This document shows positions 1 through 64,000 of a stretch of DNA of 64,000 bases, piece by piece (the stretch's first letter is position 1; the number at the start of each line of letters is the position of its first letter). The stretch is from positions 121,272,001 through 121,336,000 of the forward strand of contig CM097882.1 of NCBI GenBank assembly GCA_044892505.1. Direction: 5' to 3'. Origin of the DNA: Schmidtea nova (Eukaryota). The position numbers and the translations under genes are program-made. Below the pieces are notes generated by a model. The model was not told where the DNA came from. It did no database searches and saw only the letters and a list, made by a program, of their open reading frames with translations.

Positions 1-3000
1 AATTACAATTTTTTATATTCAAACATTTATTAAATTTCGTCACATTTTCTCAGTTACTAATATCATTTTATTGTTATTTTTTTGTTATTTTTGTTATTAT
101 TTTTTTGTTATTTATTGTTATATTTTTTTTATGTATTTCATTAAAACCACTTCCATACCCCCTGACATCTGTTCTGGCCTTGTGCCGTACGGGTGAAAGT
201 AATCTGAGCGGATCGCTGGTTCGATTCGTAATCGATCAGCCCATTTTTCCGACTTCAGGTGATACGCCAAAACATCCATGACCACTTCATCCCAACTGGG
301 GAACAGTGGTTTGGCCAAGGGCAAGGTTTTTTATTAATGATTGACAATTTATATTAATGTATTTTATCTGAATTATATTTTATAACATATTGTGAAATAA
401 ATAAAAAAAAATCGATACTTCAGCAAAAAACACTAACGTAATACGTCCAGTAATGTCTTTTCCACCATAAAATTTATCAGCACAAAAATATCGAACTCGT
501 TATTCGCTTTCACTCTCATCACAATTGTCATCTTATCAGAATATACAAGTCGAATAAAAGTCAATATTGAAAAGAGAATCGTTCAAAATAATACTCAAAA
601 CCGATAAAAATAATTACTACGAAACGAAATATGAAAACAAGTATTGATTTATTTGAACTGAACCTCCTTGAATGCATAGTTATCGAAATAATTTACTCCA
701 GTGAACCTTGGTTTCGGGAGCCTGAAGTTCTCAAGTGAAGTATCTCGAAAAATTCGCGCGCACTTTGTTCGGGAAATTCACGCTCGAACGAAACAAAAAT
801 TCACCTTACTTGATGTCGAAAGCTATTATGAATTAGAGAGTTGATTTTGAATGATAACCGAACGAAGATACAAAAGCTGAAATCAAAAATTTATTGTGAA
901 AATTACTTTAGATCAGCAGATTTCAATCCTTGTGAAAAATTACTGATCAAGAAGTTTATTATAAAAACATTTGTATGAAAGTGGATAAATTTTATGTTAT
1001 TATTTATCTGAATTTATTTAGGAAAATTTATGAATTATAATTTATTTATTGTGTAAACTTCATGGAAATTACAATTTTTAATTATAAAACCAAAATTTAC
1101 TTTTTAGGAATCATATCATGGAAAAATTTAAAGCAAAAAAACTATTTTTTATTCTCTTTAAAAAGTGAAAAAATTATAAATTAAGTCCTTGTATTAGTTT
1201 GTAAAATTAAAAATTTTTTTATATTAAATTATAAAAGGTATAAATCGAAAATTTTATTGTATTTCATAAAATTAAAATTAAAAAAAAAAATTAGCTAAGA
1301 AGATTTATGGATACTAAAATTGTTACTTTATTGAAAATTTATTTATATTTAATTATATTTAATTAATTTATTAGTTTATAAACAAAACCCCACGATATCA
1401 CAAAATATATAATACACCTATACTTGCAAAGCAATACATCCATACCATTCATTAACACTATCCATACTAATACCACATGCAACATTTATCAAAATACAAT
1501 ACACACACTACTCATTTCAATCAATAGGATCTCGTATACTAGATAATACAATAAACAATATATCCACTCACCAACATACACAACGTGATTTCATCTAACA
1601 GTATCCACTAGCATCATACATCCAGACAATCCCCCCCAGTGTTCATACAATCACATCCATTGTTTATCGCCTATTGCGGTAGTATCATTTACAATATACA
1701 AACACATACGATCACACAGACAGATATCCATAATAGACCTAACATGGTATATATACATACAAACTTGCACTTAGTATGACCACATAATCCACATTCAAAC
1801 CATCCTTCTAAAATTTTAAGCAAACGCGTTGACGTAAATCACCAAACTTATACACAAATTTAATCACAAGCACTATTATAAATTTACGAAAAGAAAAATA
1901 TAAGAGGAGAAAAATTTATTAAATAACAACTTAAACTGAAATAAGAATAAACTAAATATAATGTACTAACGACAGAGATGGTTTGTTTTAGAAGTTTCTT
2001 TTAATTAGATCCAAAAAAGTATAAATTCCAACAGTTATCGTTCGTGGGAAATCTTCTGGGACCGATGTGTAGGATCATTTTCCAAGAAGGAAGTACCGAG
2101 ATCTCGGTGCTGGAGTCTGAGACAGATTGCATCATCATTTGAATATTTGGATCTGAGATATATTTCAGTGGTGTAATCCAGTGGTGTAATCCAAATTATT
2201 TTGAAAAGCCACGAAATGACATTGTTGATTGAATTGAAATTCTATCGCCACTTCTATTAAATGCATTTTGAATTCTCTTCAATTTTTCTTTTGCATAAAA
2301 TTTTCGAACAATATATTTCGAGATCTGCTATCTTTTGGTTGGAGATCTTCACCCTGGTAATTTCCCTCGACTCGTTAACTTGATAGTGAGGCTTAAGTCC
2401 TTAAAATGTTATTATATAAACGAAATAGAATAAATTACCAGTGTATTCAGTTGATTTGAGGGAAATCTCCTTCCTAAAAATAACTATCTGAAATCGATAG
2501 TTATAATATAGAATTTAAATTGCCATAATAGAAATTACCCAATAGGAATTAAGGAATCTTGCTTACCCGTCTATATAAAATTTTTTTCGATCGGGGGAAC
2601 ATGGATATCCTTGACGGGAAGAGGTAGGAATTTTATTCTATAGGTGAGATATAATTTAGGATGCTAAATATTGACAAAAATTTGTAAAAAATCTTAAAAG
2701 ATTTTTTTTAATATAAAGTTAGTAACAAATTATGTAATTACTTGTTGCCGTTGTCAAGGCCTCGGCAAATTTTTGAAAATTCAGAAATTAAAGTTTTAAT
2801 AAAGTTATCATTATAAATATATTTTAAATACAGCAAGATAGACATTATGTATAGGGGATAAGTAAAATTTACTTAAATTTACTGACACAAAAATATACAA
2901 ATTTTAAAAAAAACCTGGAAAATAATAAAGTTTAGTTAAAATCAACAGAAATCAAATACCCCGAATATATGTGTTGATAAAAGATGATTCGATTCCCGAA

Positions 3001-3429
3001 TTGAATTTGCGATGATATGTTTGAGTACGAGCTTACGAATAGAGTAAATGTGCGAAAATTCCCGAGAATTTGGATATATACCATGCATAATGATTGTTTG
3101 GGACAAATTAATATATTTTTATTGATGAAATTATTTCATTTTTGCCAATTTAAAATGGATATCTGTAGTTAATTCATTGAAGAAGGAACAGAATGGACAT
3201 TAAACCTTATATCGGTAGTCCTTGGACCCAGGAGATATTCGGTCAATCATAGTTTCGAAATTTCGACGCTCACTGATTGCGAATATTCACCAGAGGAATC
3301 GAACCCGGTCCAAGGTTAGTTAAGAAAATTCAAGATATCGAGATTCCAAGGAACAAGAAAGAGGTCAAATGTTTCGTTGGGTTAATCAATTATATTGGAC
3401 GATTAATATCCAATTTCTCACAAAATATA

Positions 3430-3916
3430 TCATTCATTTAGTAAAGTAGTAATGGTACATTTGCTAACATTTAACCTTGTCGTCATTTCTCTGGTAGTTA
3501 TTCTGCGTTCCTTTTGCACTAGTTCTTTCAGCTTTTGAGTTATTTCTGAGCTGATTTCAAAAGGCCTTCCAGATCTTTCATCATCCATTACAGACGTCCT
3601 ACCTCTTTGGAATTCATTATACCAACGTTGTATTGTAGCTATGGATGGACAGTCTTCAAAATACTCAGCTTTCATTTCGTTGAATATATCTTCTCTACTT
3701 TTTCGTTGGAGGAATAAAAACCTAATTACTCTCCGATATTGTACAATTTCTAAGGACATTTTCGAAATATTACAATTTAAATCTAAAAAAAATTAAGTAA
3801 AATAAAACAAACATTATTGAAGAAACCCATACATTGCGTAGTTTTTAAATTCAAAAATTTGTAGAGTTTAAAGTTGTTTTTCTTTGTAAGGCTCATGACT
3901 TATCGGACACCACGCA
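3430..3916 (-). mobile_element. Tc1/mariner transposon 5' fragment (left end plus N-terminal HTH region of transposase), 3'-truncated
   Basis: ORF 3430-3759 (YRRVIRFLFLQ...PSIATIQRWYNEFQRGRTSVMDDERSGRP) matches the mariner paired-like HTH pattern. The upstream end reads TA|TGCGTGGTGTCCGATAAGT, which is mariner TIR-like. No DD34D region follows. Confidence 0.85.
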
Positions 3917-3979
3917 TATATTATTATTATTGTATATATATTCTTATATATATTATTCTTATATATATATTCTTCATTT

Positions 3980-4135
3980 CTAATAAATGAATGTTAATAT
4001 TGTCCCGAATCTGGAGATAAATGCTTCTGGAGGATCGCTGAAAGCTTGTATCATTGATGTTTTAATTTCTTCATAACTAATATCTTCGTTTTTCGCTGCT
4101 TCCTTCAAAGTGATGAATGCCTTTCCTATCATGAC
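3980..4135 (-). pseudogene. 3' half of a gag-like relic ORF split by the Polinton-like insertion
   Basis: Joining this to 15469-15606 across one CATGAC copy gives a continuous 95-aa frame: MIKDILSAIKCFDGENMKIDEWFDKFELIYKLHKFNGKKEILPAVM|IGKAFITLKEAAKNEDISYEEIKTSMIQAFSD..., resembling a retrotransposon Gag N-terminus. Confidence 0.65.
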
Positions 4136-4809
4136 AGTAGAGTAGGGGGAGCGCCCAGAAACAGGAACTGCCCCCCCATAAAAAATTTTACCCCCCCTTA
4201 AAAAATTTTTTTAACTCCCCCTGTTCTTGTTTTTAATTTTTATTAAAATTTTTGTTTAAATGAAGTGAATTTCTTTTTATTTTTTATTTTGTTTAAATGA
4301 AGTCTTTTTATTTCTTTTTCTTTTCTTTTATTTTCTTTTTAATTTATTTATTTTAATTTAATTTTAATTTATTTTTTTTTAATTTATTTATTTTTATTTT
4401 GTTGGGCCCGCCAAATAGGCTAAAACAACAACAATAAAACAAAAAGTTAAAATAATAATAAAATAATAAACACAGAAATAGCAATAAAGAAAAAATTAAA
4501 AATAGAAATAAAATAGTAAATAATATTTAATAAATTTCCAGCAAAAGGAAATTTTAAAAATAAAACGGAAATAAGCAGTAAGGGGGGCCTGAATAGAGAA
4601 AATTAGAAATTAAATAAAATAATAGTGCAAGTAATTAATTAATTATTTGAAAAACCAGGACCACCCAGCGAGAAACCGGAAAAGGAAGTAAATAATATTT
4701 AGATTTAAAAAAAATAGTAAAAACACTTTGATGGACGGTCTGATCCTGATTGGTCAATCTGACCAGCAGGATCAGTATAAATACCGATCCGAAAATCATA
4801 ACTTAACTG

Positions 4810-5064
4810 TTAACTTTTATAAAAACACACTTTTACACTTTTGAATTTTTGAAAGTTTGAAGATACTTTTAATCTACGCAAGATATTTTCTAAACCATTA
4901 TTGTAAAAACTTGAATCTACCCTCGGAGAAACTACGAAGTAAATTTTGTTTATTGTATCATTGTTGATTTTGTACCCGGATTTCATTATTAAATTATTTA
5001 AATGTTGAATTTTGTTTTTTATAATTTTAACCATGCATATAGACATGCTTCCTTGGCTGCTCAC
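4810..5064 (-). CDS. Hypothetical small ORF inside the Polinton-like element
   Basis: 84-aa ORF from the track with a non-ATG start; no recognisable motif. Confidence 0.2.
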   Translation of the reverse strand: MSSQGSMSICMVKIIKNKIQHLNNLIMKSGYKINNDTINKIYFVVSPRVDSSFYNNGLENILRRLKVSSNFQKFKSVKVCFYKS

Positions 5065-5824
5065 GCGGCAAGGGAGCCCGAGTCGTCGTTGTGGGGCTTC
5101 ACGGTCTCACATGGCGGTTCCACCTTTTTCTGTTTTAATATTTTAGATTATTCTGACAATGTCAATTTATAAATCTGCGTTTAAAATTTTTTAGCATTTA
5201 AGGTTGCACAATGGATGAGTTGCCTAAATGTGAAGGGAATAATGCAGGGGGCTGCCTGATGGCAAGGGACATCTCCCAGGTACCAGATACCTTTTTCCCC
5301 AATGTGTGATCGGAATGTATGAGTTACCGTTCCAAGAAAGAGATGTGAATAAAATTTACTAGTAAAAAAAGCGCATCGACAATATACCCAGAGATAAACA
5401 AATTCAAATAGGGCAAAGTACGTCTAACTAGTCGAACGAATTGAATGCGAAAACTTATGAGTTTTTAGGATAATAGACTATTCACCTAATTTCAGTGTTG
5501 AGGGTAGAGATCGATCGTACACACCCACTGATCCGTGATACAGAGGCCAGATCGCATCAGACAACGTTGGAATGTGATTAAATTCGAGTAAAATAGCATT
5601 ATCTTGATCGCTGTAAATAGCGCAAGAATTCCCCAATAATTTGAGAATTTAAATTTCATAGTTACCCTGATCGCTGTATATAGCGCAGGGCCAAGTGACG
5701 AATATTGTATTCCGACCGTGGTACATCACGGCGAAGATAATTTGAATAATTAAAGATTTAACATATTTTCTTTTGCATTAAATAAATAATATCTATGATA
5801 AGTTAACAAGTTCAAATAGCACAG

Positions 5825-6232
5825 ATGACAATAACCAATATAAATCATAAGCTAACCGAACTCAGGAATTCGGTGGAGACGATCAATGAAAAGGAAACGT
5901 CTGCCATATTCAAGGAGCTTCCACCTCGGATTTTGCGCACCATCAACGCGCAAGTTTACAAATGGCGCCGAGGGTTTAATCGGAGATGTCCATTCTCCAT
6001 TTGGGCGGACAAGAGAGATCATATATTCTACCGGGGCGGACCGGATTGGCCAATTTCGAGAAAGCCCTATTCAAAGAGATTTGGACAGATGGTCATCTTG
6101 ATAAATGATGTAGAAGGACGACCGAATCAGATAATCTACTGGGGACACATCCCACGAAAGGAATTGCGCAAATTAGGACTGCAAGCGTTCATACCGCGGA
6201 AATCTTTCGGAAGAGAATGCAATGATGGATAA
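5825..6232 (+). CDS. Hypothetical 135-aa protein inside the Polinton-like element
   Basis: ATG-initiated, protein-like composition, higher GC than the flanks. It overlaps the ATG of a following ~55-aa hydrophobic-tailed ORF (MMDNLHFHG...IIVLIFCLCCILF). Confidence 0.4.
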   Translation: MTITNINHKLTELRNSVETINEKETSAIFKELPPRILRTINAQVYKWRRGFNRRCPFSIWADKRDHIFYRGGPDWPISRKPYSKRFGQMVILINDVEGRPNQIIYWGHIPRKELRKLGLQAFIPRKSFGRECNDG

Positions 6233-7329
6233 TCTCCATTTTCATGGGCCAGGCTTCGAAGAATACCGATTAATCATGAATTGCACATCCTATTCCGACG
6301 ACCTTAACTCTGACGATTTAATAATAATAAATAGCTTAATAAAGATCATAGTGTTGATATTCTGTCTTTGTTGTATTTTGTTCTGACAATAATTAGTTAA
6401 TTTTAGTAATTCTAAATAATACTTTAACGTAAGAGTAGTCTTCGCCCAAAATTTGCAAAGTCAGGTAGACCGGCTTCACAAACTATCCGAGGAGGAATTA
6501 TTAAATGAAGTGTTCCCCCCAGAAGAAATTTTTAGCAGCTTAATAGAAAAATAAATGAAATGTTGAAATGTTGTCGTTTTTGCTATTTCTTAAATTAGTT
6601 GAATAACAAAAATAAAGTAGATAAATAATTATAAGGGCAAAAAATTAGAAAACTTCACGCGAATTTTATATATAGTAAAGGAATGAAATAAACATAATAA
6701 AGATCAATTCTCCAGATTTTATGTGAATTAAATAGCATACCATTAAAGCGTAAGTCCTTCTAACGGCAGCAATGAACCCGTAAACATAAATGGGGAGTAG
6801 TACTAGCAATAGTGCTCACCTGCCCATCATTGTTTAACCACCCTGCGCATCACCAACTTGATTATCCAGGGAAATAATCAAGGGCGCTTGAGTGTAAAAT
6901 CGCACATTTTATGTATGATCATGGATGAGGGATCCCTAGTCATGGTTAGAACATTTTTCATCTAACCCCTCCATGAACCCAGCAATTTTATNNNNNNNNN
7001 NNNNNNNNNNNNNNNNNNNNNNNNNNNNNNNNNNNNNNNNNNNNNNNNNNNNNNNNNNNNNNNNNNNNNNNNNNNNNNNNNNNNNNNNNNNNNNNNNNNN
7101 NNNNNNNNNNNNNNNNNNNNNNNNNTTAATTTATTTTTACTTAATTTATTTTTATTTTAATTTATTTTAAATTAATTTATTTTTATTTAATTTTATTTTA
7201 TTTTAATTTATTTATTTTAATTTTATATTAATTTATTAATTTTTTTAATTTATTTTATTTTAATTTATTTATTAATTTAATTTAATTTATTTTAATTAAT
7301 TTATTTTAATTTAATTTATTTTAATGTAT

Positions 7330-9505
7330 TTTTTGTACAGAATTTTTGATCTGGTTATTTTGTAAAGGATTTTCTACTCCTAGATTTTCTAGGGCAAAAA
7401 GGGACTCTGGGTTTTTTGTACAGGAATTTTTGAATTGGATTTTTGATCTGGATTTTTGAATACAATATTTTGGTCTGGTATTTTTGGATAGGATTTTCAA
7501 CTCCGAGATTTTCTCGGGCAAAAAGGGACTCTACAGGAAATTTTTATACATGAATTTTTGGTCTGGCATTTTTGTATAGGATTTTGGTCTGGTTATTTTG
7601 AATAGGATTTTCAACTCTCAGATTTTTCTCAGGCAAAAAGGGACTCTGGTATTTTGAACTGAAATTTTAATGGTAAATAAAAAACACGTATAAATTTTAA
7701 AACTAGTAAAATACATTGAAATTATTTTGAATAGGATTTTCAACTCCCATATTTTTCTAGGGCAAAAATAGACTCTGGTAATTTTGAACTGAAATTTTAA
7801 TGGTAAATAAAAAACACGTGAAAATTTTTTAAACAAGTAAATTATCTTTAAAGTATTTTGTATAGGATTTTCTACTCCCAGATATTTTCTAGGGCAAAAA
7901 TAGACTCTGGTAATTTTGAACTGAAATATATATTTTAATGGTAAATAAAAAACACGTGCATATTTTTCAAACTAGTAAAATACATTGAAATTATTTTGAA
8001 TAGGATTTTCAATTCCAACAATTTTCTCGGGCAAAAAGAGACTCTGGTAATTTTGAAATATGATTTTTGGTCTCGTATTTTTGTATAGGATTTTTAGTCT
8101 GGTATTTTTGAAAATAATATTTTGGTCGGTGAAAATCAAAAAATTAAAAAGTGGTCAGAATTCAATAATTTTTATATCAATCTACTGAGAATTGAAAGGC
8201 AAATAAAAATGGTCAAAAATTAAAAAACATGAAAAATTGATCTCATCCGACCAATTTTTACATGTAAAAAGGGTCAACTCGGAGAATTTCCAAAAATCAA
8301 AAATGCTCAGAATTCAAAAATTTTTATACCAACCTACTGAGAATTGAAAGGCAAACAAAAAAGGGTCAAAAAGTAAAACCTGAAAATTTTGACTTATCCG
8401 ACCCAATTTTTGACGTAAAAATGGTCGACTCGGGGAAATTCCAAAAAATCAAAAAGGCTCAGAATCAAATAATTTTTATACCAATCTATTGAGAATCGAA
8501 TGGCAAACAAAAAAGGGTCAAAAAGTAAAAACATGAAAATTTTGACTTATCCGACCAATTTTTACACGTAAAAAGGGTCATAAATAAAAAAATTAAAAAG
8601 TGGACAGAATTCAATAATTTTTATACCAATCTACTGAGAATTGAAAGGCGAACAATAAAGGTTAAAAAATTAAAATCATGAAAAAATCAAAATTTTATAC
8701 GGGAAATGTCAGTCTCAGTAAAAATAGGTAAAATACTTAAAAACGTGGAAATATTTAAAAAAAAATTTTTTTTTAACTAAATAATTAAATCTAAATAAAT
8801 TTATGATAATTAAATAAAAAAGTAAATAATTACTATACGAATTTCAAAACTCAGTAAATAATTCACTCATTATTTTGTATTGAATTTATCAAGTAAAATA
8901 AAAAGTAAATTAAAGTTAGAATTTTAAAATAATTTGTACTGGATTTTTGAAAAATGGTAAAGTAAATAAATTAAAGATAGAATTTTAAAAATAATTATGA
9001 ATTTAAGGACAAATAGAATTATAAGTAAATTAAGAATAAAAAAAAAGTAAATTAAGAAAGACGTGTGTTTTAATGTCATAATTTTAAAATGAATTGGTTT
9101 CAAATGAACTTTTAAAGGTAATATTTGAAAAAATGTGAGAATATTTAATTATTTTTTAAATTTTTTAAAGTAAAATTTTTTAACAATAAAGTCAATGTAG
9201 AATTTTTTAACAATAAAATCAATGTAAAATTTTTTAATTAATAAATACAAAGTAAATATTTTTTCACAAGTAAATATTTTTCACAAGTAAAATTTTTAAC
9301 TAATAAATACAAATCTAATTGTTTTTCAATATGATGTTTTTTAAGGAAATGATCAAATAACAACAAATTAATGTAGTAAATAAAACACATGTAAATATTG
9401 AATTTACTTAGAATAAAAATAGTTATTAAACAAGAGTTGTTACAATTTTGTATACTAAGTTAAAAAATATCGATTAATGACATAAAGTTTTAAAAATAAA
9501 CGTAA
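7330..9505 (+). repeat. Left arm of a ~2.2-kb internal inverted repeat with modular ~120-bp subrepeats
   Basis: Reverse complement of ~12770-14960. Mirror ORFs 7618-7836(-) and 14444-14662(+) differ by one residue. Subrepeats GGGCAAAAAGGGACTCTGG and AAAAGGGTCAAAAAGTAAAA recur. Confidence 0.9.
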
Positions 9506-9679
9506 TAATTNNNNNNNNNNNNNNNNNNNNNNNNNNNNNNNNNNNNNNNNNNNNNNNNNNNNNNNNNNNNNNNNNNNNNNNNNNNNNNNNNNNNNNNNNN
9601 NNNNNNNNNNNNNNNNNNNNNNNNNNNNNNNNNNNNNNNNNNNNNNNNNNNNNNNNNNNNNNNNNNNNNNNNNNNNNNN

Positions 9680-10980
9680 CTAAGTACCAACAATAAACCG
9701 ATCAACTAACTAATAATTTCATTACACACAGAAATCAACCACTGACTAGTAACTGATCAAATGCTAACTGACTCTATCCACAAATCAACAATCGACTAGT
9801 TACTTTCCAGTTACCAACTGACTCTATGTATTAACCAACTAGGAAATTGTTCCATGTGGCAATCTCTTCCTATTAACTATATATCAATTAATCCAATCCC
9901 ATTAGTTAACAAATAGTACAATTCCTTACTTACTAACTTTATCTATACTAACCAACTAGCTAACTATACATACTAACCAGCAACCAATACCTTACTAACC
10001 AACATGAACCAACAAATTCTATTAATTAATCTTGTACCAACCAACCAACTACATTAACCAACTAACTAACTAAACACTAACTATCAACCAATTCCTTACT
10101 TCCCAACTAACTCTTCTCATTAACCAACTAGTTCTATTCATTAATCCTATACTAACCAACCAGCCACTCACTCTTTACACACTAACCAGTATTCAATTCC
10201 TTACTAACCAACTAGTTCTATACATCAACCAACTAACTCTTCACATTAACCAAGTAACTTTATTCACAAATCACCAACCAACTAACTAACTATACATACT
10301 AACCAGCAACCACTTCCTTACTAACCAACTAGTTATATACATCAACTAACTAGTTCTATCCATTAATATTATACCTATCAGTCTACCAACCAACCAACTA
10401 ACTAACTATACATACTAACCATCAATCAATTCCTTACTAACCAACTAGTTATATACATCAATCAACTAGTTCTATACATTAATCTTATACCTATCAATCT
10501 ACCAACCAACTACACTAACCAACTAACTAGCTATACATACTAACCAGCAACTAATCTCTTACTTACTAACTAGTTCTATACATCAACCAACTAGTTCTAT
10601 TCATTATTCTTGTACCAACCAACCAACTACATTAACCAACTAACTAACTAAACACTCTAACTATCAACCAATTCCTTACTTCCCAACTAATTCTTCTCAT
10701 TAACCAACTAGTTCTATTCATTAATCCTATACTAACCAACCTGCCACTCACTCTACACACTATTCATCCAAGTACTTACCAACTACTTCTATACATTAAC
10801 CAACTAGTTCTATACATTAACCAACTAGTTCTATACATTAACCAACTAACTCTATTCATAAATCAACAACAGACTAGTTAATTATTAAATATCAATTGAT
10901 TCTATCCACAATCTACTAGTTAAATCAACTAATCGGATACCAACTGACTCTATATATTAAACAAATAAATCTTCACTCTA
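9680..10980. repeat. Degenerate (ACCA/ACTA)-rich, G-poor minisatellite
   Basis: Repeated AACCAACTAACT and ACTAGTTCTAT motifs; a ~150-bp block at ~10025-10175 recurs at ~10605-10755. Confidence 0.85.
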
Positions 10981-11689
10981 AGGAAATTGTTCCACGTATC
11001 AATTAACTCTTCGCATTAACTAGATATGATATTTAAAACTAACTGATTCTAAATGTCGTGTCATAAAATTAAATTTATTACTTTGAATAATTGAATTAAT
11101 CTTTAGTTGATTATCAGTTTTTAAAAAGGTATACTAATATCTACGTTGTTAAAATGAAATATTTTATTAATTAAAGTTCTTTAAATTTTGAATATATTTA
11201 AAATGCAAATGACTTTTAATACAAAGCTCTATTGAAATCATTGTTCATCTAATTCTTCACTTGATAACTAACATTAAAAATTAATTTAAAAACCATTAGA
11301 AAAACCCTGTTAACTATGTAATTCTATTAAAATGATAAGATACGCAACTAATGAAATATTTCTTGATACTTCTTATTACATGTTCAAATTATTTCTTCAC
11401 TCCGTTAATTTAAAGGATTAAATAAATAAATATTCAATTAATTTGAATTTAACTTTAGAATGTTATTACAAAAATAAATATATACAATTTAAAAGATACG
11501 TACATTTTCATTTCTATTCTTCTTGGATATATTTTCTTGTGTAAAATAATTATTCATGTTTTCTTCATTAAAATAGTTAATCATATTTTCTTGCATAAAT
11601 TCTTTGTTGATTGTCAATAAATTCTAAAAAATAATAAAAATTAATTCAAAAATTTCAATACAAATATTTATTTATTAAACATTTTTTAA

Positions 11690-11875
11690 CCACTCTAAAC
11701 TGTGCTACCACGTGTAACATTTTTGTCATCGGATTCTGGTATCAGATTCTGTTATATTCAATTCACATCAGCATTGACGATACCTTTTTCAACATTGTAG
11801 GCGGATAATAAAATCCCATTGGATCAAACATGCGTATTTTATTGGGTTTCACATAAATTGCAATCATGAAAATAT
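11690..11875 (-). pseudogene. Decayed adenain-like (Polinton PRO) cysteine protease relic
   Basis: Across frameshifts it reads (H)-IAIYVKPNKYA / MFDPMGFYYPP / IEYNRI*YQNP / VT(R)G. This resembles the HW.AIY...FDS.G..P...YN..YQ....CG pattern of Polinton proteases. Confidence 0.5.
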
Positions 11876-11889
11876 AATTTTAATCTTAT

Positions 11890-12340
11890 GCAGGTAAAAA
11901 CCATCACAAAAGAGGTTCTGATACAAAATAATCTGCTACTTGATAAAAAATGATGAAAATTCAAAAATATTGGTATATAAGTGAATATACAGTATGAAGC
12001 TTTTACAGGTAAAAACCATCACAAAAGAGGTTCTGCTACTAAAGGTTCTGTTACTAAATGTTCTGCTACTAGATAAAAATGATGAAAATTCAAAAATATT
12101 GGTATATGAGTGAAAATATATAGTATGAAGCTTTTACAGGTAAAATCCATCACAAAAGATGTTCTGATACTAAAGGTTCTGCTACTAAATGTTCTGCTAC
12201 GGGATAAAAAATGATGAAAATTCAAAAGAAAATATTGGTATATGAGTGAAAATATATAGTATGAAGCTTTTACAGGTAAAAACCATCACAAAAGAGGTTC
12301 TGCTACTAAAGGTTCTGCTAGGAAGGTTCTGCTAGTAGAA
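11890..12340. repeat. Tandem repeat, about 4 units of 113-135 bp containing a 15-bp subrepeat GGTTCTGCTACTAAA
   Basis: The unit start CAGGTAAAA(A)CCATCACAAAAGA recurs near 11891, 12005, 12137 and 12272. Confidence 0.85.
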
Positions 12341-12769
12341 AATAGACTGAAAAATTGTCTAAATGGGTGAAAATATTAATTAGCTTTGAAGTGTTAAAAC
12401 AGAATGGTTCTCGTCTACTTTTCAACGGATTTTCTCAATAGATTAATCACTTCAATTGGCCATCCCAGTTTCAACTTCTTTTTAGTGAAATTTGAATAAA
12501 TTTACCCTTTGTGTATTTTCAACTAAAGAACCTATCAATTTGAATATTTTCCTTGATAAATACATCATTCGAATGAATGTTCCATCATTTTTATTTTCAT
12601 CTTTAAAAGCTTTTCAAGTTACTGAGTACTATGAATTTTAGGAATTTTCATCTTTTTATGTTATTTCTTAGCTGAATTTATTTATTGTAATTACCAATTG
12701 AATTTTCTCCAATTATTGAACCTTTTTCAGTGGAATTCTCATTAAAGCTTTTACAATTCTAAATTTATA

Positions 12770-14960
12770 AGTTTATTTTTAAAAATTTATGTCATTAATC
12801 GATATTTTTTAACTTAGTATACAAAAATTGTAACAACTCTTGTTTAATAACTATTTTTATTCTAAATAAATTTAATATTTACATGTGTTTTATTTACTAA
12901 ATTTATTTGTTGTTATTTGATCATTTCCTTAAAAAACATCATATTGAAAAACAATTAGATTTATATTTATTAGTTAAAAATTTTACTTGTGAAAAATATT
13001 TACTTTGTATCTATTAATTAAAAAATTTTACATTGATTTTATTGTTAAAAAATTCTACATTGACTTTATTGTTAAAACTTTTTACTTTAAAAAATTTTAA
13101 AAATAATTAATTATTCTCACATTTTTTCAAATATTACCTTAAAAAGTTCATTTGAAACCAATTCATTTTAAAATTATGACATTAAAACACACGTATTTCT
13201 TAATTTACTTTTTTTTATTCTTAATTTACTTATAATTCTATTTATCATTAAATTCATAATTATTTTTAAAATTCTATCTTTAATTTATTTACTTTACCAT
13301 TTTTCATAAATCCAGTACAAATTATTTTAAAATTCTAACTTTAATTTACTTATTATTTCCATGCTTTTATTTAATGTACTATTTTACTTGATAAATTCAA
13401 TACAAAATAATGAGTGAATTATTTACTGAGTTTTGAAATTCGTATAGTAATTATTTACTTTTTTATTTAATTATCATAAATTTATTTAGATTTAATTATT
13501 TAGTTAAAAAAAAATTTTTTTTTAAATATTTCCACGTTTTTAAGTATTTTACCTATTTTTACTGAGACTGACATTTCCCGTATAAAATTTTGATTTTTTC
13601 ATGATTTTAATTTTTTAACCTTTATTGTTCGCCTTTCAATTCTCAGTAGATTGGTATAAAAATTATTGAATTCTGTCCACTTTTTAATTTTTTTATTTAT
13701 GACCCTTTTTACGTGTAAAAATTGGTCGGATAAGTCAAAATTTTCATGTTTTTACTTTTTGACCCTTTTTTGTTTGCCATTCGATTCTCAATAGATTGGT
13801 ATAAAAATTATTTGATTCTGAGCCTTTTTGATTTTTTGGAATTTCCCCGAGTCGACCATTTTTACGTCAAAAATTGGGTCGGATAAGTCAAAATTTTCAG
13901 GTTTTACTTTTTGACCCTTTTTTGTTTGCCTTTCAATTCTCAGTAGGTTTGTATAAAAATTTTTGAATTCTGAGCATTTTTGATTTTTGGAAATTCTCCG
14001 AGTTGACCCTTTTTACATGTAAAAATTGGTCGGGTGAGATCAATTTTTCATGTTTTTTAATTTTTGACCATTTTTGTTTGCCTTTCAATTCTCAGTAGAT
14101 TGATATAAAAATTATTGAATTCTGACCACTTTTTAATTTTTTGATTTTCACCGACCAAAATATTATTTTCAAAAATACCAGACTAAAAATCCTATACAAA
14201 AATACGAGACCAAAAATCATATTTCAAAATTACCAGAGTCTCTTTTTGCCCGAGAAAATTGTTGGAATTGAAAATCCTATTCAAAATAATTTCAATGTAT
14301 TTTACTAGTTTCAAAAATATGCACGTGTTTTTTATTTACCATTAAAATATATATTTCAGTTCAAAATTACCAGAGTCTATTTTTGCCCTAGAAAATATCT
14401 GGGAGTAGAAAATCCTATACAAAATACTTTAAAGATAATTTACTTGTTTAAAAAATTTTCACGTGTTTTTTATTTACCATTAAAATTTCAGTTAAAAATT
14501 ACCAGAGTCTATTTTTGCCCTAGAAAAATATGGGAGTTGAAAATCCTATTCAAAATAATTTCAATGTATTTTACTAGTTTTAAAATTTATACGTGTTTTT
14601 TATTTACCATTAAAATTTCAGTTCAAAATACCAGAGTCCCTTTTTGCCTGAGAAAAATCTGAGAGTTGAAAATCCTATTCAAAATAACCAGACCAAAATC
14701 CTATACAAAAATGCCAGACCAAAAATTCATGTATAAAAATTTCCTGTAGAGTCCCTTTTTGCCCGAGAAAATCTCGGAGTTGAAAATCCTATACAAAATA
14801 ATAGGACTAAAAATCCTATACAAAAATACCAGACCAAAATATTGTATTCAAAAATCCAGATCAAAAAACCCAGAGTCCCTTTTTGCCCTAGAAAATCTCG
14901 GAGTAGAAAATCCTATACAAAATAACCAGAGTAAAAATCATTTACAAAATAACCAGATCA
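12770..14960 (-). repeat. Right arm of the ~2.2-kb internal inverted repeat
   Basis: Reverse complement of 7330-9505; mirror coordinates sum to ~22280. Confidence 0.9.
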
Positions 14961-15468
14961 NNNNNNNNNNNNNNNNNNNNNNNNNNNNNNNNNNNNNNNN
15001 NNNNNNNNNNNNNNNNNNNNNNNNNNNNNNNNNNNNNNNNNNNNNNNNNNNNNNNNNNNNNNNNNNNNNNNNNNNNNNNNNNNNNNNNNNNNNNNNNNNN
15101 NNNNNNNNNNNNNNTAAATTAATATAAAGATAAATTAATAAAATAATTAAAATAAATTAANNNNNNNNNNNNNNNNNNNNNNNNNNNNNNNNNNNNNNNN
15201 NNNNNNNNNNNNNNNNNNNNNNNNNNNNNNNNNNNNNNNNNNNNNNNNNNNNNNNNNNNNNNNNNNNNNNNNNNNNNNNNNNNNNNNNNNNNNNNNNNNN
15301 NNNNNNNTAAAAAGACTTTATTTAAACAAAATAAAAAATAAATTCACTTCATTTAAACAAAAATTTTAATAAAAAAACAAGAACAGGGGGGTTAAAAAAA
15401 TTTAGGGGAGGTAAAAAATTTTTTTAGGGGGGTCTGTTCGTGTTTCTGGGCGCTCCCCCTACTCTACT

Positions 15469-15606
15469 CATGACAGCAGGTAAAATTTCCTTTTTTCCAT
15501 TGAACTTGTGAAGCTTGTAAATTAATTCAAACTTATCGAACCATTCATCGATTTTCATATTTTCACCGTCAAAACATTTTATTGCACTTAATATATCTTT
15601 TATCAT
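15469..15606 (-). pseudogene. 5' half of the gag-like relic split by the Polinton-like element
   Basis: MIKDILSAIKCFDGENMKIDEWFDKFE...LPAVM continues in frame at 4129 after removing the insertion and one TSD. Confidence 0.65.
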
Positions 15607-17379
15607 GCCCGAATAGCTTGTGTGATAATAAGATAATTCAAATATTTATTCATTCAATAAATCTACTTATTTAAACAACTTTCTTTGCTTTTAAAAATTA
15701 TTATTTTAAATTAATTATTCTTAATACATCTCCCCGAGATTCTGACAAATCTTCATTCCTGTGTGCCAATATAGGTAATAAATTTTTATGCAAATTATTC
15801 TAGATGTATTTTATGGTGTAGACAATGTTATTGACTGAAACGATTAATTTGATTGCAAACGTGGATGCATGGATCAATTCTTATTTTTAGAAGAGGTTTT
15901 TATGAAAAAATATACATAATAAGATTCCAGAGTTTTTATATGAAGATGAATTTTACAAAATAACCATTATAAAATTAAATTTACAATTTCTATATCAATT
16001 TCTGTAGGTTTTGGAATTTAAGCTAACTTAAGGTGTAAACAATTTTTTAGAAATGTAATTTCATGATAACGGAATTTTATATTTTATTTAGAAATTTCAA
16101 ATAAAATTGATTCCTATTTAAATTAAAAATTTTCGGGTAGGTTATATTTCAAAATTTTGCAAATATTCTGCATGTAAAATAAGAGATATCTAAATTTAAG
16201 ATAACCCTTAGTAGCCTGATTTACGAAAGTGATTTTTTTTTAATATTATTGTGTTTGCTTGAGGGCACATATGTCATAGATAAAATAAAACAATAATGAC
16301 ATTTATTTTTTTTTTAATTTCGTTGGAAAGAATATTATACAACAGTAAAATACGAACAGCCAATCTATAAAAAAACTAATAGTAATGTGAACATTAGGTT
16401 TAAAAGATTGGTATCAAAATTGAAACTCTAGGTTATTAAGGGTTAAGAATCTGGTTTTTTAATAAATAGTTTTTCAAATTAAATTTTACTCTAACTACAT
16501 TTTATGTGAAAAATAAAACGAAGAATTATTTTTTCTTTATTCTTTTGAATCGTTTTTATATAAGATAAATTATAACTAAGTTTTAGGTTAATTAAATAAG
16601 TCTGGTTTTACACAGGTCATTTTCCCAATTTAACAGAATCAAAATAAATTTTATATCGACTGAACATAGGTATTGTTTTCTATTCTCAGGTTAAATTGAT
16701 AGAAAATAATTATGATTTTTATTAAGTAAGCGATTCCGATTTACGAGCTGGGTTCGCGATACGACGAGAGTGACTTAGAGATTAATTTCTTATTAAGGCG
16801 AAGTTGAGTTTTTATACGAACTATGGCGATTTATATACGGGCAGTTTATTTTCCGATAGCTGCTGATTGACTATAGTTTTAAGTAAGTGTGAGAGTCAAC
16901 TAGATCTATAGAAATACAAATAATTACTATACTATAACAAAGATATTAGAATTTTCATCCTTTGAAACTTGACAATTAATTTGTGAGTTACTAAATGATT
17001 CCATAAAATTTATTTCTACAAAATTATTAAAAACTTAAACTGGTTTTAATTTGTTATGCTATTCAAACAAATTTATAATCTTCATTTTTTATTTAAACTT
17101 TTTCAATTTAAACTTTTAAATTTAAAATCTTTTCTAAATTTTCAATTTCACATTTTCAATATTTTGTAACGAATAACTTAAAAAATTTTTAGAATCTCCC
17201 AGCTTCTTTAGAAATTTTTAAAGTTTTTCCACGTTTCTTTCGATTTTTTACCATTCTCGTTTTTCAAGATTTCGTCTGTCATGCACTTGCTCGATCACTT
17301 TGTGTGTCCCCTCATATCTATCCTGGTTTTTATTGCGTGTTTCTAATTTTACTAACACGTCTTCCCCAACATTGAATTT

Positions 17380-17880
17380 CCTCCTTGTTTGTTCTTCGAG
17401 TTCTTTTTTTACTTGTTTCTCTTTGGACTCTTACCATTTTTCCTTGCTAATCTTTTTTTTCCAAAAACTATCTATGTCTGGCTTTTTCCTGTCGATTTTT
17501 GTTTGGTTGCATTTATTGTGAATTCGACTTCTGGGAGAATCTCTGTCCAATCAGTCTTCTTTCTGTCATGTAAAGTAACATTTATCAGTTCTCGAATTGT
17601 CCTGAATTGTCTTTCTATCTGTCAATTTGTTTGGTGATGGTATGAACTCGAAAAACATTACTTAATATTTAGATTCCTTGTGAATTCTATCAAGATTCCT
17701 GATTCAAACGCCTTCCCGCAATTAACTCTTATCTCCTTTGGGCAATCAAATCTTAAAATCGATTTTTCGAGAATCGTTTTCTTTATCATTTCTTCGTCTT
17801 GTCTTGTTATGGCTGTCAAGACTTGATGCTTACTAAACTAGTCTTTTATGCCCAATAAATATTTTTTATATCCAATCAAC
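17380..17880 (-). pseudogene. Decayed gypsy integrase fragment
   Basis: The minus strand reads, with stops, ...SSYHHQTN*QIERQFRTIRELINVTLHDRKKTDWTEILPEVEFTINAT..., closely resembling the integrase at 57350-57800. Confidence 0.7.
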
Positions 17881-18074
17881 TCTTCTGTTAGTATATGGCT
17901 CCAACCAACTCTTCTACTGGGGAAGCCCAGTTGTTTGGGAACGGCTTACTAAATTTATCTTCATTTTTCTTTACACACGATTCCCTTTCCTCTTCTTCCT
18001 CGATTCCATTAATCCGACTGTATTTGTTTCCTGTCGGTCATTGGTTCTCTATCGATTTCTTGTAACCCAATTAA

Positions 18075-19237
18075 ATGGCATCGAACCAACCAAACCCAAA
18101 CACTTCACAAACACCCATGGACAACGAAAATGCACAATCCCAACACCAAAACAACAATTATTATTACAACCCCGAAAACACACACACCATAAATTCGGTA
18201 ATTAACCCGAAACCCAACCTACCAAACTACTTCACTGACGAAAATGGCACTCCACAAAAATGGCTGGAATTTGCCAAATTAACACTAACAGTTTCAGGTA
18301 TAAAATCCACAAAACCGTATGCTCCAATATTATAGCCGCATTCCCAAGCAACAAACTAAATGAAATAGCGGATCAGATCGAAGAAATTTTTAAGGATGAC
18401 GACCCCTTTAACAAACTGTGTAACATCCTTACGTACAAAAATAAAATAAACAGGAGACAAATGCTAGAGTCATGCCTCAATAACACGCAACTAGGCGACA
18501 ACAAACCAACAGATTTTCTCCGACAACTCAAGCAAAAACTGGAATACCTCAAACCCAACATCACAAATTCAGGCTCCAACGAATTGGTGAAAGAATTTTT
18601 CATGCGAGCAATGCCACCAGAAATCAGGAGGATTCTGGCTGCCAGCAACAACGTTGATGTTGAAACGCTTGCCGATATAGCGAATAAAATCAACGAGGAA
18701 ATTTATCCGACTATATGCAGCACCCAAATCCACAACAAAAACAAAACTAACTACAATAACCCTTCATACAACAAAAATAACTAACAAAACGAAAACATGA
18801 ACAACCTACTAAACACTCTTATCGGCAAATTCGACGAAATAATTGTCGAAAACAAACAAATTAAAACAGAACTAGCCGAAATAAAAGAACGCTGTAATAA
18901 ACAGAACTTTAACTCAACGCAATCATACGATAATTACAACAGATACAACCACAGCAGAGACCAAACATCCAACGGTCAAAACAGACAATGCTACAATCAA
19001 CCCCCAGAATACAACAGACAAAACTACAGCCGCAGTCTATCACCAAACAACAATTACAGAAATCGGTCAAACTCCCCAAATCGAGGCAGCAATTACAGTA
19101 CCAAAAGTCCTGAAAGAGACCCAAGGAATAATTATATAAACAAAAGCCTCTGCTATTTCCACAACAAATTCGGTGAAAAGGCATTTAAATGCACACAACC
19201 CTGCGATTTCAATAAAACAGAGCAGGGAAACCAATAA
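18075..19237 (+). pseudogene. gag: gypsy gag, broken into three ORFs
   Basis: ORFs 18075-18335, 18260-18784 and 18797-19237; ELVKEFFMRAMPPEIRRIL motif and a C-terminal zinc-knuckle-like motif. Confidence 0.8.
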
Positions 19238-19245
19238 GGTCACAA

Positions 19246-21997
19246 ATGATAGCACCCACATCAGGTGACAAAAATAACACATTTTGGGTGCACAGCAATA
19301 ACATAGACTTTTTAATAGATACCGGCTCGGTGATCTCACTACTGCCCCATTTTATGTATAAAAGTGCCAACAAAACAGAAAAACCATTAACAGCAGCTAA
19401 CGGCACAAACATAAAAACTTTCGGGCAACAAAAAATAAATTTAAACATAAATAAAAAGAACTACAACTGGACATTCACCATAGCTGAGGTCCAACAAGCA
19501 ATAATAGGAGCAGATTTCCTAACAAATTACAACCTCCTAGTGGATTGTAAAAACAAACAAATAATAGAAAATATTACTTATACTACAATACCACAGTACA
19601 ACACAAGCAACGGAGGAAAACCAAAAATAGACATCGGTGTTATCCAAACGGGTTCACCTAACAATAAACAAAAACAAAAATTAATTATAAAATAAACTAC
19701 TGAGAAAATTCGAAAAACTAACCGAACTAGTAACCTTCGACAAAAACGCGGATCATTGCACCGAACATGCAATCATAACAAACGGAAACCCAGTTCATGC
19801 AAAGCTGAGACAACTAGATCCACAAAAAACAAAAATTACGAACGAAATTTTCAAGGAGTTACTAGAAAACAAAATAGTAACTCACTCGAACTCTAATTGG
19901 TCCTCAGCACTCATGCTCAAACAAAAGGCAAACGGGGAATGGAGAGCTTGTGGCGACTACCGAATGCTCAACAAAATCACGGAACCAGACAACTACCCGT
20001 TGCCTATCATCAGAGACATAATAAACAGATTAAAAGGAGCAAAACTCTTCTCGAAAATAGATTTACAGAAGGCTTACCACCATATACCTATCAGGAACGA
20101 AGACATTAAAAAACAGCAATCCTAACACCAATCGGCATGTTCGAGTACAACAGAATGCCATTTGGTTTGCGAAACGCAGCTGCAACATTTCAACGATTTA
20201 TGGACAAGACTTTGAAAAATAACCAGAACACAATAGCTTATTTGGACGACATCCTCATAGCAAGTCCAAGCAAAACAATTCATTTTAAAGACATTGAAAA
20301 GGTGTTTGAAACGCTGGACTCAGCAAACCTCAAAATAAACATTCAAAAATGCGAATTCTTGAAAAAAGAAATAAATTTTCTGGGACACACACTGGACGAA
20401 AAAGGCACGAAGCCAATAGACAAGAAAATAAGCACGATACAAGAGTTCAAATTACCGAACACAAACAGAGAGTTAAGACGATTTTAGGGAATGGTAAACT
20501 TTTACCATGCGTACATCCCTAACTGCAGTGAATTGTTAGCTCCACTAAACGACCTGATCAAAACAAGAAGAAATATTAAAATAAACTGGACCGAACAAAC
20601 AACTAAACAGTTTGAAAAAGCAAAAACAAGCCTATCTCAAGCAACATTACTCGGATATCCAAATCCAGAACTAGACTACAACCTAGCAACAGACTGCTCC
20701 GGATATGCAATGGGCGCAACCTTATACCAAGATAACGAACACGGCAAACAGCCAATCGGGTTTTTCTCAAAAAAACTAAAAACACATCAAACACGGTCAA
20801 ACTTTGGTAAGATGTCAGCAATGAAAACACACCAAGAATACTCTTACCAAAAGAGTTTAGGAAATTGTGTATTTCGAAAATACATGACATCAGCCATCCA
20901 GGAAACAAAGCCACCTTCGAAATAATCCACAACAGATACATATGGCCAAATATGAGAAAGAAAATCAAAAGTTTCGTAAAAACATGCAAAAAGTGCCAAA
21001 TCAACAAAATATCAAAGAAACAACAACACAAAAAGTAAACTTTCCAAGCAGCCAACCTTTCGAGATGATTCACATTGACATAGTAGGACCGTTACCACCA
21101 AACAACGGGTACAACTACCTACTCACAATCATCGACAGAAAAACAAACTGGTTCGAAATTGTCCCACTAAAAGAAATATCCGCTCAGAACATATGTAAAA
21201 AGATTGAGCTAAATTGGATAGCTCGCTACGGTCAACCAAAAGTATTGATAACAGACCAAGGGAGACAGTTCGAATCAGAATTATTCAGTACTCTGTGCAA
21301 TAAATACAACATAAAAAGAAACCGCGCAACCGCTTACAACCCTCAAGCAAACGGAAAAATCGAGAGATTGCACAGAACACTAAAGGAAAGTATCAGAACT
21401 AAAGCAGACGACAGGAATTGGCTAAGTCAACTCCCGACAATCTTACTGGGACTAAGAAACACACCAAACTCAATCGAAAATGAAAGCCCAGCATACAAAG
21501 TATTCGGCAGACAATCAAATCTCCCAACAATTAAAAACAATACAGGAAAAAACGCAGAAACCAACAAACAAACAACCAACACAAACAACGAAAGAGTAGA
21601 AAAGAAATTAAAAGGAATCCTAAAAAAGAGAGCGAACTCTGAAATGGACGGAAAAGTAGTTCTAACGACAGACTACGTATTAATCAAAAAGCCCTTCACC
21701 AAAGGTTTCGAACCAAAATATGAAGGCCCATTCAGATTGCTAGAAATTAATAAAAATGTTGCAACAATAATAAAAGACAACATCAAAATAAGAATCAATC
21801 TAAGACGGATAAAACCGTATCACAATAATCAAAACACTTCAAACGACCCCACAAAAGAAAAAGCCTCGACACAAACAAAAACACAAACAAAACATAAACA
21901 CATCACATTCAACTACAAAAATTCAATAAAATTATTCGACAAGGACTCAATAATCACACCTCTATACAAAAAACGCTACAGCGATTGCCTCAAGTAA
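19246..21997 (+). pseudogene. pol: gypsy pol (PR-RT-partial RH-IN) with frameshifts and an RH/IN deletion
   Basis: Domain motifs appear in gypsy order in ORFs 19246-19695, 19913-20125, 20137-20487, 20491-20925 and 20942-21997. Confidence 0.9.
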
Positions 21998-23021
21998 AAA
22001 AAGAGCACAAATATACATAAGCAAAACACAGGCACAACATAGTTATTTGTACAGATTTATTTTATTTTTCTTTCTAAATACGTAATTTTAGGTGTTAAAT
22101 TGTAAACAAAACAAAACAAAACATAAAAACAAAACAAAAAAAAGGTTTCAAGTTATTGTTAAAAAATATAAATTTGGGGTGAACTGTAAATTTTTATTGT
22201 TTATGCTTTTGTTAACCTCCGGTTTTAAAGGGGGAAGTTGTGTTGTGTATAGGAATATGGGGAATTTTTCTTTATTATTTGTATTGTGTATGGTACTGTG
22301 CATACCGGAACCCCCCATTTTTATTATTTAGGCGCTTTATGTTAGGGAATTATTATTTGTTGAAATTATAATTTAATTATTTAAATTTGATTTTTAAATT
22401 TGGCTTGCTATAGCAAAAGCTATAGTAAGCCAAATTGACAAATAAAGATTATGGATTAAAAAAATTTTGAATAATTAAATTATAAAACAATGAATTACAG
22501 AACAATTTCAAAAGAATAAGAAATTACAGTATAGCAATAACGATAGCAATTCCGGCTAGACAAATAAAAATCAATACTGAGAGAAGGTTATTACCTATAA
22601 ATACAAAGAAATTACTGCAGAAAAAGAGAAAAAGAAAATAAGAAAATATAAATTGAAATTGAAAATATATTATTACAACCTTGGAATTAAATTTTTTTTA
22701 CATTAACGAAAACGAACAATTACAAATCATTAAGAAAGCCACCTACCTAATTAGTTATTGAGAAACCTATTATAAAGTAACTTTTCTTGGTTCTGTGTTT
22801 ATTTTAAAAAATATTATATTTTTTATACCACTGTATAATTAATAAATTTATTATAATAGTTTGTGTGTTCGTTGGTTCACAGATACATTACATTTACAGG
22901 CACCCCAATTGTCCCCACAATAATTTTTGGGAGACTCTTTTGGGCACTTACAAATCTCTAAACATTCAACTAGGCTAAGTCAAAACAGCTAACCCAAATA
23001 ACCAATAGTACTCATAACAGT

Positions 23022-23078
<57 letters not shown>
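23022..23078. repeat. (TA)n microsatellite
   Basis: Direct reading. Confidence 0.97.
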
Positions 23079-23081
<3 letters not shown>

Positions 23082-26000
23082 CTTCTGTATATTATTTTCG
23101 TTGATGCATTTAAACAAATTGTTCTAGAATGAATTTTCGATTCTTTCAAACTTAAATTTAATAATTTTAAGAAATATTAGATTATTATTTTGTAAAAAAA
23201 TTTATAAAACATTTTAAAAGATTTAGTTTTAATCTAAAATTTCATTTTTTAAATCAAAGTTTTTCTAATTTAGTTTAATTTGCTGAATTTTTATCTAAGG
23301 CAATTTCATTTTATATTTATACGTTTTTAAGGATTAAATCGAAAATTTCATTCTGAAAATATATAGATTTATCCTAATTTGTAATTCTATTATGTAATTG
23401 ATGTTTTTATGTTATATATGTGTTTTCAAAGTATATACTTGATGCGCTTTTGTTCATTTTAATTGTTAAACGTGTTTTATTTAATTTTTCAGGTGTTTTG
23501 TGGTTACTTTGATTTACTTAGAGTTTCTCATGATGGAATTTTAAGTTTTCTTCTTGTGCGCTCTCCACATACTATATTACCGCTTTATTTAAACAAATTT
23601 CAGTTTTCGACCAACAATAGTTTGAGAGAATACACTCTACACTCTCGAACTCACATTGATGTACCTACAACGCAACATGCTGAAATTACTCACAGCGAGT
23701 TAGCGACTTGTAAAGTCAATAATTAAAACAAAAACAAAAAAATAATTTTATTTCATCGCGTGAAATGAGTTTGCTCTTTCATTGAGAATCAATTGATCAT
23801 CGAAAAACTTTATCGAACATCATTTAATACCATAGCATAAATAACATGAACAGCTGGGATATGGTCCGGTGCTGAATACAACAGAATGATGAACAAAACA
23901 ATTTAACTGATATACCTTGTAACTTTCAGAATAATATCGACTCTCTAATAAAATTTGAAGCAATGCGCCGCCTCTGAATTGTTCGTTACAACTGGTGAGA
24001 GTTGTTTTTATTCTTGATACTATTGTTGGTATATGGGTTGTTAAAAATTGTTGTTTCTAAGGATTGCGGTAACCCACACAACATGGTAATCTATCTTCTT
24101 AATGTACACAGTGGTGCGAGACTTTAATGAGTAGGTGAGCCTCATTGCCAAAACTACTCTTCATTGCATTCTCACTTTCTGGTTCCTATTATCAATAGAA
24201 GGTCTTACGCGCATAATTACTTTATACTTTAAAAGTCCTCTTGAACTCAACAACTCCTAAATTCCTATACCGTCGTTTTATGACATCTAACATTCACCAA
24301 AATTATTCTAAATAACCCACCGTCTATTCCCCCTGATTCACCGTCCAATTATAACCCCTAATTCCCTTTTACTCTAACCATTATATATATTTTAATATTA
24401 AGATGGATGGAAGACTTGACCCGATTATTCATTTCAAGAATCTCCACTGATAGGGTTAGGGTGGCTGGTGAGCCGAATGAGCTCCTCCTAAATCAGTTTT
24501 ATTGGGGATTCATCTGAGGCAGATCAATAAACGATTTTACCTCAAATATTTATTATCAAATTCCAAACATTAACAATTACCTTTACACAATGCATGAAAA
24601 CTTAAAACCTAAACATACTTAATGATTTCGTAATCATTTGTTCCAAAACAATGATTAATAATGATACTAATGTGGGCTGGCAAGCGAGAAAACAATTGAA
24701 AAATCACTGTCCATAAGCAAAAACTAAGTTTAGTAATGATTTGTCGGTATCTATTTATACTATTTTTTGCGTGACACTTACGCATTCTATTCATTAAATA
24801 AGAATATTTATAATTTAATTTATATATTTATTTTAAATGCAAATCATTTAATTTACTAAATGAATTATTTATTTGTTTTTAAATAAATTTAGTTTTATAA
24901 TTTATTTTCTAAATATTTATTTTTAATTCTACTAAATTATGTATGTGTCCAATTTATGGCTTCATTTTGCCCGCGGTAATTTTTTAAATAGTTAAATTTT
25001 ACTATTTCTGTCCCTATCTCTATTATCTTAACGATATTTTAATGGAGATTTCTTCGATAATTTTTAGTAAATTATTCTCTTTATTTTAATACCAAATTTA
25101 TTCTTCGATCATGATTTTACTAGCAAAGATTTTCCACATTCGATTCTCGTACGGTTTTTCGTATGTAAAATTGACCTGCACTCAAATTGTGTGCTCTTTT
25201 GAGATGCCTTTTTTGTTTTATCCCTACCTCAACCGACTTATGAAATGAGGTTTATATACCTCCTATTTGTGTGGTAGTGTTCTTTATTTTTTGTGCTATT
25301 TCTCTGCTTGATGCTTTTATGTATTATCGTGGGTTTTAAATTCTCCTCTTTTTGTGTGTATTTATTTTACAACGCATTAGAATAAAATTTCAACTTCACT
25401 ACCAGCCCAACGCAATGCTAAATTTTTGGAAAGAATATTTAATTCTTCTTAGCGAAAATTTCTCCTAATACTCAAAAAGAGTTTTAAAAATAATGAATAT
25501 AGCATCTCTATTTATATCATTTTCACAGCATTTAGTTAAATTGATGCAGTGAAACGAAAGCTTTTAGAAGTTTCTTTCTAATTAATTTAATTTATTTCAA
25601 AAAGAAATATTATATTTTTACTAAAAAAAGTTTATATTTACATAAAATTTTAATCATTACGTCAATAATTTTTATTTTATCAAAATTTTATAATTTAAAT
25701 AAATTTTCATTTTAATTTTTACAATTTATTTAAATTTTTCATATTTAAAAGCTATAAAAATTAAAATAAGTAATTAATAAATTCTTCGAATTAATAAATT
25801 CTTCCATTTACCTATTTCTTTAATGAATCTTTTGTTAATTTTTTGTGTTTATGTTTTTCGAGGTTACTTCTTGCTTTTGTTCAATTTAAATTTTAGTTTT
25901 GTTTAAATTAATTTTTCCCTGTGATTCTAATTATTGTTGTTTATTTGGTGTTTGCTCAGATATTTAAGTATAATTATTACGCGGTCCCTAAATGTATTTC

Positions 26001-27811
26001 ATCGCTCGCTCTCAAATCAATGGAATTCAGTTTTTACCCAACATTATTATAAACCTTTAATATTGACAAATCGTCACTTTCCTTGTTTTTATTATACGGA
26101 ATACAAAAAGAATGCCCTTTTTGTCTAAGTCGTGTGGTCACAAAGTTACCGAGTTGCTCAAAAAATTGGATTGCATTACGTTTCAAGAACTTCGTATAAT
26201 ACCTGTCGACCTGAACGTGATCCCAAATATTTATTTTCATTTTCCTTCTTTGACTATAAATCTGAAAATTTTGGAGTTCGACATACATTTGTAATCGTAA
26301 CTTTTACCCTCACTTGGAGTTGGAAATATTCCTTCACTCTTTCTTGTCAATTTTATATGGACTGGATTGAAATTATAATAATCAAAACCTACTTTAAAAT
26401 AATTGAAAAATCAAAATCAAAATCTGCGTTTTACGTCAACTTGTTAATTAAAGCAACAAATATAAATTATTGTAAAACTATATTTTTAAAAAACCTTTCA
26501 ATCCGAATGCATTGTTAGCTATTCCATATAATCTAATGAAAAAGAAATTTTTTTAGATAAATTATGGAATTTTTGTCAAATGGAATTTTGGTAAAATGAT
26601 TAGCAATTCCACCAGTTAGATGAAAGGAATTTCCATGTGTTTAAGAACAGATTTAGTCTCGTTTCAAAAATGCGAATGTTATACGTGATTGGTTAGGAGT
26701 GAGCCGGTAGCCGTTTGGCATGTGAATAGGAGACTCCCATCAAAACTACAATCCGCCTGATCATAGGCCTTTTGCTGATCAAAATAAATGCATAATTTAT
26801 CCAAGTGCCAGCCATTACAGCAACATATAAACAAGTCAATTTTTTTTATAAATTATTGTATAAATCTAAATCAAGTCAAGCGGAAATGCGGGATCTTTAA
26901 ATAGGAATTCTATCATATCCTTTGACTTAAGGAGCCATTATTTAATGACAAGATGATAAAATGGGAGACCGGTGGAGAGTCATGACAACAACTTTATCTA
27001 GATTATAATTAGTATTTAAGAGATAAGATGACATTATCTGCGGATCTGAAATACTGGTGATGGGATTAGGGGAACTAGATTACTGTGTTGACGGATACAA
27101 TCACGCTTTAGGTTATTAATTATATTATTTGATTGATGCCTCAGNNNNNNNNNNNNNNNNNNNNNNNNNNNNNNNNNNNNNNNNNNNNNNNNNNNNNNNN
27201 NNNNNNNNNNNNNNNNNNNNNNNNNNNNNNNNNNNNNNNNNNNNNNNNNNNNNNNNNNNNNNNNNNNNNNNNNNNNNNNNNNNNNNNNNNNNNNNNNNNN
27301 NNNNNNNNNNNNNNNNNNNNNNNNNNNNNNNNNNNNNNNNNNNNNNNNNNNNNNNNNNNNNNNNNNNNNNNTAGATAAAGATGAGGCTAGATGAGATTAT
27401 AGAAAAGATAATTTATGAATATCAATGAATGAAAGGGTCAGCAATCTAAATTCGAGAGACGATAAACACTTTATTAAAGAAATCCATGAAAGAGCGGTTG
27501 AAAGTGGATTGTGAAGTGTATCCATGTCAAGGTAGCAATTTATAAATCTGTCACACTTGACCGAGTGTCAGTAATTGGGGGTACCATATAAATTAATAAA
27601 TGGAATCCAAAGTCACCCCCGAAGCTAACAGCCAATTGAATATATTTCTAAGGCCGAATCGAATAGAAACGGCCATGACAAATGAAAACACTCGGTTCAA
27701 AATGATAAAAATGGATAAAAATGATTGGTGAAAATGTCAATAAAAATAAATGAATGAAATATTCTGAAAATATCACATTGACGTATAATTGGAATTGGAA
27801 GTTTGTTTTAA

Positions 27812-28812
27812 TCATTGGCACTTGCATAAGTCTACAAGGAGGTTAGTTGAAGCCTCCATCCTGTTATTGCCATCTGGCGTTTTATAAAGAATCATTAGGT
27901 CTCTAAATTTCCTGGCAGAACAACACGGGAGCTGCTTATACATTTTGATCCTCGCTCTGTCGGCTAGAGAATTCAAATATCGTATCAGAACGTAGTTGTT
28001 GTTGCCTTCATACGTGTTCGCTGGGATAAACTGATAATAATTATGATAATATTATTATAAACTCACAGTAGCATTGCCCTCGGCAGTACGTAATGGGAAT
28101 CGTATGTGGCGCAATTATGTGACTTCCATTTTCAAATGCGACATGCTTTTCCGTGAATATCGTTTGAATGCAGCAATGCGCAGTATTGGAATCCGATGGG
28201 CATTTGTTCCTGTCTTCAATAGATCTCCGCAATCGCCTTTGGACGAGTCGGGTTTGTTTGATAATGATAAATGCAATGGAGTTGTCATTCGAGATTCGAA
28301 TAGACTGATCAAGACAATCTATGCAGATCAGTTGAAAATAAAAACTTTTGTAATACTGAAGGAAGCTTAATTTAGCTGGAGTGATGTCAATTATAATGTC
28401 CATGAGGATTGGGTCAGGTCGGATAGACGAAGATTCAAATATCAAATTATTCCTTGCCAAATTCGGTTGCCCATCAAAGACAATCAGCTTGAATGTACTC
28501 ATTATGGCAGAGCTGTGAGCACTGACTTGAAATTCCAGAAACTGCCATTCGTGGAGACGAGGTTGAGGAAACCTTTCAATCATGAAACAGTTCGTAATGA
28601 AGGCTCCGGAGCACGGCACTTAAATTTGTGATAATGCAGAAAATAATTTGATAGGAAATAGACTCACTTGCTTGCAACGGTAGCATGACGCTGGACACGG
28701 CCTCGTTGACTTGATTGTTCAGCTGTTGGTCAACAAATCTTGGCAACCGGGACCCCATGATAGACAGAGTGACGGAGAGTATGAATATAATCAAAACGTG
28801 TTCCTGGATCAT
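27812..28812 (-). CDS. TGF-beta superfamily ligand precursor, 3 exons (28812-28668, 28618-28067, 28020-27812), 301 aa
   Basis: Signal peptide MIQEHVLIIFILSVTLSIMG; GTGAGT..AG introns of 49 and 46 nt give 906 nt in frame; furin site RRLRRS. The mature domain has 9 Cys: KCP..HCC..HIIAP..YCRGQC..PCC..LCKCQ*. Confidence 0.9.
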
Positions 28813-29639
28813 TTTGTAAGTGCTCAGTTATTTTTGAAATCGGTCTGTTTCAGAATCTCAATGATAATTTATAGGAAATCGTCGATAGACTGATTTAATA
28901 ATTAATGATATTAGCTTTCATAAAATAGATAAGACTGGGAAACACTTCTTTTCGCCCCGATAAGACTTGTTTACCGCCGCTAAACCAGACATGTCGTGAA
29001 AAGTTAGTTGGTTGTCTGATAATCCGCCGTCGGTATCTAGAATCTACACTTTGCGAGAGATTTCAATTCCTAGAAGCAAACTGTGCGGTAATTTTTTCAC
29101 TTTTATCTGAGGCTCGTAGCAAATGAGGAACTTTCATTTTTGACTATTTTTGTGCTATTTTTGTGTTTCCAGTAACATTTTGCATTTATTTTGTTGTTTT
29201 ACACTTATGTTGTTAAGTTAATTTCAAATTTTTNNNNNNNNNNNNNNNNNNNNNNNNNNNNNNNNNNNNNNNNNNNNNNNNNNNNNNNNNNNNNNNNNNN
29301 NNNNNNNNNNNNNNNNNNNNNNNNNNNNNNNNNNNNNNNNNNNNNNNNNNNNNNNNNNNNNNNNNNNNNNNNNNNNNNNNNNNNNNNNNNNNNNNNNNNN
29401 NNNNNNNNNNNNNNNNNNNNNNNNNNNNNNNNNNNNNNNNNNNNNNNNNNNNNNNNNNNNNNNNNNNNNNNNNNNNNNNNNNNNNNNNNNNNNNNNNNNN
29501 NNNNNNNNNNNNNNNNNNNNNNNNNNNNNNNNNNNNNNNNNNNNNNNNNNNNNNNNNNNNNNNNNNNNNNNNNNNNNNNNNNNNNNNNNNNNNNNNNNNN
29601 NNNNNNNNNNNNNNNNNNNNNNNNNNNNNNNNNNNTAAT

Positions 29640-30293
29640 AAAAGTAATAATAATTATTATTATTATCATTATATTATTATTTTTATTATTATTATTATTA
29701 TTATCATAATTATCTTTAAGTTTCACCTTAGATCTTTTTTTATTATTAATATCAATAATTCCTATAATGGATGACTATAGATCAAAATTTCTTTTAATAA
29801 GTACACAATATTTCGGTTGTGCCATTATGGGANNNNNNNNNNNNNNNNNNNNNNNNNNNNNNNNNNNNNNNNNNNNNNNNNNNNNNNNNNNNNNNNNNNN
29901 NNNNNNNNNNNNNNNNNNNNNNNNNNNNNNNNNNNNNNNNNNNNNNNNNNNNNNNNNNNNNNNNNNNNNNNNNNNNNNNNNNNNNNNNNNNNNNNNNNNN
30001 NNNNNNNNNNNNNNNNNNNNNNNNNNNNNNNNNNNNNNNNNNNNNNNNNNNNNNNNNNNNNNNNNNNNNNNNNNNNNNNNNNNNNNNNNNNNNNNNNNAC
30101 TATAGATCAAAATTTTTTTTTTATAAACAATAACACACGATTTCGGCACAGCCTTTATCAAGTGTGTATTTCATTTATACACACTTGATAAAGGCTGTGC
30201 CGAAATATTGTGTTATTGTTTATAAAAAAAAATTTTTTGATCTATAGTCATTATGAGAATTATTGATAATAATAATAAAAAAAGATCAAAGGT
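29640..30293. mobile_element. Cluster of Penelope-like pLTR copies, including a head-to-head palindromic pair
   Basis: Copies of the same pLTR sequence as 37020-37190: a diverged minus copy at ~29700-29830, a minus copy at 30100-30169 and a plus copy at 30178-30293, each bounded by N runs. Confidence 0.85.
30133..30213. ncRNA. Two divergently oriented minimal hammerhead-like motifs (30133-30167 minus; 30181-30213 plus)
   Basis: ACAC-TTGATAA-A-GGCTGTGCC-GAAA-(TATT or TC)-GTGT. Confidence 0.6.
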
Positions 30294-33200
30294 NNNNNNN
30301 NNNNNNNNNNNNNNNNNNNNNNNNNNNNNNNNNNNNNNNNNNNNNNNNNNNNNNNNNNNNNNNNNNNNNNNNNNNNNNNNNNNNNNNNNNNNNNNNNNNN
30401 NNNNNNNNNNNNNNNNNNNNNNNNNNNNNNNNNNNNNNNNNNNNNNNNNNNNNNNNNNNNNNNNNNNNNNNNNNNNNNNNNNNNNNNNNNNNNNNNNNNN
30501 NTTAAAAAAATGTGTGTGCAATATATTTCGGCAGCTCAGATGTCATTATCAGCCACTAAACAAATTCAGTAAATTGATCATATTTATATTCATTTGTAAT
30601 TACATAATCACACGTGCACATAACCACACGTATTATTAGTCTTAGTAAAATTAATCAAAATATCTATAACTAGACAAAGTTATCATTAGGCTTTCATCCA
30701 GAAATTTCAAAATGGGCGTGTGTTCTCACTTATTACACTGTAATAAGTGAGAACACACGTCCATTTTGAAATTTCACCCTGTGAAAAGCACCCTGTAATA
30801 ATTACAGGGTGCTTTTTGGGGAAACTGCTGAAAACGGTTAACTATTTCTATTCAATTTTTCATGCTTGATATAATATCACATAACAAAATACAGGTATTT
30901 AATCGCAAAACATGATATCAAGCTATAATCCTCGGTGAAATGATTTACTCCAAACATATCAAATAAATAGTCAATGAAGTCAGAAAATATGTACATCACT
31001 CTCTGTAGAGGACCTAGGATCAGCTAGTCCAGACTCTTCAGTAGACAATCACGTCTGCTGGCAGAAATGGCTTCGCTGAATTTGAGAGAGCCTGTCTATC
31101 AATATTCTATTCATTGACAAAAAACGAGTGCAACGGTTGCTGTTTTTAAAAGTTGAAGAAGTAATTTGACGACAGCTTGGCGCCATGAAGGAAGTTTACC
31201 TGAATGAATCGGTGATATGTTAAAGCTGATGAAAACTTTCTTGTGAAATGATGTCGTATGGGAGACGCGTGACAAACTTCCATTTATCTAAAAGACCTTG
31301 AATAGATAAGCCAAGCATCTCTGTGATTTATTTAAAATTACATTAATCTAAAATTAATTGAAAATTATCTGTTGAATATACAGTTTGCAAATTCCAACTG
31401 AACACCGAGAGCGTTAGGTTGTGATGACGATTCTGTGGAATTTGGCACAAATAGTATTTGTCTTTCTACTGGAATTCAAATATTCCTTTTCCAAATTTAG
31501 TCCAACTCCCTAAATTTCATCAACGGCAAAATAATAAAAGTCTATCTAAAAACAGAGATAAAAATTATATTTAATCATACATTTCACGTTCTCTATAAGA
31601 CGGGCTAGATTATCGTTAAAGCTCTGAAGACTTGCTGAGTCTTTCCAAAGGTTTGAGAAACAAACGTAACATGTCCAGAATGAGGAGCTTGCTTTCTTTT
31701 TACTATCATCACTTGATATATCACCGGCCAGAATGCAGATTCCTTCCAAAGATAGATAAGAACTCTTTTTACGTAAGTGATAATGAACTTATGCAATTGA
31801 TGGAGACTCATTTTTGAAAAGACGTTTTAGACTCCCTTTTTATTTCCGCTTAAATTACTAGAAAGAAATATTTAGCTCTGTTTTAATATTCTGAGAAGAT
31901 TTTGGTACAGAAAAAAGTGAAAATTTATTCATTTTATCAATAAAACTCCAACATATAAATTGTTGGGAAATCCTTTGGTAGAAGATTTGGAGATCTCTGC
32001 CATTTTGCTAATGTAAGATCTCCGTTAAAAAGTGTTGACAATTATGAAAATGAAATAGCAGTATATAATTCGCGACCAGCCAATGTTTTTTTCTGTTGAA
32101 ATAATCAGTTGCAAATGTTTTTCATTGAATCTTGTGTGTGATGATGTTAAATTTATTTGATTGAAAGGGGTCCTTTATTAAAAGGTTCTTTATTAAATTC
32201 AAGTCAAGATGGTGTACTGAAAACGATAAAAACGCTATAAGAAGTTCTTAACCTTATTTCATTTTTTACAGATACATAGACCAATACTATTACTCGCGGT
32301 GGATGCACAAATGGGATATCCTTTGAGGTATGATAAAGGAAGAACGTAGCAATTTAATTGGTGCTGAAATTCTAATAGAAAAGTCCATGATAATAGTCAT
32401 ATTTCTAATAATCTTCTAAGACCCTTCTCTCCTCCAAATATTATGCGAGGTCAGTACCTATTGAAATCCTTCGTCAAAAAGTAAAATATCAACATTGTTA
32501 TTCCGAAAAAATTTATGTAAATATGAATTTAACTTTTTAATTTAGAGATGTCAATGAAGCGACATGGAAATTTCTCTCTCTCGCAATTCATTTATTTATT
32601 TATATTTCAATATTTATTTTGCTAACAAATTTGAAAACCAGTTCGTGTGCTGGGTGTTACTGTGGCAACATGCTACCGTGGAGACGTAAAGCATGAAACT
32701 CTTTGCAATTTCAATGAATAAGTACTTGATAAAATTTCTGAAGAAATCGTAAAGGTTCATTTCCACATTGTATACAATCAGATTACATTCCTGTACCATT
32801 GTTTCCATGACAAGTCGTAAAGGATTTCATAGATTAGAAACATATAAATATGAGAGGGTTTTGAAATCATTGTTATTTTGTACGAGATGTAGAGAAGGCA
32901 GTGAGTATAAATAATGGAATATGTAAATGAATCATATTTTTAAATATTTTTTAGACATTTTTTCTCCAATATAAGAAGTGCGAAAAATCAAGATCAAATA
33001 CAATTCCGACCATTTCCCAAGAAATCGCAGCCATACTGATACATGTCATACTGATACATGCCACACAGAGAATGACCACACAACTATATATTAAAGAATG
33101 TCATTTTTACTAAAAGGTACAAACTTCTATCTATAGTCCAACCTTTGAAGTGTCTGTTACGGATGGCTCAGGTGAGGTGGCGGTTGATCTGAAAGTTGAT

Positions 33201-34282
33201 TGACAAAAACCAAGAAAAGGTTATCTTTATTCTTCTAAAAATGTTGATTTTATGTTAGAAGATCCTGGTAGAAATTGTCCTAAACAGGTGAGAAGAATTA
33301 AAATCACTAAAAAGAGGTTCTGTTGATTGTTTTCAGAGACATTTAAAAGCCATAACTAATTAAATCAAATGTCAGTTGAACTATTAAATAAATTGCTTCA
33401 ACCCCCCCCCAGTAAATTGTCGCATTAAGATTGACATAAATAAAATTATACAAGATTATAATAAATATTTAGTAAGCTTGATTTATTTGAGATTCCTCGC
33501 TACTCCACGGAACGAAATAAAAGATGAAAATATTTTTATTTGTTGTTCAAATATAAGATAGAAAATTAAGACCGAAAGCAAGCGTTAAATATTAGTATTT
33601 CTATACACCTCCTGATTCCATAAAAAGATTCGTAAACCAAGCCATGTCGTCGCGATAACCATAACATGAATTGAAATAAAGAGCCAAGTATATTAAAAAA
33701 TGTAAATTATTAATACGAAATATCTATTTCCCAGATCTGCGATCATCCATTTGACCTTTACCCAAGGGCATACTGTCAATCTAATATTATTTCTTCAGTG
33801 CTCACTTTTATTGACCACGCGCCTCTTGTATCTATTTTCATATAAATTATAGCTAGATCATCCATTCGATGCTTGTGGACAATACTTGATCACGCAGATC
33901 TGGCTGAGGGGAACCATTATTCACGGATTACCGTTGAGTGAAGTCCATAACGCGAAACTTTGAAATGGAAAAGTTTTCGACATACAATAAAAAAGACTAA
34001 TATAATAACGCTTCCGACTGCTATCAAGTAGAAAATGTTNNNNNNNNNNNNNNNNNNNNNNNNNNNNNNNNNNNNNNNNNNNNNNNNNNNNNNNNNNNNN
34101 NNNNNNNNNNNNNNNNNNNNNNNNNNNNNNNNNNNNNNNNNNNNNNNNNNNNNNNNNNNNNNNNNNNNNNNNNNNNNNNNNNNNNNNNNNNNNNNNNNNN
34201 NNNNNNNNNTTTGATCTTTTTTTATTATTATTATCAATAATTCTCATAATGACTATAGATCAAATTTTTTTTATAAACAATA

Positions 34283-34315
34283 ACACAATATTTCGGCACA
34301 GCCTTTATCAAGTGT
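34283..34315 (-). ncRNA. Minimal hammerhead-like motif in the 3' pLTR
   Basis: Same ACAC-TTGATAAAGGCTGTGCCGAAATATT-GTGT motif. Confidence 0.6.
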
Positions 34316-34409
34316 GTATTTCTATCGTTATATTTACTTAATCCTAAATAGTAGCCTTAATTATTTTTTTAATATTTTATAATGATTTTATTGGATGAAA
34401 AAATTTATT

Positions 34410-34830
34410 TTAATTTTTTTGTGCGAATTGAATGTTGATGGACGGTTTGTATTTTTTTATGTAAAAAGTCTCGGAAGCTAATCTTTGTAATGAATTTTTG
34501 AATCCCTCTTGTAGAATCTGGCATTTTGTTTCTTCTATAGATGGAGTTGTTTTATGTACTTTCTCCCAGTGTTCGTAATAATTACTGGTTTTGTTTTTAG
34601 TGTGTTCATTAAGTCGGGTGCGAAAAGTTCTATGTGTTTCTCCTATGTAAGTAGCGTCACATTTTTGACAAGAAAGTTTATATACTATATTTTTGGAAAA
34701 GCAAAAGCATCGGGTTGTGGAACGGCAAAGACATTTATGTTTGGAGATGTTGGAAATTGGTGGCTTTCGGAGTTGTGATTTTAACGGTGCGGAGGTTATG
34801 AACGTTGGACGGATGTGGATACTATCCACA
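34410..34830 (-). CDS. GIY-YIG endonuclease domain of the PLE (out of frame with RT in this copy)
   Basis: VYKLSC..C...YIGET.R...RL.EH...E..YI.K.KP.IN pattern. Confidence 0.88.
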
Positions 34831-34842
34831 TCCGTCCAACGT

Positions 34843-37050
34843 TCATAACCTCCTCCACTGGATAGGCAAATCTGTTTGATTAAAAATGTTTGTGATTTTG
34901 TTGGCTGTAGTGTCATTTAGGAAAGGTAATCTTAGATATGTTGTGTGTTTGTTATTGTTATTGTGTTTCTGGCGTTTCCTATTGTTGCGTTTATTGTGGT
35001 ATGGTTCGTTAAGGAAGTGTTTCTTTACAAAGTCTTCAGGGTATCCATTTTGGAGGAATCGTATTTTGAAGTTTTCTAATGTTTCTTGTATTTTGTTTGA
35101 GTCTGAACAGTTTCTTATGGCTCTTTTTCTTTCTCCTATTAGTAATGCGATTTTGCGTTGAAGTGGAACGTAGCTTTTCCATGGGAGGATATGACCACTA
35201 TGTAAACTTTTAGAATAAAGCTCGGTGTTTGCATTTAGTGTATCTTGGCCTTTTGTGAAACTTACCATGGTATCTAAAAACGGTATTTTACCTTCTGTGT
35301 TCGGTGTTTCAAAAGTGAATTGTATGTTGGTGTTAGTAGAATTTGCGTGTGATAGGATTTGATTGAGAGGGATTGTGGAGACTATGAAGATGTCGTCGAT
35401 GTATCGTTTCCAGAAAAGTATTTTATCCCCAAAAAAAGATATGATCTTAGATTCTATAAAGTTCATGTAGAAGATGGCTAAGATGGGAGAAAGGTTATTA
35501 CCCATGGCTAATCCATGAATTTGTTTGAATGGTTTTTCTTTAATTATGACAGTATCTGAATTTATTGCTAATTTTAGAAGTTCTATAAAGTCTTGTTTAG
35601 TTAAGTCTGCGAGGTCAGTGTTGGCTTTATGAGTTTCAAAGAAAGAAGCTGCGATATCGAAAATGTTATTCTCTCCGTGAAGAGGAATAGATCCGTAAAG
35701 ATTGGAAACGTCAAGAGATCCCCAGAAGTACTGTTGTCCTGCGTTTAACGGAAGAGATGTATTTGTAATTTCGGAGACGAATTCAGTTGTGTTTTTAAGA
35801 TGAGAAGGAACCAAAGGCAAAAGTGTTTTTAGGATTTCTGAAAGAACTTTAGAAAGTGTTGTGGAAGGAGTGTCAACTGCGGATACAAGAGGTCTTTCTT
35901 TTAAAGGACTTTTGTGGTCTTTAGGTAACATAGTCATATTACTAGGTAAGGGCTCACTACAGTTGCATTTTAAAAGTAAATCTTTGATTTGAAGGTTGAT
36001 TTGTTTATTTGCAAGTGTTGACAGTTTCTTATTGTATAAAATCTGAGTCGATGCAGGTAAGATTATTTTGTTTATTGGTTCATAGTTCGAGAGATGTTCT
36101 TCAAATAGAGTATTGTATTGTTCTGTGTCAAGGGAAATTAGTCGATTTGTTTTATCTGATGGAAGAATTGTGAAGTCTTTGGAATTCTTAATTTTCTTTA
36201 TGTTTGAAGTGAAAGAATTTTGTGTTGAGCAATGTTTTTCAAGAAAGATAATTTGTTCTCTGACTAAAGTTTTGACTTTAGTTTCTAAACAGCTGATTTT
36301 TTCTTCAAGTTCAGTCGAAAAGACAGGCATATTTGGATATGTTCTACGATTTGGATCCAGAAGATGATTGTGCTTTTCAGCTAAACTTGAAGATTTGGTG
36401 GATGAAATTGGTTTTAGATGGTAACCTATTTGTCTTCTTAGGCTTATAAGAGAGGCGTTAGTGATGACTTCGGCTTTTTCTAAATCTTTCTGGTTAGGTG
36501 GAGGAACAAAAGATGGTCCTAGAGCGAGGATATTTTCTTGTGTTTTGGAAAAAATGTGATTAGATTTGTTTGTAAATGGAAGAATTGAATTTGAGTGTGA
36601 GTATGAGTCTTTAGTGTTGTTTGGATTTGTTGAAAGTAGCGTTTCTAATTTTTTATGCTTGCGAATGTCGAGATTTTTGGAGAAATTCTGGCAACAAGTA
36701 TTATCTTCACAAGTAAGAGGAGCACAAGGAAAACTAGTAAATTCATTTAGCTTTTTGTAACACGCTGAAATGCTAAGTTTAAGCCATTCTTTTTCCTGTT
36801 TTTCCTTAAGCTTCAATGCTTGTGAAGATGGATAGGTTGATTCAAGTTTGTTGGTAACAGTCAGGCCCACGGGAATGATGTTTCTTCTTTTGCATTCATT
36901 TAAAAAATGTAAGTGTGATTTTATTTTGATGATTTTGAGACTATAAAATAACGATTGATCTACTCGGTGATGAGCGTCCGCCAATATACTATCATAATTA
37001 TCTTTTTTCACCTTTGATCTTTTTTTATTATTATTATCAATAATTCTCAT
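34843..37050 (-). CDS. Penelope-like reverse transcriptase (735 aa), separated from its endonuclease by a 43-nt fold-back insertion
   Basis: ORF track and RT motifs. Confidence 0.92.
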   Translation of the reverse strand: MRIIDNNNKKRSKVKKDNYDSILADAHHRVDQSLFYSLKIIKIKSHLHFLNECKRRNIIPVGLTVTNKLESTYPSSQALKLKEKQEKEWLKLSISACYKKLNEFTSFPCAPLTCEDNTCCQNFSKNLDIRKHKKLETLLSTNPNNTKDSYSHSNSILPFTNKSNHIFSKTQENILALGPSFVPPPNQKDLEKAEVITNASLISLRRQIGYHLKPISSTKSSSLAEKHNHLLDPNRRTYPNMPVFSTELEEKISCLETKVKTLVREQIIFLEKHCSTQNSFTSNIKKIKNSKDFTILPSDKTNRLISLDTEQYNTLFEEHLSNYEPINKIILPASTQILYNKKLSTLANKQINLQIKDLLLKCNCSEPLPSNMTMLPKDHKSPLKERPLVSAVDTPSTTLSKVLSEILKTLLPLVPSHLKNTTEFVSEITNTSLPLNAGQQYFWGSLDVSNLYGSIPLHGENNIFDIAASFFETHKANTDLADLTKQDFIELLKLAINSDTVIIKEKPFKQIHGLAMGNNLSPILAIFYMNFIESKIISFFGDKILFWKRYIDDIFIVSTIPLNQILSHANSTNTNIQFTFETPNTEGKIPFLDTMVSFTKGQDTLNANTELYSKSLHSGHILPWKSYVPLQRKIALLIGERKRAIRNCSDSNKIQETLENFKIRFLQNGYPEDFVKKHFLNEPYHNKRNNRKRQKHNNNNKHTTYLRLPFLNDTTANKITNIFNQTDLPIQWRRL

Positions 37051-37086
37051 AATGACTATAGATCAAATTTTTTTTTATAAACAATA

Positions 37087-37119
37087 ACACAATATTTCGG
37101 CACAGCCTTTATCAAGTGT
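37087..37119 (-). ncRNA. Minimal hammerhead-like motif in the 5' pLTR, just upstream of the RT ATG
   Basis: Same motif, in sense to the ORF. Confidence 0.6.
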
Positions 37120-37194
37120 GTATTTCTATCGTTATATTTACTTAATCCTAAATAGTAGCCTTAATTATTTTTTTAATATTTTATAATGATTTAA

Positions 37195-37976
37195 TTGGAT
37201 GAATACGATTCCTCCAAAATGGATACCCTGAAGACTTTGTAAAGAAACACTTCCTTAACGAACCATACCACAATAAACGCAACAATAGGAAACGCCAGAA
37301 ACACAATAACAATAACAAACACACAACATATCTAAGATTACCTTTCCTAAATGACACTACAGCCAACAAAATCACCAACATTTTTAATCAAACAGATTTG
37401 CCTATCCACATCCGTCCAACGTTCATAACCTCCGCACCGTTAAAATCACAACTCCGAAAGCCACCAATTTCCAACATCTCCAAACATAAATGTCTTTGCC
37501 GTTCCACAACCCGATGCTTTTGCTTTTCCAAAAATATAGTATATAAACTTTCTTGTCTAAAATGTGACGCTACTTACATAGGAGAAACACATAGAACTTT
37601 TCGCACCCGACTTAATGAACACACTAAAAACAAAACCAGTAATTATTACGAACACTGGGAGAAAGTACATAAAACAACTCCATCTATAGAAGAAACAAAA
37701 TGCCAGATTCTACAAGAGGGATTCAAAAATTCATTACAAAGATTAGCTTCCGAGACTTTTTACATAAAAAAATACAAACCGTCCATCAACATTCAATTCG
37801 CACAAAAAAATTAAAATAAATTTTTTCATCCAATAAAATCATTATAAAATATTAAAAAAATAATTAAGGCTACTATTTAGGATTAAGTAAATATAACGAT
37901 AGAAATACACACTTGATAAAGGCTGTGCCGAAATATTGTGTTATTGTTTATAAAAAAAAATTTGATCTATAGTCAT
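37195..37976 (+). mobile_element. 5'-truncated inverted PLE copy (RT C-terminus, intact GIY-YIG, 3' pLTR)
   Basis: Reverse complement of 34210-35070 but without the fold-back insertion; the frame ...NQTDLPIHIRPTF... is continuous. Hammerhead-like motif at 37909-37941. Confidence 0.92.
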
Positions 37977-39764
37977 NNNNNNNNNNNNNNNNNNNNNNNN
38001 NNNNNNNNNNNNNNNNNNNNNNNNNNNNNNNNNNNNNNNNNNNNNNNNNNNNNNNNNNNNNNNNNNNNNNNNNNNNNNNNNNNNNNNNNNNNNNNNNNNN
38101 NNNNNNNNNNNNNNNNNNNNNNNNNNNNNNNNNNNNNNNNNNNNNNNNNNNNNNNNNNNNNNNNNNNNNNNNNNNNNNNNNNNNNNNNNNNNNNNNNNNN
38201 NNTACCGCAACTGGCTTCTGAATCCTTGTCAAACCACCTATTCCAAAAATTGTTCATCCATAAAGGGTCGCAAATGCATTTCCTGTTTCCGGAGTCACAA
38301 TAGCCGTGTTCAAAGCAGGACCTTGAACAATCTAGAAATTGGACAAGCTTTCAATTCCCGGAATAAGTCCCAAATATAATTTTGTAATCAAATATTCTAT
38401 TAAATCAATTCAAATTTTTCCTTTGACTCTTTATATAGTTTAGTAACAAATTCTAAAGTTTTGATGGTAAATGATACATATTGTTGAGGTTCGTCTAAAG
38501 TGGTGCAACATGAGACGGGAGTGTACGGGGGATTGGGGAAAAATCAACAAAAGACTTAAAGGTGTTAAATTCACAATTTATAAATAAATACAAAAATTAA
38601 TTAAAAATTAAGAAAAATTATAAATTGACATATTGCGGGCAAAATGGTATAAACCGAATAATAAACCGATTCAAAACAAACAATCCAACAAAATTAACAA
38701 AACTATTAGGATTTCTAAGTCATTTAAAGAAATCTATCTCAGCAATTCCGTTTCTTTTTGTCCTGTCGGCTTCCTGGCCAGAATGAATCATTTTCTGAAA
38801 GTCTGTCTTCTTTCTATTCAAATCTGTCCTACCGGCTTGTCAGGAAATCATAACTGAATTAACAATTTTGCCAACATAGAGGAAGGGTGTCTGACAAAAT
38901 CAGGAAGGTGAATTCTCCTCTCACTCTGAAATTGCTCTTTAATAGCACTCGATATTCCGGATAAATTGAAATATTTTCCAATGAAATCTTATTCACATAT
39001 ATTGAATGCTGTATGGACCTGGCGTTTATATGAGGGCTTATGAAGGGCCCACCAAATTTTCTAAAAGAATTTCATCAGAGAAAATCCAGACAAATGTCAT
39101 TTGCATTCGCATTACACAGTCTGGTATGAAAACGTTATTCATTGATGGCACATAATGCCCGCCAGATGGTGAATGTCTCCCAGTCGCGGGACACGAATGA
39201 AATTATCATTATTTTTAGTCTCATTTCATATAAATGCGTCTTCTTTTATTTACTTTAATTGCACTTTTAGTTAACATTCAGTCAACAAGCCAAGCAAAAA
39301 TAATTAATTATAGCAATCATGGCTTGAGGTCTAATCACAATTTATAAACTCTCATTACTGTCCTTTCCCGCCCGCCTGTGTGGCCTACCTACCATCAATA
39401 CCGCGACATGGGATTCTAGTGAACTTCAAGGAATCATAAACTTATGTAAACTTTCTCAAATAATTTCATTTCTAGTAAAGAAAATATTGTACGATAGAAT
39501 AAAGTAGTACGAAAGAAATATTATTTAGTGAGCAATGGAGGTTGTAGGGAGACAGTTCTTTTAAAACTCATTACTAATATTGACAGTGATTTTAACAGAG
39601 ACTTGTAAAATTTTAAAACATTTCATAGAACTTTTATGAAACGTTGATCAGAGTGAAAATAGTTGTTGAAAACGGTGTTGGTTGTGGGTTCAGGTGGTTA
39701 TGGGTCTTTTTGGCTAATAACAACATTAGTAGAAAAAATAAAAAAAGTATACATCTTATTTGAG

Positions 39765-39830
<66 letters not shown>
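39765..39830. repeat. (TA)n microsatellite
   Basis: Direct reading. Confidence 0.97.
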
Positions 39831-39832
<2 letters not shown>

Positions 39833-41869
39833 GTCCTAATTATATAATGATGTAAAAGACAAAACCGGTTAGACACTGGATCAAGACAGAGAGCATTGCA
39901 GCATCACCTTAAAGCTCATGTGCCTCAGGCATATGATAAATATCTCATTTGACAACATTTATAAAATAATCATGACAGTAAATATGCTGCCATAACGTTT
40001 TTCCCGATTCCTTGGATATGAAAAACGATATGAAGTATAAAACCTTACAGGTCTTTAAGAATTATATGCCATTATAGAAATAGACTTTAGACTTAATTTA
40101 ATGCTTACGCATAGGTCCGTGTGTAACCATCAAATGTAAAAGACGGACGGCAATTTGATAAAATTACTGGAGGGTGGAACGTTGTGAACATTGTAAGGAA
40201 TTTGAATCTTTTTTCTCAAAAACAAGATCTATAATAATCTTATTGTAAATTTTATCCCCCTTCGAATAAGAAAATACTTTATGATCTTACTGATGCTACT
40301 TATTTGCAGAACTGGAAACATGAATATATTAATATCATCAAGGATAACGGGACGCAGTAACTTGATCAGCGAAGAAGCAGGAAACACAAATGTCCCGCGG
40401 GTCCCAGTCCTGTCGTGATAAATGCCATAGAAAACAATGAGAGCACTGTCAATAAAATGTCTCTCAATAATGATAAATTATTAGGAAACATTTACTGTCC
40501 TGTCAGAGGATCCCTTTTTAGTCGGATAATTTTGATTTGGAATTCAAGGTGTGGAATAGATTTGCTGACTATTAGATAAACTTGACTCTTGAAATCTTTC
40601 TGAAATTATTTTTCAATTTTTTTCTCAGGCAGCAAAATTCGAACCAAACTTTGGTGGGAAAAATTTTGTGGATTTGCTGAAAAAAGTATTTCTATCATGT
40701 TTTTTGCATTAGTATCTAAATTATTATAATTAGAGAGCTCAGGAATTACCGATCCAAACCTTCCGTAACGGTCAAGGTCATTTTATCCTCATCTTTAAGT
40801 CCTTCTAGATCTTCAACTACCAATTTAAATTTATAAATGCCTGGCGAGAGGTTATAAAGAATGAGATTAGGTTCTTTGGCGGAGTTGTCAAGAATTTCCA
40901 GCCCAGCTGGGTTGAGATCATCTAAATATCAACATAATTATTATAAAATTATTCTATTATTAATTTATCAAATAATTTTGATTTTATTATTTACAAACGC
41001 TCCACCAATCGCAAAGAATGCAGTAGAATTGACCCATGTATGTGTAGCCAGTCATTTTGCCCCTTTCCCTTTTATTATTTTTAGAATAAAACATTTTATA
41101 TGTTGTTCTCAAAATATCTCTTATTACCAAAGTTGTTTATTATAAATATTAATAATATATACTAAGAGTTATTAAAGCTGTAGTAATTATATCTTTTTAT
41201 ATATTTTTGATCAACATATATATCAAATGCAATAATGATAATAATAATAAATATAAAAAGATTGTTTCTTGGTAGCAGCAATAATTAATTATTAAACAAT
41301 AATAATTGGTTAATTCTGTGTGTCAGTGTGTGCGTGCTCGCAATTTTTATGTCTTCTGGTTGAATGTGTGTGGTTTTATTATTATATGATTTATTTTGTG
41401 TGGATGTGCAAAGTCATTTTGCATTAATTGGAATGATGAGTGAGTGCTGTTAGATTTTGTACTTGGTTTCTGTAAACTAGTTAGTTAGTATTTTAAGTAA
41501 TTTGGAAATTTTATTAATTTGTTGCATAGCTGTGGGAGGAGCGATTGATTTGGATTTGAATTTTTTGGAATTAATAAAAGTTTTGGCATATTCGTTTCGT
41601 CTTTATTAATAAAATGCTTAATTTAATTAAGATCTTAATATTGGACTATAAATCTGGAATATGTAAAGTCTAATATTTAGAAAAAAATTAATCAAAAAAA
41701 TATTTTGATTTTAAAATTCTCAATTCGACTTGTTATAGTTACTGTTGGGTTATTTGATTGTTGGTCAAATTTAAAATTTACCAATTTATTTTCTGATCTC
41801 AAGCGTGCTTTATTTGACCCTCAAAATAATAATTTTCATAAAATATAAACCTTAATTGATTATCACAGT

Positions 41870-42843
41870 CATGGGCTCCCGCAGACGGGAGCAGGGGGGG
41901 GCACTTGCTCCCTGGATTGATTGAAAATAGTCAAATAATATTACGTTTATTTTAAATCACTTTATGGTAACATTTAGAAAGTGTGGAGACAGAACTTTGG
42001 TCAGCCTGGAGGAACATCATCGCCAGGTTGGCGACGCACCGGTGTGACGTAAGCGTCAAGCGTTTGGCCCCCGCGCCTCATTGCTCGGGCCGATCATTCT
42101 TCCCCTGTCGTCTAAAGCAAGTGCCACGTCCCGTAAACTCTGCGCGTCGTAAAACTCGTAAACCTCTGCGCCCGTAAACTCTGTACTCCTCTAACCTTTA
42201 TATAAATAAACTTGTGAATCGAGCCGTGAGTATTACTAAACCTTACCATACATTAACTATATTACATGCTATCCTTAATGTTAACTGCTAAAGCGAAAAT
42301 TGGCCGACGGACGTGGGACCTTCTGATATCAAAATCCTTGTCAATTCCATCTTTCACCAATATATTGTGAAGTCAAAAGTTTTATCCGAGTGTCAGGTAT
42401 GCCTTACTAGTTTTGCTAAAATTGCCAGCAAGAACATATACGGTGGAGTGATCGTTCAGCACATTACTTCGTGTAAAAACATGGCTTAGATATACAATGT
42501 CAGATGAACGTCTGTCTGGATTGTGCATGTTATACGTACACAGAGGCAAAGTGAACTGCAACAAAAAAGACTTTATGGACAAAATTGTAGATATTTGGTA
42601 GCGATAACAGACAACTCTAGTTCTTGTTTAAAGAATAAATTTTATTTTAAATTCATGTTGTAATATTTTTTGTTATATACATATATCGTGTTAATAAAAA
42701 ATCTTTTACTACAGTATGCCTTTCATTACTACAGTGTCCTCTCCGTTCGTTCACAATACAAATACGCTACAGTAAATTAAAACTGCATTAAAACATTACT
42801 AAAAATATTTTGTACCCCTAGAAAAATTTCTGCGGTGCCCATG
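41870..42843 (+). mobile_element. Non-autonomous hAT deletion derivative (974 bp)
   Basis: Termini CATGGGCTCCCGCAG / CTGCGGTGCCCATG; 8-bp TSD ATCACAGT / ATCTCAGT (7 of 8 match). Internal relic of the hAT dimerisation domain: LKLPARTYTVE*SFSTLLRVKTWLRYTMSDERLSGLCMLYVHR. Confidence 0.85.
41965..42248. mobile_element. Possible solo LTR nested in the hAT element
   Basis: GC-rich 284 bp with TGGTAA...TTACCA ends, TATATAAATAAA near the 3' end and CGTAAAC(C)TCTG repeats. No matching TSD. Confidence 0.4.
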
Positions 42844-44067
42844 ATCTCAGTGGGCTACACAAATTACAATGACACGTCCAATTCAATACCACAACAAGTA
42901 TTCAAAACTTTTTTTCCAATTTTGGAATTCTTTTTTTCCATTTTTGCATTTATTAATTATCAATGACATTTTCTTGCTTTATTGTTGGATTTCTTTAATT
43001 TTGCTAATACTTTCTCATTTCTCAAGTTTTGCTCTTCATTCTTCTTTTCCGAGTTCCATAACATTGTCTCGTTTACCCTGTCAATTTCCCCCCAATTATT
43101 TTATTTATAGATGATATTATTTTATTTTATTATTTAACTATCCTCAACATTGCCAAATGTTATTATGGACAAAATTTGGCATCATACATACAATGAATTG
43201 AGAATTACTCATGAAATACATCACGTTCTTTGTACTAAAGCTCCTATGAATTTTAAAGTCAAATTTAGTTCACCATAAATTCGTAAAACGAATATAATAC
43301 TAAATTAGGTAGATGATGCCTTGTTTATTGTATTTATTTTTTTAAAGGTAGTGACTTTTTCATGCTATTTGAGTGACTTATTGGACTTCCTTACTGGATA
43401 TTTGAACTTCGTCAGTTAATTTCATTCTCATATTCCGGTGTAATTTAATCATCTCAATTTTCATTTTTCGATCATCCATTCTCAAGTAATTTGGGATTTG
43501 TAAGTTATTGGTTATTTGAAATTTTTGACCTGCATGACTCTTGTAGTTTTTCGTAGCTGTCGTATGTCGCCTTTGTCTATTGAATTTGTTCCATTTTTAC
43601 TAAAATATTTATGATTAAATTTTAGCCAATTTAATTTTGAAGCTAGCGTTAAGATGAAGATATATAAATATTAATAAAAAATTACCAATTTAAAATTTTT
43701 AAACCACGTTTATTTTTGAAAAAGAATTAAGTTTAATGGATTATCGCTGCTTTATATGCCCCTTACAAATTTTCTAGAACCTATTTTCCTACTTCCCTTG
43801 TCGTTAGGTGTTAGCCAATCAAATTGATTCTTCACTTCTTACCTCGGAAAAGCAGTTTTACACAAATATTGAAGATAATATCACTGATAATAATGAATAA
43901 ATGTAAAAAAAGTACTACTACTAAGTTATCAACATTGCATGAAAACTAATTATGTCTTACTACACAAAATGTTTCTTCATAGATAATCAATGGTCTTGAA
44001 GGCTCGGATTGAATCGTAGGTTTGGATATTTTTACTGATTTGTATAACACAATAGTGACGAGAATTA

Positions 44068-44958
44068 TGTGAAATATGGTTATTATGATGCTAGTTGTGA
44101 ACACACGCAATTTCTTTGCAATTGTTTAATAGCGATATAGTTTTATTATTTACAATTGATTTATTGGTGAAGATATTATTGAGAAGTGTTATCGGCTGAT
44201 ATTGGTATAGTTTATTCAGATCACTGTTATTCATCTTATCATGAAAGACGAACTTTTTATCGACTAAAGTTACTCACCATAGATTAGAATGTATTAAATG
44301 GTGATTCCTTGGCAGCAGCATTAAGTATTAAATGAATTAATAAATAACTAACAAAATAAGCTTTTGCTGCAAAAACATTTTTATTAAACGAGAAACTTCG
44401 ATTTTAAAATAATACTTGTCAATCCCTAATTCAGCATATAACTGGTATCTTCATTCATTTCTGCTGTTTCTTTCTCGTGAATTATCTTCTTTTTCATTGG
44501 ATGTTAATCTGATTAATATGAATTTTAAATATTAAATTGTTTTTTAAATGTTTTTTGTTAAAAATTTAAAAATATAAAAAAACTCTAAAATTTAAAATTC
44601 TGTCTAAAGATTTTTATCTTTATCTTTTTTAAAATTTAACCTTTTTAAAATTTAAAATTTTTTCTTTTATTGTCTGTATTTTACATTTCAATTTTCCAAC
44701 CCTTTACATTTGAATTTTTTTAAATTTAATTATATCTATTTGAAATGCCCATATATTCTCTGTACTATCTCTTTTCTTCCATTTTTTCCTTTTCACTTTC
44801 TTCTTTGTAGAACCACATGTTTGAAATATTGTTATTATGATGCTAGTTGTGAACACACGCAATTTCTTTGCAATTGTTTAATAGTGATATAGTTCTATTA
44901 TTTACAATTGATTTATTGGTGAAGATATTATTGAGAAGTGTTATCGGCTGATATTGGT
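44068..44958. repeat. ~140-bp direct repeat (44068-44206 and 44818-44958), the 3' end of the second PLE
   Basis: TTATTATGATGCTAGTTGTGAACACACGC...GGCTGATATTGGT is present twice. Confidence 0.8.
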
Positions 44959-45600
44959 TCGATTTCGCTAACTTCCTCTTTAGAGTTTATTTTTGGGTGT
45001 TTGTCTTTAATGAGAATAGCTTCTTTAAGTCTGAGATTTTTTTCGGCGGTTTTGCTTGTCAATATTCTCACTGATTAATTTTTCCTTATTTTCTGTCTGA
45101 CATTTGTGAAAATGTCTATATACAGATAACTTTCCACCAGTATCAAGATGTTCTTTAATTCTCTGATGCAAAGTCTGAAGGGTGCTTCCGATGTAAATTT
45201 CTTCGCATTTAGACAGTGTTCTTGCGAAAGCATATTTTCTTTGATGTTTGACAATTTTCTATCTTACATGTATTTTCTTTTCTGGGGTTATTAGGCAGGG
45301 CTTGCCTCAATGTCTTATATCTATGTGCCAGACGAATTAGAAGACCAGTGTGATTAAGGTCTTTGATGATCATAAAATTTATTCGGTCATTGATGAAAGG
45401 AATTCGAAGGTAGAAAAAATTTCTTTTCTTTTGTAGGTGTTTCTGCCTTCTCTGGTTGAAATTTTATTTTGTTAATCTCGTTAATATTATGGTATCCATC
45501 GCGATGCAAGACTTCAGTAAATAATGTTTGTTGTGCTAAATTGTCCTCTTCTTTTGTTCATCTCATTTTTAATGACGTTTACTTTCTGCAGATGAGGAAG
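44930..45600 (-). pseudogene. Decayed Penelope-like element of a second family (RT C-terminus and GIY-YIG)
   Basis: The minus strand reads YLRIPFINDRINFMII...CEEIYIGSTLQTLHQRIKEHL...LRLKEAILIKDKHPKIN, with frameshifts. Confidence 0.75.
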
Positions 45601-45649
45601 TCTTTATCTTTGGTGCATAGATATTTCTTTGCATGCTGATTTTCTGTAG

Positions 45650-47512
45650 AACCCGTATGTTGGAGTGTCCTCGATGCAGAAAAATCTAAATGGAAATCAA
45701 ATTGAGAAGCCAAGTAAGACAAGTGGAATGTTGGACATGCCACAAAGTTTGACACGTTAGCAGGAACTGCAATTTAAAAAGAGAAGTTCAATGTTTGTCT
45801 TGTGGCGGCGATGGCCATATCAGACGAAATTGTCTAACGATACAATGTAGAAGGGGTAACGTCGGGTATATAAAGAGAGCGAGTGTTACACTAACCTTGA
45901 AAGACGGAATCAAACGGTGAATCAAACGGGGAATAGCTATGGATATAGAGAACCGAGATAACACAGGCAATTTGATGTGCAATAAACGAGATTCCCAAGA
46001 AGAAAGAACAACGTATAATTCAATAAAAGAAAATAGCCGCCTTTGAAAACTAAGATGACAAATCACCAATGAAATACGAAAACGAGATAAATCTATATGA
46101 TGACGAAGAATACCCTAAATATTAAGCTCCACCAAGAGAAGCTTTGATAGGAGCTATATGTTTGTGAGCTATGATTGTATGAATGTAATGAATGTGAATG
46201 ATAATAAAATTATAAATATAAATAATAAAGTAAATAATATAAATATTAAAGTAAATAATATAAATAATGAATTAAATTATAAAGTTAATAAAACCCAAAC
46301 GTATAAAAATAATATTCGAAATGCAATAGAAACAGATATCAGAACACTGGAAAAGTAGATAATTTCTTGAAGAAAGAAATAGTAAGAATCAATGAAATTA
46401 CGGAAACGATATTAGAAAGAGAGGATCATAGGATAATGTATAATAGGATTCAAGGTAGACCAAGTGTGATGCTGAATATAAAATGTTGGAAAATAAATTG
46501 TTTATTAGATACAGGAGTACGAGTGAACGTAATAGCAAAGACAGTTGTGGATAAATTAGATAAAGTAGAAATAATCGAAACCGGTGAATTATTAAAATGT
46601 GCGAATGATAGCAAACTAGAAACTTTAAGTAAGTTATATACTGGAGTTAAAATTGGCGATGTAGAAAGAAATGTATCATTTATTGTTGTTAAAAATATTG
46701 TTCCAGAGATAATTGGAGGAGTTGAACTACAAAAAAGCATTTGGAATAAAACTGGTATGGAACGACGAGAACAGAAAAAGCAATAGTGAATTTATTTGTG
46801 AGATTAAAGCACAATTCGGAAGAAATATATCAGATAACAAAAGAATGAAAAACGCGATATAGAAATTAAAAGTCACAGGAAATACAAGACTCCTAGAAAT
46901 TGTGAAAAATAATAAAAATGTTTTTATGGCAGACAAATGGGATATTGGATGTACAGACCTCATTGAACACAAGAATGTGACAAAAGGAGAAGCGATGATG
47001 ATAAAACCTAGACGACAATAAATAAATCTAAAATTAAAATAGAAAATGCAATAAAAAACTTAGAGAAAAACGATGTTATTAAGAAATGTAATTCGCGTTG
47101 GAACACACCATTATTATGTGTATGGAGAAAAGAGAAAAGAGATCAGATCAGATCATGCTTAGATTTCAGACAACTTAATAAAATAACAGAAAGACAAGCT
47201 TTTCCAATGCCAAACGTTGATGAAATTCTGGATACTCTACACTGGTCGAACTATTTCAGCTCAATAAACTTGGGAAATGCTTGCTACCAAGTAAAGTTAG
47301 ATAAATAATCTCAGGAAAAGACAGCATTTTTGACAAAAGAGGGACAATTTTGCTTAAACAGAATATCTTTCTGTATTGCAGCAGCAACCAAGCCCTTTCC
47401 AAGAACTTATGACCAAAGTATTAAATGAATTATGGAAAGATGGAGTAATGGTATATCTAGATGATATATTGATATTTACAAAAACAATAAAAGAACATTA
47501 TAATATACTAAG
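45650..47512 (+). mobile_element. Decayed gypsy element, 5' part (gag knuckles, protease, RT to YLDD)
   Basis: CWTCHKV*H and CLSCGGDGHIRRNC knuckles; CLLDTG protease; DFRQLNKIT; VMVYLDDILIF. Confidence 0.88.
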
Positions 47513-48767
47513 TGGATCGGCGCATCCAGCTCCTTTTGATTTCCTCATTTTTTGGACTGAGAACGCGAGATTTAATCATAGACAAATTGAAATTCTCATC
47601 ACTATCCGGCAAAGGATATCCATCGGGATTGGTAAACATATCTAATATTTCCGTGCTATTATTAGTTGGCTCGGTTGTTTTACTGTCCAGTGGAACACCG
47701 TCAACATCTAATGGCTCACCGTCATAATCGACAAGAGGTTTAACACGCAGCACATTTTCTTCGTCAACAAATTCCACTCGGTATTTCAAATGAGTATCAA
47801 ACGGTTCTACTTTTTCACCTGGTTTGATATTAGCTCCATTTCGGTGAAAGAAACACACAATGTCTTCCATTTCAAGTTTAAGGCCGCTAACTGGAACTCG
47901 GACATAATTAACATAAGTGCCATTGACACTTTGATCAGACAACCAAAACGAAAGATCATCAGCATTGTATTTTAATGTAGCATGCAATCGACTGAATGTG
48001 CTCAGTAACATATCGGCGTCATTCTTTTTCATTTGCATAATTGTAGGCAGAAATGAGCTGTGTGTCTTGCACAATATTTGAATCAAATTCTTGTAGATAT
48101 TCCGAAATTGCGGTGGAATTGTTTTCGGGCCTTCAATCAAGAGAAAAAGAGCTAAATTCTGATTAAGAGATGAGAAAATGTTCAAAAATTCCAAAGTAAT
48201 CGGATCAGATTTCTGATTGGCTGCTGCTGTTGATGGAATTGATGCATTATTGATGTTTAATTTTTTATTGAATGTATCGGATATATCACAGGAATGCCGT
48301 GATTGTTGAGGTAGCATAGAATAAACGGATGGGAATTCAGATTTCTCCAATTGATAACTTTGAGATCGATTGAGATTGGTTTTACGTGGAAATCCGATTT
48401 CATCTTCTGCTTTCATGAATTCCAATTGGAGGAACTCCCAAATGTTTGAGGAGCATTTCAATGAGTCGTAACAGATGAGTTTATATTCAGCCGCTGTTAA
48501 TATTTCGATATTTCCATGCCGATTGGCCAGATCTTTCCAATGAAACAGGAGATGCTTTAAAATATTGATATCTGAATGTGCCATCAACAGAACGTCGGGC
48601 TCACCACCGAGAAATGCAAAGGCAAAATCATTTAGTGAATTCAAATCAGAAACCCAATCAAATTCAAGTCGCTCCCAAAAAATTATATCTTCAATAAAAT
48701 GAATCCCTGATGAAATATTTGAAACGACAGATAAACCGTTCAAAGATGGTAGAGAAGATAATTCCAT
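47508..48767 (-). CDS. 419-aa LTR-encoded ORF (unknown N-terminus plus partial FHA); stop codon supplied by the target site
   Basis: SRLHATLKY...[16 protein letters not shown]...LEMEDIVCF is the C-terminal half of an FHA domain. Confidence 0.75.
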   Translation of the reverse strand: MELSSLPSLNGLSVVSNISSGIHFIEDIIFWERLEFDWVSDLNSLNDFAFAFLGGEPDVLLMAHSDINILKHLLFHWKDLANRHGNIEILTAAEYKLICYDSLKCSSNIWEFLQLEFMKAEDEIGFPRKTNLNRSQSYQLEKSEFPSVYSMLPQQSRHSCDISDTFNKKLNINNASIPSTAAANQKSDPITLEFLNIFSSLNQNLALFLLIEGPKTIPPQFRNIYKNLIQILCKTHSSFLPTIMQMKKNDADMLLSTFSRLHATLKYNADDLSFWLSDQSVNGTYVNYVRVPVSGLKLEMEDIVCFFHRNGANIKPGEKVEPFDTHLKYRVEFVDEENVLRVKPLVDYDGEPLDVDGVPLDSKTTEPTNNSTEILDMFTNPDGYPLPDSDENFNLSMIKSRVLSPKNEEIKRSWMRRST

Positions 48768-50078
48768 GTTTTCAGAAAAATTAACTCAAATACAATTTAC
48801 ACAAAAAAACCGAAATTCAAAATAAACAACACTTTTAAAGATTTTTATTCAAGATTTCAAAAAACCCCCAACACATTATAAAAACCGTGACGCAGTCAAA
48901 CAAAACAACCACAAGTCTTTTAATTCCACCATTTCCAAAAAAAAACTTCTTTAATCCAACTTCAACAACTCGCGTCTGTGTGCGCACCCCCAGTTGATTC
49001 TGATGATCTCTCTAACAAACAACTCAAATTTGGTGCATTTTGCTTCGTTATATTAATTGTAGTCAGTTTACATTGTTCAATATCATTATAAAAATTCAAA
49101 ATATCATCACTTTGACTCTTAATAAAAGATTTATCAACTTCATTTATGTTTTTACCGTAAGTATTTTTAATTGCATTTTGAAATTGTTTTGCTTTATCGC
49201 AACCGAGTTCCCCGCTTATAATTGCCCATTTATCAGTAATATTATTATCTTCGTTGAAATAGATAGACAGAAAACGTGCAAAAGAAATGTCAAATGTTTC
49301 ATTCATTTGTGCAATTTCCGGTAGAAATTGTACAATAGTGGATTTGAGTTTTTGTAATTTAATATTCAGGTTTTTCTCGAGAATTATTAATAAATTATAG
49401 TTATTACTCACATTTATTCCACTCAAAGGGATATTGAGGGAGTTTTCAATGATTTTATGAGAAAATGATTTGAGAAATATTTTTTCTTGGTCAGTGTTGG
49501 TAAATTTTTTTTAACTTTTTACTAATGTGAAATCGAATCCATCGAATTATTTCCATTACTCGTACATCAGTTATTATATTTAAATCAAATTTCTCTTTGA
49601 ATTCTGTGCTAAGATTAGAAAACTGAATTCCAATATTTTCATCGGCATCAAATTGACATTTGGAAATGAATTTCATTAAACTACCTGGTATTTTATTGTC
49701 GTTAATATTAGAAGAACATTGTTGAGCTTCATTGACATCATCAAAGGGCATAAATTTTTTCAATTTTACAAAGCCAGAAAACTTTTTTATGTCACTTAAT
49801 GAAGAACGAACAGATTTTAAAAGATGACCAATTTCTTCAAATTCTGAAACATTGAATAGGCAATATCCGGAAAATGGATGTAGATAATATTCATTTATCT
49901 TTTTGAAATTGCAAAGTAATAGTGGTAATCACGCATATAAGATTTATATAGATTTCGATAAGACCGTCTAACGGCTTCCAGGCTCGCCCCACAATCTCTC
50001 ATAGCGATCAAGCACCCAATTAATTATTTTAATTATTATTTATTTAATTTTAAAAATATTTTAGAGCGGGCGCGACCA
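47513..50078 (-). repeat. 3' LTR (2566 bp)
   Basis: Same length as 53631-56196 and identical translations of all ORFs; preceded on the minus strand by the PPT. Confidence 0.95.
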
Positions 50079-50091
50079 TTCTCCCCCCTTT
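50079..50091 (-). promoter_or_regulatory. Polypurine tract AAAGGGGGGAGAA abutting the 3' LTR
   Basis: Purine run directly 5' of the TG that starts the 3' LTR on the minus strand. Confidence 0.9.
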
Positions 50092-50166
50092 GACATTCTG
50101 TCAACATCAACACTTCATCCACTTCTCTCTTTCTCCATGACCAGTAAACTCTCCACGAGTCCTCCT

Positions 50167-53100
50167 TTAATTCCAAATGTGGAAGACTCGCCACCTTTTC
50201 CTTTTTATCACCTCAGGAGGAAGTATTTCCTTCCAATCAATTCTTTGCATCCATGCCTCTTGCATGATGCCTTTATTTATTAGTTTTGCAACTGTGTAAA
50301 ACATTATCCGAACCTTTGTAATTTCCCCATCACGCCCCACAACCGGACTATGCAGCATACACCATTTTGTTCTATTTTCCTTTAAATTAACTTCTAATTT
50401 GATCAACTGACTCTCAATTAATTCTTCAACTCTTTTTGATTCGATCAATTCTTCGCCAGTCTTCATTACATTGTTAGAAATAGAAATTTCCCCTTTGGTA
50501 ATTATTTCCAATTTCCTTGAGACTTCTTTAACCAACTCCATGTTAGTACTAAGTCCCATTTTCAAGAAATCTTTTTCTATCATTAAAGATTTCAAGTTTA
50601 ATTTAATATTTTCAATCATTCCCAGACTGTCATTTAGTTTAATTATTAAATTACCATTTACTTCCGTCAAATCCTTCACCAAGGTTTGCTGAGAAGCGAT
50701 TTCGTCATTAGCCGCTCGAAGTTTTTCTAGGTAATCACTTTCCTTTTCTTTCATCTCCACATTTAAATGCCTTTCTTTCGCAGTAAGCTCATTTAAATAG
50801 ATTTCATTTCGTTCAATTTTTATTTCTAGTTCTCGATTTACAGCTGCCAATTTAACATTAATATCATTTACATTTTCTATCTCAGCTGACAACGTTTCTA
50901 CAGTTTCAGCCAAATTCTCTAATTTTACTTCTGATTCATTAATTTCCTTTTTACGTTCTAATTCGATCGTTTCTATTTTCTTTTGAAGAACTTCTATTTT
51001 TAAATGAAGCTGTGTTATTAAACCTGACTTGTCAGCAAGAGAGTGTTTTGTTTCGATTTCATAATTCCTCAAATTCGTTTCCTGCTCACCCTTGTGAGCT
51101 TTAACTAATGCCAGCTCGTCAAATAATTTTGAATATTCTTCAAATAAAGATTCCAATTTACTTTGAATTACATTCTTGCTTTTTGATAAATTCTCATAAT
51201 TAACCATGCAAGATTTCATTTTCGTCTCTAAATCGGCCACCTCCGTTTCTCTCAATTTTAACGACATTGTCTTGCTTCTTTCTTTTTCTAATTCCAATTC
51301 CATTTTATTTTTTCTATTTTCGAATTCAATTTTATCCTTTAGTTCTTCATTTATCAAATTCCCATTTTTCTCTTTCAAACTATTTATTTCTTTGTTCAAT
51401 TCTGAAAATGTTCTTTCTGACGATACCTCTATGGACAGAAATGTACTTCTTCCTTCTTCTTCCATTGTCCTGGAAATACCTTGATTCTTATTCTTCCAAG
51501 ATGGTTTCACCTCTATTTGCTCATTTCTAGACGCTACTCGGTGATCGGTGAAACCATATACTTCTTCCAACACGTTCCGCTTCATTTCTGCTAACTGCGA
51601 TATCCATTCAGTGACTGCTTCTACATTCTTTTCCTTTCTATTCTCCGCTCTCCATTTTGCCCACTGGAACACTAAATCCTCAGGTAATTTCTTTATTAGC
51701 GCCTGATATAGAAATCTACTTTCAATCTCATTTTTCTTGCCCAGCGCTTTAAGCCTTATCATCACTGAACTTATTAACTCTTGAAAGGCTTCCAGTTCAC
51801 CAATCGAATCTGACTGAACAGGATTAAAGCGATTTAATTCCTCCGAAATTGCGAGAAAACCTCTTTCTACACCTCCATATCGCCTGTCCAACCACGCCAA
51901 GGCTGCTTCATACGCATCTGCTGTAAACCCCAGTTGATTTACAACCCTATGTGGTTCATCCTTTAGAGATTGCTTTAAATGCAGCAACTTCTCTACCTTT
52001 GTTCCAAAGGCCGAATCCACACAGGCATCAAAGGTGGCTCTCCACTGAGCATATTCCAACGTTTTCCCATTGAACACTGGGATTTCTATCTTCTTTAATT
52101 TTTCCAACCGTTTCAATACCAAACCTTCCTGACTTTTCCCCTTGGCTCTAAGAATCTTTTCTTCCTGGACTAGTAAATTCGGTTCTTCTATCTCTTGGCT
52201 TTTAATGCTTCTGTCCATCATTCTTTTTTCTGGAAAGCGATTCGCTTCGTTTACTGTGCTTTTGTCTATCTCTAATCTTCCTAAATGTTCATTTTGCTCT
52301 TCGATAGCATCTAATTCCTGATCAAAGCGTCTGGCAGCTTCCAGGTCCCCCAACTCTTCTGCTAAGCTCTTTAGCCTGCTCCAATCCTCCAGCACTTCAT
52401 CAAAGTCTTCTTCGTATTCCTCTTGACGTTGCACGCGATCCGCTTCCGACAGGTATTCTGAGGCTCTCCTGAATAGTCTGGTGAGGTGCGTCTTCTGAAC
52501 GCAGAGCTTCTCGATCCCATTCTTTAGCTGCAACTGTTTGTCTTGGGTTTTCATACCTCCTCGTAATCTCAACCCCAAATGCAAGGTAGATTCCCTTTGC
52601 ATATTATAATAACATAATGTTCGTCCGTCTTCCAGTTGTTTTCCAGCGAAGATCAACCTTTGCTGGTCAGGCGAAATACCTTCTTTGTCTTGTATTCTCG
52701 CTTTTACATTCTCGATTGTGTCACTTGATTCAACTTCCAGGGTAATAGTTTTCCCTGATAAAGTCCTCACAAACATCTGTATACCACCTCTCAATCGTAA
52801 ACCCAATTGCCAAGTTGACTCCGTTTTATTCTCTTTCATTCGCGGACTATACTCTTTTAAACCTGTACTTGCATCACCACTTGGCCTTGAATAACAACAC
52901 AAACATTCCGCTACTTTAGCTTTATTTACACTGTCTTCACGAATACCTAATTTAATATTTTTAGCAAAATGATCATACAAATTTTTATAATTAGCTTCGT
53001 ATTGTATTATTCGTACAATACGTTCTAAGACTTTTCCCCCTAACTCTTTTCTGAATACTTTCAAAATTCTATTTTGTTGCAACATTTCCCGGTTGGTATT

Positions 53101-54885
53101 CAATATAAAATCTCCCCTGATATAACCGGTCCACCTACTAACCTCTACACCTTTAAATCTCGAGTTATCTTTTCCTATACATATTGCTTCATAAGCAGGT
53201 GACACAATTTTATCCCTTTGTCTATTTGATTCATCAAATGATCTTTTCTTATTTTTTGTTTTATCAAAATCTTTAGTTAAAGTTTGCTTTTCACCACATA
53301 CAAGTTTTGTGGGATTATCATAAGTATCCCTAAGTTTCTCACTAAAGGGCATGCTTGATTTATCACTACGGCTACCATCAAGCTTAATAACCTGTTTCAA
53401 ATACGTATTTTCAGGTGACCCATCCTTTTCGTTCTCAGACCCAACTGAGCATAAGGGAAGGGGATGGTCGCGGGGGCCCATTACCGCGCTAAATTCCCCC
53501 ATTAAATTCATTATTAATTTTAAATTTTTAATGTTTTTAGAAAAATATGCGGCGCTGTGACCACTATAAGCAATTAAGAAGCTTACCCGCCGTGCGTGGC
53601 CCCCCGAAGGGAACCACGCTCTGCTACCAATGGATCGGCGCATCCAGCTCCTTTTGATTTCCTCATTTTTTGGACTGAGAACGCGAGATTTAATCATAGA
53701 CAAATTGAAATTCTCATCACTATCCGGCAAAGGATATCCATCGGGATTGGTAAACATATCTAATATTTCCGTGCTATTATTAGTTGGCTCGGTTGTTTTA
53801 CTGTCCAGTGGAACACCGTCAACATCTAATGGCTCACCGTCATAATCGACAAGAGGTTTAACACGCAGCACATTTTCTTCGTCAACAAATTCCACTCGGT
53901 ATTTCAAATGAGTATCAAACGGTTCTACTTTTTCACCTGGTTTGATATTAGCTCCATTTCGGTGAAAGAAACACACAATGTCTTCCATTTCAAGTTTAAG
54001 GCCGCTAACTGGAACTCGGACATAATTAACATAAGTGCCATTGACACTTTGATCAGACAACCAAAACGAAAGATCATCAGCATTGTATTTTAATGTAGCA
54101 TGCAATCGACTGAATGTGCTCAGTAACATATCGGCGTCATTCTTTTTCATTTGCATAATTGTAGGCAGAAATGAGCTGTGTGTCTTGCACAATATTTGAA
54201 TCAAATTCTTGTAGATATTCCGAAATTGCGGTGGAATTGTTTTCGGGCCTTCAATCAAGAGAAAAAGAGCTAAATTCTGATTAAGAGATGAGAAAATGTT
54301 CAAAAATTCCAAAGTAATCGGATCAGATTTCTGATTGGCTGCTGCTGTTGATGGAATTGATGCATTATTGATGTTTAATTTTTTATTGAATGTATCGGAT
54401 ATATCACAGGAATGCCGTGATTGTTGAGGTAGCATAGAATAAACGGATGGGAATTCAGATTTCTCCAATTGATAACTTTGAGATCGATTGAGATTGGTTT
54501 TACGTGGAAATCCGATTTCATCTTCTGCTTTCATGAATTCCAATTGGAGGAACTCCCAAATGTTTGAGGAGCATTTCAATGAGTCGTAACAGATGAGTTT
54601 ATATTCAGCCGCTGTTAATATTTCGATATTTCCATGCCGATTGGCCAGATCTTTCCAATGAAACAGGAGATGCTTTAAAATATTGATATCTGAATGTGCC
54701 ATCAACAGAACGTCGGGCTCACCACCGAGAAATGCAAAGGCAAAATCATTTAGTGAATTCAAATCAGAAACCCAATCAAATTCAAGTCGCTCCCAAAAAA
54801 TTATATCTTCAATAAAATGAATCCCTGATGAAATATTTGAAACGACAGATAAACCGTTCAAAGATGGTAGAGAAGATAATTCCAT
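50167..54885 (-). CDS. 1572-aa chimeric polyprotein: unknown - partial FHA - Hsp90 fragment - Ub tail + ubiquitin - Pao Gag - coiled coil - Pol remnants
   Basis: Single uninterrupted ORF; each domain recognised by motif (see the sub-features). Confidence 0.88.
50210..50364 (-). other. In-frame BEL/Pao Pol remnants (RT N-terminal motif fused to a connection/peptidase A17-like segment)
   Basis: [22 protein letters not shown] resembles WYLPHHPV.K....TKLRIVF; [18 protein letters not shown] resembles ..LQ.LW...LDWD..LP. Confidence 0.7.
51560..52554 (-). other. gag: BEL/Pao Gag region (DUF1759-like)
   Basis: [28 protein letters not shown]...KLLHLKQSL...[13 protein letters not shown]...IKKLP. Confidence 0.88.
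52555..52782 (-). other. Captured ubiquitin (76 aa), preceded by the tail of another Ub unit (52783-52821)
   Basis: [12 protein letters not shown]|[76 protein letters not shown]|M. Confidence 0.97.
52825..53127 (-). other. HSP90: Captured, diverged Hsp90 middle-domain fragment
   Basis: [19 protein letters not shown]...[31 protein letters not shown]...[12 protein letters not shown] vs Hsp90 LNISREMLQQSKILKVIRK...[31 protein letters not shown]...SLKDYCTRMKEN. Confidence 0.93.
53612..53629 (-). promoter_or_regulatory. Primer-binding site TGGTAGCAGAGCGTGGTT (complementary to the tRNA-iMet 3' end)
   Basis: 1 nt downstream of the 5' LTR's terminal CA. TGGTAGCAGAG complements the conserved animal initiator tRNA end CTCTGCTACCA. 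Confidence 0.88.
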
Positions 54886-56196
54886 GTTTTCAGAAAAATT
54901 AACTCAAATACAATTTACACAAAAAAACCGAAATTCAAAATAAACAACACTTTTAAAGATTTTTATTCAAGATTTCAAAAAACCCCCAACACATTATAAA
55001 AACCGTGACGCAGTCAAACAAAACAACCACAAGTCTTTTAATTCCACCATTTCCAAAAAAAAACTTCTTTAATCCAACTTCAACAACTCGCGTCTGTGTG
55101 CGCACCCCCAGTTGATTCTGATGATCTCTCTAACAAACAACTCAAATTTGGTGCATTTTGCTTCGTTATATTAATTGTAGTCAGTTTACATTGTTCAATA
55201 TCATTATAAAAATTCAAAATATCATCACTTTGACTCTTAATAAAAGATTTATCAACTTCATTTATGTTTTTACCGTAAGTATTTTTAATTGCATTTTGAA
55301 ATTGTTTTGCTTTATCGCAACCGAGTTCCCCGCTTATAATTGCCCATTTATCAGTAATATTATTATCTTCGTTGAAATAGATAGACAGAAAACGTGCAAA
55401 AGAAATGTCAAATGTTTCATTCATTTGTGCAATTTCCGGTAGAAATTGTACAATAGTGGATTTGAGTTTTTGTAATTTAATATTCAGGTTTTTCTCGAGA
55501 ATTATTAATAAATTATAGTTATTACTCACATTTATTCCACTCAAAGGGATATTGAGGGAGTTTTCAATGATTTTATGAGAAAATGATTTGAGAAATATTT
55601 TTTCTTGGTCAGTGTTGGTAAATTTTTTTTAACTTTTTACTAATGTGAAATCGAATCCATCGAATTATTTCCATTACTCGTACATCAGTTATTATATTTA
55701 AATCAAATTTCTCTTTGAATTCTGTGCTAAGATTAGAAAACTGAATTCCAATATTTTCATCGGCATCAAATTGACATTTGGAAATGAATTTCATTAAACT
55801 ACCTGGTATTTTATTGTCGTTAATATTAGAAGAACATTGTTGAGCTTCATTGACATCATCAAAGGGCATAAATTTTTTCAATTTTACAAAGCCAGAAAAC
55901 TTTTTTATGTCACTTAATGAAGAACGAACAGATTTTAAAAGATGACCAATTTCTTCAAATTCTGAAACATTGAATAGGCAATATCCGGAAAATGGATGTA
56001 GATAATATTCATTTATCTTTTTGAAATTGCAAAGTAATAGTGGTAATCACGCATATAAGATTTATATAGATTTCGATAAGACCGTCTAACGGCTTCCAGG
56101 CTCGCCCCACAATCTCTCATAGCGATCAAGCACCCAATTAATTATTTTAATTATTATTTATTTAATTTTAAAAATATTTTAGAGCGGGCGCGACCA
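53631..56196 (-). repeat. 5' LTR (2566 bp), with a TATA-like TATATAAA about 130 nt from its start and internal ORFs
   Basis: Direct repeat of 47513-50078, followed by the PBS. Confidence 0.95.
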
Positions 56197-56201
56197 CTAA
56201 G

Positions 56202-58088
56202 GATGGTATTAGAAAAGATCTCACTGGCAAAATTAAAAATTAATCCAGAAAAGTGTCAAATATTAAAAAAGAAGTTAGGTTTCTTGGACATATAATAAAC
56301 AGCGAAGGGATCCGAACAGACCAAAGTAAAATAGAAGCGATACAGTCTTTTAAAAGACCAAAATGCACAAAGAACTTAGGAAGTGTTTTAGGAATATGCA
56401 ATAATTACATACAATTTATTAAAGAATATACGAAGAAAGTTAGAGTGTTGGAAAGTATATATGGAAAAGATAATGAAAGATTAATGTGGACAGAAACATG
56501 TCAGATAGCATTCGAAGAAATAAAAAAGGTATTCGTGATGGCATCGGTGTTAGCATTTTAGAAGAGAGTTTATTCTGGACACAGGCATTAGTTTTGATGC
56601 AATTGGAGCGGTACTTTCTCAAAAGTATGATTCTGGATATGAACACGTTATTGCTTATGTATATCATGCAATGAGTAACCATGAAAAAGGCTACTGTATA
56701 ACGAGGAAAGAATTACTGGCAATATATTACTTCTGCAAAAGTTTAAATCACTATTTATTTGGGAAAAGATTTTTATTGAGAGCAGATCATAAGGCTATTA
56801 CCTTTATTTTGACAACGAAAAAGCCAATAACAGCACAATTTCTAACTTGGATCAATCATTTAAGCAGCCTTGATATAAAGATGGAATATAGGAAATGCAT
56901 TGATCATGGAAATGCGGATATCCTGTAAAGGAAAACGTGCGGAACATGTATACAATGCAAGATAGAACACGAAGAACCGAAAAGCGGACGAGTAAAAACA
57001 AGGTTATTGACAGTAACAACGGAAGGCAGCGTAAATAAGTGGCGAAACAGTAATGATGAGATAAAAGAAATAAAGAATGAAATATAAAAGTACAAGAATG
57101 GAAGATTCATCATAAAAGAAAATACAATATATACGAACAAGAACAAACTATGGACACCAAAATCGAAAAGACGAAATATGATCAAGGAGACGCATTCAAC
57201 GCAATGCTATGCAGGAACACAGAAAGTAACAAACTATATCCAACAAAATTTCAACATGGAAGATTTGGTAAAAGAAGTAAAATCAGTAATTGAAAACTGT
57301 ATTGCGTGTCAGAAAACGAAGACACTTACCATAGAGACAAAAGAAGAAGATTTTAGATGATCTATGTGGATATATGTGGATCAGTGAAAGAAACAATCAA
57401 AAGAGAAAGATACATATGTGATATCATTGACCATTACTGTAAATACATTTCTCTGTCTGCTATAGCTAAACAAGATGAAAAAACAATATTGAATATTTTG
57501 CTAAACAAATGGATATTAAGATGTTGAGCACCGAAAAAACTGCATGCAAACTGTGGGAAGTGTTTTGAGTCAAACTGTATAAAAGAATTTGCAAAGTCAA
57601 AAGGAATCGAAATAGTGTTTTCAGGTCCATATCACCAAAACACCAATGGATAAATAGAAGGGCAGTTTCGCACAATCAGAGATTATATTAACGCGTCGTT
57701 AAAAGAACAAAGCAGAAAAAGTTGGGCAGAGACATTACCGGAAATTGAATATACCTTGAATGCGATAATACAGAAAACAAGTCCGGTAGAAATCATTTTT
57801 GGAAGGAAAATTAACAGATCAGAATGGTATAGCAGTACTTCAATAGATAAAGAAAGAAAGATAAAAAGCAAGAAAACGGAAGTATCAAACGCAAAAGAGA
57901 CCAAAACAACAAGAATTTTCAATAAATGAGATACTCTATAAATAAAACGTGAGATTCGAAATAAAAAATTTGAAGGACCATATACAATAATAAAGAAAAT
58001 TCAAGAAAGAAGCTATTTTTTAGAAGATGAAGAAGGCAAAACCATAAAAAGAAATATCGAAAAAATGAAAGATTTTAAAAAAGGAGGA
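56202..58088 (+). mobile_element. Decayed gypsy element, 3' part (RT end, RNase H, integrase, PPT)
   Basis: KEVRFLGHII; YCITRKELLAIYYF...FLLRADHKA; integrase YVDICG...GPYHQNTNG. AAAAGGAGGA PPT followed by TGTGA at ~58089. Confidence 0.88.
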
Positions 58089-59557
58089 TGTGATTTGTTA
58101 ATATGAATATTTTAAAATTTGATAAAATAAATTTAATAAATATGGATTTAAAAATTAAGATTATAAATGTTATTAAATTCAAAAAATAACAGTTTAAAAT
58201 TTTAATTTTAAAATATTTTAATTTTAAATAAAATTGAAAATATAATATTAATCAGTATGTTGAATTACAGAATGTTGAATCATAGCTCATAAAATTTATC
58301 GATGCTTCAGAAAAAATATTCAAATAATATTTTTGAATATGTTTTAATGAATATAATTTTTTTGGAATTAAATCTTGTTATTAATAAAAAACAATATTAT
58401 GACTAAAGAAGAATCCGAGTGCAATTTAATTGAAACTAACAATTCTAATATGTAAAAATTCGTAGTAATAATTTTTAGTCAGACTATTGTAGCCAGAGAA
58501 TGTTGCCTCCTCCATTGATGTGGGAAATAATTTGAGAAATTAAAAACTTTATTGTAAAGATTATTATCTTACCTGAAACCCATTGATATCTTAAAATTTT
58601 CCTGTCATCAAAAGAATTTACTCCGCATAATTGAACGCTATGTCTCGGTAGAATCACTGCCACGTTTCCTCCAGCATTAGCTTTTGGTTTGACATTGTAA
58701 CCTATTATTATAATTATTGTTACTGCAATGTTCTGATAAAATATTATTTTTGTATGTATGCTACATTTTTATTTATTTATTTAATGGTATCATAATGTGA
58801 TGATTATGAAAATAATTTGAATTGATAACACTTCTTACCTAAAGTAAATAGGAATTTAAATTTGTATTAGGGATCACAAAATAATTAAATGAAATAAAGA
58901 AATAATGAATTAAAGAAGGCGAAAGATAATGACAATTATGATAAATTTTGTATTTTTGTGTCTTATAATAATAGTAAAACTGTTTGCAAAATAATACAAC
59001 ATTCACCGAAATTGTCAAGGGACAATTTTTAAGATGACTGTATCAAGTTCTATATTATTTTCTCTATTATAATAAATATTGATGTTATAATTCAAATTTT
59101 TACTCATAATCAATAATTCAAAAGATTTTCCAAAAGCTATATTATTAAAACAATAACTTCTAAAACATGGAGAATTAATTAATGAATTTTCATATAAAGG
59201 ATACCATCATATTTCAATAATTCATATATTAAGTTATATTTACAGTTAACTAATTATTTAAAATACAATTTATATTCCAGATAAATTTATTGATGAATTT
59301 ATTGCACACTTCCCTCAATTAAATTTTGTTATATACACCTGTTTTCATTCGATAAAAGTATATCTATAATATAAAAAATAAATAACCAATAGAAAATGAT
59401 AATTTACGTTGATGTTAACTGTTGGAACATTAATTAATTATTCAACACAATTATTTTAAAAACAATATTTTAAACAAATTGATTTGTTTAAATATGAGGT
59501 GATAGGGAAAATAAAAACTTTCAAATTAAACGCGTGTTTCTTTTATGAATCTTATAA

Positions 59558-59990
59558 ATGGTGTCAGCAACTCCCAAGTTGACCATGTTTCAGTCAAAAT
59601 ACCAGCAATTTTTCAGAACCAGAGTCTGTGGTTCAAACAAGTGGAGGCCAGTTTCAAGATATCAAGAATTACAGAAGAAACTACAAAATATTTTTAATTA
59701 ATTTCAAATCTTCCAACAACAATGCTATCAAAATACGAACATCTATTGGACTCAGAAACCGAGCTTCCGTACTCAACTCTGAAAGAAGCAATCCTAGCAG
59801 AATTTGAGCTACCAAGAAAAATATCGATAACAGAATTGATGAGAGAAGAATGCCTTGGAGATTGATCTCCATCAGAAGCACTTCAGCACATTACGGGACA
59901 AATACAAAGAATAGATACAGCCATGGATCCATTCAACGGTCCTATATCTCGGGAATTGTTCATGCGACTATTACCAAGTGTAATGTTCTG
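59558..59990 (+). pseudogene. Decayed gypsy gag N-terminus
   Basis: VSVKIPAIFQNQSLWFKQVEASFKISRITEETTKYF resembles gypsy gag VKLP.F...P.LWF.QVEAQF; preceded by PBS-like TGGTGTCAG. Confidence 0.55.
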
Positions 59991-60390
59991 AGTCACAGGC
60001 TGTAGTGATTTTCTCTGCAGCTCTAGAATTCAACTAACATTTTCTTCCGGATTTCGTCTGACAGTTTACGTTCTCTCTTTGGTGATTGTGCATTCCGAGA
60101 AATAAGACGTTTGTCGTCGGGTTTGTTCTATGGACCCTGGCTGTGTCAGATACTGAGTGGTATATTGAAGTTCATATATAATTTGTATGTATATTTTGTA
60201 TATAACATTTTTTGTCATTTTTTTTTGTTAATGTTTATCCATTTTTATTATTTCATCATATGCTGTGAATGAAAGTGTGATGAATAATAAAGATTGTTAT
60301 TTTTTTTAGTATGTGTTTAAATGTAAAAAATATGTTAGCAGATAACACACAAAAAAAAGATTTGTTTAAAAATTTTGAAATATAATTGTT

Positions 60391-60858
60391 ATGATAGTTT
60401 TGTATCTCTCAAAAATATTACTTTTGAAAGCCGATATTATTACAAGCTTCAAAGATAAAAAAGAGGTTAAATTAGCTATGTTTGATCTGGAAAGTCCTGT
60501 ACGCACAGAAAAATTTTAACATTGTATACACAATGGAAAAGTTTCAACAACTCAAGTAACATTTGAACCACCTTATTTAGATTTCCCAGATACGCCTATC
60601 GGTCAACCTAAATAGGATCACGTAAAAATTTTAAAGGAAGATGAAACGTTATCAATAAATTTGTATTCTATATCATTCAATACTATTAATTTTCATTGTT
60701 CATTTTTTAACGAAGAAGTTATAGCTAGTGGAGGAAATAGTTCATTTGAAATAGTTTTTTTGTCTCGTCAAGTCGACTTCATTAAAAGTTCGTTATATAT
60801 TCACACGCCTAGAGAAACTTTTCATTATAAAGTATCTGGCAATGGAAGTGAATTATGA
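60391..60858 (+). pseudogene. TMEM131: TMEM131-like N-terminal fragment with two in-frame stops
   Basis: VTFEPPYLDFPDTPIGQPK*DHV...SISFNTINFHCSFFNEEVIASGGNSSFEIVFLSRQV...LYIHT...HYKVSGNG parallels TMEM131 FEPPMLDFHEQPVGMPK...SISATTSHFHASFF...GGNTSFDVVFLARVV. TAA at 60517 and TAG at 60613. Confidence 0.7.
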
Positions 60859-63800
60859 AGTGAAAATTTTCGATTATAAAAAATAGATTTATAATGATTA
60901 TTTTTTTGAAGAATTATTAATTTATTTAATACTTAATTATCTACCAAGGAATCACCATTTTATACTATTATTATATTATTATTACTATTATTATTATTAT
61001 TATTACTATCATAAATATTGATTTGAATAATTTTTGATCTGGAGCTAGAATTATTGAATTGAACAATTTGTACAAGGAATACGTAGAAGCCCATTTTCAG
61101 ATCAGTGATTATGGCCACTTGGTCCGTGTCACTTACAATAGACAGATTGTGTTGGCCCCTAAAAATAATAATAAAATAATATGTGGTTTAACCTGTTATG
61201 ATTAGAATATTATTAATTCTCTGAGGTAGTAAAGCTTATCCTGACAGTTATAGCCCTCTTGTTATTGAATTGAAACTTTTAAAGGTAAATGAATTTGATG
61301 TATAACTGTTTGGATTACGCCCTATTTATTGTCGAATAGGGTGGAGGGGTTTACCCTTTTATTAATTTTGTTACGCGGATTATGTACCTTCTTTACTTAA
61401 TTTCAAAATAATAATTCATACCTTATGAAAGTTTAAAATGGATCTCCAATTTATAATGGAACCCTTGTGTTCAAGCTCATTATAAATTCCAACTAAAGAA
61501 ATAGCGAGCAAATTTTACGAATAAAGGTCGCCGTTGATATTCCAAAGATTTTTCTCGTCTATTTTGAATTTCTCTTTTCTTATTGCGCAAAGGAAGATAC
61601 CATATAACTAACTAGCCATTGGATTAATTTGCGGATGTTAGGAACCAATGAAAATTTTATTTATAGGAAATGGATTTGTTTATGCAGAACGGTAATGCAT
61701 GGCTGTTTCAATAAAAACATGAAGACACAAATCCTTTTCTGCATAACAAATCCTGGAATATAACCTTTTGCATCCAAACAAGATAATCATTATGTCCATG
61801 CATTTGTTACATATGTTTGTATCCATTCCATCCTATTGCAATTCTATACAGACGCCCATGGGAGGAATTGCAGTGTGAAAACCAATTCGATCGGTATAAG
61901 CAAACGTAAACACAGAAATACAAAAAAATATCGTAAAGAAAGTCTCAACTGTAAACAACAGCAATATCAACAAATTCCAAATTGTATCATCGCAAAACAT
62001 TGTATAAATACTGGAGGAAAATATTATTCACGTATTCCTAGTTTAAACGTACATTATTTGTTTCCATTTGAATTTAGCATTTGATAAGGATGGTAAATGA
62101 CTTCCAGGATCCAAATAAATTCTCCGCAAGGGTAATTGGTATGATTGAGGCATCAGAAATTCGAATTTTGCGCCCTCTGGAATTATAGGATAAATATGCC
62201 ATATACGCCATATTGTTACCTGACCCTGCTAACAAGCTGCTGACCACCAGAACAGACATCATCACATTCATTTATATTCTTTTTCAATAAAAAGGTAATA
62301 ATATCTATATAAATTGTTTGAATGTTCGTGGTAGCTATAACTAAAATTATGACGGAAGTCACAAGGTTTTTCAGTAATATAAAATATATTTTACAAAAAA
62401 AACATAAGAACTTTTCGAAAATTATTAAACCTTCATTTCAAAAATATAAACTTGGTTTGATGCATTAAATCAGTGCTTTAATTTGTTGTCTATAATTTTG
62501 GCTTTTATTTTTAAATTTAAATTTTTGTTTCATTTTATTCATTTTTGGCCATCATGGAAGTTATGATATAATTAAATATATCAGTGTTTTAATAATCATT
62601 GTTTGTTTGAATAATAAATATGAGAGAGAGATAGTTTTGAATCGCCATTTTGAATGGATGAAAATAAACTCATAACTGTCGATCACTGTGTTGGGTTCTG
62701 GTGTGTTGGTGAAATGGTAAAAGTTACCAATCAAACATCTGACTCCAAAGCGTGCCTTTTAATTGACCACAATAACAATTAACACTGGGAATTTTATTGA
62801 ATATCACAAATATTTTCTTTAACACTGAATTGACTTAAACTCAGCAGTCTAACCACTGATTATACGGTGCTTATTACGACACGATGGTGAAGAATAGCAC
62901 CTTTGTATAATCTTGGTTCGAACAATCACTCACTACTGAGGGATACAACAATTGGTAATTTAACTGGTTGCTTTCTTGGTTTGACTTGGATTTACGCTGA
63001 ACTTCACTCGATTATTAACTGGATCAGCTTCTGTTGCTTATCTCTTTGTTTCTCTGTCTCTTCTCAACTCTTCTTTGAGTTTCCCTTTTTAAGTTTTGCT
63101 TCAGGTTTCTTTACAATTCTCTTCACTTCTAATTCAACTAATTCTTCTCCCGCTTTCTTTCTCTCACAACTTCTGTCTAAAAGTGTATCTCTCTCCCTTT
63201 TTATAGCTCATCAAATGTTATGGCACTTAAGATAATTTTGCCGTTTTCCATTTTGATTCCCAGACATCTTGTGATTTTCTCCCAATTCCCGTTTTAACTA
63301 TGACAGCTGTCTAGATAATTTCAGATTTTCCTTTTTCATTTTTAAGCCGACTTTTATCCGCACTTCTGTTATCTGACAAGCTGTCGGAATTTTTACCTTC
63401 CTACTTGTTTTTGTTTTCATTTTGCAAATTCCTTTCACGTTTCTGTACTTCTTAATTAGGAATGACCTTTGCTTTTACTTTCTTGTTCGATCGCTTTTGT
63501 CTGTTTCCAACTTCTCATTTTCCAAGTCTTGATTGTGTCTTTTTCTTCTCCGGACTCCAAAAGATCACATTATTTATCCAACCAATTTTCCCCCAGGTAA
63601 TTTTATTGATTATATTTTATTTTGTATTTTAGGTATCCTCAACAACTGTAAAAATATTAATGTCGTTATGGTGGTTGCAACTTTAGTTGCCCATACGACG
63701 TTTGACTGGAAGACTGGAAATCTTTCTTGTAATACAACAATTTAAAAGAAATAATATTGTAACATTCTGTTTGAGGTACAAAAACCATGATAAAATAACA

Positions 63801-64000
63801 AGTGAAGTATTTATTTATTTGGTTTTACAGATGATTATTCTCTGTTTTATCTTTTTCAAAAGCGTTTCTTTTCTCTCTCTAAAACGGGTTTCTCTCTCTC
63901 GGGTTTCCTTCATCGCTTGAGTTTCTCATTGCCTCAGGCTTTCCATTGAGCGATTAATTAATTTTAAATTTTTGATAAATTTTAATTAATTTTTGCACTT

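Follow-up and report, generated by a model that had tools for sequence, protein, structure and literature searches.

Positions 4130-15474 of the window, a 64,000-nucleotide stretch of Schmidtea nova DNA, raise the question of whether the 11.3-kb insertion found there is a Polinton/Maverick element that lost its genes and was then mobilised in trans, as the original prediction proposed. To our knowledge, the way in which Polintons move has never been directly shown.

The ends of the insertion were defined by an inverted pair of 23-bp termini, AGTAGAGTAGGGGGAGCGCCCAG, at 4136-4158 (+) and 15446-15468 (-). These were the only two matches in the 64-kb window with up to 3 mismatches allowed, and none of 100 shuffled versions gave any match. 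The pairing of the ends had been set as a check, and exactly one pair was obtained within the window. The left terminal part of the inverted repeat (4136-4320, +) begins AGTAGAGTAG and the right terminal part lies at 15308-15468 (-); the two element ends are identical over their first 28 bases. Alignment of the terminal repeats over ∼185 bp gave 153 matches, 5 substitutions and 6 gap openings, after which the right copy meets an N gap. CATGAC is present at 4130-4135 and at 15469-15474 as an exact 6-bp target site duplication (TSD); among lengths of 3-11 bp only 6 bp matched, and the chance of a random 6-mer match for the TSD is 7e-4. Inverted termini and duplication were both as originally described.

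The termini are of the form 5′-AG...CT-3′ on inverted repeats. In the accessible part of PMC8097293 vertebrate Polinton/Maverick elements have a 6-bp TSD and end motifs of (AGT)2 or (AG)3; the end motif here, AGTAGA, matches (AGT)2 at 5 of 6 positions rather than exactly. Taken together, termini and TSD fit these features and not those of IS3EU/GingerRoot or Ginger. The 6-bp TSD of IS3EU/GingerRoot fits but their TA..TA (sometimes TG..CA) termini do not match AG..CT, and neither the TGTNR termini nor the 4-5-bp TSD of Ginger1/Ginger2 was found. A GTDB scan with the terminus gave 0 matches, which is uninformative for a eukaryotic element as the set is prokaryotic.

Excision had been expected to restore a gag-like frame at a verifiable empty site. 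A single minus-strand frame is open across both flanks and in phase, with an upstream part of 59 codons on the right (15469-15645, -), a putative retrotransposon gag, and a downstream part of 49 codons followed by a stop on the left (3980-4129, -); the empty site itself is reconstructed from these flanks. Random position pairs from the window matched this in-phase openness in 4.1-5.9% of 200,000 trials, so frame continuity gives modest support to the pairing of the flanks. The best Pfam match of the interrupted frame had an E-value of 0.12, below every family cut-off, and its halves had no match in the PDB or to another gag in the window. The right half was placed in the Atlas at 0.92 beside unnamed clusters and DUF4939 and at 0.88 to DUF7041, both domains presumably Gag-related. 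Gag identity is at most a lead.

Four N gaps (604 N) divide the element into five contigs. The 11.3-kb length is consequently a scaffold estimate, in which gap sizes may be wrong and interior contigs of a repeat family may be misplaced. A 2.2-kb internal inverted duplication, absent from the first description of the anatomy, is present. The left arm at 7331-9510 (+) consists of 27-, 114/138- and 152-bp tandem arrays followed by AT-rich DNA and stops at the N gap 9511-9679; it is mirrored by 12762-14949 of the right arm (12762-14960, -) at 95.5% identity, with 2113 matches, 45 substitutions and 52 gap columns. In the central arm the two copies show 5 substitutions over 1,200 bp, and divergence between the element ends is about 2-3%. 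The left AT-rich spacer begins with a T-rich/TTAAT-like array at 4321-4399 (+) and ends, after the N gap 6992-7125, with a TTAAT array of 1% GC at 7126-7330 (+); the spacer of the right inverted repeat holds a 46-bp TTAAT-type contig (15115-15160, -) between two N gaps. The inverted repeats, composed of tandem arrays, are probably ∼2.7 kb long and flank a core of 3.1 kb. The core contains a 117-bp/21-bp tandem array at 9943-10885 and a 136-bp array of ∼3.2 copies at 11867-12340. Rfam gave 0 matches at E ≤ 0.1 on 3000-17000, and 0 tRNAs were obtained with ARAGORN.

Within the left repeat, 4400-6991 looks like a later LTR-type insertion. Its probable start is an LTR-like segment of 712 bp at 4400-5111 (+) with TGT...ACA ends, TATAAA at 4776 and ATTAAA at 4988. 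This is followed at 5112-5124 (+) by a primer-binding-site-like motif that matches the complement of the tRNA-Gln 3′ end at 12 of 13 positions; it is the only site in the window with no more than one mismatch and at the same time forms the 3′ arm of a local hairpin. No second copy of 4400-5111 was found in the window, and no second LTR, TSD of its own or gag/pol was seen for 4400-6991, which ends at an N gap. That gap, at 134 N, is too short for a second LTR. A 134-codon ORF at 5828-6232 (+) within the probable nested insertion had no relative among 15 candidates and no Pfam, significant PHROG or usable Atlas match; its single-sequence model had a pLDDT of 45.9. The right repeat has no room for the nested element, which therefore most likely inserted after the Polinton derivative. 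With 4400 to at least 6991 counted as a separate insertion the core element would be ∼8.7 kb. The 11.3-kb insertion is thus bounded by its ends as claimed, but its length is a scaffold estimate, of which at least 2.6 kb probably belongs to a separate nested insertion.

Six-frame Pfam scans of 4400/4700-6990, 7331-9510, 9680-10900 and 10850-12800 gave 0 relevant matches for pPolB, integrase, ATPase or capsid; outside these scans fell both ends, the N gaps (604 bases) and the right arm, which mirrors the left. No long ORF for any of these proteins was present among the open reading frames of the element. The predicted lack of polymerase, integrase and capsid genes was accordingly confirmed for the scanned sequence, and with no ATPase found either the element is classed as a derivative and not as a full Polinton. 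Heavily decayed ATPase or capsid remnants might escape Pfam, because direct Pfam searching also missed the one gene trace that was recovered from the core.

This trace is a decayed adenain-type cysteine protease at 11718-11864 (-), corresponding to profile positions 51-99 of 115, with the 136-bp array adjoining its upstream end. In-frame stops are present at 11763-11765 and 11742-11744, similarity breaks off just before 11864 and after 11718, and no trace was detected of the N-terminal half, which would carry the catalytic His. Direct Pfam, PHROGs, PDB and word-index searches all missed the remnant and only an exhaustive phmmer search caught it. The 59-residue frame searched against 1.84 billion proteins gave 10 matches at E ≤ 0.001 (best 1.8e-9), eight of which align as one protease family; the other two, TPR and WD40 repeat proteins, were left out. 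Six of the 10 match Pfam Peptidase_C5, two of them above its cut-off. With a profile built from 113 further relatives the remnant scored 40.9 bits; the next best score in the window was −3.8, and 139 random pieces of 150 bp reached 8.3 at most. Of the 113 relatives, 98 went into a second profile, which matched the adenovirus protease structure 1avp (E 1.8e-7) and was aligned to the remnant by hhalign with a probability of 99 and an E-value of 2e-18. None of the 120 protease relatives listed carried an informative name, and a GTDB scan with the protease profile gave 15 pattern matches with 0 confirmed; as no relative was informatively named or placed in a Polinton locus, the term Polinton protease rests on family and context.

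Two further candidates near the remnant were rejected. The 136-bp array as an amplified N-terminal protease piece was unsupported (−0.7 to 1.2 bits against the null maximum of 8.3), and a motif resembling the protease C-terminus, in the neighbouring frame at 11675-11707, reached 1.7 bits only and was not counted. The earlier description of the interior as non-coding was an overstatement, given the decayed protease at 11718-11864 and the 134-codon ORF at 5828-6232.

Polinton origin is supported by the termini, the TSD and the adenain-type protease remnant in the core, and owing to this remnant it rests on more than the ends. The element is likely to be a non-autonomous deletion derivative of a Polinton/Maverick. 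The two stops in 49 protease codons have a probability of 0.0075 at 1.6% per-copy divergence and of 0.025 at 3%; set against the end divergence, they indicate that protease decay is probably older than the insertion. Two stops with ends diverged by 2-3% suggest that the element moved after gene loss, that is, in trans. Collapsed copies or gene conversion may inflate arm identity in a draft assembly, and the timing argument is the weaker for it. Of the original prediction of a Polinton derivative mobilised in trans, the Polinton origin stands through the protease remnant, and mobilisation in trans is the likeliest course by relative timing, short of a demonstration.

Two alternatives accept the Polinton ends. 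An autonomous Polinton may have inserted intact and lost most of its interior in place, so that it never moved gene-less; degraded fossils account for 96% of Maverick loci in vertebrates according to the accessible part of PMC8097293, the window holds one copy only, and repeat-rich interiors would be easily deleted. The protease, however, has two stops and has lost its frame at both ends, yet the two TSD copies match exactly, divergence between the ends is ∼3% and the central arm has the few substitutions given above, and decay in place is judged unlikely. Equally unlikely is that the end pair is true but the interior is a scaffolding composite of repeat contigs from different family members, the real element being larger and possibly carrying genes. 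The five contigs and four gaps would allow this: contig 7126-9510 is entirely repeat with N gaps on either side, and an LTR-like segment with no partner LTR suggests that at least one gap is underestimated. Against it, the protease remnant and the right arm share one ungapped contig, 9680-14960, and arm orientation and the spacing from terminus to arm (∼360 bp on the right; ∼285-420 bp on the left with 4400-6991 set aside) fit a single symmetric element.

A non-autonomous foldback-type element, of IS3EU/GingerRoot or Galileo/FB type, that captured a Polinton protease fragment is very improbable. The 6-bp TSDs of IS3EU/GingerRoot would suit it, but the AG..CT termini are neither TA..TA nor TG..CA, and three independent Polinton traits coincide in this element. 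Galileo and FB TSDs exceed 6 bp, and the termini of Galileo/Foldback elements differ, as does their TSD length, from those found here. Some of these elements are mobilised by Mutator-type transposases, not by an integrase together with a polymerase. The present element and Galileo/Foldback, as described in the accessible part of PMC3573991, both have a short core between long inverted arms that are internally repetitive; Galileo is mobilised by a P-type transposase in that account.

A deletion derivative of a Polinton remains the preferred reading, and it would have kept its cis-acting ends, namely 5′-AG...CT-3′ termini on ∼2.7-kb tandem-array inverted repeats, around a 3.1-kb core in which no gene trace other than a broken protease was found. 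The protein-primed polymerase, starting at the termini, would have come from an intact Polinton with related ends, and the retroviral-like integrase of this helper would have made the staggered cut that gave the 6-bp duplication, both steps being taken from established Polinton biology. The target may have been the decayed gag frame of an LTR retrotransposon. The left AT-rich spacer may then have received a second element, reaching from 4400 to at least 6991 and LTR-like at its 5′ end, as the asymmetry of the repeats suggests.

Non-autonomous Polintons are known from Repbase, for example zebrafish Polinton-N, with Polinton ends and TSD but no enzymes, as here. The present element shows the same combination of retained ends and TSD, lost enzymes and an interior of Polinton origin. 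It shares with Polinton/Maverick elements, as covered in the accessible part of PMC8097293, the 6-bp TSD, inverted repeats, AG..CT termini that open with an AGT-type motif and an adenovirus-like protease (here a remnant); unlike them, it yielded no pPolB, integrase, ATPase or capsid where it was scanned, and its inferred ∼2.7-kb repeat exceeds the 46-1,447 bp given there for vertebrate Polintons. PLVs and Tlr1 are described as having no maturation protease in the accessible part of PMC5499653, unlike the element here with its protease remnant. Butterfly polintons with ∼2-kb TIRs and polB-less polintons with LINE or Gypsy cargo are described in the accessible part of bioRxiv 10.1101/2025.02.07.637071, and the points of likeness are TIRs of great length, polB loss in elements that apparently stayed mobile, and a retroelement inside, here a probable one. 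As far as that part goes, the butterfly TIRs encode hexon and adenain and most genes are kept, whereas the arms here are non-coding tandem arrays, a broken protease piece is all that is left, and the probable nested element occupies just one of the arms.

Polinton derivatives of this kind are already known, and it is the length of the end repeats that seems unusual. No description of this element was found in the literature searched; Repbase and most subscription papers lay outside the search, and absence from print is not claimed. As one locus in a gapped assembly, the element is mainly another example of a known category. Annotation pipelines would overlook a Polinton derivative whose arms are 2.7 kb long and made of repeats, or misfile it as satellite or foldback DNA. 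It is possible, and proposed tentatively, that the locus represents a recently mobile family of nearly gene-free, foldback-shaped Polinton satellites, in which ∼2.7-kb tandem-array repeats make up >60% of the core element. A helper Polinton would have copied and integrated these satellites in trans long after the loss of their own genes, and they could accommodate retroelement cargo. Copies that go on transposing without genes amount to deletion experiments made by nature: they show that nothing beyond the ends is needed and indicate that the genome has an active helper. If true, such a satellite-type family would mark the minimal cis requirements for Polinton replication and integration.

The insertion (4136-15468) is bounded by a 23-bp terminus at 4136-4158 (+) and 15446-15468 (-). 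The boundary is exact, since the two ends agree in their first 28 bases but not in the base immediately beyond. The target site duplication CATGAC lies on both sides (4130-4135 and 15469-15474); among lengths of 3-11 only 6 gave a match, and the probability of a chance 6-mer match is 7e-4. Further copies of the terminus, allowing ≤3 mismatches, numbered zero in the window, and 0/100 shuffles contained a match. A minus-strand frame runs in phase across the insertion, with 59 open codons in the right flank and 49 in the left, which was equalled by 4.1-5.9% of random position pairs (200,000 trials). The termini, CATGAC and the in-phase frame therefore assign both ends to one insertion, and the inverted termini and 6-bp duplication of the original prediction were confirmed as those of a real insertion. 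The proposal of a verifiable empty site, at which excision restores a gag-like ORF, held for the in-phase flanks but not for an actual empty allele, which was not observed. The gag identity is a lead: Atlas put the right half of the frame next to unnamed clusters and DUF4939 with a score of 0.92, a value that by the tool's own account is reached by shuffled proteins 4-10 times in 100. Searches of Pfam and PDB with the frame returned nothing.

The interior comprises five contigs separated by four gaps (604 N). Self-comparison located 7331-9510 again, inverted, at 12762-14949 (2113 matches, 45 substitutions and 52 gap columns), with just 5 substitutions across 7600-8799. These arms consist of tandem arrays of 27, 114/138 and 152 bp. 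The right arm is separated from its terminal repeat by ∼360 bp, in which a 46-bp TTAAT contig is flanked by two gaps. The left side has AT-rich arrays of the same kind at 4321-4399 and 7126-7330, on either side of an extra segment (4400-6991); omitting that segment, the left arm lies ∼285-420 bp from its terminal repeat. The left arm's inner boundary was placed within the gap 9511-9679 because the contig beyond it does not mirror 12300-12800. The element is most simply read as one ∼2.7-kb inverted repeat per end around a 3.1-kb core (9680-12761), plus an additional insertion in the left repeat. The interior, originally described as mostly repeats, thus differs from that account in its five contigs, inverted arms and protease remnant.

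The remnant was searched as the minus-strand frame 11693-11870, with stops written as X, against 1.84 billion proteins. Ten matches were obtained at E≤0.001 (best 1.8e-9, 53% identity), eight of them from one family of short proteins; the other two, repeat proteins, were dropped. Pfam Peptidase_C5 (adenovirus endoprotease) was matched by 6 of the 10, 2 above cut-off. A profile search recovered 312 relatives among 943 candidates, with no informative names among the best 120 of the 312. The His-aromatic pair and Gln...Cys-Gly were each present in all 113 new relatives and D[PS]xG in 109. A profile of these 113 scored 11718-11864 (-) at 40.9 bits, a test not fully independent because the relatives were reached via the remnant itself; the next best score in the window was -3.8, and the best of 139 random pieces 8.3. 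A second profile of 98 of the 113, made without the last 13 and two short sequences, matched adenovirus protease (1avp, E 1.8e-7), ASFV S273R (E 2.8e-4) and the remnant (probability 99). Of the 115 profile positions the remnant spans 51-99, and it has stops at 11763-11765 and 11742-11744. The upstream half, including the catalytic His, was not detected, and a 136-bp array occupies its place. The originally noted absence of polymerase, integrase and capsid genes agreed with six-frame Pfam scans, which found no other core genes, with the reservation that Pfam missed the remnant as well.

Mavericks encode a protein-primed polymerase, retroviral-like integrase, adenovirus-like protease, ATPase and capsids, and are described as having TIRs, 6-bp TSDs and (AGT)2 or (AG)3 end motifs (PMC8097293). 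Other superfamilies with similar TSDs differ in their termini as described (PMC10045372, PMC2836005), and PLVs and Tlr1 are reported without the protease (PMC5499653). The element therefore very probably descends from a Polinton, in line with the type originally assigned from its ends and now supported also by the protease remnant, and origin from another superfamily is highly improbable. It did not qualify as an autonomous Polinton and was therefore classed as a derivative.

The structure as assembled was probably mobilised in trans. In the frame of the remnant 5.4% of point changes create a stop, and P for two stops within 49 codons is 0.0075 at 1.6% per-copy divergence (half the terminal difference, 5 in 158) or 0.025 at 3%. 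Two stops being improbable at such low divergence, movement would have followed gene loss, which makes decay of the genes in place unlikely; this clock is soft, as a collapsed assembly or gene conversion could make the arms look young. A composite interior, in an element assembled across gaps, is rated equally unlikely. Mobilisation in trans is retained as the preferred reading.

The extra segment begins TGT at 4400; positions 4776 and 4988 carry a TATA box and ATTAAA, respectively. An LTR followed by an adjoining primer-binding site is the standard layout of LTR elements. Directly after ACA at 5109-5111 comes a 13-mer in which 12 positions agree with the complement of the 3' end of tRNA-Gln (primer sequence from PMC7744096). 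One arm of a stable hairpin (z -3.0) is formed by the same 13-mer. No second LTR was visible, and the 134-N gap after the segment is too small to hold one. The balance tips slightly towards an LTR with a primer-binding site. Two adjacent GC-rich hairpins at 5047-5120 (-40.1 kcal/mol, z -3.0) were equalled in stability by 1/200 shuffles and had no Rfam match. The 134-codon ORF 5828-6232 had no detectable relatives and a poor predicted fold (pLDDT 45.9).

The window is AT-rich, contains ten N gaps and is dense in eukaryotic TEs (Ty3/Gypsy pol pieces, Penelope-type RT and GIY-YIG, mariner HTH, BEL/Pao-type gag); it probably comes from the draft genome of an invertebrate. Nested debris left of the insertion (3300-3980) includes an N-terminal HTH piece of mariner at 3430-3792 (-). 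It also includes, at ∼3300-3430 (+), an RT-like stretch that was spotted by eye and is oriented opposite to the putative gag. A Ty3/Gypsy element at 17837-21997 (+) is split over several ORFs, to which Pfam assigns protease, RT, RNase H and integrase; the window self-comparison showed no LTR pair. A Penelope-type element (34210-37976) has an RT ORF at 34843-37062 (-) and two GIY-YIG ORFs, one at 34410-34916 (-) and one at 37203-37814 (+) that lies within a ∼0.8-kb inverted duplication (94%); short related pieces lie at 29699-30293. Near-perfect palindromes were identified by self-comparison at 30099-30248 (151 bp), 30701-30775 (75 bp) and 34791-34853 (63 bp), some adjoining N gaps. ORFs 28041-28619 (-, 192 codons) and 26129-26518 (+, 129 codons) had no Pfam match.

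A complete 8.7-kb LTR element at 47513-56196 (-) sits within a Gypsy RT gene. Its LTRs (2566 bp each, 100% identical, TG..CA ends) contain NOP5NT/Nop fragments, and a 5-bp TSD (CTAAG), initiator-Met-type primer site and polypurine tract are present. The single 1578-codon ORF (50167-54903), whose start lies within the LTR, joins FHA, part of HSP90, ubiquitin, BEL/Pao gag (DUF1759) and a tail resembling a coiled coil; no pol domain was found in it. The element is apparently a non-autonomous BEL/Pao derivative, young and carrying several captured host genes, and could be worth more attention than the Polinton-type insertion.

Repbase contains non-autonomous Polinton families. Degraded Mavericks are usual, at 96% of vertebrate loci (PMC8097293), and fragmented Mavericks are described in Hessian fly (PMC8504770) and TIR-bearing remnants in C. 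elegans (10.1101/2024.01.15.575659; general background in PMC6431247). For anole Polintons, non-autonomous copies are reported to be absent (PMC3014272). In butterflies TIRs of ∼2 kb are known, and polB-less Polintons with LINE or Gypsy cargo are seemingly still mobile (10.1101/2025.02.07.637071). TIRs of vertebrate Mavericks are given as 46-1,447 bp (PMC8097293), a range exceeded by the probable ∼2.7-kb arms here. The element is a real, Polinton-derived insertion of a category already known, made somewhat unusual by near-total gene loss together with what appear to be ∼2.7-kb non-coding arms.

Follow-up and report, generated by a model that had tools for sequence, protein, structure and literature searches.

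A non-autonomous Bel/Pao LTR retrotransposon lies on the minus strand of the window (the whole stretch of 64,000 nucleotides analysed here, from Schmidtea nova), and its insertion is probably young. We give a probability of about 65% to the following reading of this element. A reading frame made of host-gene pieces opens within the LTR and continues through ubiquitin into Gag, the Gag would be freed by host deubiquitinases, and the 419-aa frame of the 3' LTR is a passive copy of the leader.

The insertion and its long reading frame

The boundaries of the element and its two frames are as follows.

46313..47507, resuming at 56202, plus strand: decayed gypsy-type pol, split by the insertion (by eye)
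47508..47512, no strand: left target-site duplication CTAAG, which gives the 419-aa frame its stop codon
47513..50078, minus strand: 3' LTR, 2,566 nt, TG...CA, copy identical to 53631-56196
47508..48767, minus strand: 419-aa frame of the 3' LTR, the first 417 long-frame codons copied plus an end set by the flank
50079..50091, minus strand: polypurine tract, immediately ahead of the 3' LTR
50167..54885, minus strand: 1,572-aa frame from the 5' LTR ATG at 54885, the same ATG as that of the 419-aa frame
53612..53629, minus strand: primer-binding site, reading GSRA in the long frame
53631..56196, minus strand: 5' LTR, exact direct repeat
56197..56201, no strand: right target-site duplication CTAAG

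The two LTRs (47513-50078 and 53631-56196) form a direct repeat of 2,566 nt with 0 mismatches, starting with TG and ending with CA on the minus strand. The CTAAG duplication is 5 bp long, within the 4-6 bp of Bel/Pao LTR retrotransposons, and the primer-binding site, which we take to be of the initiator-Met type, and the polypurine tract adjoin the LTRs as they do in Bel/Pao. The Gag zinc knuckles and the complete PR-RT-RH-IN of an autonomous Bel/Pao element are missing. Its pol consists only of short RT and RNase H remnants, whereas the relatives P0002 and P0166 have pol domains. Judged from its sequence, this copy would need a helper to move, because its own Gag is without zinc knuckles and pol is absent. 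An Rfam search of the element gave no match.

The 419-aa frame (48767 to 47508) terminates in WMRRST and a stop, and the final ACT TAG consists of the last LTR base and the duplicated target. The 1,572-aa frame reads RRSIGSRA through the LTR end and the primer-binding site. Its order is LTR cargo, primer-site read-through, an HSP90 piece, a ubiquitin tail, ubiquitin and Gag, followed by a coiled coil and then by RT and RNase H remnants. The chance that a random 419-codon frame of the same base composition stays open is about 1e-14. In support of the main reading, the native frame is preserved in each of the FHA, HSP90, ubiquitin-tail, RT and RNase H pieces, and the remaining frames of every segment all contain stops. 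The preliminary description had stated that the frame has no stop inside the LTR, that the 5' copy runs into the internal region and that the 3' copy stops at a TAG made by the target duplication (RRST and stop). The exact repeat and the ORF listing bear out the first point, the 1,572 codons running to 50167 the second, and the sequence itself the third.

Ubiquitin ahead of Gag

The internal part of the long frame contains the following features.

52783..52821, minus strand: second ubiquitin unit, a 13-residue tail, also ended by LRLRGG
52555..52782, minus strand: ubiquitin unit ending LRLRGG right before the Met of Gag
51655..52554, minus strand: Bel/Pao Gag, N-terminal helical part and DUF1759 core (Pfam DUF1759 E 1.9e-12)
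50446..51468, minus strand: coiled-coil-looking stretch (by eye) of about 340 residues
50191..50445, minus strand: in-frame Bel/Pao RT and RNase H/Peptidase_A17 remnants

Compared with the ubiquitin repeat that is most frequent among the fetched proteins, the ubiquitin unit is 82% identical, and it has Gly at position 70. Its fold is that of ubiquitin, it ends in di-Gly, and the next residue is not Pro. In the structure model of ubiquitin-Gag, ubiquitin is a separate fold with a low-confidence linker at LRGG, and Gag has a pLDDT of 89.9. With this model, the 50 Foldseek matches listed per library consisted almost entirely of ubiquitin and ubiquitin-like proteins, with no capsid among them. By sequence, the DUF1759-type Gag groups with Bel/Pao Gags. 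The coiled-coil-like stretch, which gave no significant match in Pfam or PDB, stands where the Gag zinc knuckles, the protease and most of pol would be. The RT and RNase H remnants match P0002 (E 2e-4 and 0.002), and Pfam Peptidase_A17 is found there at E 0.0094, under cut-off strength.

In nine database proteins, ubiquitin or its tail abuts the Gag N-terminus, and the cargo ahead of ubiquitin differs from relative to relative. Two of them, P0002 and P0166, are complete Gag-Pol members with the order Gag-PR-RT-RH-IN. The leader of P0002 contains kinesin and Sec23/24 pieces, and its alignment with the window crosses the ubiquitin-Gag junction. The likeness of the P0166 leader to a SENP8/C48 protease, seen by eye, was not confirmed. 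The ubiquitin-Gag junction of the relatives is demonstrated, at the level of predicted protein sequence. Ubiquitin was found in none of the 138 Gag-bearing proteins outside the set, 62 of which have at least 150 residues ahead of the core. The ubiquitin-Gag proteins form one group in a quick tree of 146 rows (SH-aLRT 99); a quick tree of 44 rows supports the split at 90, and two of its ubiquitin-side branches are long. The fusion is apparently an old trait of this clade. Its presence downstream of the LTR frame and across the clade was absent from the earlier reading.

The read-through of the primer site was also seen in relatives. GSRA occurs ahead of ubiquitin by 75 residues in P0166 and by 139 in P0010, whereas 179 other proteins, with 129,246 residues in all, contain it once. 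It is absent from P0002 and from two edge-cut proteins, and P0006, P0025, P0047 and P0055 start within or just ahead of ubiquitin. Open leaders are over-represented in this set because the database proteins are predicted ORFs. Scans of JGI metagenomes and viral contigs for Gag relatives gave no match. Literature searches that covered few subscription journals and not Repbase listed no report of a ubiquitin-Gag Bel/Pao element.

Ubiquitin could have a role other than that of a cleavage spacer: it might stay in place as a signal for trafficking, assembly or turnover, or it might be old cargo followed by Gag's own AUG. A linear ubiquitin fusion with an intact di-Gly and no Pro next is normally cut at once, which argues against retention. 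The units of the set are 29 to 82% identical to ubiquitin, and Gly-Gly is retained in 9 of 10 when the window is counted in (the exception, P0055, ends in EG), while the remainder drifts. The residue following GG is Met in four, Ser in four and Gly in one (n = 9). The four Met cases, the window copy among them, would suit a Gag that starts by itself, but Ser or Gly in 5 of 9 means that a Met start is not required. The P0002 unit, at only 29%, is strongly diverged, and a passage of PMC8952333 describes a retroviral late domain that is replaceable by an engineered ubiquitin fusion; both are consistent with a ubiquitin that is not a cleavage spacer. We regard such a ubiquitin, whether retained or old cargo, as unlikely, and cleavage after Gly-Gly as the preferred reading.

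Host-gene pieces in the LTR and the 419-aa frame

The leader is composed of the following pieces.

52822..53112, minus strand: HSP90 middle-domain piece, in frame, diverged (Pfam E 2.8e-23)
47760..47993, minus strand: captured TCF19-like FHA+PHD host-gene piece, residues 259-336, with SRxH and NGT and no GR (5' LTR copy 53878-54111)
47994..48992, minus strand: LTR segment with leader, ATG and residues 1-257, one contig segment with a depth of 61-867
48844..48849, minus strand: AATAAA 82 nt ahead of the ATG, then T/G-rich; candidate poly(A) signal
48985..49928, minus strand: 5' piece of a Nop56-like gene, broken near 49500 and lying in two frames (5' LTR copy 55103-56046)
49934..50078, minus strand: high-copy LTR core with TATATAAA at 49950-49943, deepest contig bin (5' LTR copy 56052-56196)

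The sequence evidence shows that the FHA, Nop56 and HSP90 pieces derive from host genes. Residues 259-336 differ from P0001, an FHA+PHD protein presumably of the TCF19 family to judge from its domain order, by 2 amino acids in 78 codons. P0001 was rejected as the host's own gene, with DNA only 82-83% identical and 37 synonymous plus 2 replacement codons; because of this low identity, P0001 comes from a relative. The FHA scan found L001 and one weak locus, L002. Bearing on a possible capture from spliced mRNA, the FHA piece is collinear with the uninterrupted frame of L001, which is an 82-83% identical relative and not the true donor gene. The homology to P0001 opens at S259, downstream of its IGR (the GR motif). 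The piece is the C-terminal part of an FHA domain only: SRxH and NGT are present, and the GR motif with the phosphothreonine-binding Arg of a functional FHA, as well as the PHD, are missing. The HMM check proposed earlier for residues 1-330 did return Pfam FHA at residues 249-303 (E 1.7e-6, 28.8 bits against a cut-off of 20.7), but the match spans only profile positions 9-63 of 67, and residues 1-250 had neither a Pfam nor an Atlas match. The whole 419 aa matched FHA clusters in the Atlas at below 0.9, which is a lead only, and the single-sequence AlphaFold model (pLDDT 32) is uninformative on fold.

The other pieces are also truncated or decayed, in line with the main reading. The Nop56 piece matches Pfam NOP5NT (E 1.3e-14), Nop (E 7.5e-4) and yeast Nop56 (E 1.7e-8). 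Its capture directly from a host gene was dropped, since its frame is broken and the region near its start has no ATG in frame. Another element may have been the intermediate, and the break may represent either a frameshift or a short intron that was retained. The HSP90 piece is identical to human HSP90-alpha at 50 of 96 positions (hand count), and residues 335-590 had no Pfam and no significant PDB match. The segments of the LTR frame show an about tenfold spread in summed contig depth, which is not equal to copy number. Depth is lowest at the Nop56 piece and climbs towards the primer end of the LTR, separate high-depth contigs (47749-47995) cover the FHA piece, and 49934 is where 38 contigs part into unlike sequence. 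Given this spread and the unlike leaders of the relatives, the LTR frame is a mosaic and not a conserved cassette.

The preliminary description had presented the LTR as a gene cassette for a 419-aa FHA-containing protein. The frame is real; its FHA, in contrast, is a truncated host fragment within a mosaic. As a working cassette, the 3' LTR or solo LTRs would yield transcripts for a stable short FHA protein or for host fusions, under selection. The frame does have its own ATG and no stop within the LTR, and both LTRs carry a TATA box. The earlier placing of TATATAAA near ~49942 and ~56060 was correct, with copies at 49950-49943 and at the matching place of the 5' LTR. A transcript from the 5' LTR would have to pass this sequence, and the same might hold for one that starts in the 3' LTR. 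However, the stretch from the TATA region to the main ATG contains 26 upstream ATGs, and a short isoform, as far as can be predicted, would need 3' LTR transcription across all of them and past AATAAA. The long frame may itself be poorly translated because of these ATGs. The FHA piece is in-frame, intact and deep in four contig sets, and residues 246-258 bear a loose likeness to the missing FHA loop, Lys-Lys being aligned with the Gly-Arg of CEP170. Against a working FHA, the GR motif and everything before it are gone, the leaders of relatives are unrelated, and, within the size range of 230-734 aa, the 419-aa protein matched nothing but the host-type gene.

A C-terminus dependent on the insertion site had also been proposed. 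The flank does set the last residues, but simulated tails are short (median 11 residues, at least 50 in 7% and at least 100 in 1.9%; 99,691 sites in the window's own flanks, a stand-in for a genome-wide census of LTR junctions), and the present insertion contributes one residue. This dependence looks like a minor consequence of the element design. Overall, a selected cassette is improbable, and the 419-aa frame is probably not a discrete gene but a passive by-product copy of the leader. Assembly or polishing errors, which could account for the identical LTRs or the mosaic make-up given that no contig among those listed spans the Nop56 junction (48985-48992) and three bear 700-900 letters absent from this stretch, are highly improbable in view of the clean 5-bp duplication, TG...CA ends, primer site and purine tract, the interrupted pol resuming on the other side, no listed LTR contig having more than 4 letters that differ from the window, the open 1,572-codon frame and the same design in unrelated database entries.

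Proposed mechanism and comparison with known systems

In the proposed mechanism, transcription would start near the TATA box, and reverse transcription would capture host-gene pieces as it switches templates, the newer ones joining on the promoter side. The frame opening in the LTR would be translated, and host deubiquitinases would likely cut after the ubiquitin Gly-Gly to free Gag. Because Gag is released in this way, the leader could tolerate any in-frame cargo, and selection would keep the frame open rather than the function of the cargo. Recognition by host enzymes is uncertain because of Gly70 in the window ubiquitin and the 29% likeness of the P0002 unit, and selection for Gag in cis is weakened because this Gag has lost its zinc knuckles. 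A cleavable spacer, if true, would explain why cargo piles up before Gag, even within the LTR, while a proper Gag N-terminus is kept. It would also be a fast route to shuffled chimeric frames.

More tentatively, the whole Bel/Pao clade might use host-cleaved ubiquitin before Gag as a universal adaptor, with the LTR as a translated cargo bay that serially accretes host pieces behind the promoter. If so, each copy or solo LTR would spread a promoter and a chimeric frame without a stop through the genome, and the free ubiquitin Gly-Gly at the end of the released cargo could allow its conjugation to host proteins.

Frames overlapping an LTR are known from the Ty1 GAG start in the 5' LTR, which Ty1 solo LTRs also carry, and from MMTV sag and HIV nef. 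In these cases, as here, coding sequence lies in the LTR and is hence duplicated; a search of PMC7055915 for such frames returned no passage. They are, however, short overlaps or conserved genes with a stop, whereas this LTR holds 417 stop-less, variable mosaic codons of host derivation. With no stop in the LTR and leaders that vary among relatives, it is not a self-contained gene of the sag or nef type.

The element resembles Bel/Pao (Belpaoviridae, semotivirus) in its TG...CA LTRs, 5-bp duplication, DUF1759 Gag and RT and Peptidase_A17 remnants. Unlike the usual Bel/Pao, it has a frame that opens 1.25 kb within the LTR and crosses the primer site, a Gag with ubiquitin fused to it, and an LTR made of 2.6 kb of host pieces. 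The word 'ubiquitin' is absent from the Bel/Pao overview PMC2774666.

According to passages of PMC8310069, cytopathic pestiviruses also carry captured ubiquitin in the polyprotein, as a processing signal at which host ubiquitin hydrolases make the next N-terminus. These are strain-level events in an RNA virus with cleavage shown, whereas here a retrotransposon clade carries the fusion and cleavage is only predicted from sequence. The element would then do in a retrotransposon what captured ubiquitin does in pestiviruses.

LTR retrotransposons are already known to capture host genes, and the captured pieces usually break the element. The portions of Tan et al. 2016 (PMC5131818) considered here, on LTR-mediated retroposition, include one example in a Pao element and cite maize Bs1. 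Partial host pieces flanked by element sequence, several donors per element and non-autonomous spread are common to those cases and this one. They describe short shared sequence at the switch points; an overlap of 8 nt between the contigs of two LTR segments, at 48985-48992, may be the equivalent here. The captures described there replace internal ORFs, whereas here they also lie within the LTR, in one frame with Gag and with ubiquitin between.

Structure of the element and its two reading frames

The Bel/Pao element ends in two LTRs of 2,566 nt that match each other at every base (window positions 47513-50078 and 53631-56196, direct orientation). Read on the minus strand, each starts with TG and ends with CA, and the CTAAG target is duplicated on either side of the element. 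The host site is a decayed gypsy-type pol, whose frame resumes on both sides of the element. The frame-opening ATG locates 1,312 nt into the LTR, and no stop is found from there to the LTR end. Frame translation agrees with the preliminary description, in which the LTR frame has no internal stop: the 3' LTR copy encodes 419 aa, running one residue past the LTR to a TAG in the duplicated target, and the 5' LTR copy enters the internal region and reaches 1,572 codons.

Features of the element (minus strand)
After the 5' LTR copy: primer-binding site
Directly before the 3' LTR copy: purine tract
Long-frame residues 250-303: FHA (Pfam)
Long-frame residues 592-688: HSP90 (Pfam)
Long-frame residues 705-774: ubiquitin (Pfam)
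Long-frame residues 938-1077: DUF1759 (Pfam)

The full ubiquitin unit is preceded by the 13-residue tail of a second ubiquitin, both ending with LRLRGG, and Gag starts at the residue immediately after the GG of the full unit. The Gag core is followed by roughly 340 residues that look like a coiled coil, and then by short remnants of Bel/Pao RT and RNase H that remain in frame. The long frame has no zinc knuckles, protease or integrase, and the element is therefore a non-autonomous Bel/Pao derivative.

Other features of the window
34262-37976, minus: Penelope-like element with a 735-aa RT frame, a GIY-YIG frame and inverted terminal copies
7300-14960: large foldback-like inverted repeat, arms of 1,447 nt at 99%, tandem units around a repeat-rich core
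18239-21997, plus: decayed gypsy-type element with integrase core
28041-28619: frame with a weak TGF-beta-like match (E 0.042, below the cut-off), possibly a host exon
3430-3792: putative mariner-like transposase fragment, recognised by eye
37973-38350: cysteine-rich exon-like frame, found by eye

The short frame and the mosaic LTR

Duplication of the LTRs means that the leader frame has to be present in the 3' LTR, and likewise in any solo LTR. The proposal that the C-terminus is set by the insertion site holds in that the end depends on the flank, but the added tail would be short. In the flanks of the window its median length is 11 residues, and 7% of 99,691 simulated sites reach 50 residues and 1.9% reach 100. 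An AATAAA lies 82 nt before the ATG, and a product from the 3' LTR needs transcription past it. We regard the short frame as probably a by-product, one that could occasionally give rise to a new fusion.

The 419-aa product had also been called an FHA-containing protein. Pfam does report the domain, but it is a fragment of a host-type gene without the GR motif. The sole match among proteins of 230-734 aa is P0001 (271 aa, FHA and PHD), which we take to be TCF19-like from its domain order. Across residues 259-336 the two differ by 2 replacements and by 37 synonymous codons, which marks P0001 as the donor gene's counterpart in a relative. The match begins C-terminal to the IGR of P0001, and the element thus lacks the GR motif, which supplies the phosphothreonine-binding Arg of FHA domains. 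In an alignment with CEP170, Lys-Lys of the LTR frame occupies the motif's position. A single-sequence structure model of the 419-aa protein was uninformative.

5' of the ATG, two frames match the N-terminal region of Nop56; the break between frames falls near 49500. Contig depth, which is not equal to copy number, was compared over 46900-53640 in four contig sets from one study. Three runs gave 27-45 for the Nop56 piece, 61-98 for residues 1-241 and 621-1,006 for the FHA piece; the fourth gave 279, 867 and 5,210. Depth was higher near the LTR 3' end, and was at least 20,000 in the bin with the 145-nt core and TATA box. At position 49934, 38 contigs of one run diverge into unlike sequences, and the contigs of the deep FHA segment have their limits at 47749-47995, coinciding with the P0001 match. 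The depth order agrees with a constant promoter core that has captured pieces behind it, from which we infer that the newest lie nearest the promoter. None of the listed contigs in the four sets bridges the Nop56 junction, which may therefore be private to this copy.

Relatives with ubiquitin on Gag

Searching with the Gag region identified P0002. This complete Gag-Pol has pieces of kinesin and Sec23/24, followed by a diverged ubiquitin ending with LRGG and then Gag; its alignment with the window is continuous over the ubiquitin-Gag junction. Seven further proteins among the best 150 of 1,825 representatives have a ubiquitin or a ubiquitin tail joined to the start of Gag, with an 8-residue tail as the sole basis for P0025. 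A profile search added P0166, a second complete element of this kind. A quick tree of 146 rows places the window and eight ubiquitin-Gag relatives in a group of 13 (SH-aLRT 99), the remaining four of which begin inside Gag. In a 44-row tree including P0166, support for the split is 90, and two of the branches on its ubiquitin side are long. When 151 Gag-bearing proteins with at least 130 aligned core residues were retained, ubiquitin was found in 0 of the 138 outside the group (62 with at least 150 upstream residues, 28 with at least 230).

Across the set, identity to ubiquitin varies between 29 and 82%, yet the GG end is present in 9 of 10, the window counted. GG is followed by Met in four cases, Ser in four and Gly in one, whereas these residues together account for 11% of the Gag sequence further on. 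All three are stabilising N-terminal residues, although the rows are non-independent through shared ancestry. A ubiquitin and Gag model (65 sequences, mean pLDDT 89.9) shows ubiquitin folded as a unit of its own and Gag as helical domains, with confidence dropping at the linker.

GSRA, the translation of the primer-binding site in the window, also lies ahead of ubiquitin in P0166 and the Gag relative P0010, and occurs once in the 129,246 residues of the other proteins. At the protein level, this suggests that the frames of P0166 and P0010 also start in the LTR. It was not found in the remaining seven relatives, most of which begin in or near ubiquitin.

Several relatives carry further pieces. 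Host coiled-coil pieces (CFAP58, CCDC149) follow Gag in P0025 and P0041, resembling the apparent coiled coil of this copy, and P0025 has CCCH fingers within Gag. HSP90 pieces lie ahead of ubiquitin in both P0010 (residues 76-141) and the window (52822-53112), covering adjacent profile parts (283-348 and 187-283, respectively). At window 53465-53545, the first 8 bases of the LTR recur in inverted orientation beside an AT-rich stretch like the LTR start (E 0.006); the site reads as GPRDH, a peptide also found just before the ubiquitin of P0002, and may be what is left of an older LTR end. P0169 (2,032 aa) has ubiquitin units ahead of reverse transcriptase and no Bel/Pao domains, and could represent an independent capture of ubiquitin in a different type of retroelement.

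Proposed expression and comparison with known systems

Most likely, a single transcript from the 5' LTR would carry the frame starting in the LTR, and host deubiquitinases would cut after GG, giving a fixed Gag N-terminus regardless of the upstream sequence. Switching of the template to host RNAs in the course of reverse transcription is described in PMC5131818; given such cleavage, switches that leave the frame open would be tolerated. Five pieces that can be recognised keep their native frame, an outcome with a chance of about 1 in 240 if the frame alone were free, and stops are present in all other frames. The cargo pieces are truncated or decayed; that of HSP90 is identical to human HSP90-alpha at 50 of 96 positions. 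Against this reading stand the 26 ATGs that precede the main ATG downstream of the TATA region, the Gag without knuckles and the Gly70 of ubiquitin, all in this copy, and predicted-protein databases favour open leaders.

Host-gene capture by LTR elements, one Pao element included, and extra domains in giant elements are already published (PMC5131818 and PMC6431247, respectively). No report of a Bel/Pao element with ubiquitin-fused Gag and cargo inside the LTR was found in the literature searched. A parallel in function is known from cytopathic pestiviruses, where captured ubiquitin sets the N-terminus of NS3 (PMC8310069), as it is proposed here to act for Gag.

What the first reader, a model, noticed from the sequence alone, without database searches (positions are those of the whole stretch)
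47508..56201. Young cargo-carrying LTR element with 2.57-kb gene-bearing LTRs and one ORF running from the LTR through the PBS
Seen: CTAAG TSD, two 2566-bp TG..CA repeats, tRNA-iMet PBS, PPT, and insertion that cleanly splits a gypsy RT. A 1572-aa ORF begins 1.25 kb inside the 5' LTR and translates the LTR/PBS junction ([10 protein letters not shown]). It joins at least six unrelated pieces without a stop, in very AT-rich DNA. There is no intact PR, RT, RH or IN. Inference: a BEL/Pao-derived non-autonomous element mobilised in trans, whose mosaic ORF is maintained by selection for translation. Apparently identical LTRs imply very recent transposition. I know of no described element with this architecture.
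Basis: partly seen in the sequence, partly recalled or inferred. Interest (0 to 1): 0.95.

Follow-up and report, generated by a model that had tools for sequence, protein, structure and literature searches.

The report
Defective Pao retrotransposon carrying host fragments
A freshly inserted BEL/Pao-type retrotransposon that lacks its own enzymes, in an AT-rich (probably flatworm) genome, has joined pieces of at least five host genes into one 1572-codon reading frame, with a ubiquitin placed exactly in front of its capsid gene; this is an unusual product of a known copying error of reverse transcriptase.

Summary
Two 2566-bp repeats are 100% identical, with TG..CA ends and a CTAAG duplication. 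A PBS matches the initiator tRNA-Met 3' end and a purine tract abuts the 3' LTR. The insertion splits a decayed gypsy RT. One 1572-codon ORF on the minus strand starts inside the 5' LTR and crosses the PBS.

The ORF is a sense-oriented mosaic: an unknown host N-terminus, a TCF19-like FHA piece, an HSP90 middle-domain piece, ubiquitin, Pao Gag (DUF1759), a proline-free helical stretch, and two short pol remnants. The LTR also carries a Nop56 fragment. PR, RT core, RNase H and IN are absent.

This is best read as a non-autonomous, transducing Pao derivative made by RT template switching. That process is already described in animals, including for Pao/BEL elements, and in maize Bs1, so the architecture is not unprecedented.

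The new point is that ubiquitin ends LRLRGG directly before the Met where canonical Pao Gag starts. An intact-looking Pao polyprotein from another AT-rich source (P0066) has the same ubiquitin-like/Gag junction behind different in-frame host fragments. I infer that host deubiquitinases free Gag from any upstream peptide.

Selection on the ORF, trans-mobilisation and cleavage are inferred, not shown. No other copy or partner could be examined.

The parts
47508..47512 (.). Target-site duplication, left copy (CTAAG)
47513..50078 (-). 3' LTR (element orientation), 2566 bp, identical to the 5' LTR
50079..50091 (-). Polypurine tract, 13 nt, abutting the 3' LTR
50079..53630 (-). Internal region, 3552 bp, almost wholly filled by the ORF
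50167..54885 (-). Mosaic ORF, 1572 codons plus stop, from inside the 5' LTR to 88 bp before the 3' LTR
50188..50430 (-). Remnants of Pao pol (start of RT and the stretch after RT), given as one part. PR, RT core, RNase H and IN are missing.
50431..51498 (-). Foreign proline-free E/K/L-rich helical stretch (about aa 1130-1485), 31% GC against 43% in Gag. It has no homologue and sits where NC/PR would be.
51550..52554 (-). Pao Gag from Met 778 to about aa 1112. DUF1759 lies at 51655-52074.
52555..52818 (-). Twelve-residue tail of one ubiquitin unit plus one full unit (aa 702-777, 64/76 identical to PDB polyubiquitin), ending LRLRGG directly before Met 778
52822..53112 (-). HSP90 middle-domain piece (aa 592-688, equal to human HSP90-alpha 393-489)
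53612..53629 (-). Primer-binding site, complementary to the 3' end of initiator tRNA-Met; lies inside the ORF
53631..56196 (-). 5' LTR, 2566 bp; the U3/R/U5 limits are unknown
53872..54114 (-). FHA piece of a TCF19-like FHA+PHD host gene (aa 257-338), with sharp edges. It is 76/81 aa identical to P0033; a second copy lies in the 3' LTR at 47754-47996.
54727..54885 (-). ORF start, matching from Met 1 the start of an unnamed 76-aa protein (P0045); probably a captured host N-terminus
55083..56046 (-). Nop56-derived fragment in the upstream half of the LTR (NOP5NT plus the start of the Nop domain). It has one frameshift and its 3' half is missing.
56197..56201 (.). Target-site duplication, right copy (CTAAG)
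46313..47512 (+). Neighbour: left part of the decayed Ty3/gypsy pol (PR, then RT to profile position 169/205)
56197..57357 (+). Neighbour: right part of the same gypsy pol (end of RT, RNase H, IN zinc domain)

Best explanation
This is a non-autonomous derivative of a BEL/Pao LTR retrotransposon in a flatworm-like AT-rich genome.

It keeps the cis signals: LTR ends, a tRNAiMet PBS and a PPT. It also keeps a ubiquitin-Gag module. It has lost PR, RT, RNase H and IN.

Its LTR and internal region were rebuilt by repeated template switches of reverse transcriptase onto co-packaged host mRNAs. That explains why all fragments are partial, intron-less and sense-oriented. [Anatomy shown; mechanism inferred from the anatomy and from PMC5131818.]

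It was copied and inserted very recently using enzymes from an autonomous relative. [Inferred.]

The frame stays open because ribosomes that start upstream must reach Gag, so only in-frame captures survive. [Inferred.]

Ubiquitin ends in LRLRGG immediately before the ancestral Gag Met. Host deubiquitinases could cut there and release authentic Gag from whatever peptide precedes it, as they do for natural ubiquitin fusions. This would make the 5' region tolerant of captured coding sequence. [Inferred; the least certain step, about 0.4.]
For: Structure of an LTR element:
- Identical LTRs, TSD, PBS and PPT.

Pao descent:
- DUF1759 is present.
- Gag is 30%, 35-38% and 34% identical to P0028, P0066 and P0067.
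- pol remnants are colinear with those proteins.

Host fragments:
- FHA piece: 76/81 aa identical to P0033, with 39 of 44 nucleotide differences at third codon positions. It is therefore little-decayed coding sequence. Its named relatives are all Platyhelminthes.
- HSP90 residues 393-489.
- Ubiquitin.
- Nop56.
- All six recognisable fragments are in sense orientation.
- The HSP90 piece abuts the ubiquitin tail with one residue between them.

Open frame:
- 0 stops against about 124 expected.

Ubiquitin/Gag junction:
- Met 778 maps to residue 1-2 of P0028.
- P0066 has a much more diverged ubiquitin-like domain that still ends LKLRGG|M and aligns colinearly through the junction.
- Upstream of it, P0066 carries in-frame kinesin and Sec23/24 fragments.

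Precedents:
- Multi-gene chimeras in Pao BATUMI and BEL18_AG that transpose again.
- The Ty1 PBS lies inside GAG.
- Host ubiquitin sits in pestivirus polyproteins.
Against: - Only this one copy was seen.
- No autonomous partner with the same LTR ends was identified.
- The ubiquitin-Gag junction rests on two elements.
- The transcription start is unknown. If it lies downstream of 54885, part of the ORF is never translated.
- The Nop56 fragment upstream of the ORF is also free of stops within its frames, which a pure 'translated means open' rule does not explain.
- The ubiquitin unit has 12 changes, including one in the C-terminal strand. Its part of the AlphaFold model is of low confidence.
- The source polyubiquitin was probably non-canonical, so divergence cannot date the capture.
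- Junctions downstream of Gag are also in frame, although Gag production does not need that.
Confidence: 0.65

Rival explanations
1. It is the same defective, transducing Pao element, but the long ORF is an unselected by-product. The captured pieces are recent copies of coding sequence that happen to be in frame. Ubiquitin is one more abundant-mRNA passenger, and nothing upstream of Gag's own Met matters.
For: - The FHA piece shows almost no decay.
- The ubiquitin divergence probably predates capture.
- HSP90, polyubiquitin and Nop56 are abundant mRNAs likely to be co-packaged (own knowledge).
- The Nop56 piece outside the ORF is also stop-free within its frames.
Against: - At least eight junctions are all in frame, about 1.5e-4 by chance.
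- 253 codons across the LTR end, PBS and leader are open, with about 18 stops expected.
- P0066 independently shows an 800-residue in-frame upstream mosaic, including an AT-rich low-complexity stretch. It ends in the same ubiquitin-like LRGG|M junction.
Confidence: 0.25
2. It is a host chimeric gene made by retroposition and now kept for a host function. The LTRs merely mark its origin.
For: The ORF is long and intact. LTR-mediated retroposition is known to create new chimeric genes.
Against: - Identical LTRs and an intact TSD, PBS and PPT mean a very recent insertion.
- It sits inside a dead gypsy in a transposon-dense stretch.
- No annotated or predicted protein like it exists among 5.8 billion clusters.
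- The pieces are partial domains, unlikely to fold.
Confidence: 0.05
3. It is an assembly artefact: a falsely duplicated 2.6-kb block.
For: Perfect identity of two long repeats 6.1 kb apart is also what a mis-join would give. Reads were not available.
Against: The repeat ends coincide to the base with TG..CA termini, a 5-bp duplication, a PBS, a PPT and a colinear split of the gypsy RT.
Confidence: 0.03

Closest known systems
LTR-mediated retroposition chimeras ('pseudo-LTR retrotransposons'; Tan et al. 2016, PMC5131818), including Pao BATUMI and BEL18_AG cases
   Same: - Partial, intron-less host mRNA pieces replace internal ORF sequence of an LTR element.
- Two or more parental genes can be combined.
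- Both LTRs are kept.
- The products can transpose again as non-autonomous elements.
   Different: - Here there are at least five host sources plus an unidentified helical stretch.
- Fragments lie inside the LTR as well.
- Everything from the LTR to the pol remnants is one frame.
- Microsimilarity at the switch points could not be checked, because the source genes were not available.
Maize Bs1
   Same: A non-autonomous LTR element whose internal region combines partial exonic sequence from three host genes (as cited). That these are fused with gag into one reading frame is my own recollection of Elrouby and Bureau; the passages I read do not say it.
   Different: Bs1 is a plant element of a different superfamily (own knowledge). 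As far as I know it has no ubiquitin, no gene fragments in the LTR, and no ORF starting in the LTR.
P0066, an unnamed 2576-aa Pao polyprotein from an ENA contig
   Same: - It has a ubiquitin-like domain ending LRGG directly before the Gag Met.
- Unrelated host fragments (kinesin, Sec23/24) lie upstream in frame.
- Gag is 35-38% identical.
- Its amino-acid composition suggests an AT-rich source.
   Different: - It keeps PR, RT, the Peptidase_A17 region and IN.
- Its ubiquitin-like domain is far more diverged.
- Its host fragments are different.
- Its DNA, LTRs and host were not examined.
Replication-defective transducing retroviruses (gag-host fusion proteins, helper-dependent)
   Same: Capture of host mRNA sequence by copy-choice, loss of pol, in-frame fusion to Gag, and dependence on a helper (own knowledge).
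   Different: Those carry one functional host gene that gives a selectable cell phenotype. Here there are many partial domains with no evident function of their own.
Host ubiquitin insertions in pestivirus polyproteins
   Same: - Ubiquitin-coding host RNA was acquired by recombination and placed directly upstream of a viral protein.
- The acquisitions were independent and often mosaic.
- Cleavage after GG by cellular enzymes frees the downstream protein (own knowledge).
   Different: That is an RNA virus with no reverse transcription and a different downstream protein. Cleavage is demonstrated there and only inferred here.
Yeast Ty1
   Same: It uses tRNAiMet as primer and has its PBS inside the GAG ORF (PMC4974528).
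   Different: It belongs to the Copia superfamily. Only a few codons precede its PBS, not 418 codons of host-derived LTR sequence.

Membership tests
LTR retrotransposon (structural definition) | Two direct terminal repeats with TG..CA ends, flanked by a short target-site duplication | tested here: met
   2566/2566 identical repeats with TGG..CCA ends and a CTAAG duplication
LTR retrotransposon (structural definition) | tRNA primer-binding site next to the 5' LTR and a polypurine tract next to the 3' LTR | tested here: met
   11/11 (16/18) match to the tRNAiMet 3'-end primer from a paper; 13-nt purine tract. The host's own tRNA was not available.
BEL/Pao (Belpaoviridae) | Gag with the DUF1759 domain, similar to Gag of Pao polyproteins | tested here: met
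   PF03564 E = 1.9e-12. BLASTP gives 1e-30 to P0028, 5e-68 to P0066 and 3e-36 to P0067. All three carry Peptidase_A17 and RVT_1, the latter as a precomputed Pfam listing for P0066 and below Pfam's own cut-off for P0028.
BEL/Pao (Belpaoviridae) | RT that groups with BEL/Pao RTs | tested here: inconclusive
   The RT core is absent. Two short remnants align to the expected places of P0028 and P0066 at E = 2e-4 to 5e-3. No phylogeny is possible.
BEL/Pao (Belpaoviridae) | Pao protease, RNase H and integrase in the order PR-RT-RH-IN | tested here: not met
   None is found in the ORF, and there is no room elsewhere in the 3552-bp internal region. It is therefore filed as Pao-derived, not as an autonomous member.
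Non-autonomous LTR element mobilised in trans | Lacks pol but shows signs of recent transposition | tested here: met
   No enzymes; identical LTRs and an intact TSD
Non-autonomous LTR element mobilised in trans | An autonomous partner in the same genome shares LTR ends, PBS and packaging region | not testable with these tools
   The source genome is not searchable here. There were no exact hits for three window ORFs. The nearest relative is only 35-38% identical.
LTR-mediated retroposition chimera | Partial, intron-less, sense-oriented host mRNA pieces inside the element | tested here: met
   FHA, HSP90, ubiquitin, Nop56 and the P0045-like N-terminus are all partial and in sense. P0045 has 14 extra residues at one point, which may be an unspliced intron (inference).
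LTR-mediated retroposition chimera | Microsimilarity between the element and the mRNA at switch points | not testable with these tools
   This needs the host source genes and the parental element.
Cleavable N-terminal ubiquitin fusion | Ubiquitin fold with an intact C-terminal LRGG directly followed by the downstream protein | tested here: met
   64/76 identity to PDB ubiquitin, and LRLRGG followed by Met 778. P0066 has LKLRGG followed by Met 801. The fold itself was predicted only at low confidence.
Cleavable N-terminal ubiquitin fusion | Cleavage after GG in the cell | not testable with these tools
   This needs protein-level data.

The most novel reading that the evidence does not exclude
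A sublineage of BEL/Pao retrotransposons in AT-rich invertebrate genomes (flatworm-like) carries ubiquitin fused to the N-terminus of Gag as a standing device. Host deubiquitinases trim off whatever is translated upstream. These elements can therefore accept in-frame host coding fragments in their leader, and even in the LTR, without losing Gag. That would make them unusually permissive shufflers and carriers of host exons.
Probability: 0.3. Interest if true: 0.8.

Novelty: new variant of a known kind. Interest (0 to 1): 0.6.

Why it matters
- Capture of host mRNA pieces by LTR elements is a recognised route to new chimeric genes. Animal examples are few and usually involve one or two genes.
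- This copy is young enough that every junction is still legible. It shows capture inside the LTR and stacks at least five host sources in one frame.
- The recurring ubiquitin-LRGG|Met-Gag junction in two distant Pao elements suggests a simple, checkable device: a retroelement using a host protease system to define the N-terminus of its capsid protein.
- The closest parallel I found is ubiquitin captured by pestiviruses.
- I found no paper describing such a junction in BEL/Pao elements.

Tried and rejected
Searches that found nothing useful:
- Exact look-ups of three window ORFs found no record, so the source genome could not be named.
- A whole-ORF protein search was swamped by polyubiquitins.
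- The helical stretch found nothing in the protein collection or in the PDB. A heptad-periodicity test was not decisive.
- ORF residues 54-256 and 339-591 have no homologue among 1.84 billion representatives, in the PDB, or in Pfam where scanned: the whole ORF at E 0.01 and residues 430-600 at E 1.
- AlphaFold on residues 1-345 without an alignment gave pLDDT 33 and was discarded.
- The ubiquitin-Gag model gave a confident helical Gag (pLDDT about 80-87). Both fold searches returned only ubiquitin matches, so a capsid-like fold is not shown.
- Rfam and tRNA scans of the window found nothing.

Ideas rejected:
- Dating the capture from ubiquitin divergence was rejected.
- I looked for the peptide a tRNAiMet PBS would encode in P0066, to see whether its ORF also crosses a PBS. 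It was not found.
- A shared GPRDH motif upstream of ubiquitin in both elements is too short to count.

Slips, declared:
2. From these, the place of the frame change in the Nop56 fragment and of a pol deletion can be read.
3. Notebook entry 2 puts the Gag Met at residue 783; the correct residue is 778.

The two gypsy flanks were compared apart. N runs were left alone.

Full report

Yes. The blocks 47513-50078 and 53631-56196 are identical at all 2566 positions. They begin TGG and end CCA, and CTAAG flanks them on both sides. The window holds no other copy of either the repeat or the internal part. The element lies on the minus strand.

One base after the 5' LTR comes a primer-binding site. Its first 11 bases (16 of 18) match the reverse primer for the 3' end of human initiator tRNA-Met printed in bioRxiv 10.1101/2021.12.17.473132. 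A 13-nt purine tract touches the 3' LTR.

The flanks carry a decayed Ty3/gypsy pol on the plus strand. Protease and RT up to Pfam position 169 of 205 lie on the left; RNase H and the integrase zinc domain lie on the right. I compared the flanks separately with the window's other gypsy element, and they are colinear to within about 8 bp. The insertion therefore splits the RT without a large loss. That gypsy pol has at least four frame interruptions besides the nested insertion, and no integrase core was detected.

The ORF 54885..50167 has 1572 codons, and its first 418 codons are LTR sequence. It has no stop, where composition predicts about 124. The other two frames have 143 and 159 stops. Each sub-segment taken alone is open in this frame only.

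**2. What the ORF is made of**

Residue n starts at window base 54885-3(n-1).

| ORF residues | Origin | Evidence |
|---|---|---|
| 1-53 | Match, from Met 1, the start of an unnamed 76-aa protein (P0045) | |
| 257-338 | FHA piece of a TCF19-like FHA+PHD gene | |
| 592-688 | HSP90, equal to residues 393-489 of human HSP90-alpha | |
| 690-701 | Last twelve residues of one ubiquitin unit | |
| 702-777 | One full ubiquitin unit, 64/76 identical to PDB polyubiquitin, ending LRLRGG | |
| 778 to about 1112 | Pao Gag with DUF1759 | |
| about 1130-1485 | Proline-free E/K/L-rich helical stretch, no homologue | |
| last ~80 | Two short remnants of Pao pol | |

- **Residues 1-53.** P0045 comes from a small genomic contig and has 14 extra residues at one point. 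I read those as a possible unspliced intron, so the start codon would be that of a captured, spliced host mRNA (inference).
- **FHA piece.** It is a sharp-edged 243-bp block that is 76/81 identical to P0033, an FHA+PHD protein from an environmental transcript-like contig. Of 44 differing bases, 39 are at third codon positions, so this is conserved coding sequence with little decay. Every named relative of this piece is from Platyhelminthes: Cichlidogyrus, Calicophoron, Paragonimus, Fasciola, Hymenolepis, Schistocephalus and Schistosoma. The host is therefore probably a flatworm. Given 29% GC and the environmental match, it may be free-living.
- **HSP90 to ubiquitin.** One residue separates the HSP90 piece from the ubiquitin tail.
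- **Gag.** It is 30% identical to P0028, 35-38% to P0066 and 34% to P0067. P0028 and P0067 match Peptidase_A17 and RVT_1 in my scans (P0028's RVT_1 is below Pfam's cut-off). P0066 matches Peptidase_A17, and its precomputed Pfam list includes RVT_1.
- **Helical stretch.** It has 31% GC against 43% in Gag, and it sits where nucleocapsid and protease would be.
- **What pol has lost.** Three stretches are gone: the NC/PR region (replaced), the RT core, and everything from RNase H to integrase. What remains has no stop and no frameshift.

Residues 54-256 and 339-591 found no relative among 1.84 billion representatives. They are nevertheless open, with 16-18 stops expected in each.

Upstream of the ORF, the LTR carries the N-terminal half of a Nop56-like gene in sense orientation. 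NOP5NT scores E = 1.3e-14 in Pfam, the same piece matches PDB Nop56 chains down to E = 1.7e-8, and the Nop domain match is weak. The fragment has one frameshift.

**3. The ubiquitin/Gag junction**

Met 778, directly after LRLRGG, maps to residue 1-2 of the ubiquitin-less Pao polyprotein P0028. It is therefore where canonical Pao Gag begins.

P0066 is a 2576-residue protein on a 10.2-kb ENA contig. In order, it has:
- a kinesin motor fragment;
- the Sec23/24 trunk and beta-sandwich;
- a low-complexity stretch;
- a ubiquitin-like domain (Pfam E = 6e-9) ending LKLRGG;
- Met 801, then Gag, DUF1758, an RT-start stretch that aligns with this ORF's remnant, with RVT_1 in the precomputed Pfam list, Peptidase_A17, the integrase zinc domain and DUF5641.

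It aligns with this ORF colinearly through the ubiquitin/Gag junction. Its composition (33% F, Y, M, I, N and K) points to an AT-rich source.

So two Pao elements whose Gag proteins are only 35-38% identical share three features. Each has unrelated host fragments upstream and in frame, then a ubiquitin-type domain with an intact LRGG, then the Gag Met. Whether this is common descent with later replacement of the ubiquitin, or two captures at the same spot, it suggests that the position matters.

**4. How it most likely works**

*Shown:*
- The anatomy above.
- The absence of enzymes.
- The recent insertion.

*Inferred from the anatomy and from Tan et al. 2016 (PMC5131818):*
- The mosaic arose by template switches of reverse transcriptase onto co-packaged host mRNAs. 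This gives partial, intron-less, sense-oriented pieces and can combine several genes.
- The products can transpose again as non-autonomous elements.
- An insertion into U3 or U5 reaches both LTRs within one replication cycle. The gene-bearing LTRs therefore need no special mechanism (standard reverse-transcription model, own knowledge).

*Further inferences:*
- The enzymes came from an autonomous relative.
- Frame continuity reflects the need for ribosomes that start upstream to reach Gag.
- Deubiquitinases cut after GG and release Gag, as in natural ubiquitin fusions. The same is known for host ubiquitin placed upstream of a viral protein in pestivirus polyproteins; the insertions themselves are documented, and the cleavage is my own knowledge.

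I put the identity and origin at about 0.9, selection on frame continuity at about 0.55, and ubiquitin cleavage at about 0.4.

**5. Cautions**

- Ubiquitin's 12 differences from canonical cannot be read as decay after capture. The partial tail and the full unit both carry Gly where canonical ubiquitin has Val, with different Gly codons, and they differ at 10 of 36 bases. This pattern is that of adjacent repeats of an already divergent polyubiquitin-like gene.
- The transcription start is unknown.
- The Nop56 fragment is stop-free within its frames although it lies outside the ORF.
- Junctions downstream of Gag are also in frame without an obvious need.
- The locus was picked because of its ORF.

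**6. Age**

Zero differences in 2 x 2566 bp means the insertion is very recent. No substitution rate for the host is available, so I give no figure.

**7. Comparison with what is known**

- The general architecture is known: LTR-mediated retroposition chimeras in animals, including Pao BATUMI and BEL18_AG.
- Maize Bs1 carries three host fragments.
- Helper-dependent transducing retroviruses are a further parallel (own knowledge).
- The Ty1 PBS lies inside GAG and is primed by tRNAiMet.
- A survey of maize found no LTR element with fragments of more than one gene, so stacking five or more is unusual.
- I found no paper reporting ubiquitin fused to Gag in BEL/Pao. The BEL/Pao survey PMC3118150 does not mention ubiquitin.
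- P0026, a non-Pao protein with three ubiquitin units and an RT, hints that ubiquitin in retroelement polyproteins may be wider.

**9. Verdict**

This is a new variant of a known kind. The recurring ubiquitin-Gag junction is the part worth following up.

Noticed in passing
window 34413-37050 (-): Penelope-like element. A 735-aa ORF with RT is followed by an overlapping 168-aa ORF with a GIY-YIG nuclease domain; both are open. An exact look-up found no record.
   Followed up: partly
window 18260-21997 (+): A second Ty3/gypsy-like element, split into several ORFs (protease-like, RNase H, integrase core), with strong A-over-T skew. It served as the yardstick for the split gypsy.
   Followed up: partly
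window 7439-8684 and 13596-14957: Arrays of 114-, 138- and 152-bp tandem units recur as their reverse complements about 5 kb away, giving a foldback-like pair of long inverted ends. Between them lies a 117-bp C-rich tandem array at 10176-10841 (GC skew -0.51).
   Followed up: no
protein P0066 (ENA, 10.2-kb contig): Intact-looking Pao polyprotein with kinesin and Sec23/24 fragments and a ubiquitin-like domain in frame before Gag. Its DNA was not fetched.
   Followed up: partly
protein P0026 (JGI, 6.8-kb contig): A 2032-aa protein with three ubiquitin stretches, the last ending LRLRGG, and an RT about 900 residues downstream. It has no similarity to Pao beyond ubiquitin, and its composition suggests a GC-rich source.
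   Followed up: partly
window 52555-52818 (-): The partial and the full ubiquitin unit both have Gly at the canonical Val of the C-terminal strand, encoded by different Gly codons. The source was probably a divergent polyubiquitin-like gene, not canonical polyubiquitin.
   Followed up: yes
ORF residues 470-474 and P0066 residues 718-722: The same five residues (GPRDH) occur upstream of ubiquitin in both proteins. In P0066 they lie a few residues before the ubiquitin-like domain; here they lie about 45 residues after the PBS. The motif is too short to be significant.
   Followed up: no
window 44070-44206 and 44822-44958: A 137-nt direct repeat, 98% identical, 752 bp apart, upstream of the split gypsy.
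   Followed up: no
window, ten N runs between 6992 and 38202: Masked or gap stretches totalling 2103 bases. None lies in or near the element. They were left as they are.
   Followed up: no

Follow-up and report, generated by a model that had tools for sequence, protein, structure and literature searches.

In the linear ubiquitin precursors (polyubiquitin, Ub-L40 and Ub-S27a), the C-terminal LRLRGG of ubiquitin is peptide-bonded to the next protein, which begins with a residue other than proline. Deubiquitinases (DUBs) that process such precursors recognise the folded ubiquitin that precedes the bond to be cut. Ubiquitin carrying an N-terminal extension can be conjugated, and stable ubiquitin-like (UBL) domains mostly lose the terminal Gly-Gly. 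Polyproteins of LTR retroelements, for their part, are thought to be processed by the elements' own aspartic protease. Maize Bs1 is a non-autonomous LTR element that contains Gag but no pol; its ORF combines pieces of the element with pieces of host mRNA in a mosaic. To our knowledge, elements of the Bs1 type have no ubiquitin separator and do not place their cargo upstream of a conserved cleavable junction. Ddi1, a host gene product, combines a UBL domain with a retropepsin-like protease.

Linear ubiquitin precursors are cut by UCHL3, USP5, USP7, USP9X and OTULIN (PMC4522658). Ubiquitin has also been captured by cytopathogenic pestiviruses, where it generates a new protein N-terminus (PMC13517609). 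Such insertions are frequently mosaics of incomplete ubiquitin units and additional host sequence (PMC13517609, PMC8310069). A different means of separating a leader from a functional protein is provided by the 2A-like ribosome-skipping peptides that head ORFs of non-LTR retrotransposons; they are short modules which split off an N-terminal piece without an element protease (PMC3708506).

Here we describe a BEL/Pao-derived retrotransposon encoding ubiquitin directly before Gag. None of the literature searched reported ubiquitin in Pao elements. The element shares with the linear precursors an LRLRGG that is peptide-bonded to a following protein with a non-proline first residue. However, its ubiquitin lies inside the protein behind hundreds of residues, lacks Met-1 and has 12 substitutions including V70G, and the partner is a retroelement capsid protein. 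The arrangement is that of a pestivirus-type capture, with host ubiquitin placed inside a polyprotein, where it would define the N-terminus of the protein that immediately follows; the analogy is a functional one, drawn by description, as the element is a retrotransposon. Pestivirus insertions are sporadic, recent and independent, occur in an RNA virus and are linked to biotype, whereas the junction reported here is inherited within a clade of retrotransposons, kept down to 22/76 identity of the ubiquitin body. With 2A-like peptides the element would have in common a short module that frees a downstream protein, but 2A-like peptides act in the ribosome, require no host enzyme and are unrelated in sequence, while separation in the element would be a post- or co-translational hydrolysis by host DUBs. 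The element resembles Bs1 in being Gag-containing and pol-less with a host-fragment mosaic ORF, and differs from it by the ubiquitin. It resembles Ddi1 in having a ubiquitin-like domain N-terminal to retroelement-type modules; the Ddi1 domain, however, is not known to have a Gly-Gly end or to be cleaved, and the Ddi1 gene lacks both Gag and LTRs.

Anatomy of a young BEL/Pao-derived element

The window, i.e. the whole stretch of 64,000 nucleotides that was analysed, holds the element on its minus strand. It is composed as follows:

47513..56196, minus strand: complete LTR retrotransposon, non-autonomous, BEL/Pao-derived, 8684 bp, with LTRs, target-site duplication, primer-binding site, polypurine tract and one ORF
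53631..56196, minus strand: 5' LTR, 2566 bp, ends TG...CA, 100% identical to the 3' LTR
47513..50078, minus strand: 3' LTR, 2566 bp, repeats the LTR-borne portion of the ORF as a 419-aa ORF
56197..56201, minus strand: target-site duplication CTTAG, 5' side
47508..47512, minus strand: target-site duplication CTTAG, 3' side
53612..53629, minus strand: primer-binding site TGGTAGCAGAGCGTGGTT, 1 nt past the 5' LTR, single occurrence in the window
50079..50091, minus strand: polypurine tract AAAGGGGGGAGAA, adjoining the 3' LTR
50167..54885, minus strand: single ORF of 1572 codons, in the order leader/cargo, ubiquitin tail, ubiquitin, Gag, coiled-coil-like stretch, pol remnants

The 5' LTR contains the start codon of the ORF (54883-54885; LTR position 1312, that is 1311 nt in from the LTR 5' end) as well as the first ~418 codons, FHA domain included. 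The 419-aa ORF of the 3' LTR (47508-48767) terminates in the flank. The primer-binding site sits within the ORF and is translated as ..GSRA.. in the process. A tandem or assembly duplication as the source of the 2.57-kb repeat was ruled out, given that a target-site duplication, a primer-binding site and a polypurine tract are present. Since the two LTRs are identical, the family must have been active very recently in the source genome. Searches of the window for tRNAs and Rfam families gave no matches, and its ORFs had no entry among recorded sequences.

The DUF1759 Gag, the TG..CA LTRs, the 5-bp target duplication, the primer-binding site and the polypurine tract are as in BEL/Pao elements (Belpaoviridae), and relatives of the element encode DUF1758 protease, reverse transcriptase (RT), Peptidase_A17, integrase and DUF5641 in Pao order. 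Unlike BEL/Pao elements, the window element carries ubiquitin before Gag, has an ORF running from the LTR through the primer-binding site and possesses an LTR of 2.6 kb, half of which is coding. None of protease, RT, RNase H and integrase was detected by Pfam in the window element. The initial annotation had noted a missing element protease, which holds for this copy. As Pao pol domains are absent and remnants alone are left, the copy is a non-autonomous derivative and not an autonomous member. Taken together, the window element is a very young, complete insertion of a non-autonomous derivative of BEL/Pao (Belpaoviridae type).

The reading frame of the ORF is free of stops over all 1572 codons, while the other five frames contain 51-159 stops. 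Apart from the ubiquitin segment, the following parts were assigned:

53977..54138, minus strand: FHA domain, aa 250-303, LTR-encoded (Pfam E 3.9e-06)
52822..53112, minus strand: fragment of the middle domain of cytosolic Hsp90, aa 592-688 (Pfam HSP90 E 2.8e-23)
51556..52554, minus strand: Gag, in which long N-terminal helices are joined by a disordered linker to a helical DUF1759 core
51655-52074, minus strand: DUF1759 (Pao Gag domain), aa 938-1077 (Pfam E 1.9e-12)
50371..51465, minus strand: K/E/L-rich coiled-coil-like stretch, aa ~1141-1505
50191..50394, minus strand: remains of pol (a single broken gene), consisting of two short stretches homologous to the pre-RT and post-RT parts of Pao pol

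The FHA region gave a weak PDB match to the FHA domain of CEP170 (E 0.003). The Hsp90 fragment covers positions 187-283 of the 518 positions in the Pfam profile and matches Hsp90-alpha in the PDB with E 7e-23, about half of the residues being identical. Single-sequence AlphaFold modelling of the cargo (aa 1-591) yielded a pLDDT of 30. The coiled-coil-like stretch stands where autonomous relatives have zinc knuckle and protease and has no family match in Pfam or PDB. GC content is 43% in Gag and 30-31%, i.e. host-like, in the Hsp90 and coiled-coil parts. The pol remnants were matched to the autonomous relative P0121 by BLASTP (E 3e-06 and 7e-05), and the window Gag is 35-40% identical to the Gag of P0121 and 36% to that of P0131.

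The ubiquitin unit and its junction with Gag

Positions 52552-52821 (minus strand) encode a ubiquitin tail, a full ubiquitin and then the Met opening MKTQDK and the Pao-type Gag:

52783-52818, minus strand: 12-residue C-terminal tail of ubiquitin ending LRLRGG, aa 690-701
52555-52782, minus strand: full ubiquitin, aa 702-777, ending LRLRGG (Pfam aa 705-774, E 8.6e-26)
52552..52557, minus strand: predicted host-DUB cleavage junction Gly-76/Met, aa 777/778, flexible and kept by relatives

The full unit is identical to canonical ubiquitin at 64/76 positions, corresponding to 12 differences from solved ubiquitin, and has Ile instead of Met at position 1. AlphaFold modelled it as a beta-grasp fold (pLDDT 87-90), and Foldseek aligned the model to ubiquitin chains with TM-scores of 0.93-0.98. 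In a homologue search with the ubiquitin included, polyubiquitins dominated and canonical ubiquitin was the closest sequence in the database. The match represents homology and not a chance motif. The claim from the first reading of this DNA that a captured ubiquitin, consisting of a partial and a full unit, is located exactly before Gag is borne out by the translation, by Pfam and by the 64/76 identity. Within the hydrophobic patch, Leu-8 and Ile-44 are present and position 70 is Gly. According to AlphaFold, the Gly-76/Met junction lies in a flexible stretch (pLDDT <50) linking two folded modules, and the residue following LRLRGG, Met, is not a proline. Position 70 aside, LRLRGG/M before Gag has the sequence and predicted-structure features expected of a linear ubiquitin fusion cleavable by host DUBs.

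The 12-residue tail is the end of a preceding polyubiquitin unit and a foldless remnant: it is predicted to be disordered (pLDDT <50) and has no ubiquitin fold in the AlphaFold model. The two tails are identical at 26/36 nt, many of the differences being synonymous, and both carry V70G. A recent duplication as the origin of the two LRLRGG tails was rejected, as 10/36 nt differ, mostly at synonymous sites.

Ubiquitin leaders among Pao Gag relatives

A HMMER search with Gag alone retrieved 1844 Pao Gag relatives. In six of these (P0121, P0123, P0131, P0148, P0182 and P0213), a ubiquitin or ubiquitin-like unit is found flush before Gag, and in P0142 a bare tail, KLKGG, precedes Gag without a ubiquitin body. 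Eight sequences of the family are known in all; each of the seven metagenomic relatives is a singleton cluster. A profile search with alignment A1 returned P0148 only, and two metagenome locus scans with alignments A2 and A3 yielded no confirmed relative. Among 124 Pao Gags, the four long ubiquitin-bearing ones group together to the exclusion of all others. Bootstrap support was weak when fragments were included, all seven falling into a split of at most 16 taxa in only 14/100 replicates. Several derived ubiquitin states are shared between members, namely Ile-1 (three members), Arg-6 (three), Ser-9 (four), Ile-67 (five) and Leu-70 (four), which argues for one capture. The data suggest that the ubiquitin-leader layout is a trait of a small BEL/Pao clade and that the unit was taken from a host polyubiquitin mRNA.

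The ubiquitin bodies of the seven members retain 22-64 of the 76 canonical residues, yet residues 71-76 form the best-conserved six-residue window (rank 1 of 71). Gly-76 and Leu-73 are kept in 7/7 members and Gly-75 in 6/7; counting the tail-only P0142, Gly-Gly is kept in seven of the eight members. The residue following Gly-Gly is Met in three members, Ser in three (including P0142), Gly in one and Asn in P0182, but never Pro. The site is not invariant, since the unit of P0182 ends in ..KEG and that of another relative in ..LYGG. Canonical patch residues are present at Leu-8 in 6/7, Ile-44 in 3/7 and Val-70 in 1/7 members; judged by sequence, the altered patch could weaken binding by DUBs. 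Lys-48 is retained in 6/7. Differences are nonsynonymous far less often than they are synonymous, the latter being saturated (e.g. pN 0.14 vs pS 0.89), although this ratio would be no sign of selection within the element if the units had been captured independently from different hosts. Only one of the seven members has kept Met-1 of ubiquitin, the other six having lost it, so initiation must occur upstream of ubiquitin. As to the upstream LRLRGG, it is absent from five of the six relatives readable at this position and degenerate in the sixth. The expectation that both RGG ends are conserved holds for the window copy alone.

L001 matches the primer-binding site of the window without a difference along 18 nt, and L002 along 12 nt. 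In all three members, an LTR-initiated ORF crosses the primer-binding site, and it does so in the identical reading frame. In the contigs of two relatives, the frame is closed shortly 5' of the ubiquitin-like unit with no ATG in between; either these copies are dead or their translation starts differently.

The sequence upstream of ubiquitin varies between members: FHA and Hsp90 in the window element, kinesin and Sec23/24 in P0121, a different Hsp90 segment in P0131, and almost nothing in P0182. Overlap of the two Hsp90 fragments was considered and dropped, as they occupy adjacent, non-overlapping profile segments (187-283 vs 283-348). In an alignment controlled by shuffling, the window fragment showed no significant similarity to the N-terminus of P0131, and the two fragments may have either a common or an independent origin. 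The coiled-coil tail was likewise dropped as a lineage trait common to P0142, the sequences being without similarity.

P0121 is an autonomous element encoding DUF1758 protease, RT, Peptidase_A17, integrase and DUF5641, and P0123 also has the ubiquitin-Gly-Gly/Gag junction alongside protease, RT and integrase. Hence, the junction is older than the loss of pol. The proposal in the initial annotation that ubiquitin compensates for the lost protease is not upheld by these relatives, and it is further weakened since a cut at the N-terminus of Gag cannot stand in for the internal cuts made by a protease.

Ubiquitin as a proposed host-operated separator

We lean towards the view, drawn from sequence and structural models, that in this small BEL/Pao clade a ubiquitin leader is cleaved by host DUBs, stripping leader and cargo from Gag. 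Translation would begin upstream of ubiquitin, in the window element at a start that we infer to lie within the LTR. Ribosomes would then pass the primer-binding site, a variable leader of host-mRNA fragments (here FHA and Hsp90), ubiquitin and Gag. We infer that the host DUBs for natural linear precursors cleave after Gly-76, which would yield Gag with its own N-terminus (here together with the coiled-coil tail) and a leader/cargo-ubiquitin. Ubiquitin would thereby serve as a separator operated by the host, rendering in-frame upstream sequence of any kind harmless to Gag, and this would account for cargo differing among members. The upstream LRLRGG would be a vestige of the captured polyubiquitin repeat and not a working second site, and the window copy would need an autonomous partner to supply enzymes.

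Several other readings have to be weighed against cleavage of a ubiquitin leader. The unit might stay uncleaved as an N-terminal domain of Gag, mediating binding to the proteasome, ESCRT or ubiquitin receptors or turnover by ubiquitin-fusion degradation. The body may indeed matter, as the fold is kept even at 22/76 identity (Pfam match in P0121), and one member ends in ..KEG; drift of the patch (Val-70 canonical in 1/7, Ile-44 in 3/7) would also fit. However, the tail is the best-conserved window with Gly-76 in 7/7, unlike in stable UBL domains, a flexible linker is predicted at the junction, and Gag would have to carry at least 700 residues of variable, unrelated cargo. We consider this reading unlikely. 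A comparably low probability is assigned to neutral hitch-hiking, in which RT switched templates onto abundant stress mRNAs (Hsp90, polyubiquitin) and Gly-Gly has no role. Equally doubtful is the corollary that the frame is open merely since ribosomes must reach Gag. The mosaic of unrelated host fragments that varies by member, the host-like GC of the cargo (30-31% in Hsp90 and coiled-coil vs 43% in Gag) and the partial-plus-full ubiquitin, which is typical of raw capture with a clearly vestigial first LRLRGG, all agree with it. Yet in a passenger the last six residues would not be the best-kept stretch while the body drops to 22/76, nor would a passenger be expected at the identical position flush with the Gag start in 8/8 members with Pro never following Gly-Gly.

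The host pieces could also be selected accessory proteins, such as interfering fragments of Hsp90, kinesin, Sec23/24 or FHA proteins, for whose expression the arrangement serves. They would be released as cargo-ubiquitin, which might even become attached to other proteins through its free Gly-Gly end, as N-terminally extended ubiquitin is conjugatable. Long cargo ORFs have stayed open though much diverged from their source (about half of the Hsp90 residues are identical), cargo occurs in three members, and Lys-48 is retained in 6/7. On the other hand, the pieces are partial domains and unrelated among members, P0182 has almost nothing upstream, and the cargo model (aa 1-591) reaches a pLDDT of only 30; moreover, read-through needs an open frame anyway, which makes the frame uninformative on cargo function. 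This use of the host pieces as accessory proteins appears quite improbable to us. Least credible, with very little probability left, is the model of the initial annotation, according to which two DUB cuts produce an FHA/Hsp90 piece, free ubiquitin and Gag in compensation for protease loss. The window copy does have both LRLRGG motifs intact and no protease. However, the junction is also present in protease-bearing relatives, and the upstream motif ends a stretch of just 12 ubiquitin residues, predicted to be disordered (pLDDT <50), and is absent or degenerate in 6/6 readable relatives. No folded ubiquitin precedes this motif, whereas precursor-processing DUBs recognise one. As far as sequence and model go, the likely products are two pieces rather than three, cargo-ubiquitin and Gag.

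If the separator reading is true, the cut at the Gag N-terminus has been handed to host deubiquitinases, which would amount to a novel mode of processing among retrotransposons. What pestiviruses acquire by sporadic ubiquitin capture would here be inherited, and host enzymes would fill a role analogous to that of 2A peptides; the reading would also explain the LTR-started ORF, translation of the primer-binding site and the tolerance of large and changing cargo before Gag. The conserved Gly-Gly junction leads to a precise prediction, namely the neo-N-terminus. The finding also bears on the shuffling and expression of host exons by retroelements. There is a small chance that the leader constitutes a standing slot for cargo, from which DUBs would free Gag along with a functional cargo-ubiquitin, acting as an interfering fragment or as a conjugatable adduct; if so, these would be the first known retrotransposons to express accessory proteins via processing by host DUBs.

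Anatomy and surroundings of the window element

The ubiquitin-Gag fusion is carried by a complete LTR retrotransposon flanked by a CTTAG duplication, in which the primer-binding site starts 1 nt past the 5' LTR and the polypurine tract adjoins the 3' LTR. The remaining five frames of the main ORF interval contain 51-159 stops each.

Features of the window element (all minus strand; residues are those of the main ORF)
47513-56196: complete LTR retrotransposon, 8684 bp, with LTRs, duplication, primer-binding site and polypurine tract
53631-56196 and 47513-50078: LTR pair, 2566 bp each, 100% identical, TG start, CA end
50167-54885: main ORF, uninterrupted, 1572 codons
Residues 250-303: FHA domain (Pfam)
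Residues 592-688: Hsp90 fragment (Pfam)
Residues 690-701 (52783-52818): upstream ubiquitin tail, 12 residues, terminus LRLRGG
Residues 702-777: whole ubiquitin unit, terminus LRLRGG
Residues 705-774: ubiquitin (Pfam, E 8.6e-26)
Residue 778: Met opening Gag
Residues 938-1077: DUF1759, Pao Gag domain (Pfam)

The start codon of the main ORF is located inside the LTR (LTR position 1312), and therefore the first ~418 codons including FHA are LTR sequence and the primer-binding site is translated. Pfam detected no protease, RT, RNase H or integrase domains in the element. Its pol, counted as a single gene, is broken in three places, by replacement with an unrelated coiled-coil-like stretch, by an internal deletion and by truncation at the 3' end, and contains neither stops nor frameshifts. 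Similarity to a relative's pol persists in two segments of ~35 residues each, corresponding to its pre-RT and post-RT parts. The element is a BEL/Pao derivative on account of its Gag, its LTR anatomy and the pol of its relatives; lacking such a pol itself, it is non-autonomous.

With 2566 bp, the LTRs are unusually long, and because their 3' half codes for protein, each of them holds the main-ORF start. On its own, the 3' LTR yields an FHA-containing ORF of 419 aa (47508-48767), and a protein would thus be encoded even by a solo LTR of the family. A 154-aa ORF in the U3-side half (55080-55544, minus strand) matches Nop (Nop56/58-type snoRNP) below threshold (E 4.6e-4, 20.2 bits vs. a cut-off of 25.4) and may be one more decayed piece of a host gene within the LTR.

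The window element has inserted into the RT gene of a decayed, plus-strand Ty3/Gypsy-like element, whose flanks (46367-47510 and 56671-57360) were examined apart. An aspartyl protease (weak match) and RT are found on one side of the insertion, RNase H and an integrase zinc-binding domain on the opposite side. Elsewhere in the window, a Penelope-like element (34210-37976), comprising a 735-aa ORF with RT (34843-37050, minus strand) and an adjoining GIY-YIG ORF (34410-34916, minus strand), lies between near-identical inverted repeats (34249-34821 vs. 37403-37976, 99.7%) and N runs. Region 7126-14960 forms a large inverted repeat (7331-9508 vs. 12765-14949, 95.7%) in which tandem sub-repeats, recurring about every 115-150 bp, make up the larger part; an additional tandem array occupies 9943-10870. 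A 351-aa ORF at 20942-21997 (plus strand), in which an integrase core (rve) is recognised at E 4.9e-13, is part of another retroelement or a DNA transposon.

The ubiquitin unit in front of Gag

The initial annotation had placed a ubiquitin with two LRLRGG ends directly before Gag, and indeed 52552-52821 corresponds exactly to residues 690-701, 702-777 and Met 778. The unit differs from solved ubiquitin at 12/76 positions, including M1I, K6R, K29R, K63R and V70G. In an AlphaFold model of tail, ubiquitin and Gag, the beta-grasp fold was confident (pLDDT 87-90), while the Gly-Gly/Met junction was low-confidence and flexible, followed by long helices and a helical Gag core. Foldseek aligned the unit with ubiquitin at TM-scores of 0.93-0.98.

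The two ubiquitin tails share 26/36 nt and often differ synonymously, which is the pattern of neighbouring repeats in a polyubiquitin gene and argues against a recent internal duplication as their source. Both tails (52783-52818 and 52555-52590, minus strand) have Gly at position 70, encoded as GGT in one and GGG in the other; a single transversion separates either from a Val codon. Comparison of the family ubiquitins found Gly-70 in no relative's unit. It may have arisen by parallel change, by conversion of one tail by the other or through a variant source gene.

Relatives sharing the junction

A HMMER scan of the window Gag against 1.84 billion representatives yielded 1844 Pao Gags. Searching with Gag alone had identified an autonomous metagenomic relative, P0121, the Gag of which is 35-40% identical, varying with the alignment. 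It is a single ORF of 2576 residues on a 10-kb contig (L001), comprising a kinesin fragment, a Sec23/24 trunk and beta-sandwich, a low-complexity stretch, and a ubiquitin-like unit ending ..LRGG that is immediately followed by Met and Gag, then DUF1758 protease, RT, Peptidase_A17, integrase and DUF5641. Among the best 150 of the 1844 Pao Gags, five proteins beyond P0121 carry a ubiquitin(-like) unit flush to Gag and one more, P0142, a ubiquitin tail only. Every relative is a singleton cluster.

Cargo upstream of ubiquitin and junction to Gag (slash) in the window element and relatives
Window: cargo FHA + Hsp90 (profile 187-283)
P0121: cargo kinesin + Sec23/24
P0131: cargo Hsp90 (profile 283-348); ..LNLYGG/S
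P0182: cargo a few residues; ..RLKEG/N
P0148: ..LRLRGG/S
P0123: ..LKLRGG/G
P0213: ..LRLKGG/M
P0142 (tail only): ..KLKGG/S

In L001, a separate 315-aa ORF (798-1745) starts in the LTR and crosses the shared primer-binding site; it is not continuous with the 2576-residue main ORF of this contig. Since the two LTRs of L001 are only 87% identical although that main ORF is intact, different copies may have been merged in the contig. Downstream of Gag, P0142 (contig L004) carries CCCH zinc fingers plus a long coiled coil, which is not related to that of the window; P0142 is thus a second clade member with pol replaced by coiled-coil sequence.

In a neighbour-joining tree of 124 sequences, the four members with long Gag coverage formed an exclusive clade of 4. 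When short fragments were added, all seven fell into one 15-taxon split with weak bootstrap (14/100 replicates), the rest of which were, save one outlier, N-terminally truncated or tail-only sequences. Derived ubiquitin states held in common, i.e. Ile-1 (3 members), Arg-6 (3), Ser-9 (4), Ile-67 (5) and Leu-70 (4), point to one ancestral ubiquitin capture.

The seven full units retain 22 to 64 of the 76 canonical residues, and the last six residues are the top conserved 6-residue window (rank 1 of 71), with a canonical-identical share of 0.81 vs. 0.58 at positions 1-70. Of the two RGG ends earlier described as conserved, only the Gag-proximal one is kept across the family (G76 and L73 in 7/7, G75 in 6/7); the upstream end, intact in the window copy, is missing from five relatives and has degenerated in P0131. 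Met-1 is retained in 1/7 units only, and thus the unit cannot itself start translation. Gly-Gly is followed by M (3), S (3) or G (1) in the eight members including P0142, and the junction by N in P0182, the one member without the first Gly. Pro, the only residue known to prevent ubiquitin-fusion cleavage, follows the unit in none of the eight. Between units, synonymous sites are saturated with differences (pS 0.56-0.92), whereas non-synonymous differences are far lower in most pairs (e.g. 0.14 vs. 0.89); purifying selection would follow from this only with a single capture.

Proposed processing of the polyprotein

The 18 nt of the window primer-binding site are identical in the P0121 contig, directly past its ~360-bp LTR, and 12 nt are identical in the P0131 contig (L002). 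In all three, an ORF from the LTR end crosses this site in the same frame (..GSRA..). Between this site and ubiquitin the sequence varies among members, and two relatives have a closed frame a short way upstream of the unit, with no start codon between. The Hsp90 piece of the window shares only about half of its residues with Hsp90, and its frame is still open, which fits a read-through requirement and is silent on cargo function.

The simplest account is a ubiquitin leader, predicted to free Gag through cleavage by host enzymes. Ribosomes would begin upstream of the unit, and the enzymes acting on linear ubiquitin precursors would cut after Gly-76, releasing Gag with a defined N-terminus regardless of the sequence translated ahead. 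Linear ubiquitin precursors are processed by UCHL3, USP5, USP7, USP9X and OTULIN (PMC4522658). Such a leader explains why the unit sits exactly where it does, why its tail is conserved while the body drifts, why Met-1 is lost, why changing cargo is tolerated and why the ORF runs across the primer-binding site. Weak points of this account are the Gly lost in P0182, the closed frame in two relatives, and Gly-70 together with other patch changes, which could weaken DUB binding. Compensation for a lost protease, as originally proposed, is contradicted by P0121 and P0123, which both have protease sequences. Cleavage into three pieces is also not expected: the upstream LRLRGG lacks a preceding ubiquitin fold and is predicted by AlphaFold to be disordered. 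It is a vestige, and therefore two products would be expected, cargo-ubiquitin and Gag-coiled-coil.

Our literature search turned up no published ubiquitin fusion to Pao Gag; as its coverage was incomplete, this is absence of evidence only. In its predicted mode of working, the element may be likened to natural ubiquitin precursors and to the ubiquitin insertions of cytopathogenic pestiviruses (PMC13517609, PMC8310069), and the unit may parallel the 2A-like separators of non-LTR retrotransposons (PMC3708506). In contrast to the pestivirus insertions, the junction in the Pao elements is an inherited trait of a clade.
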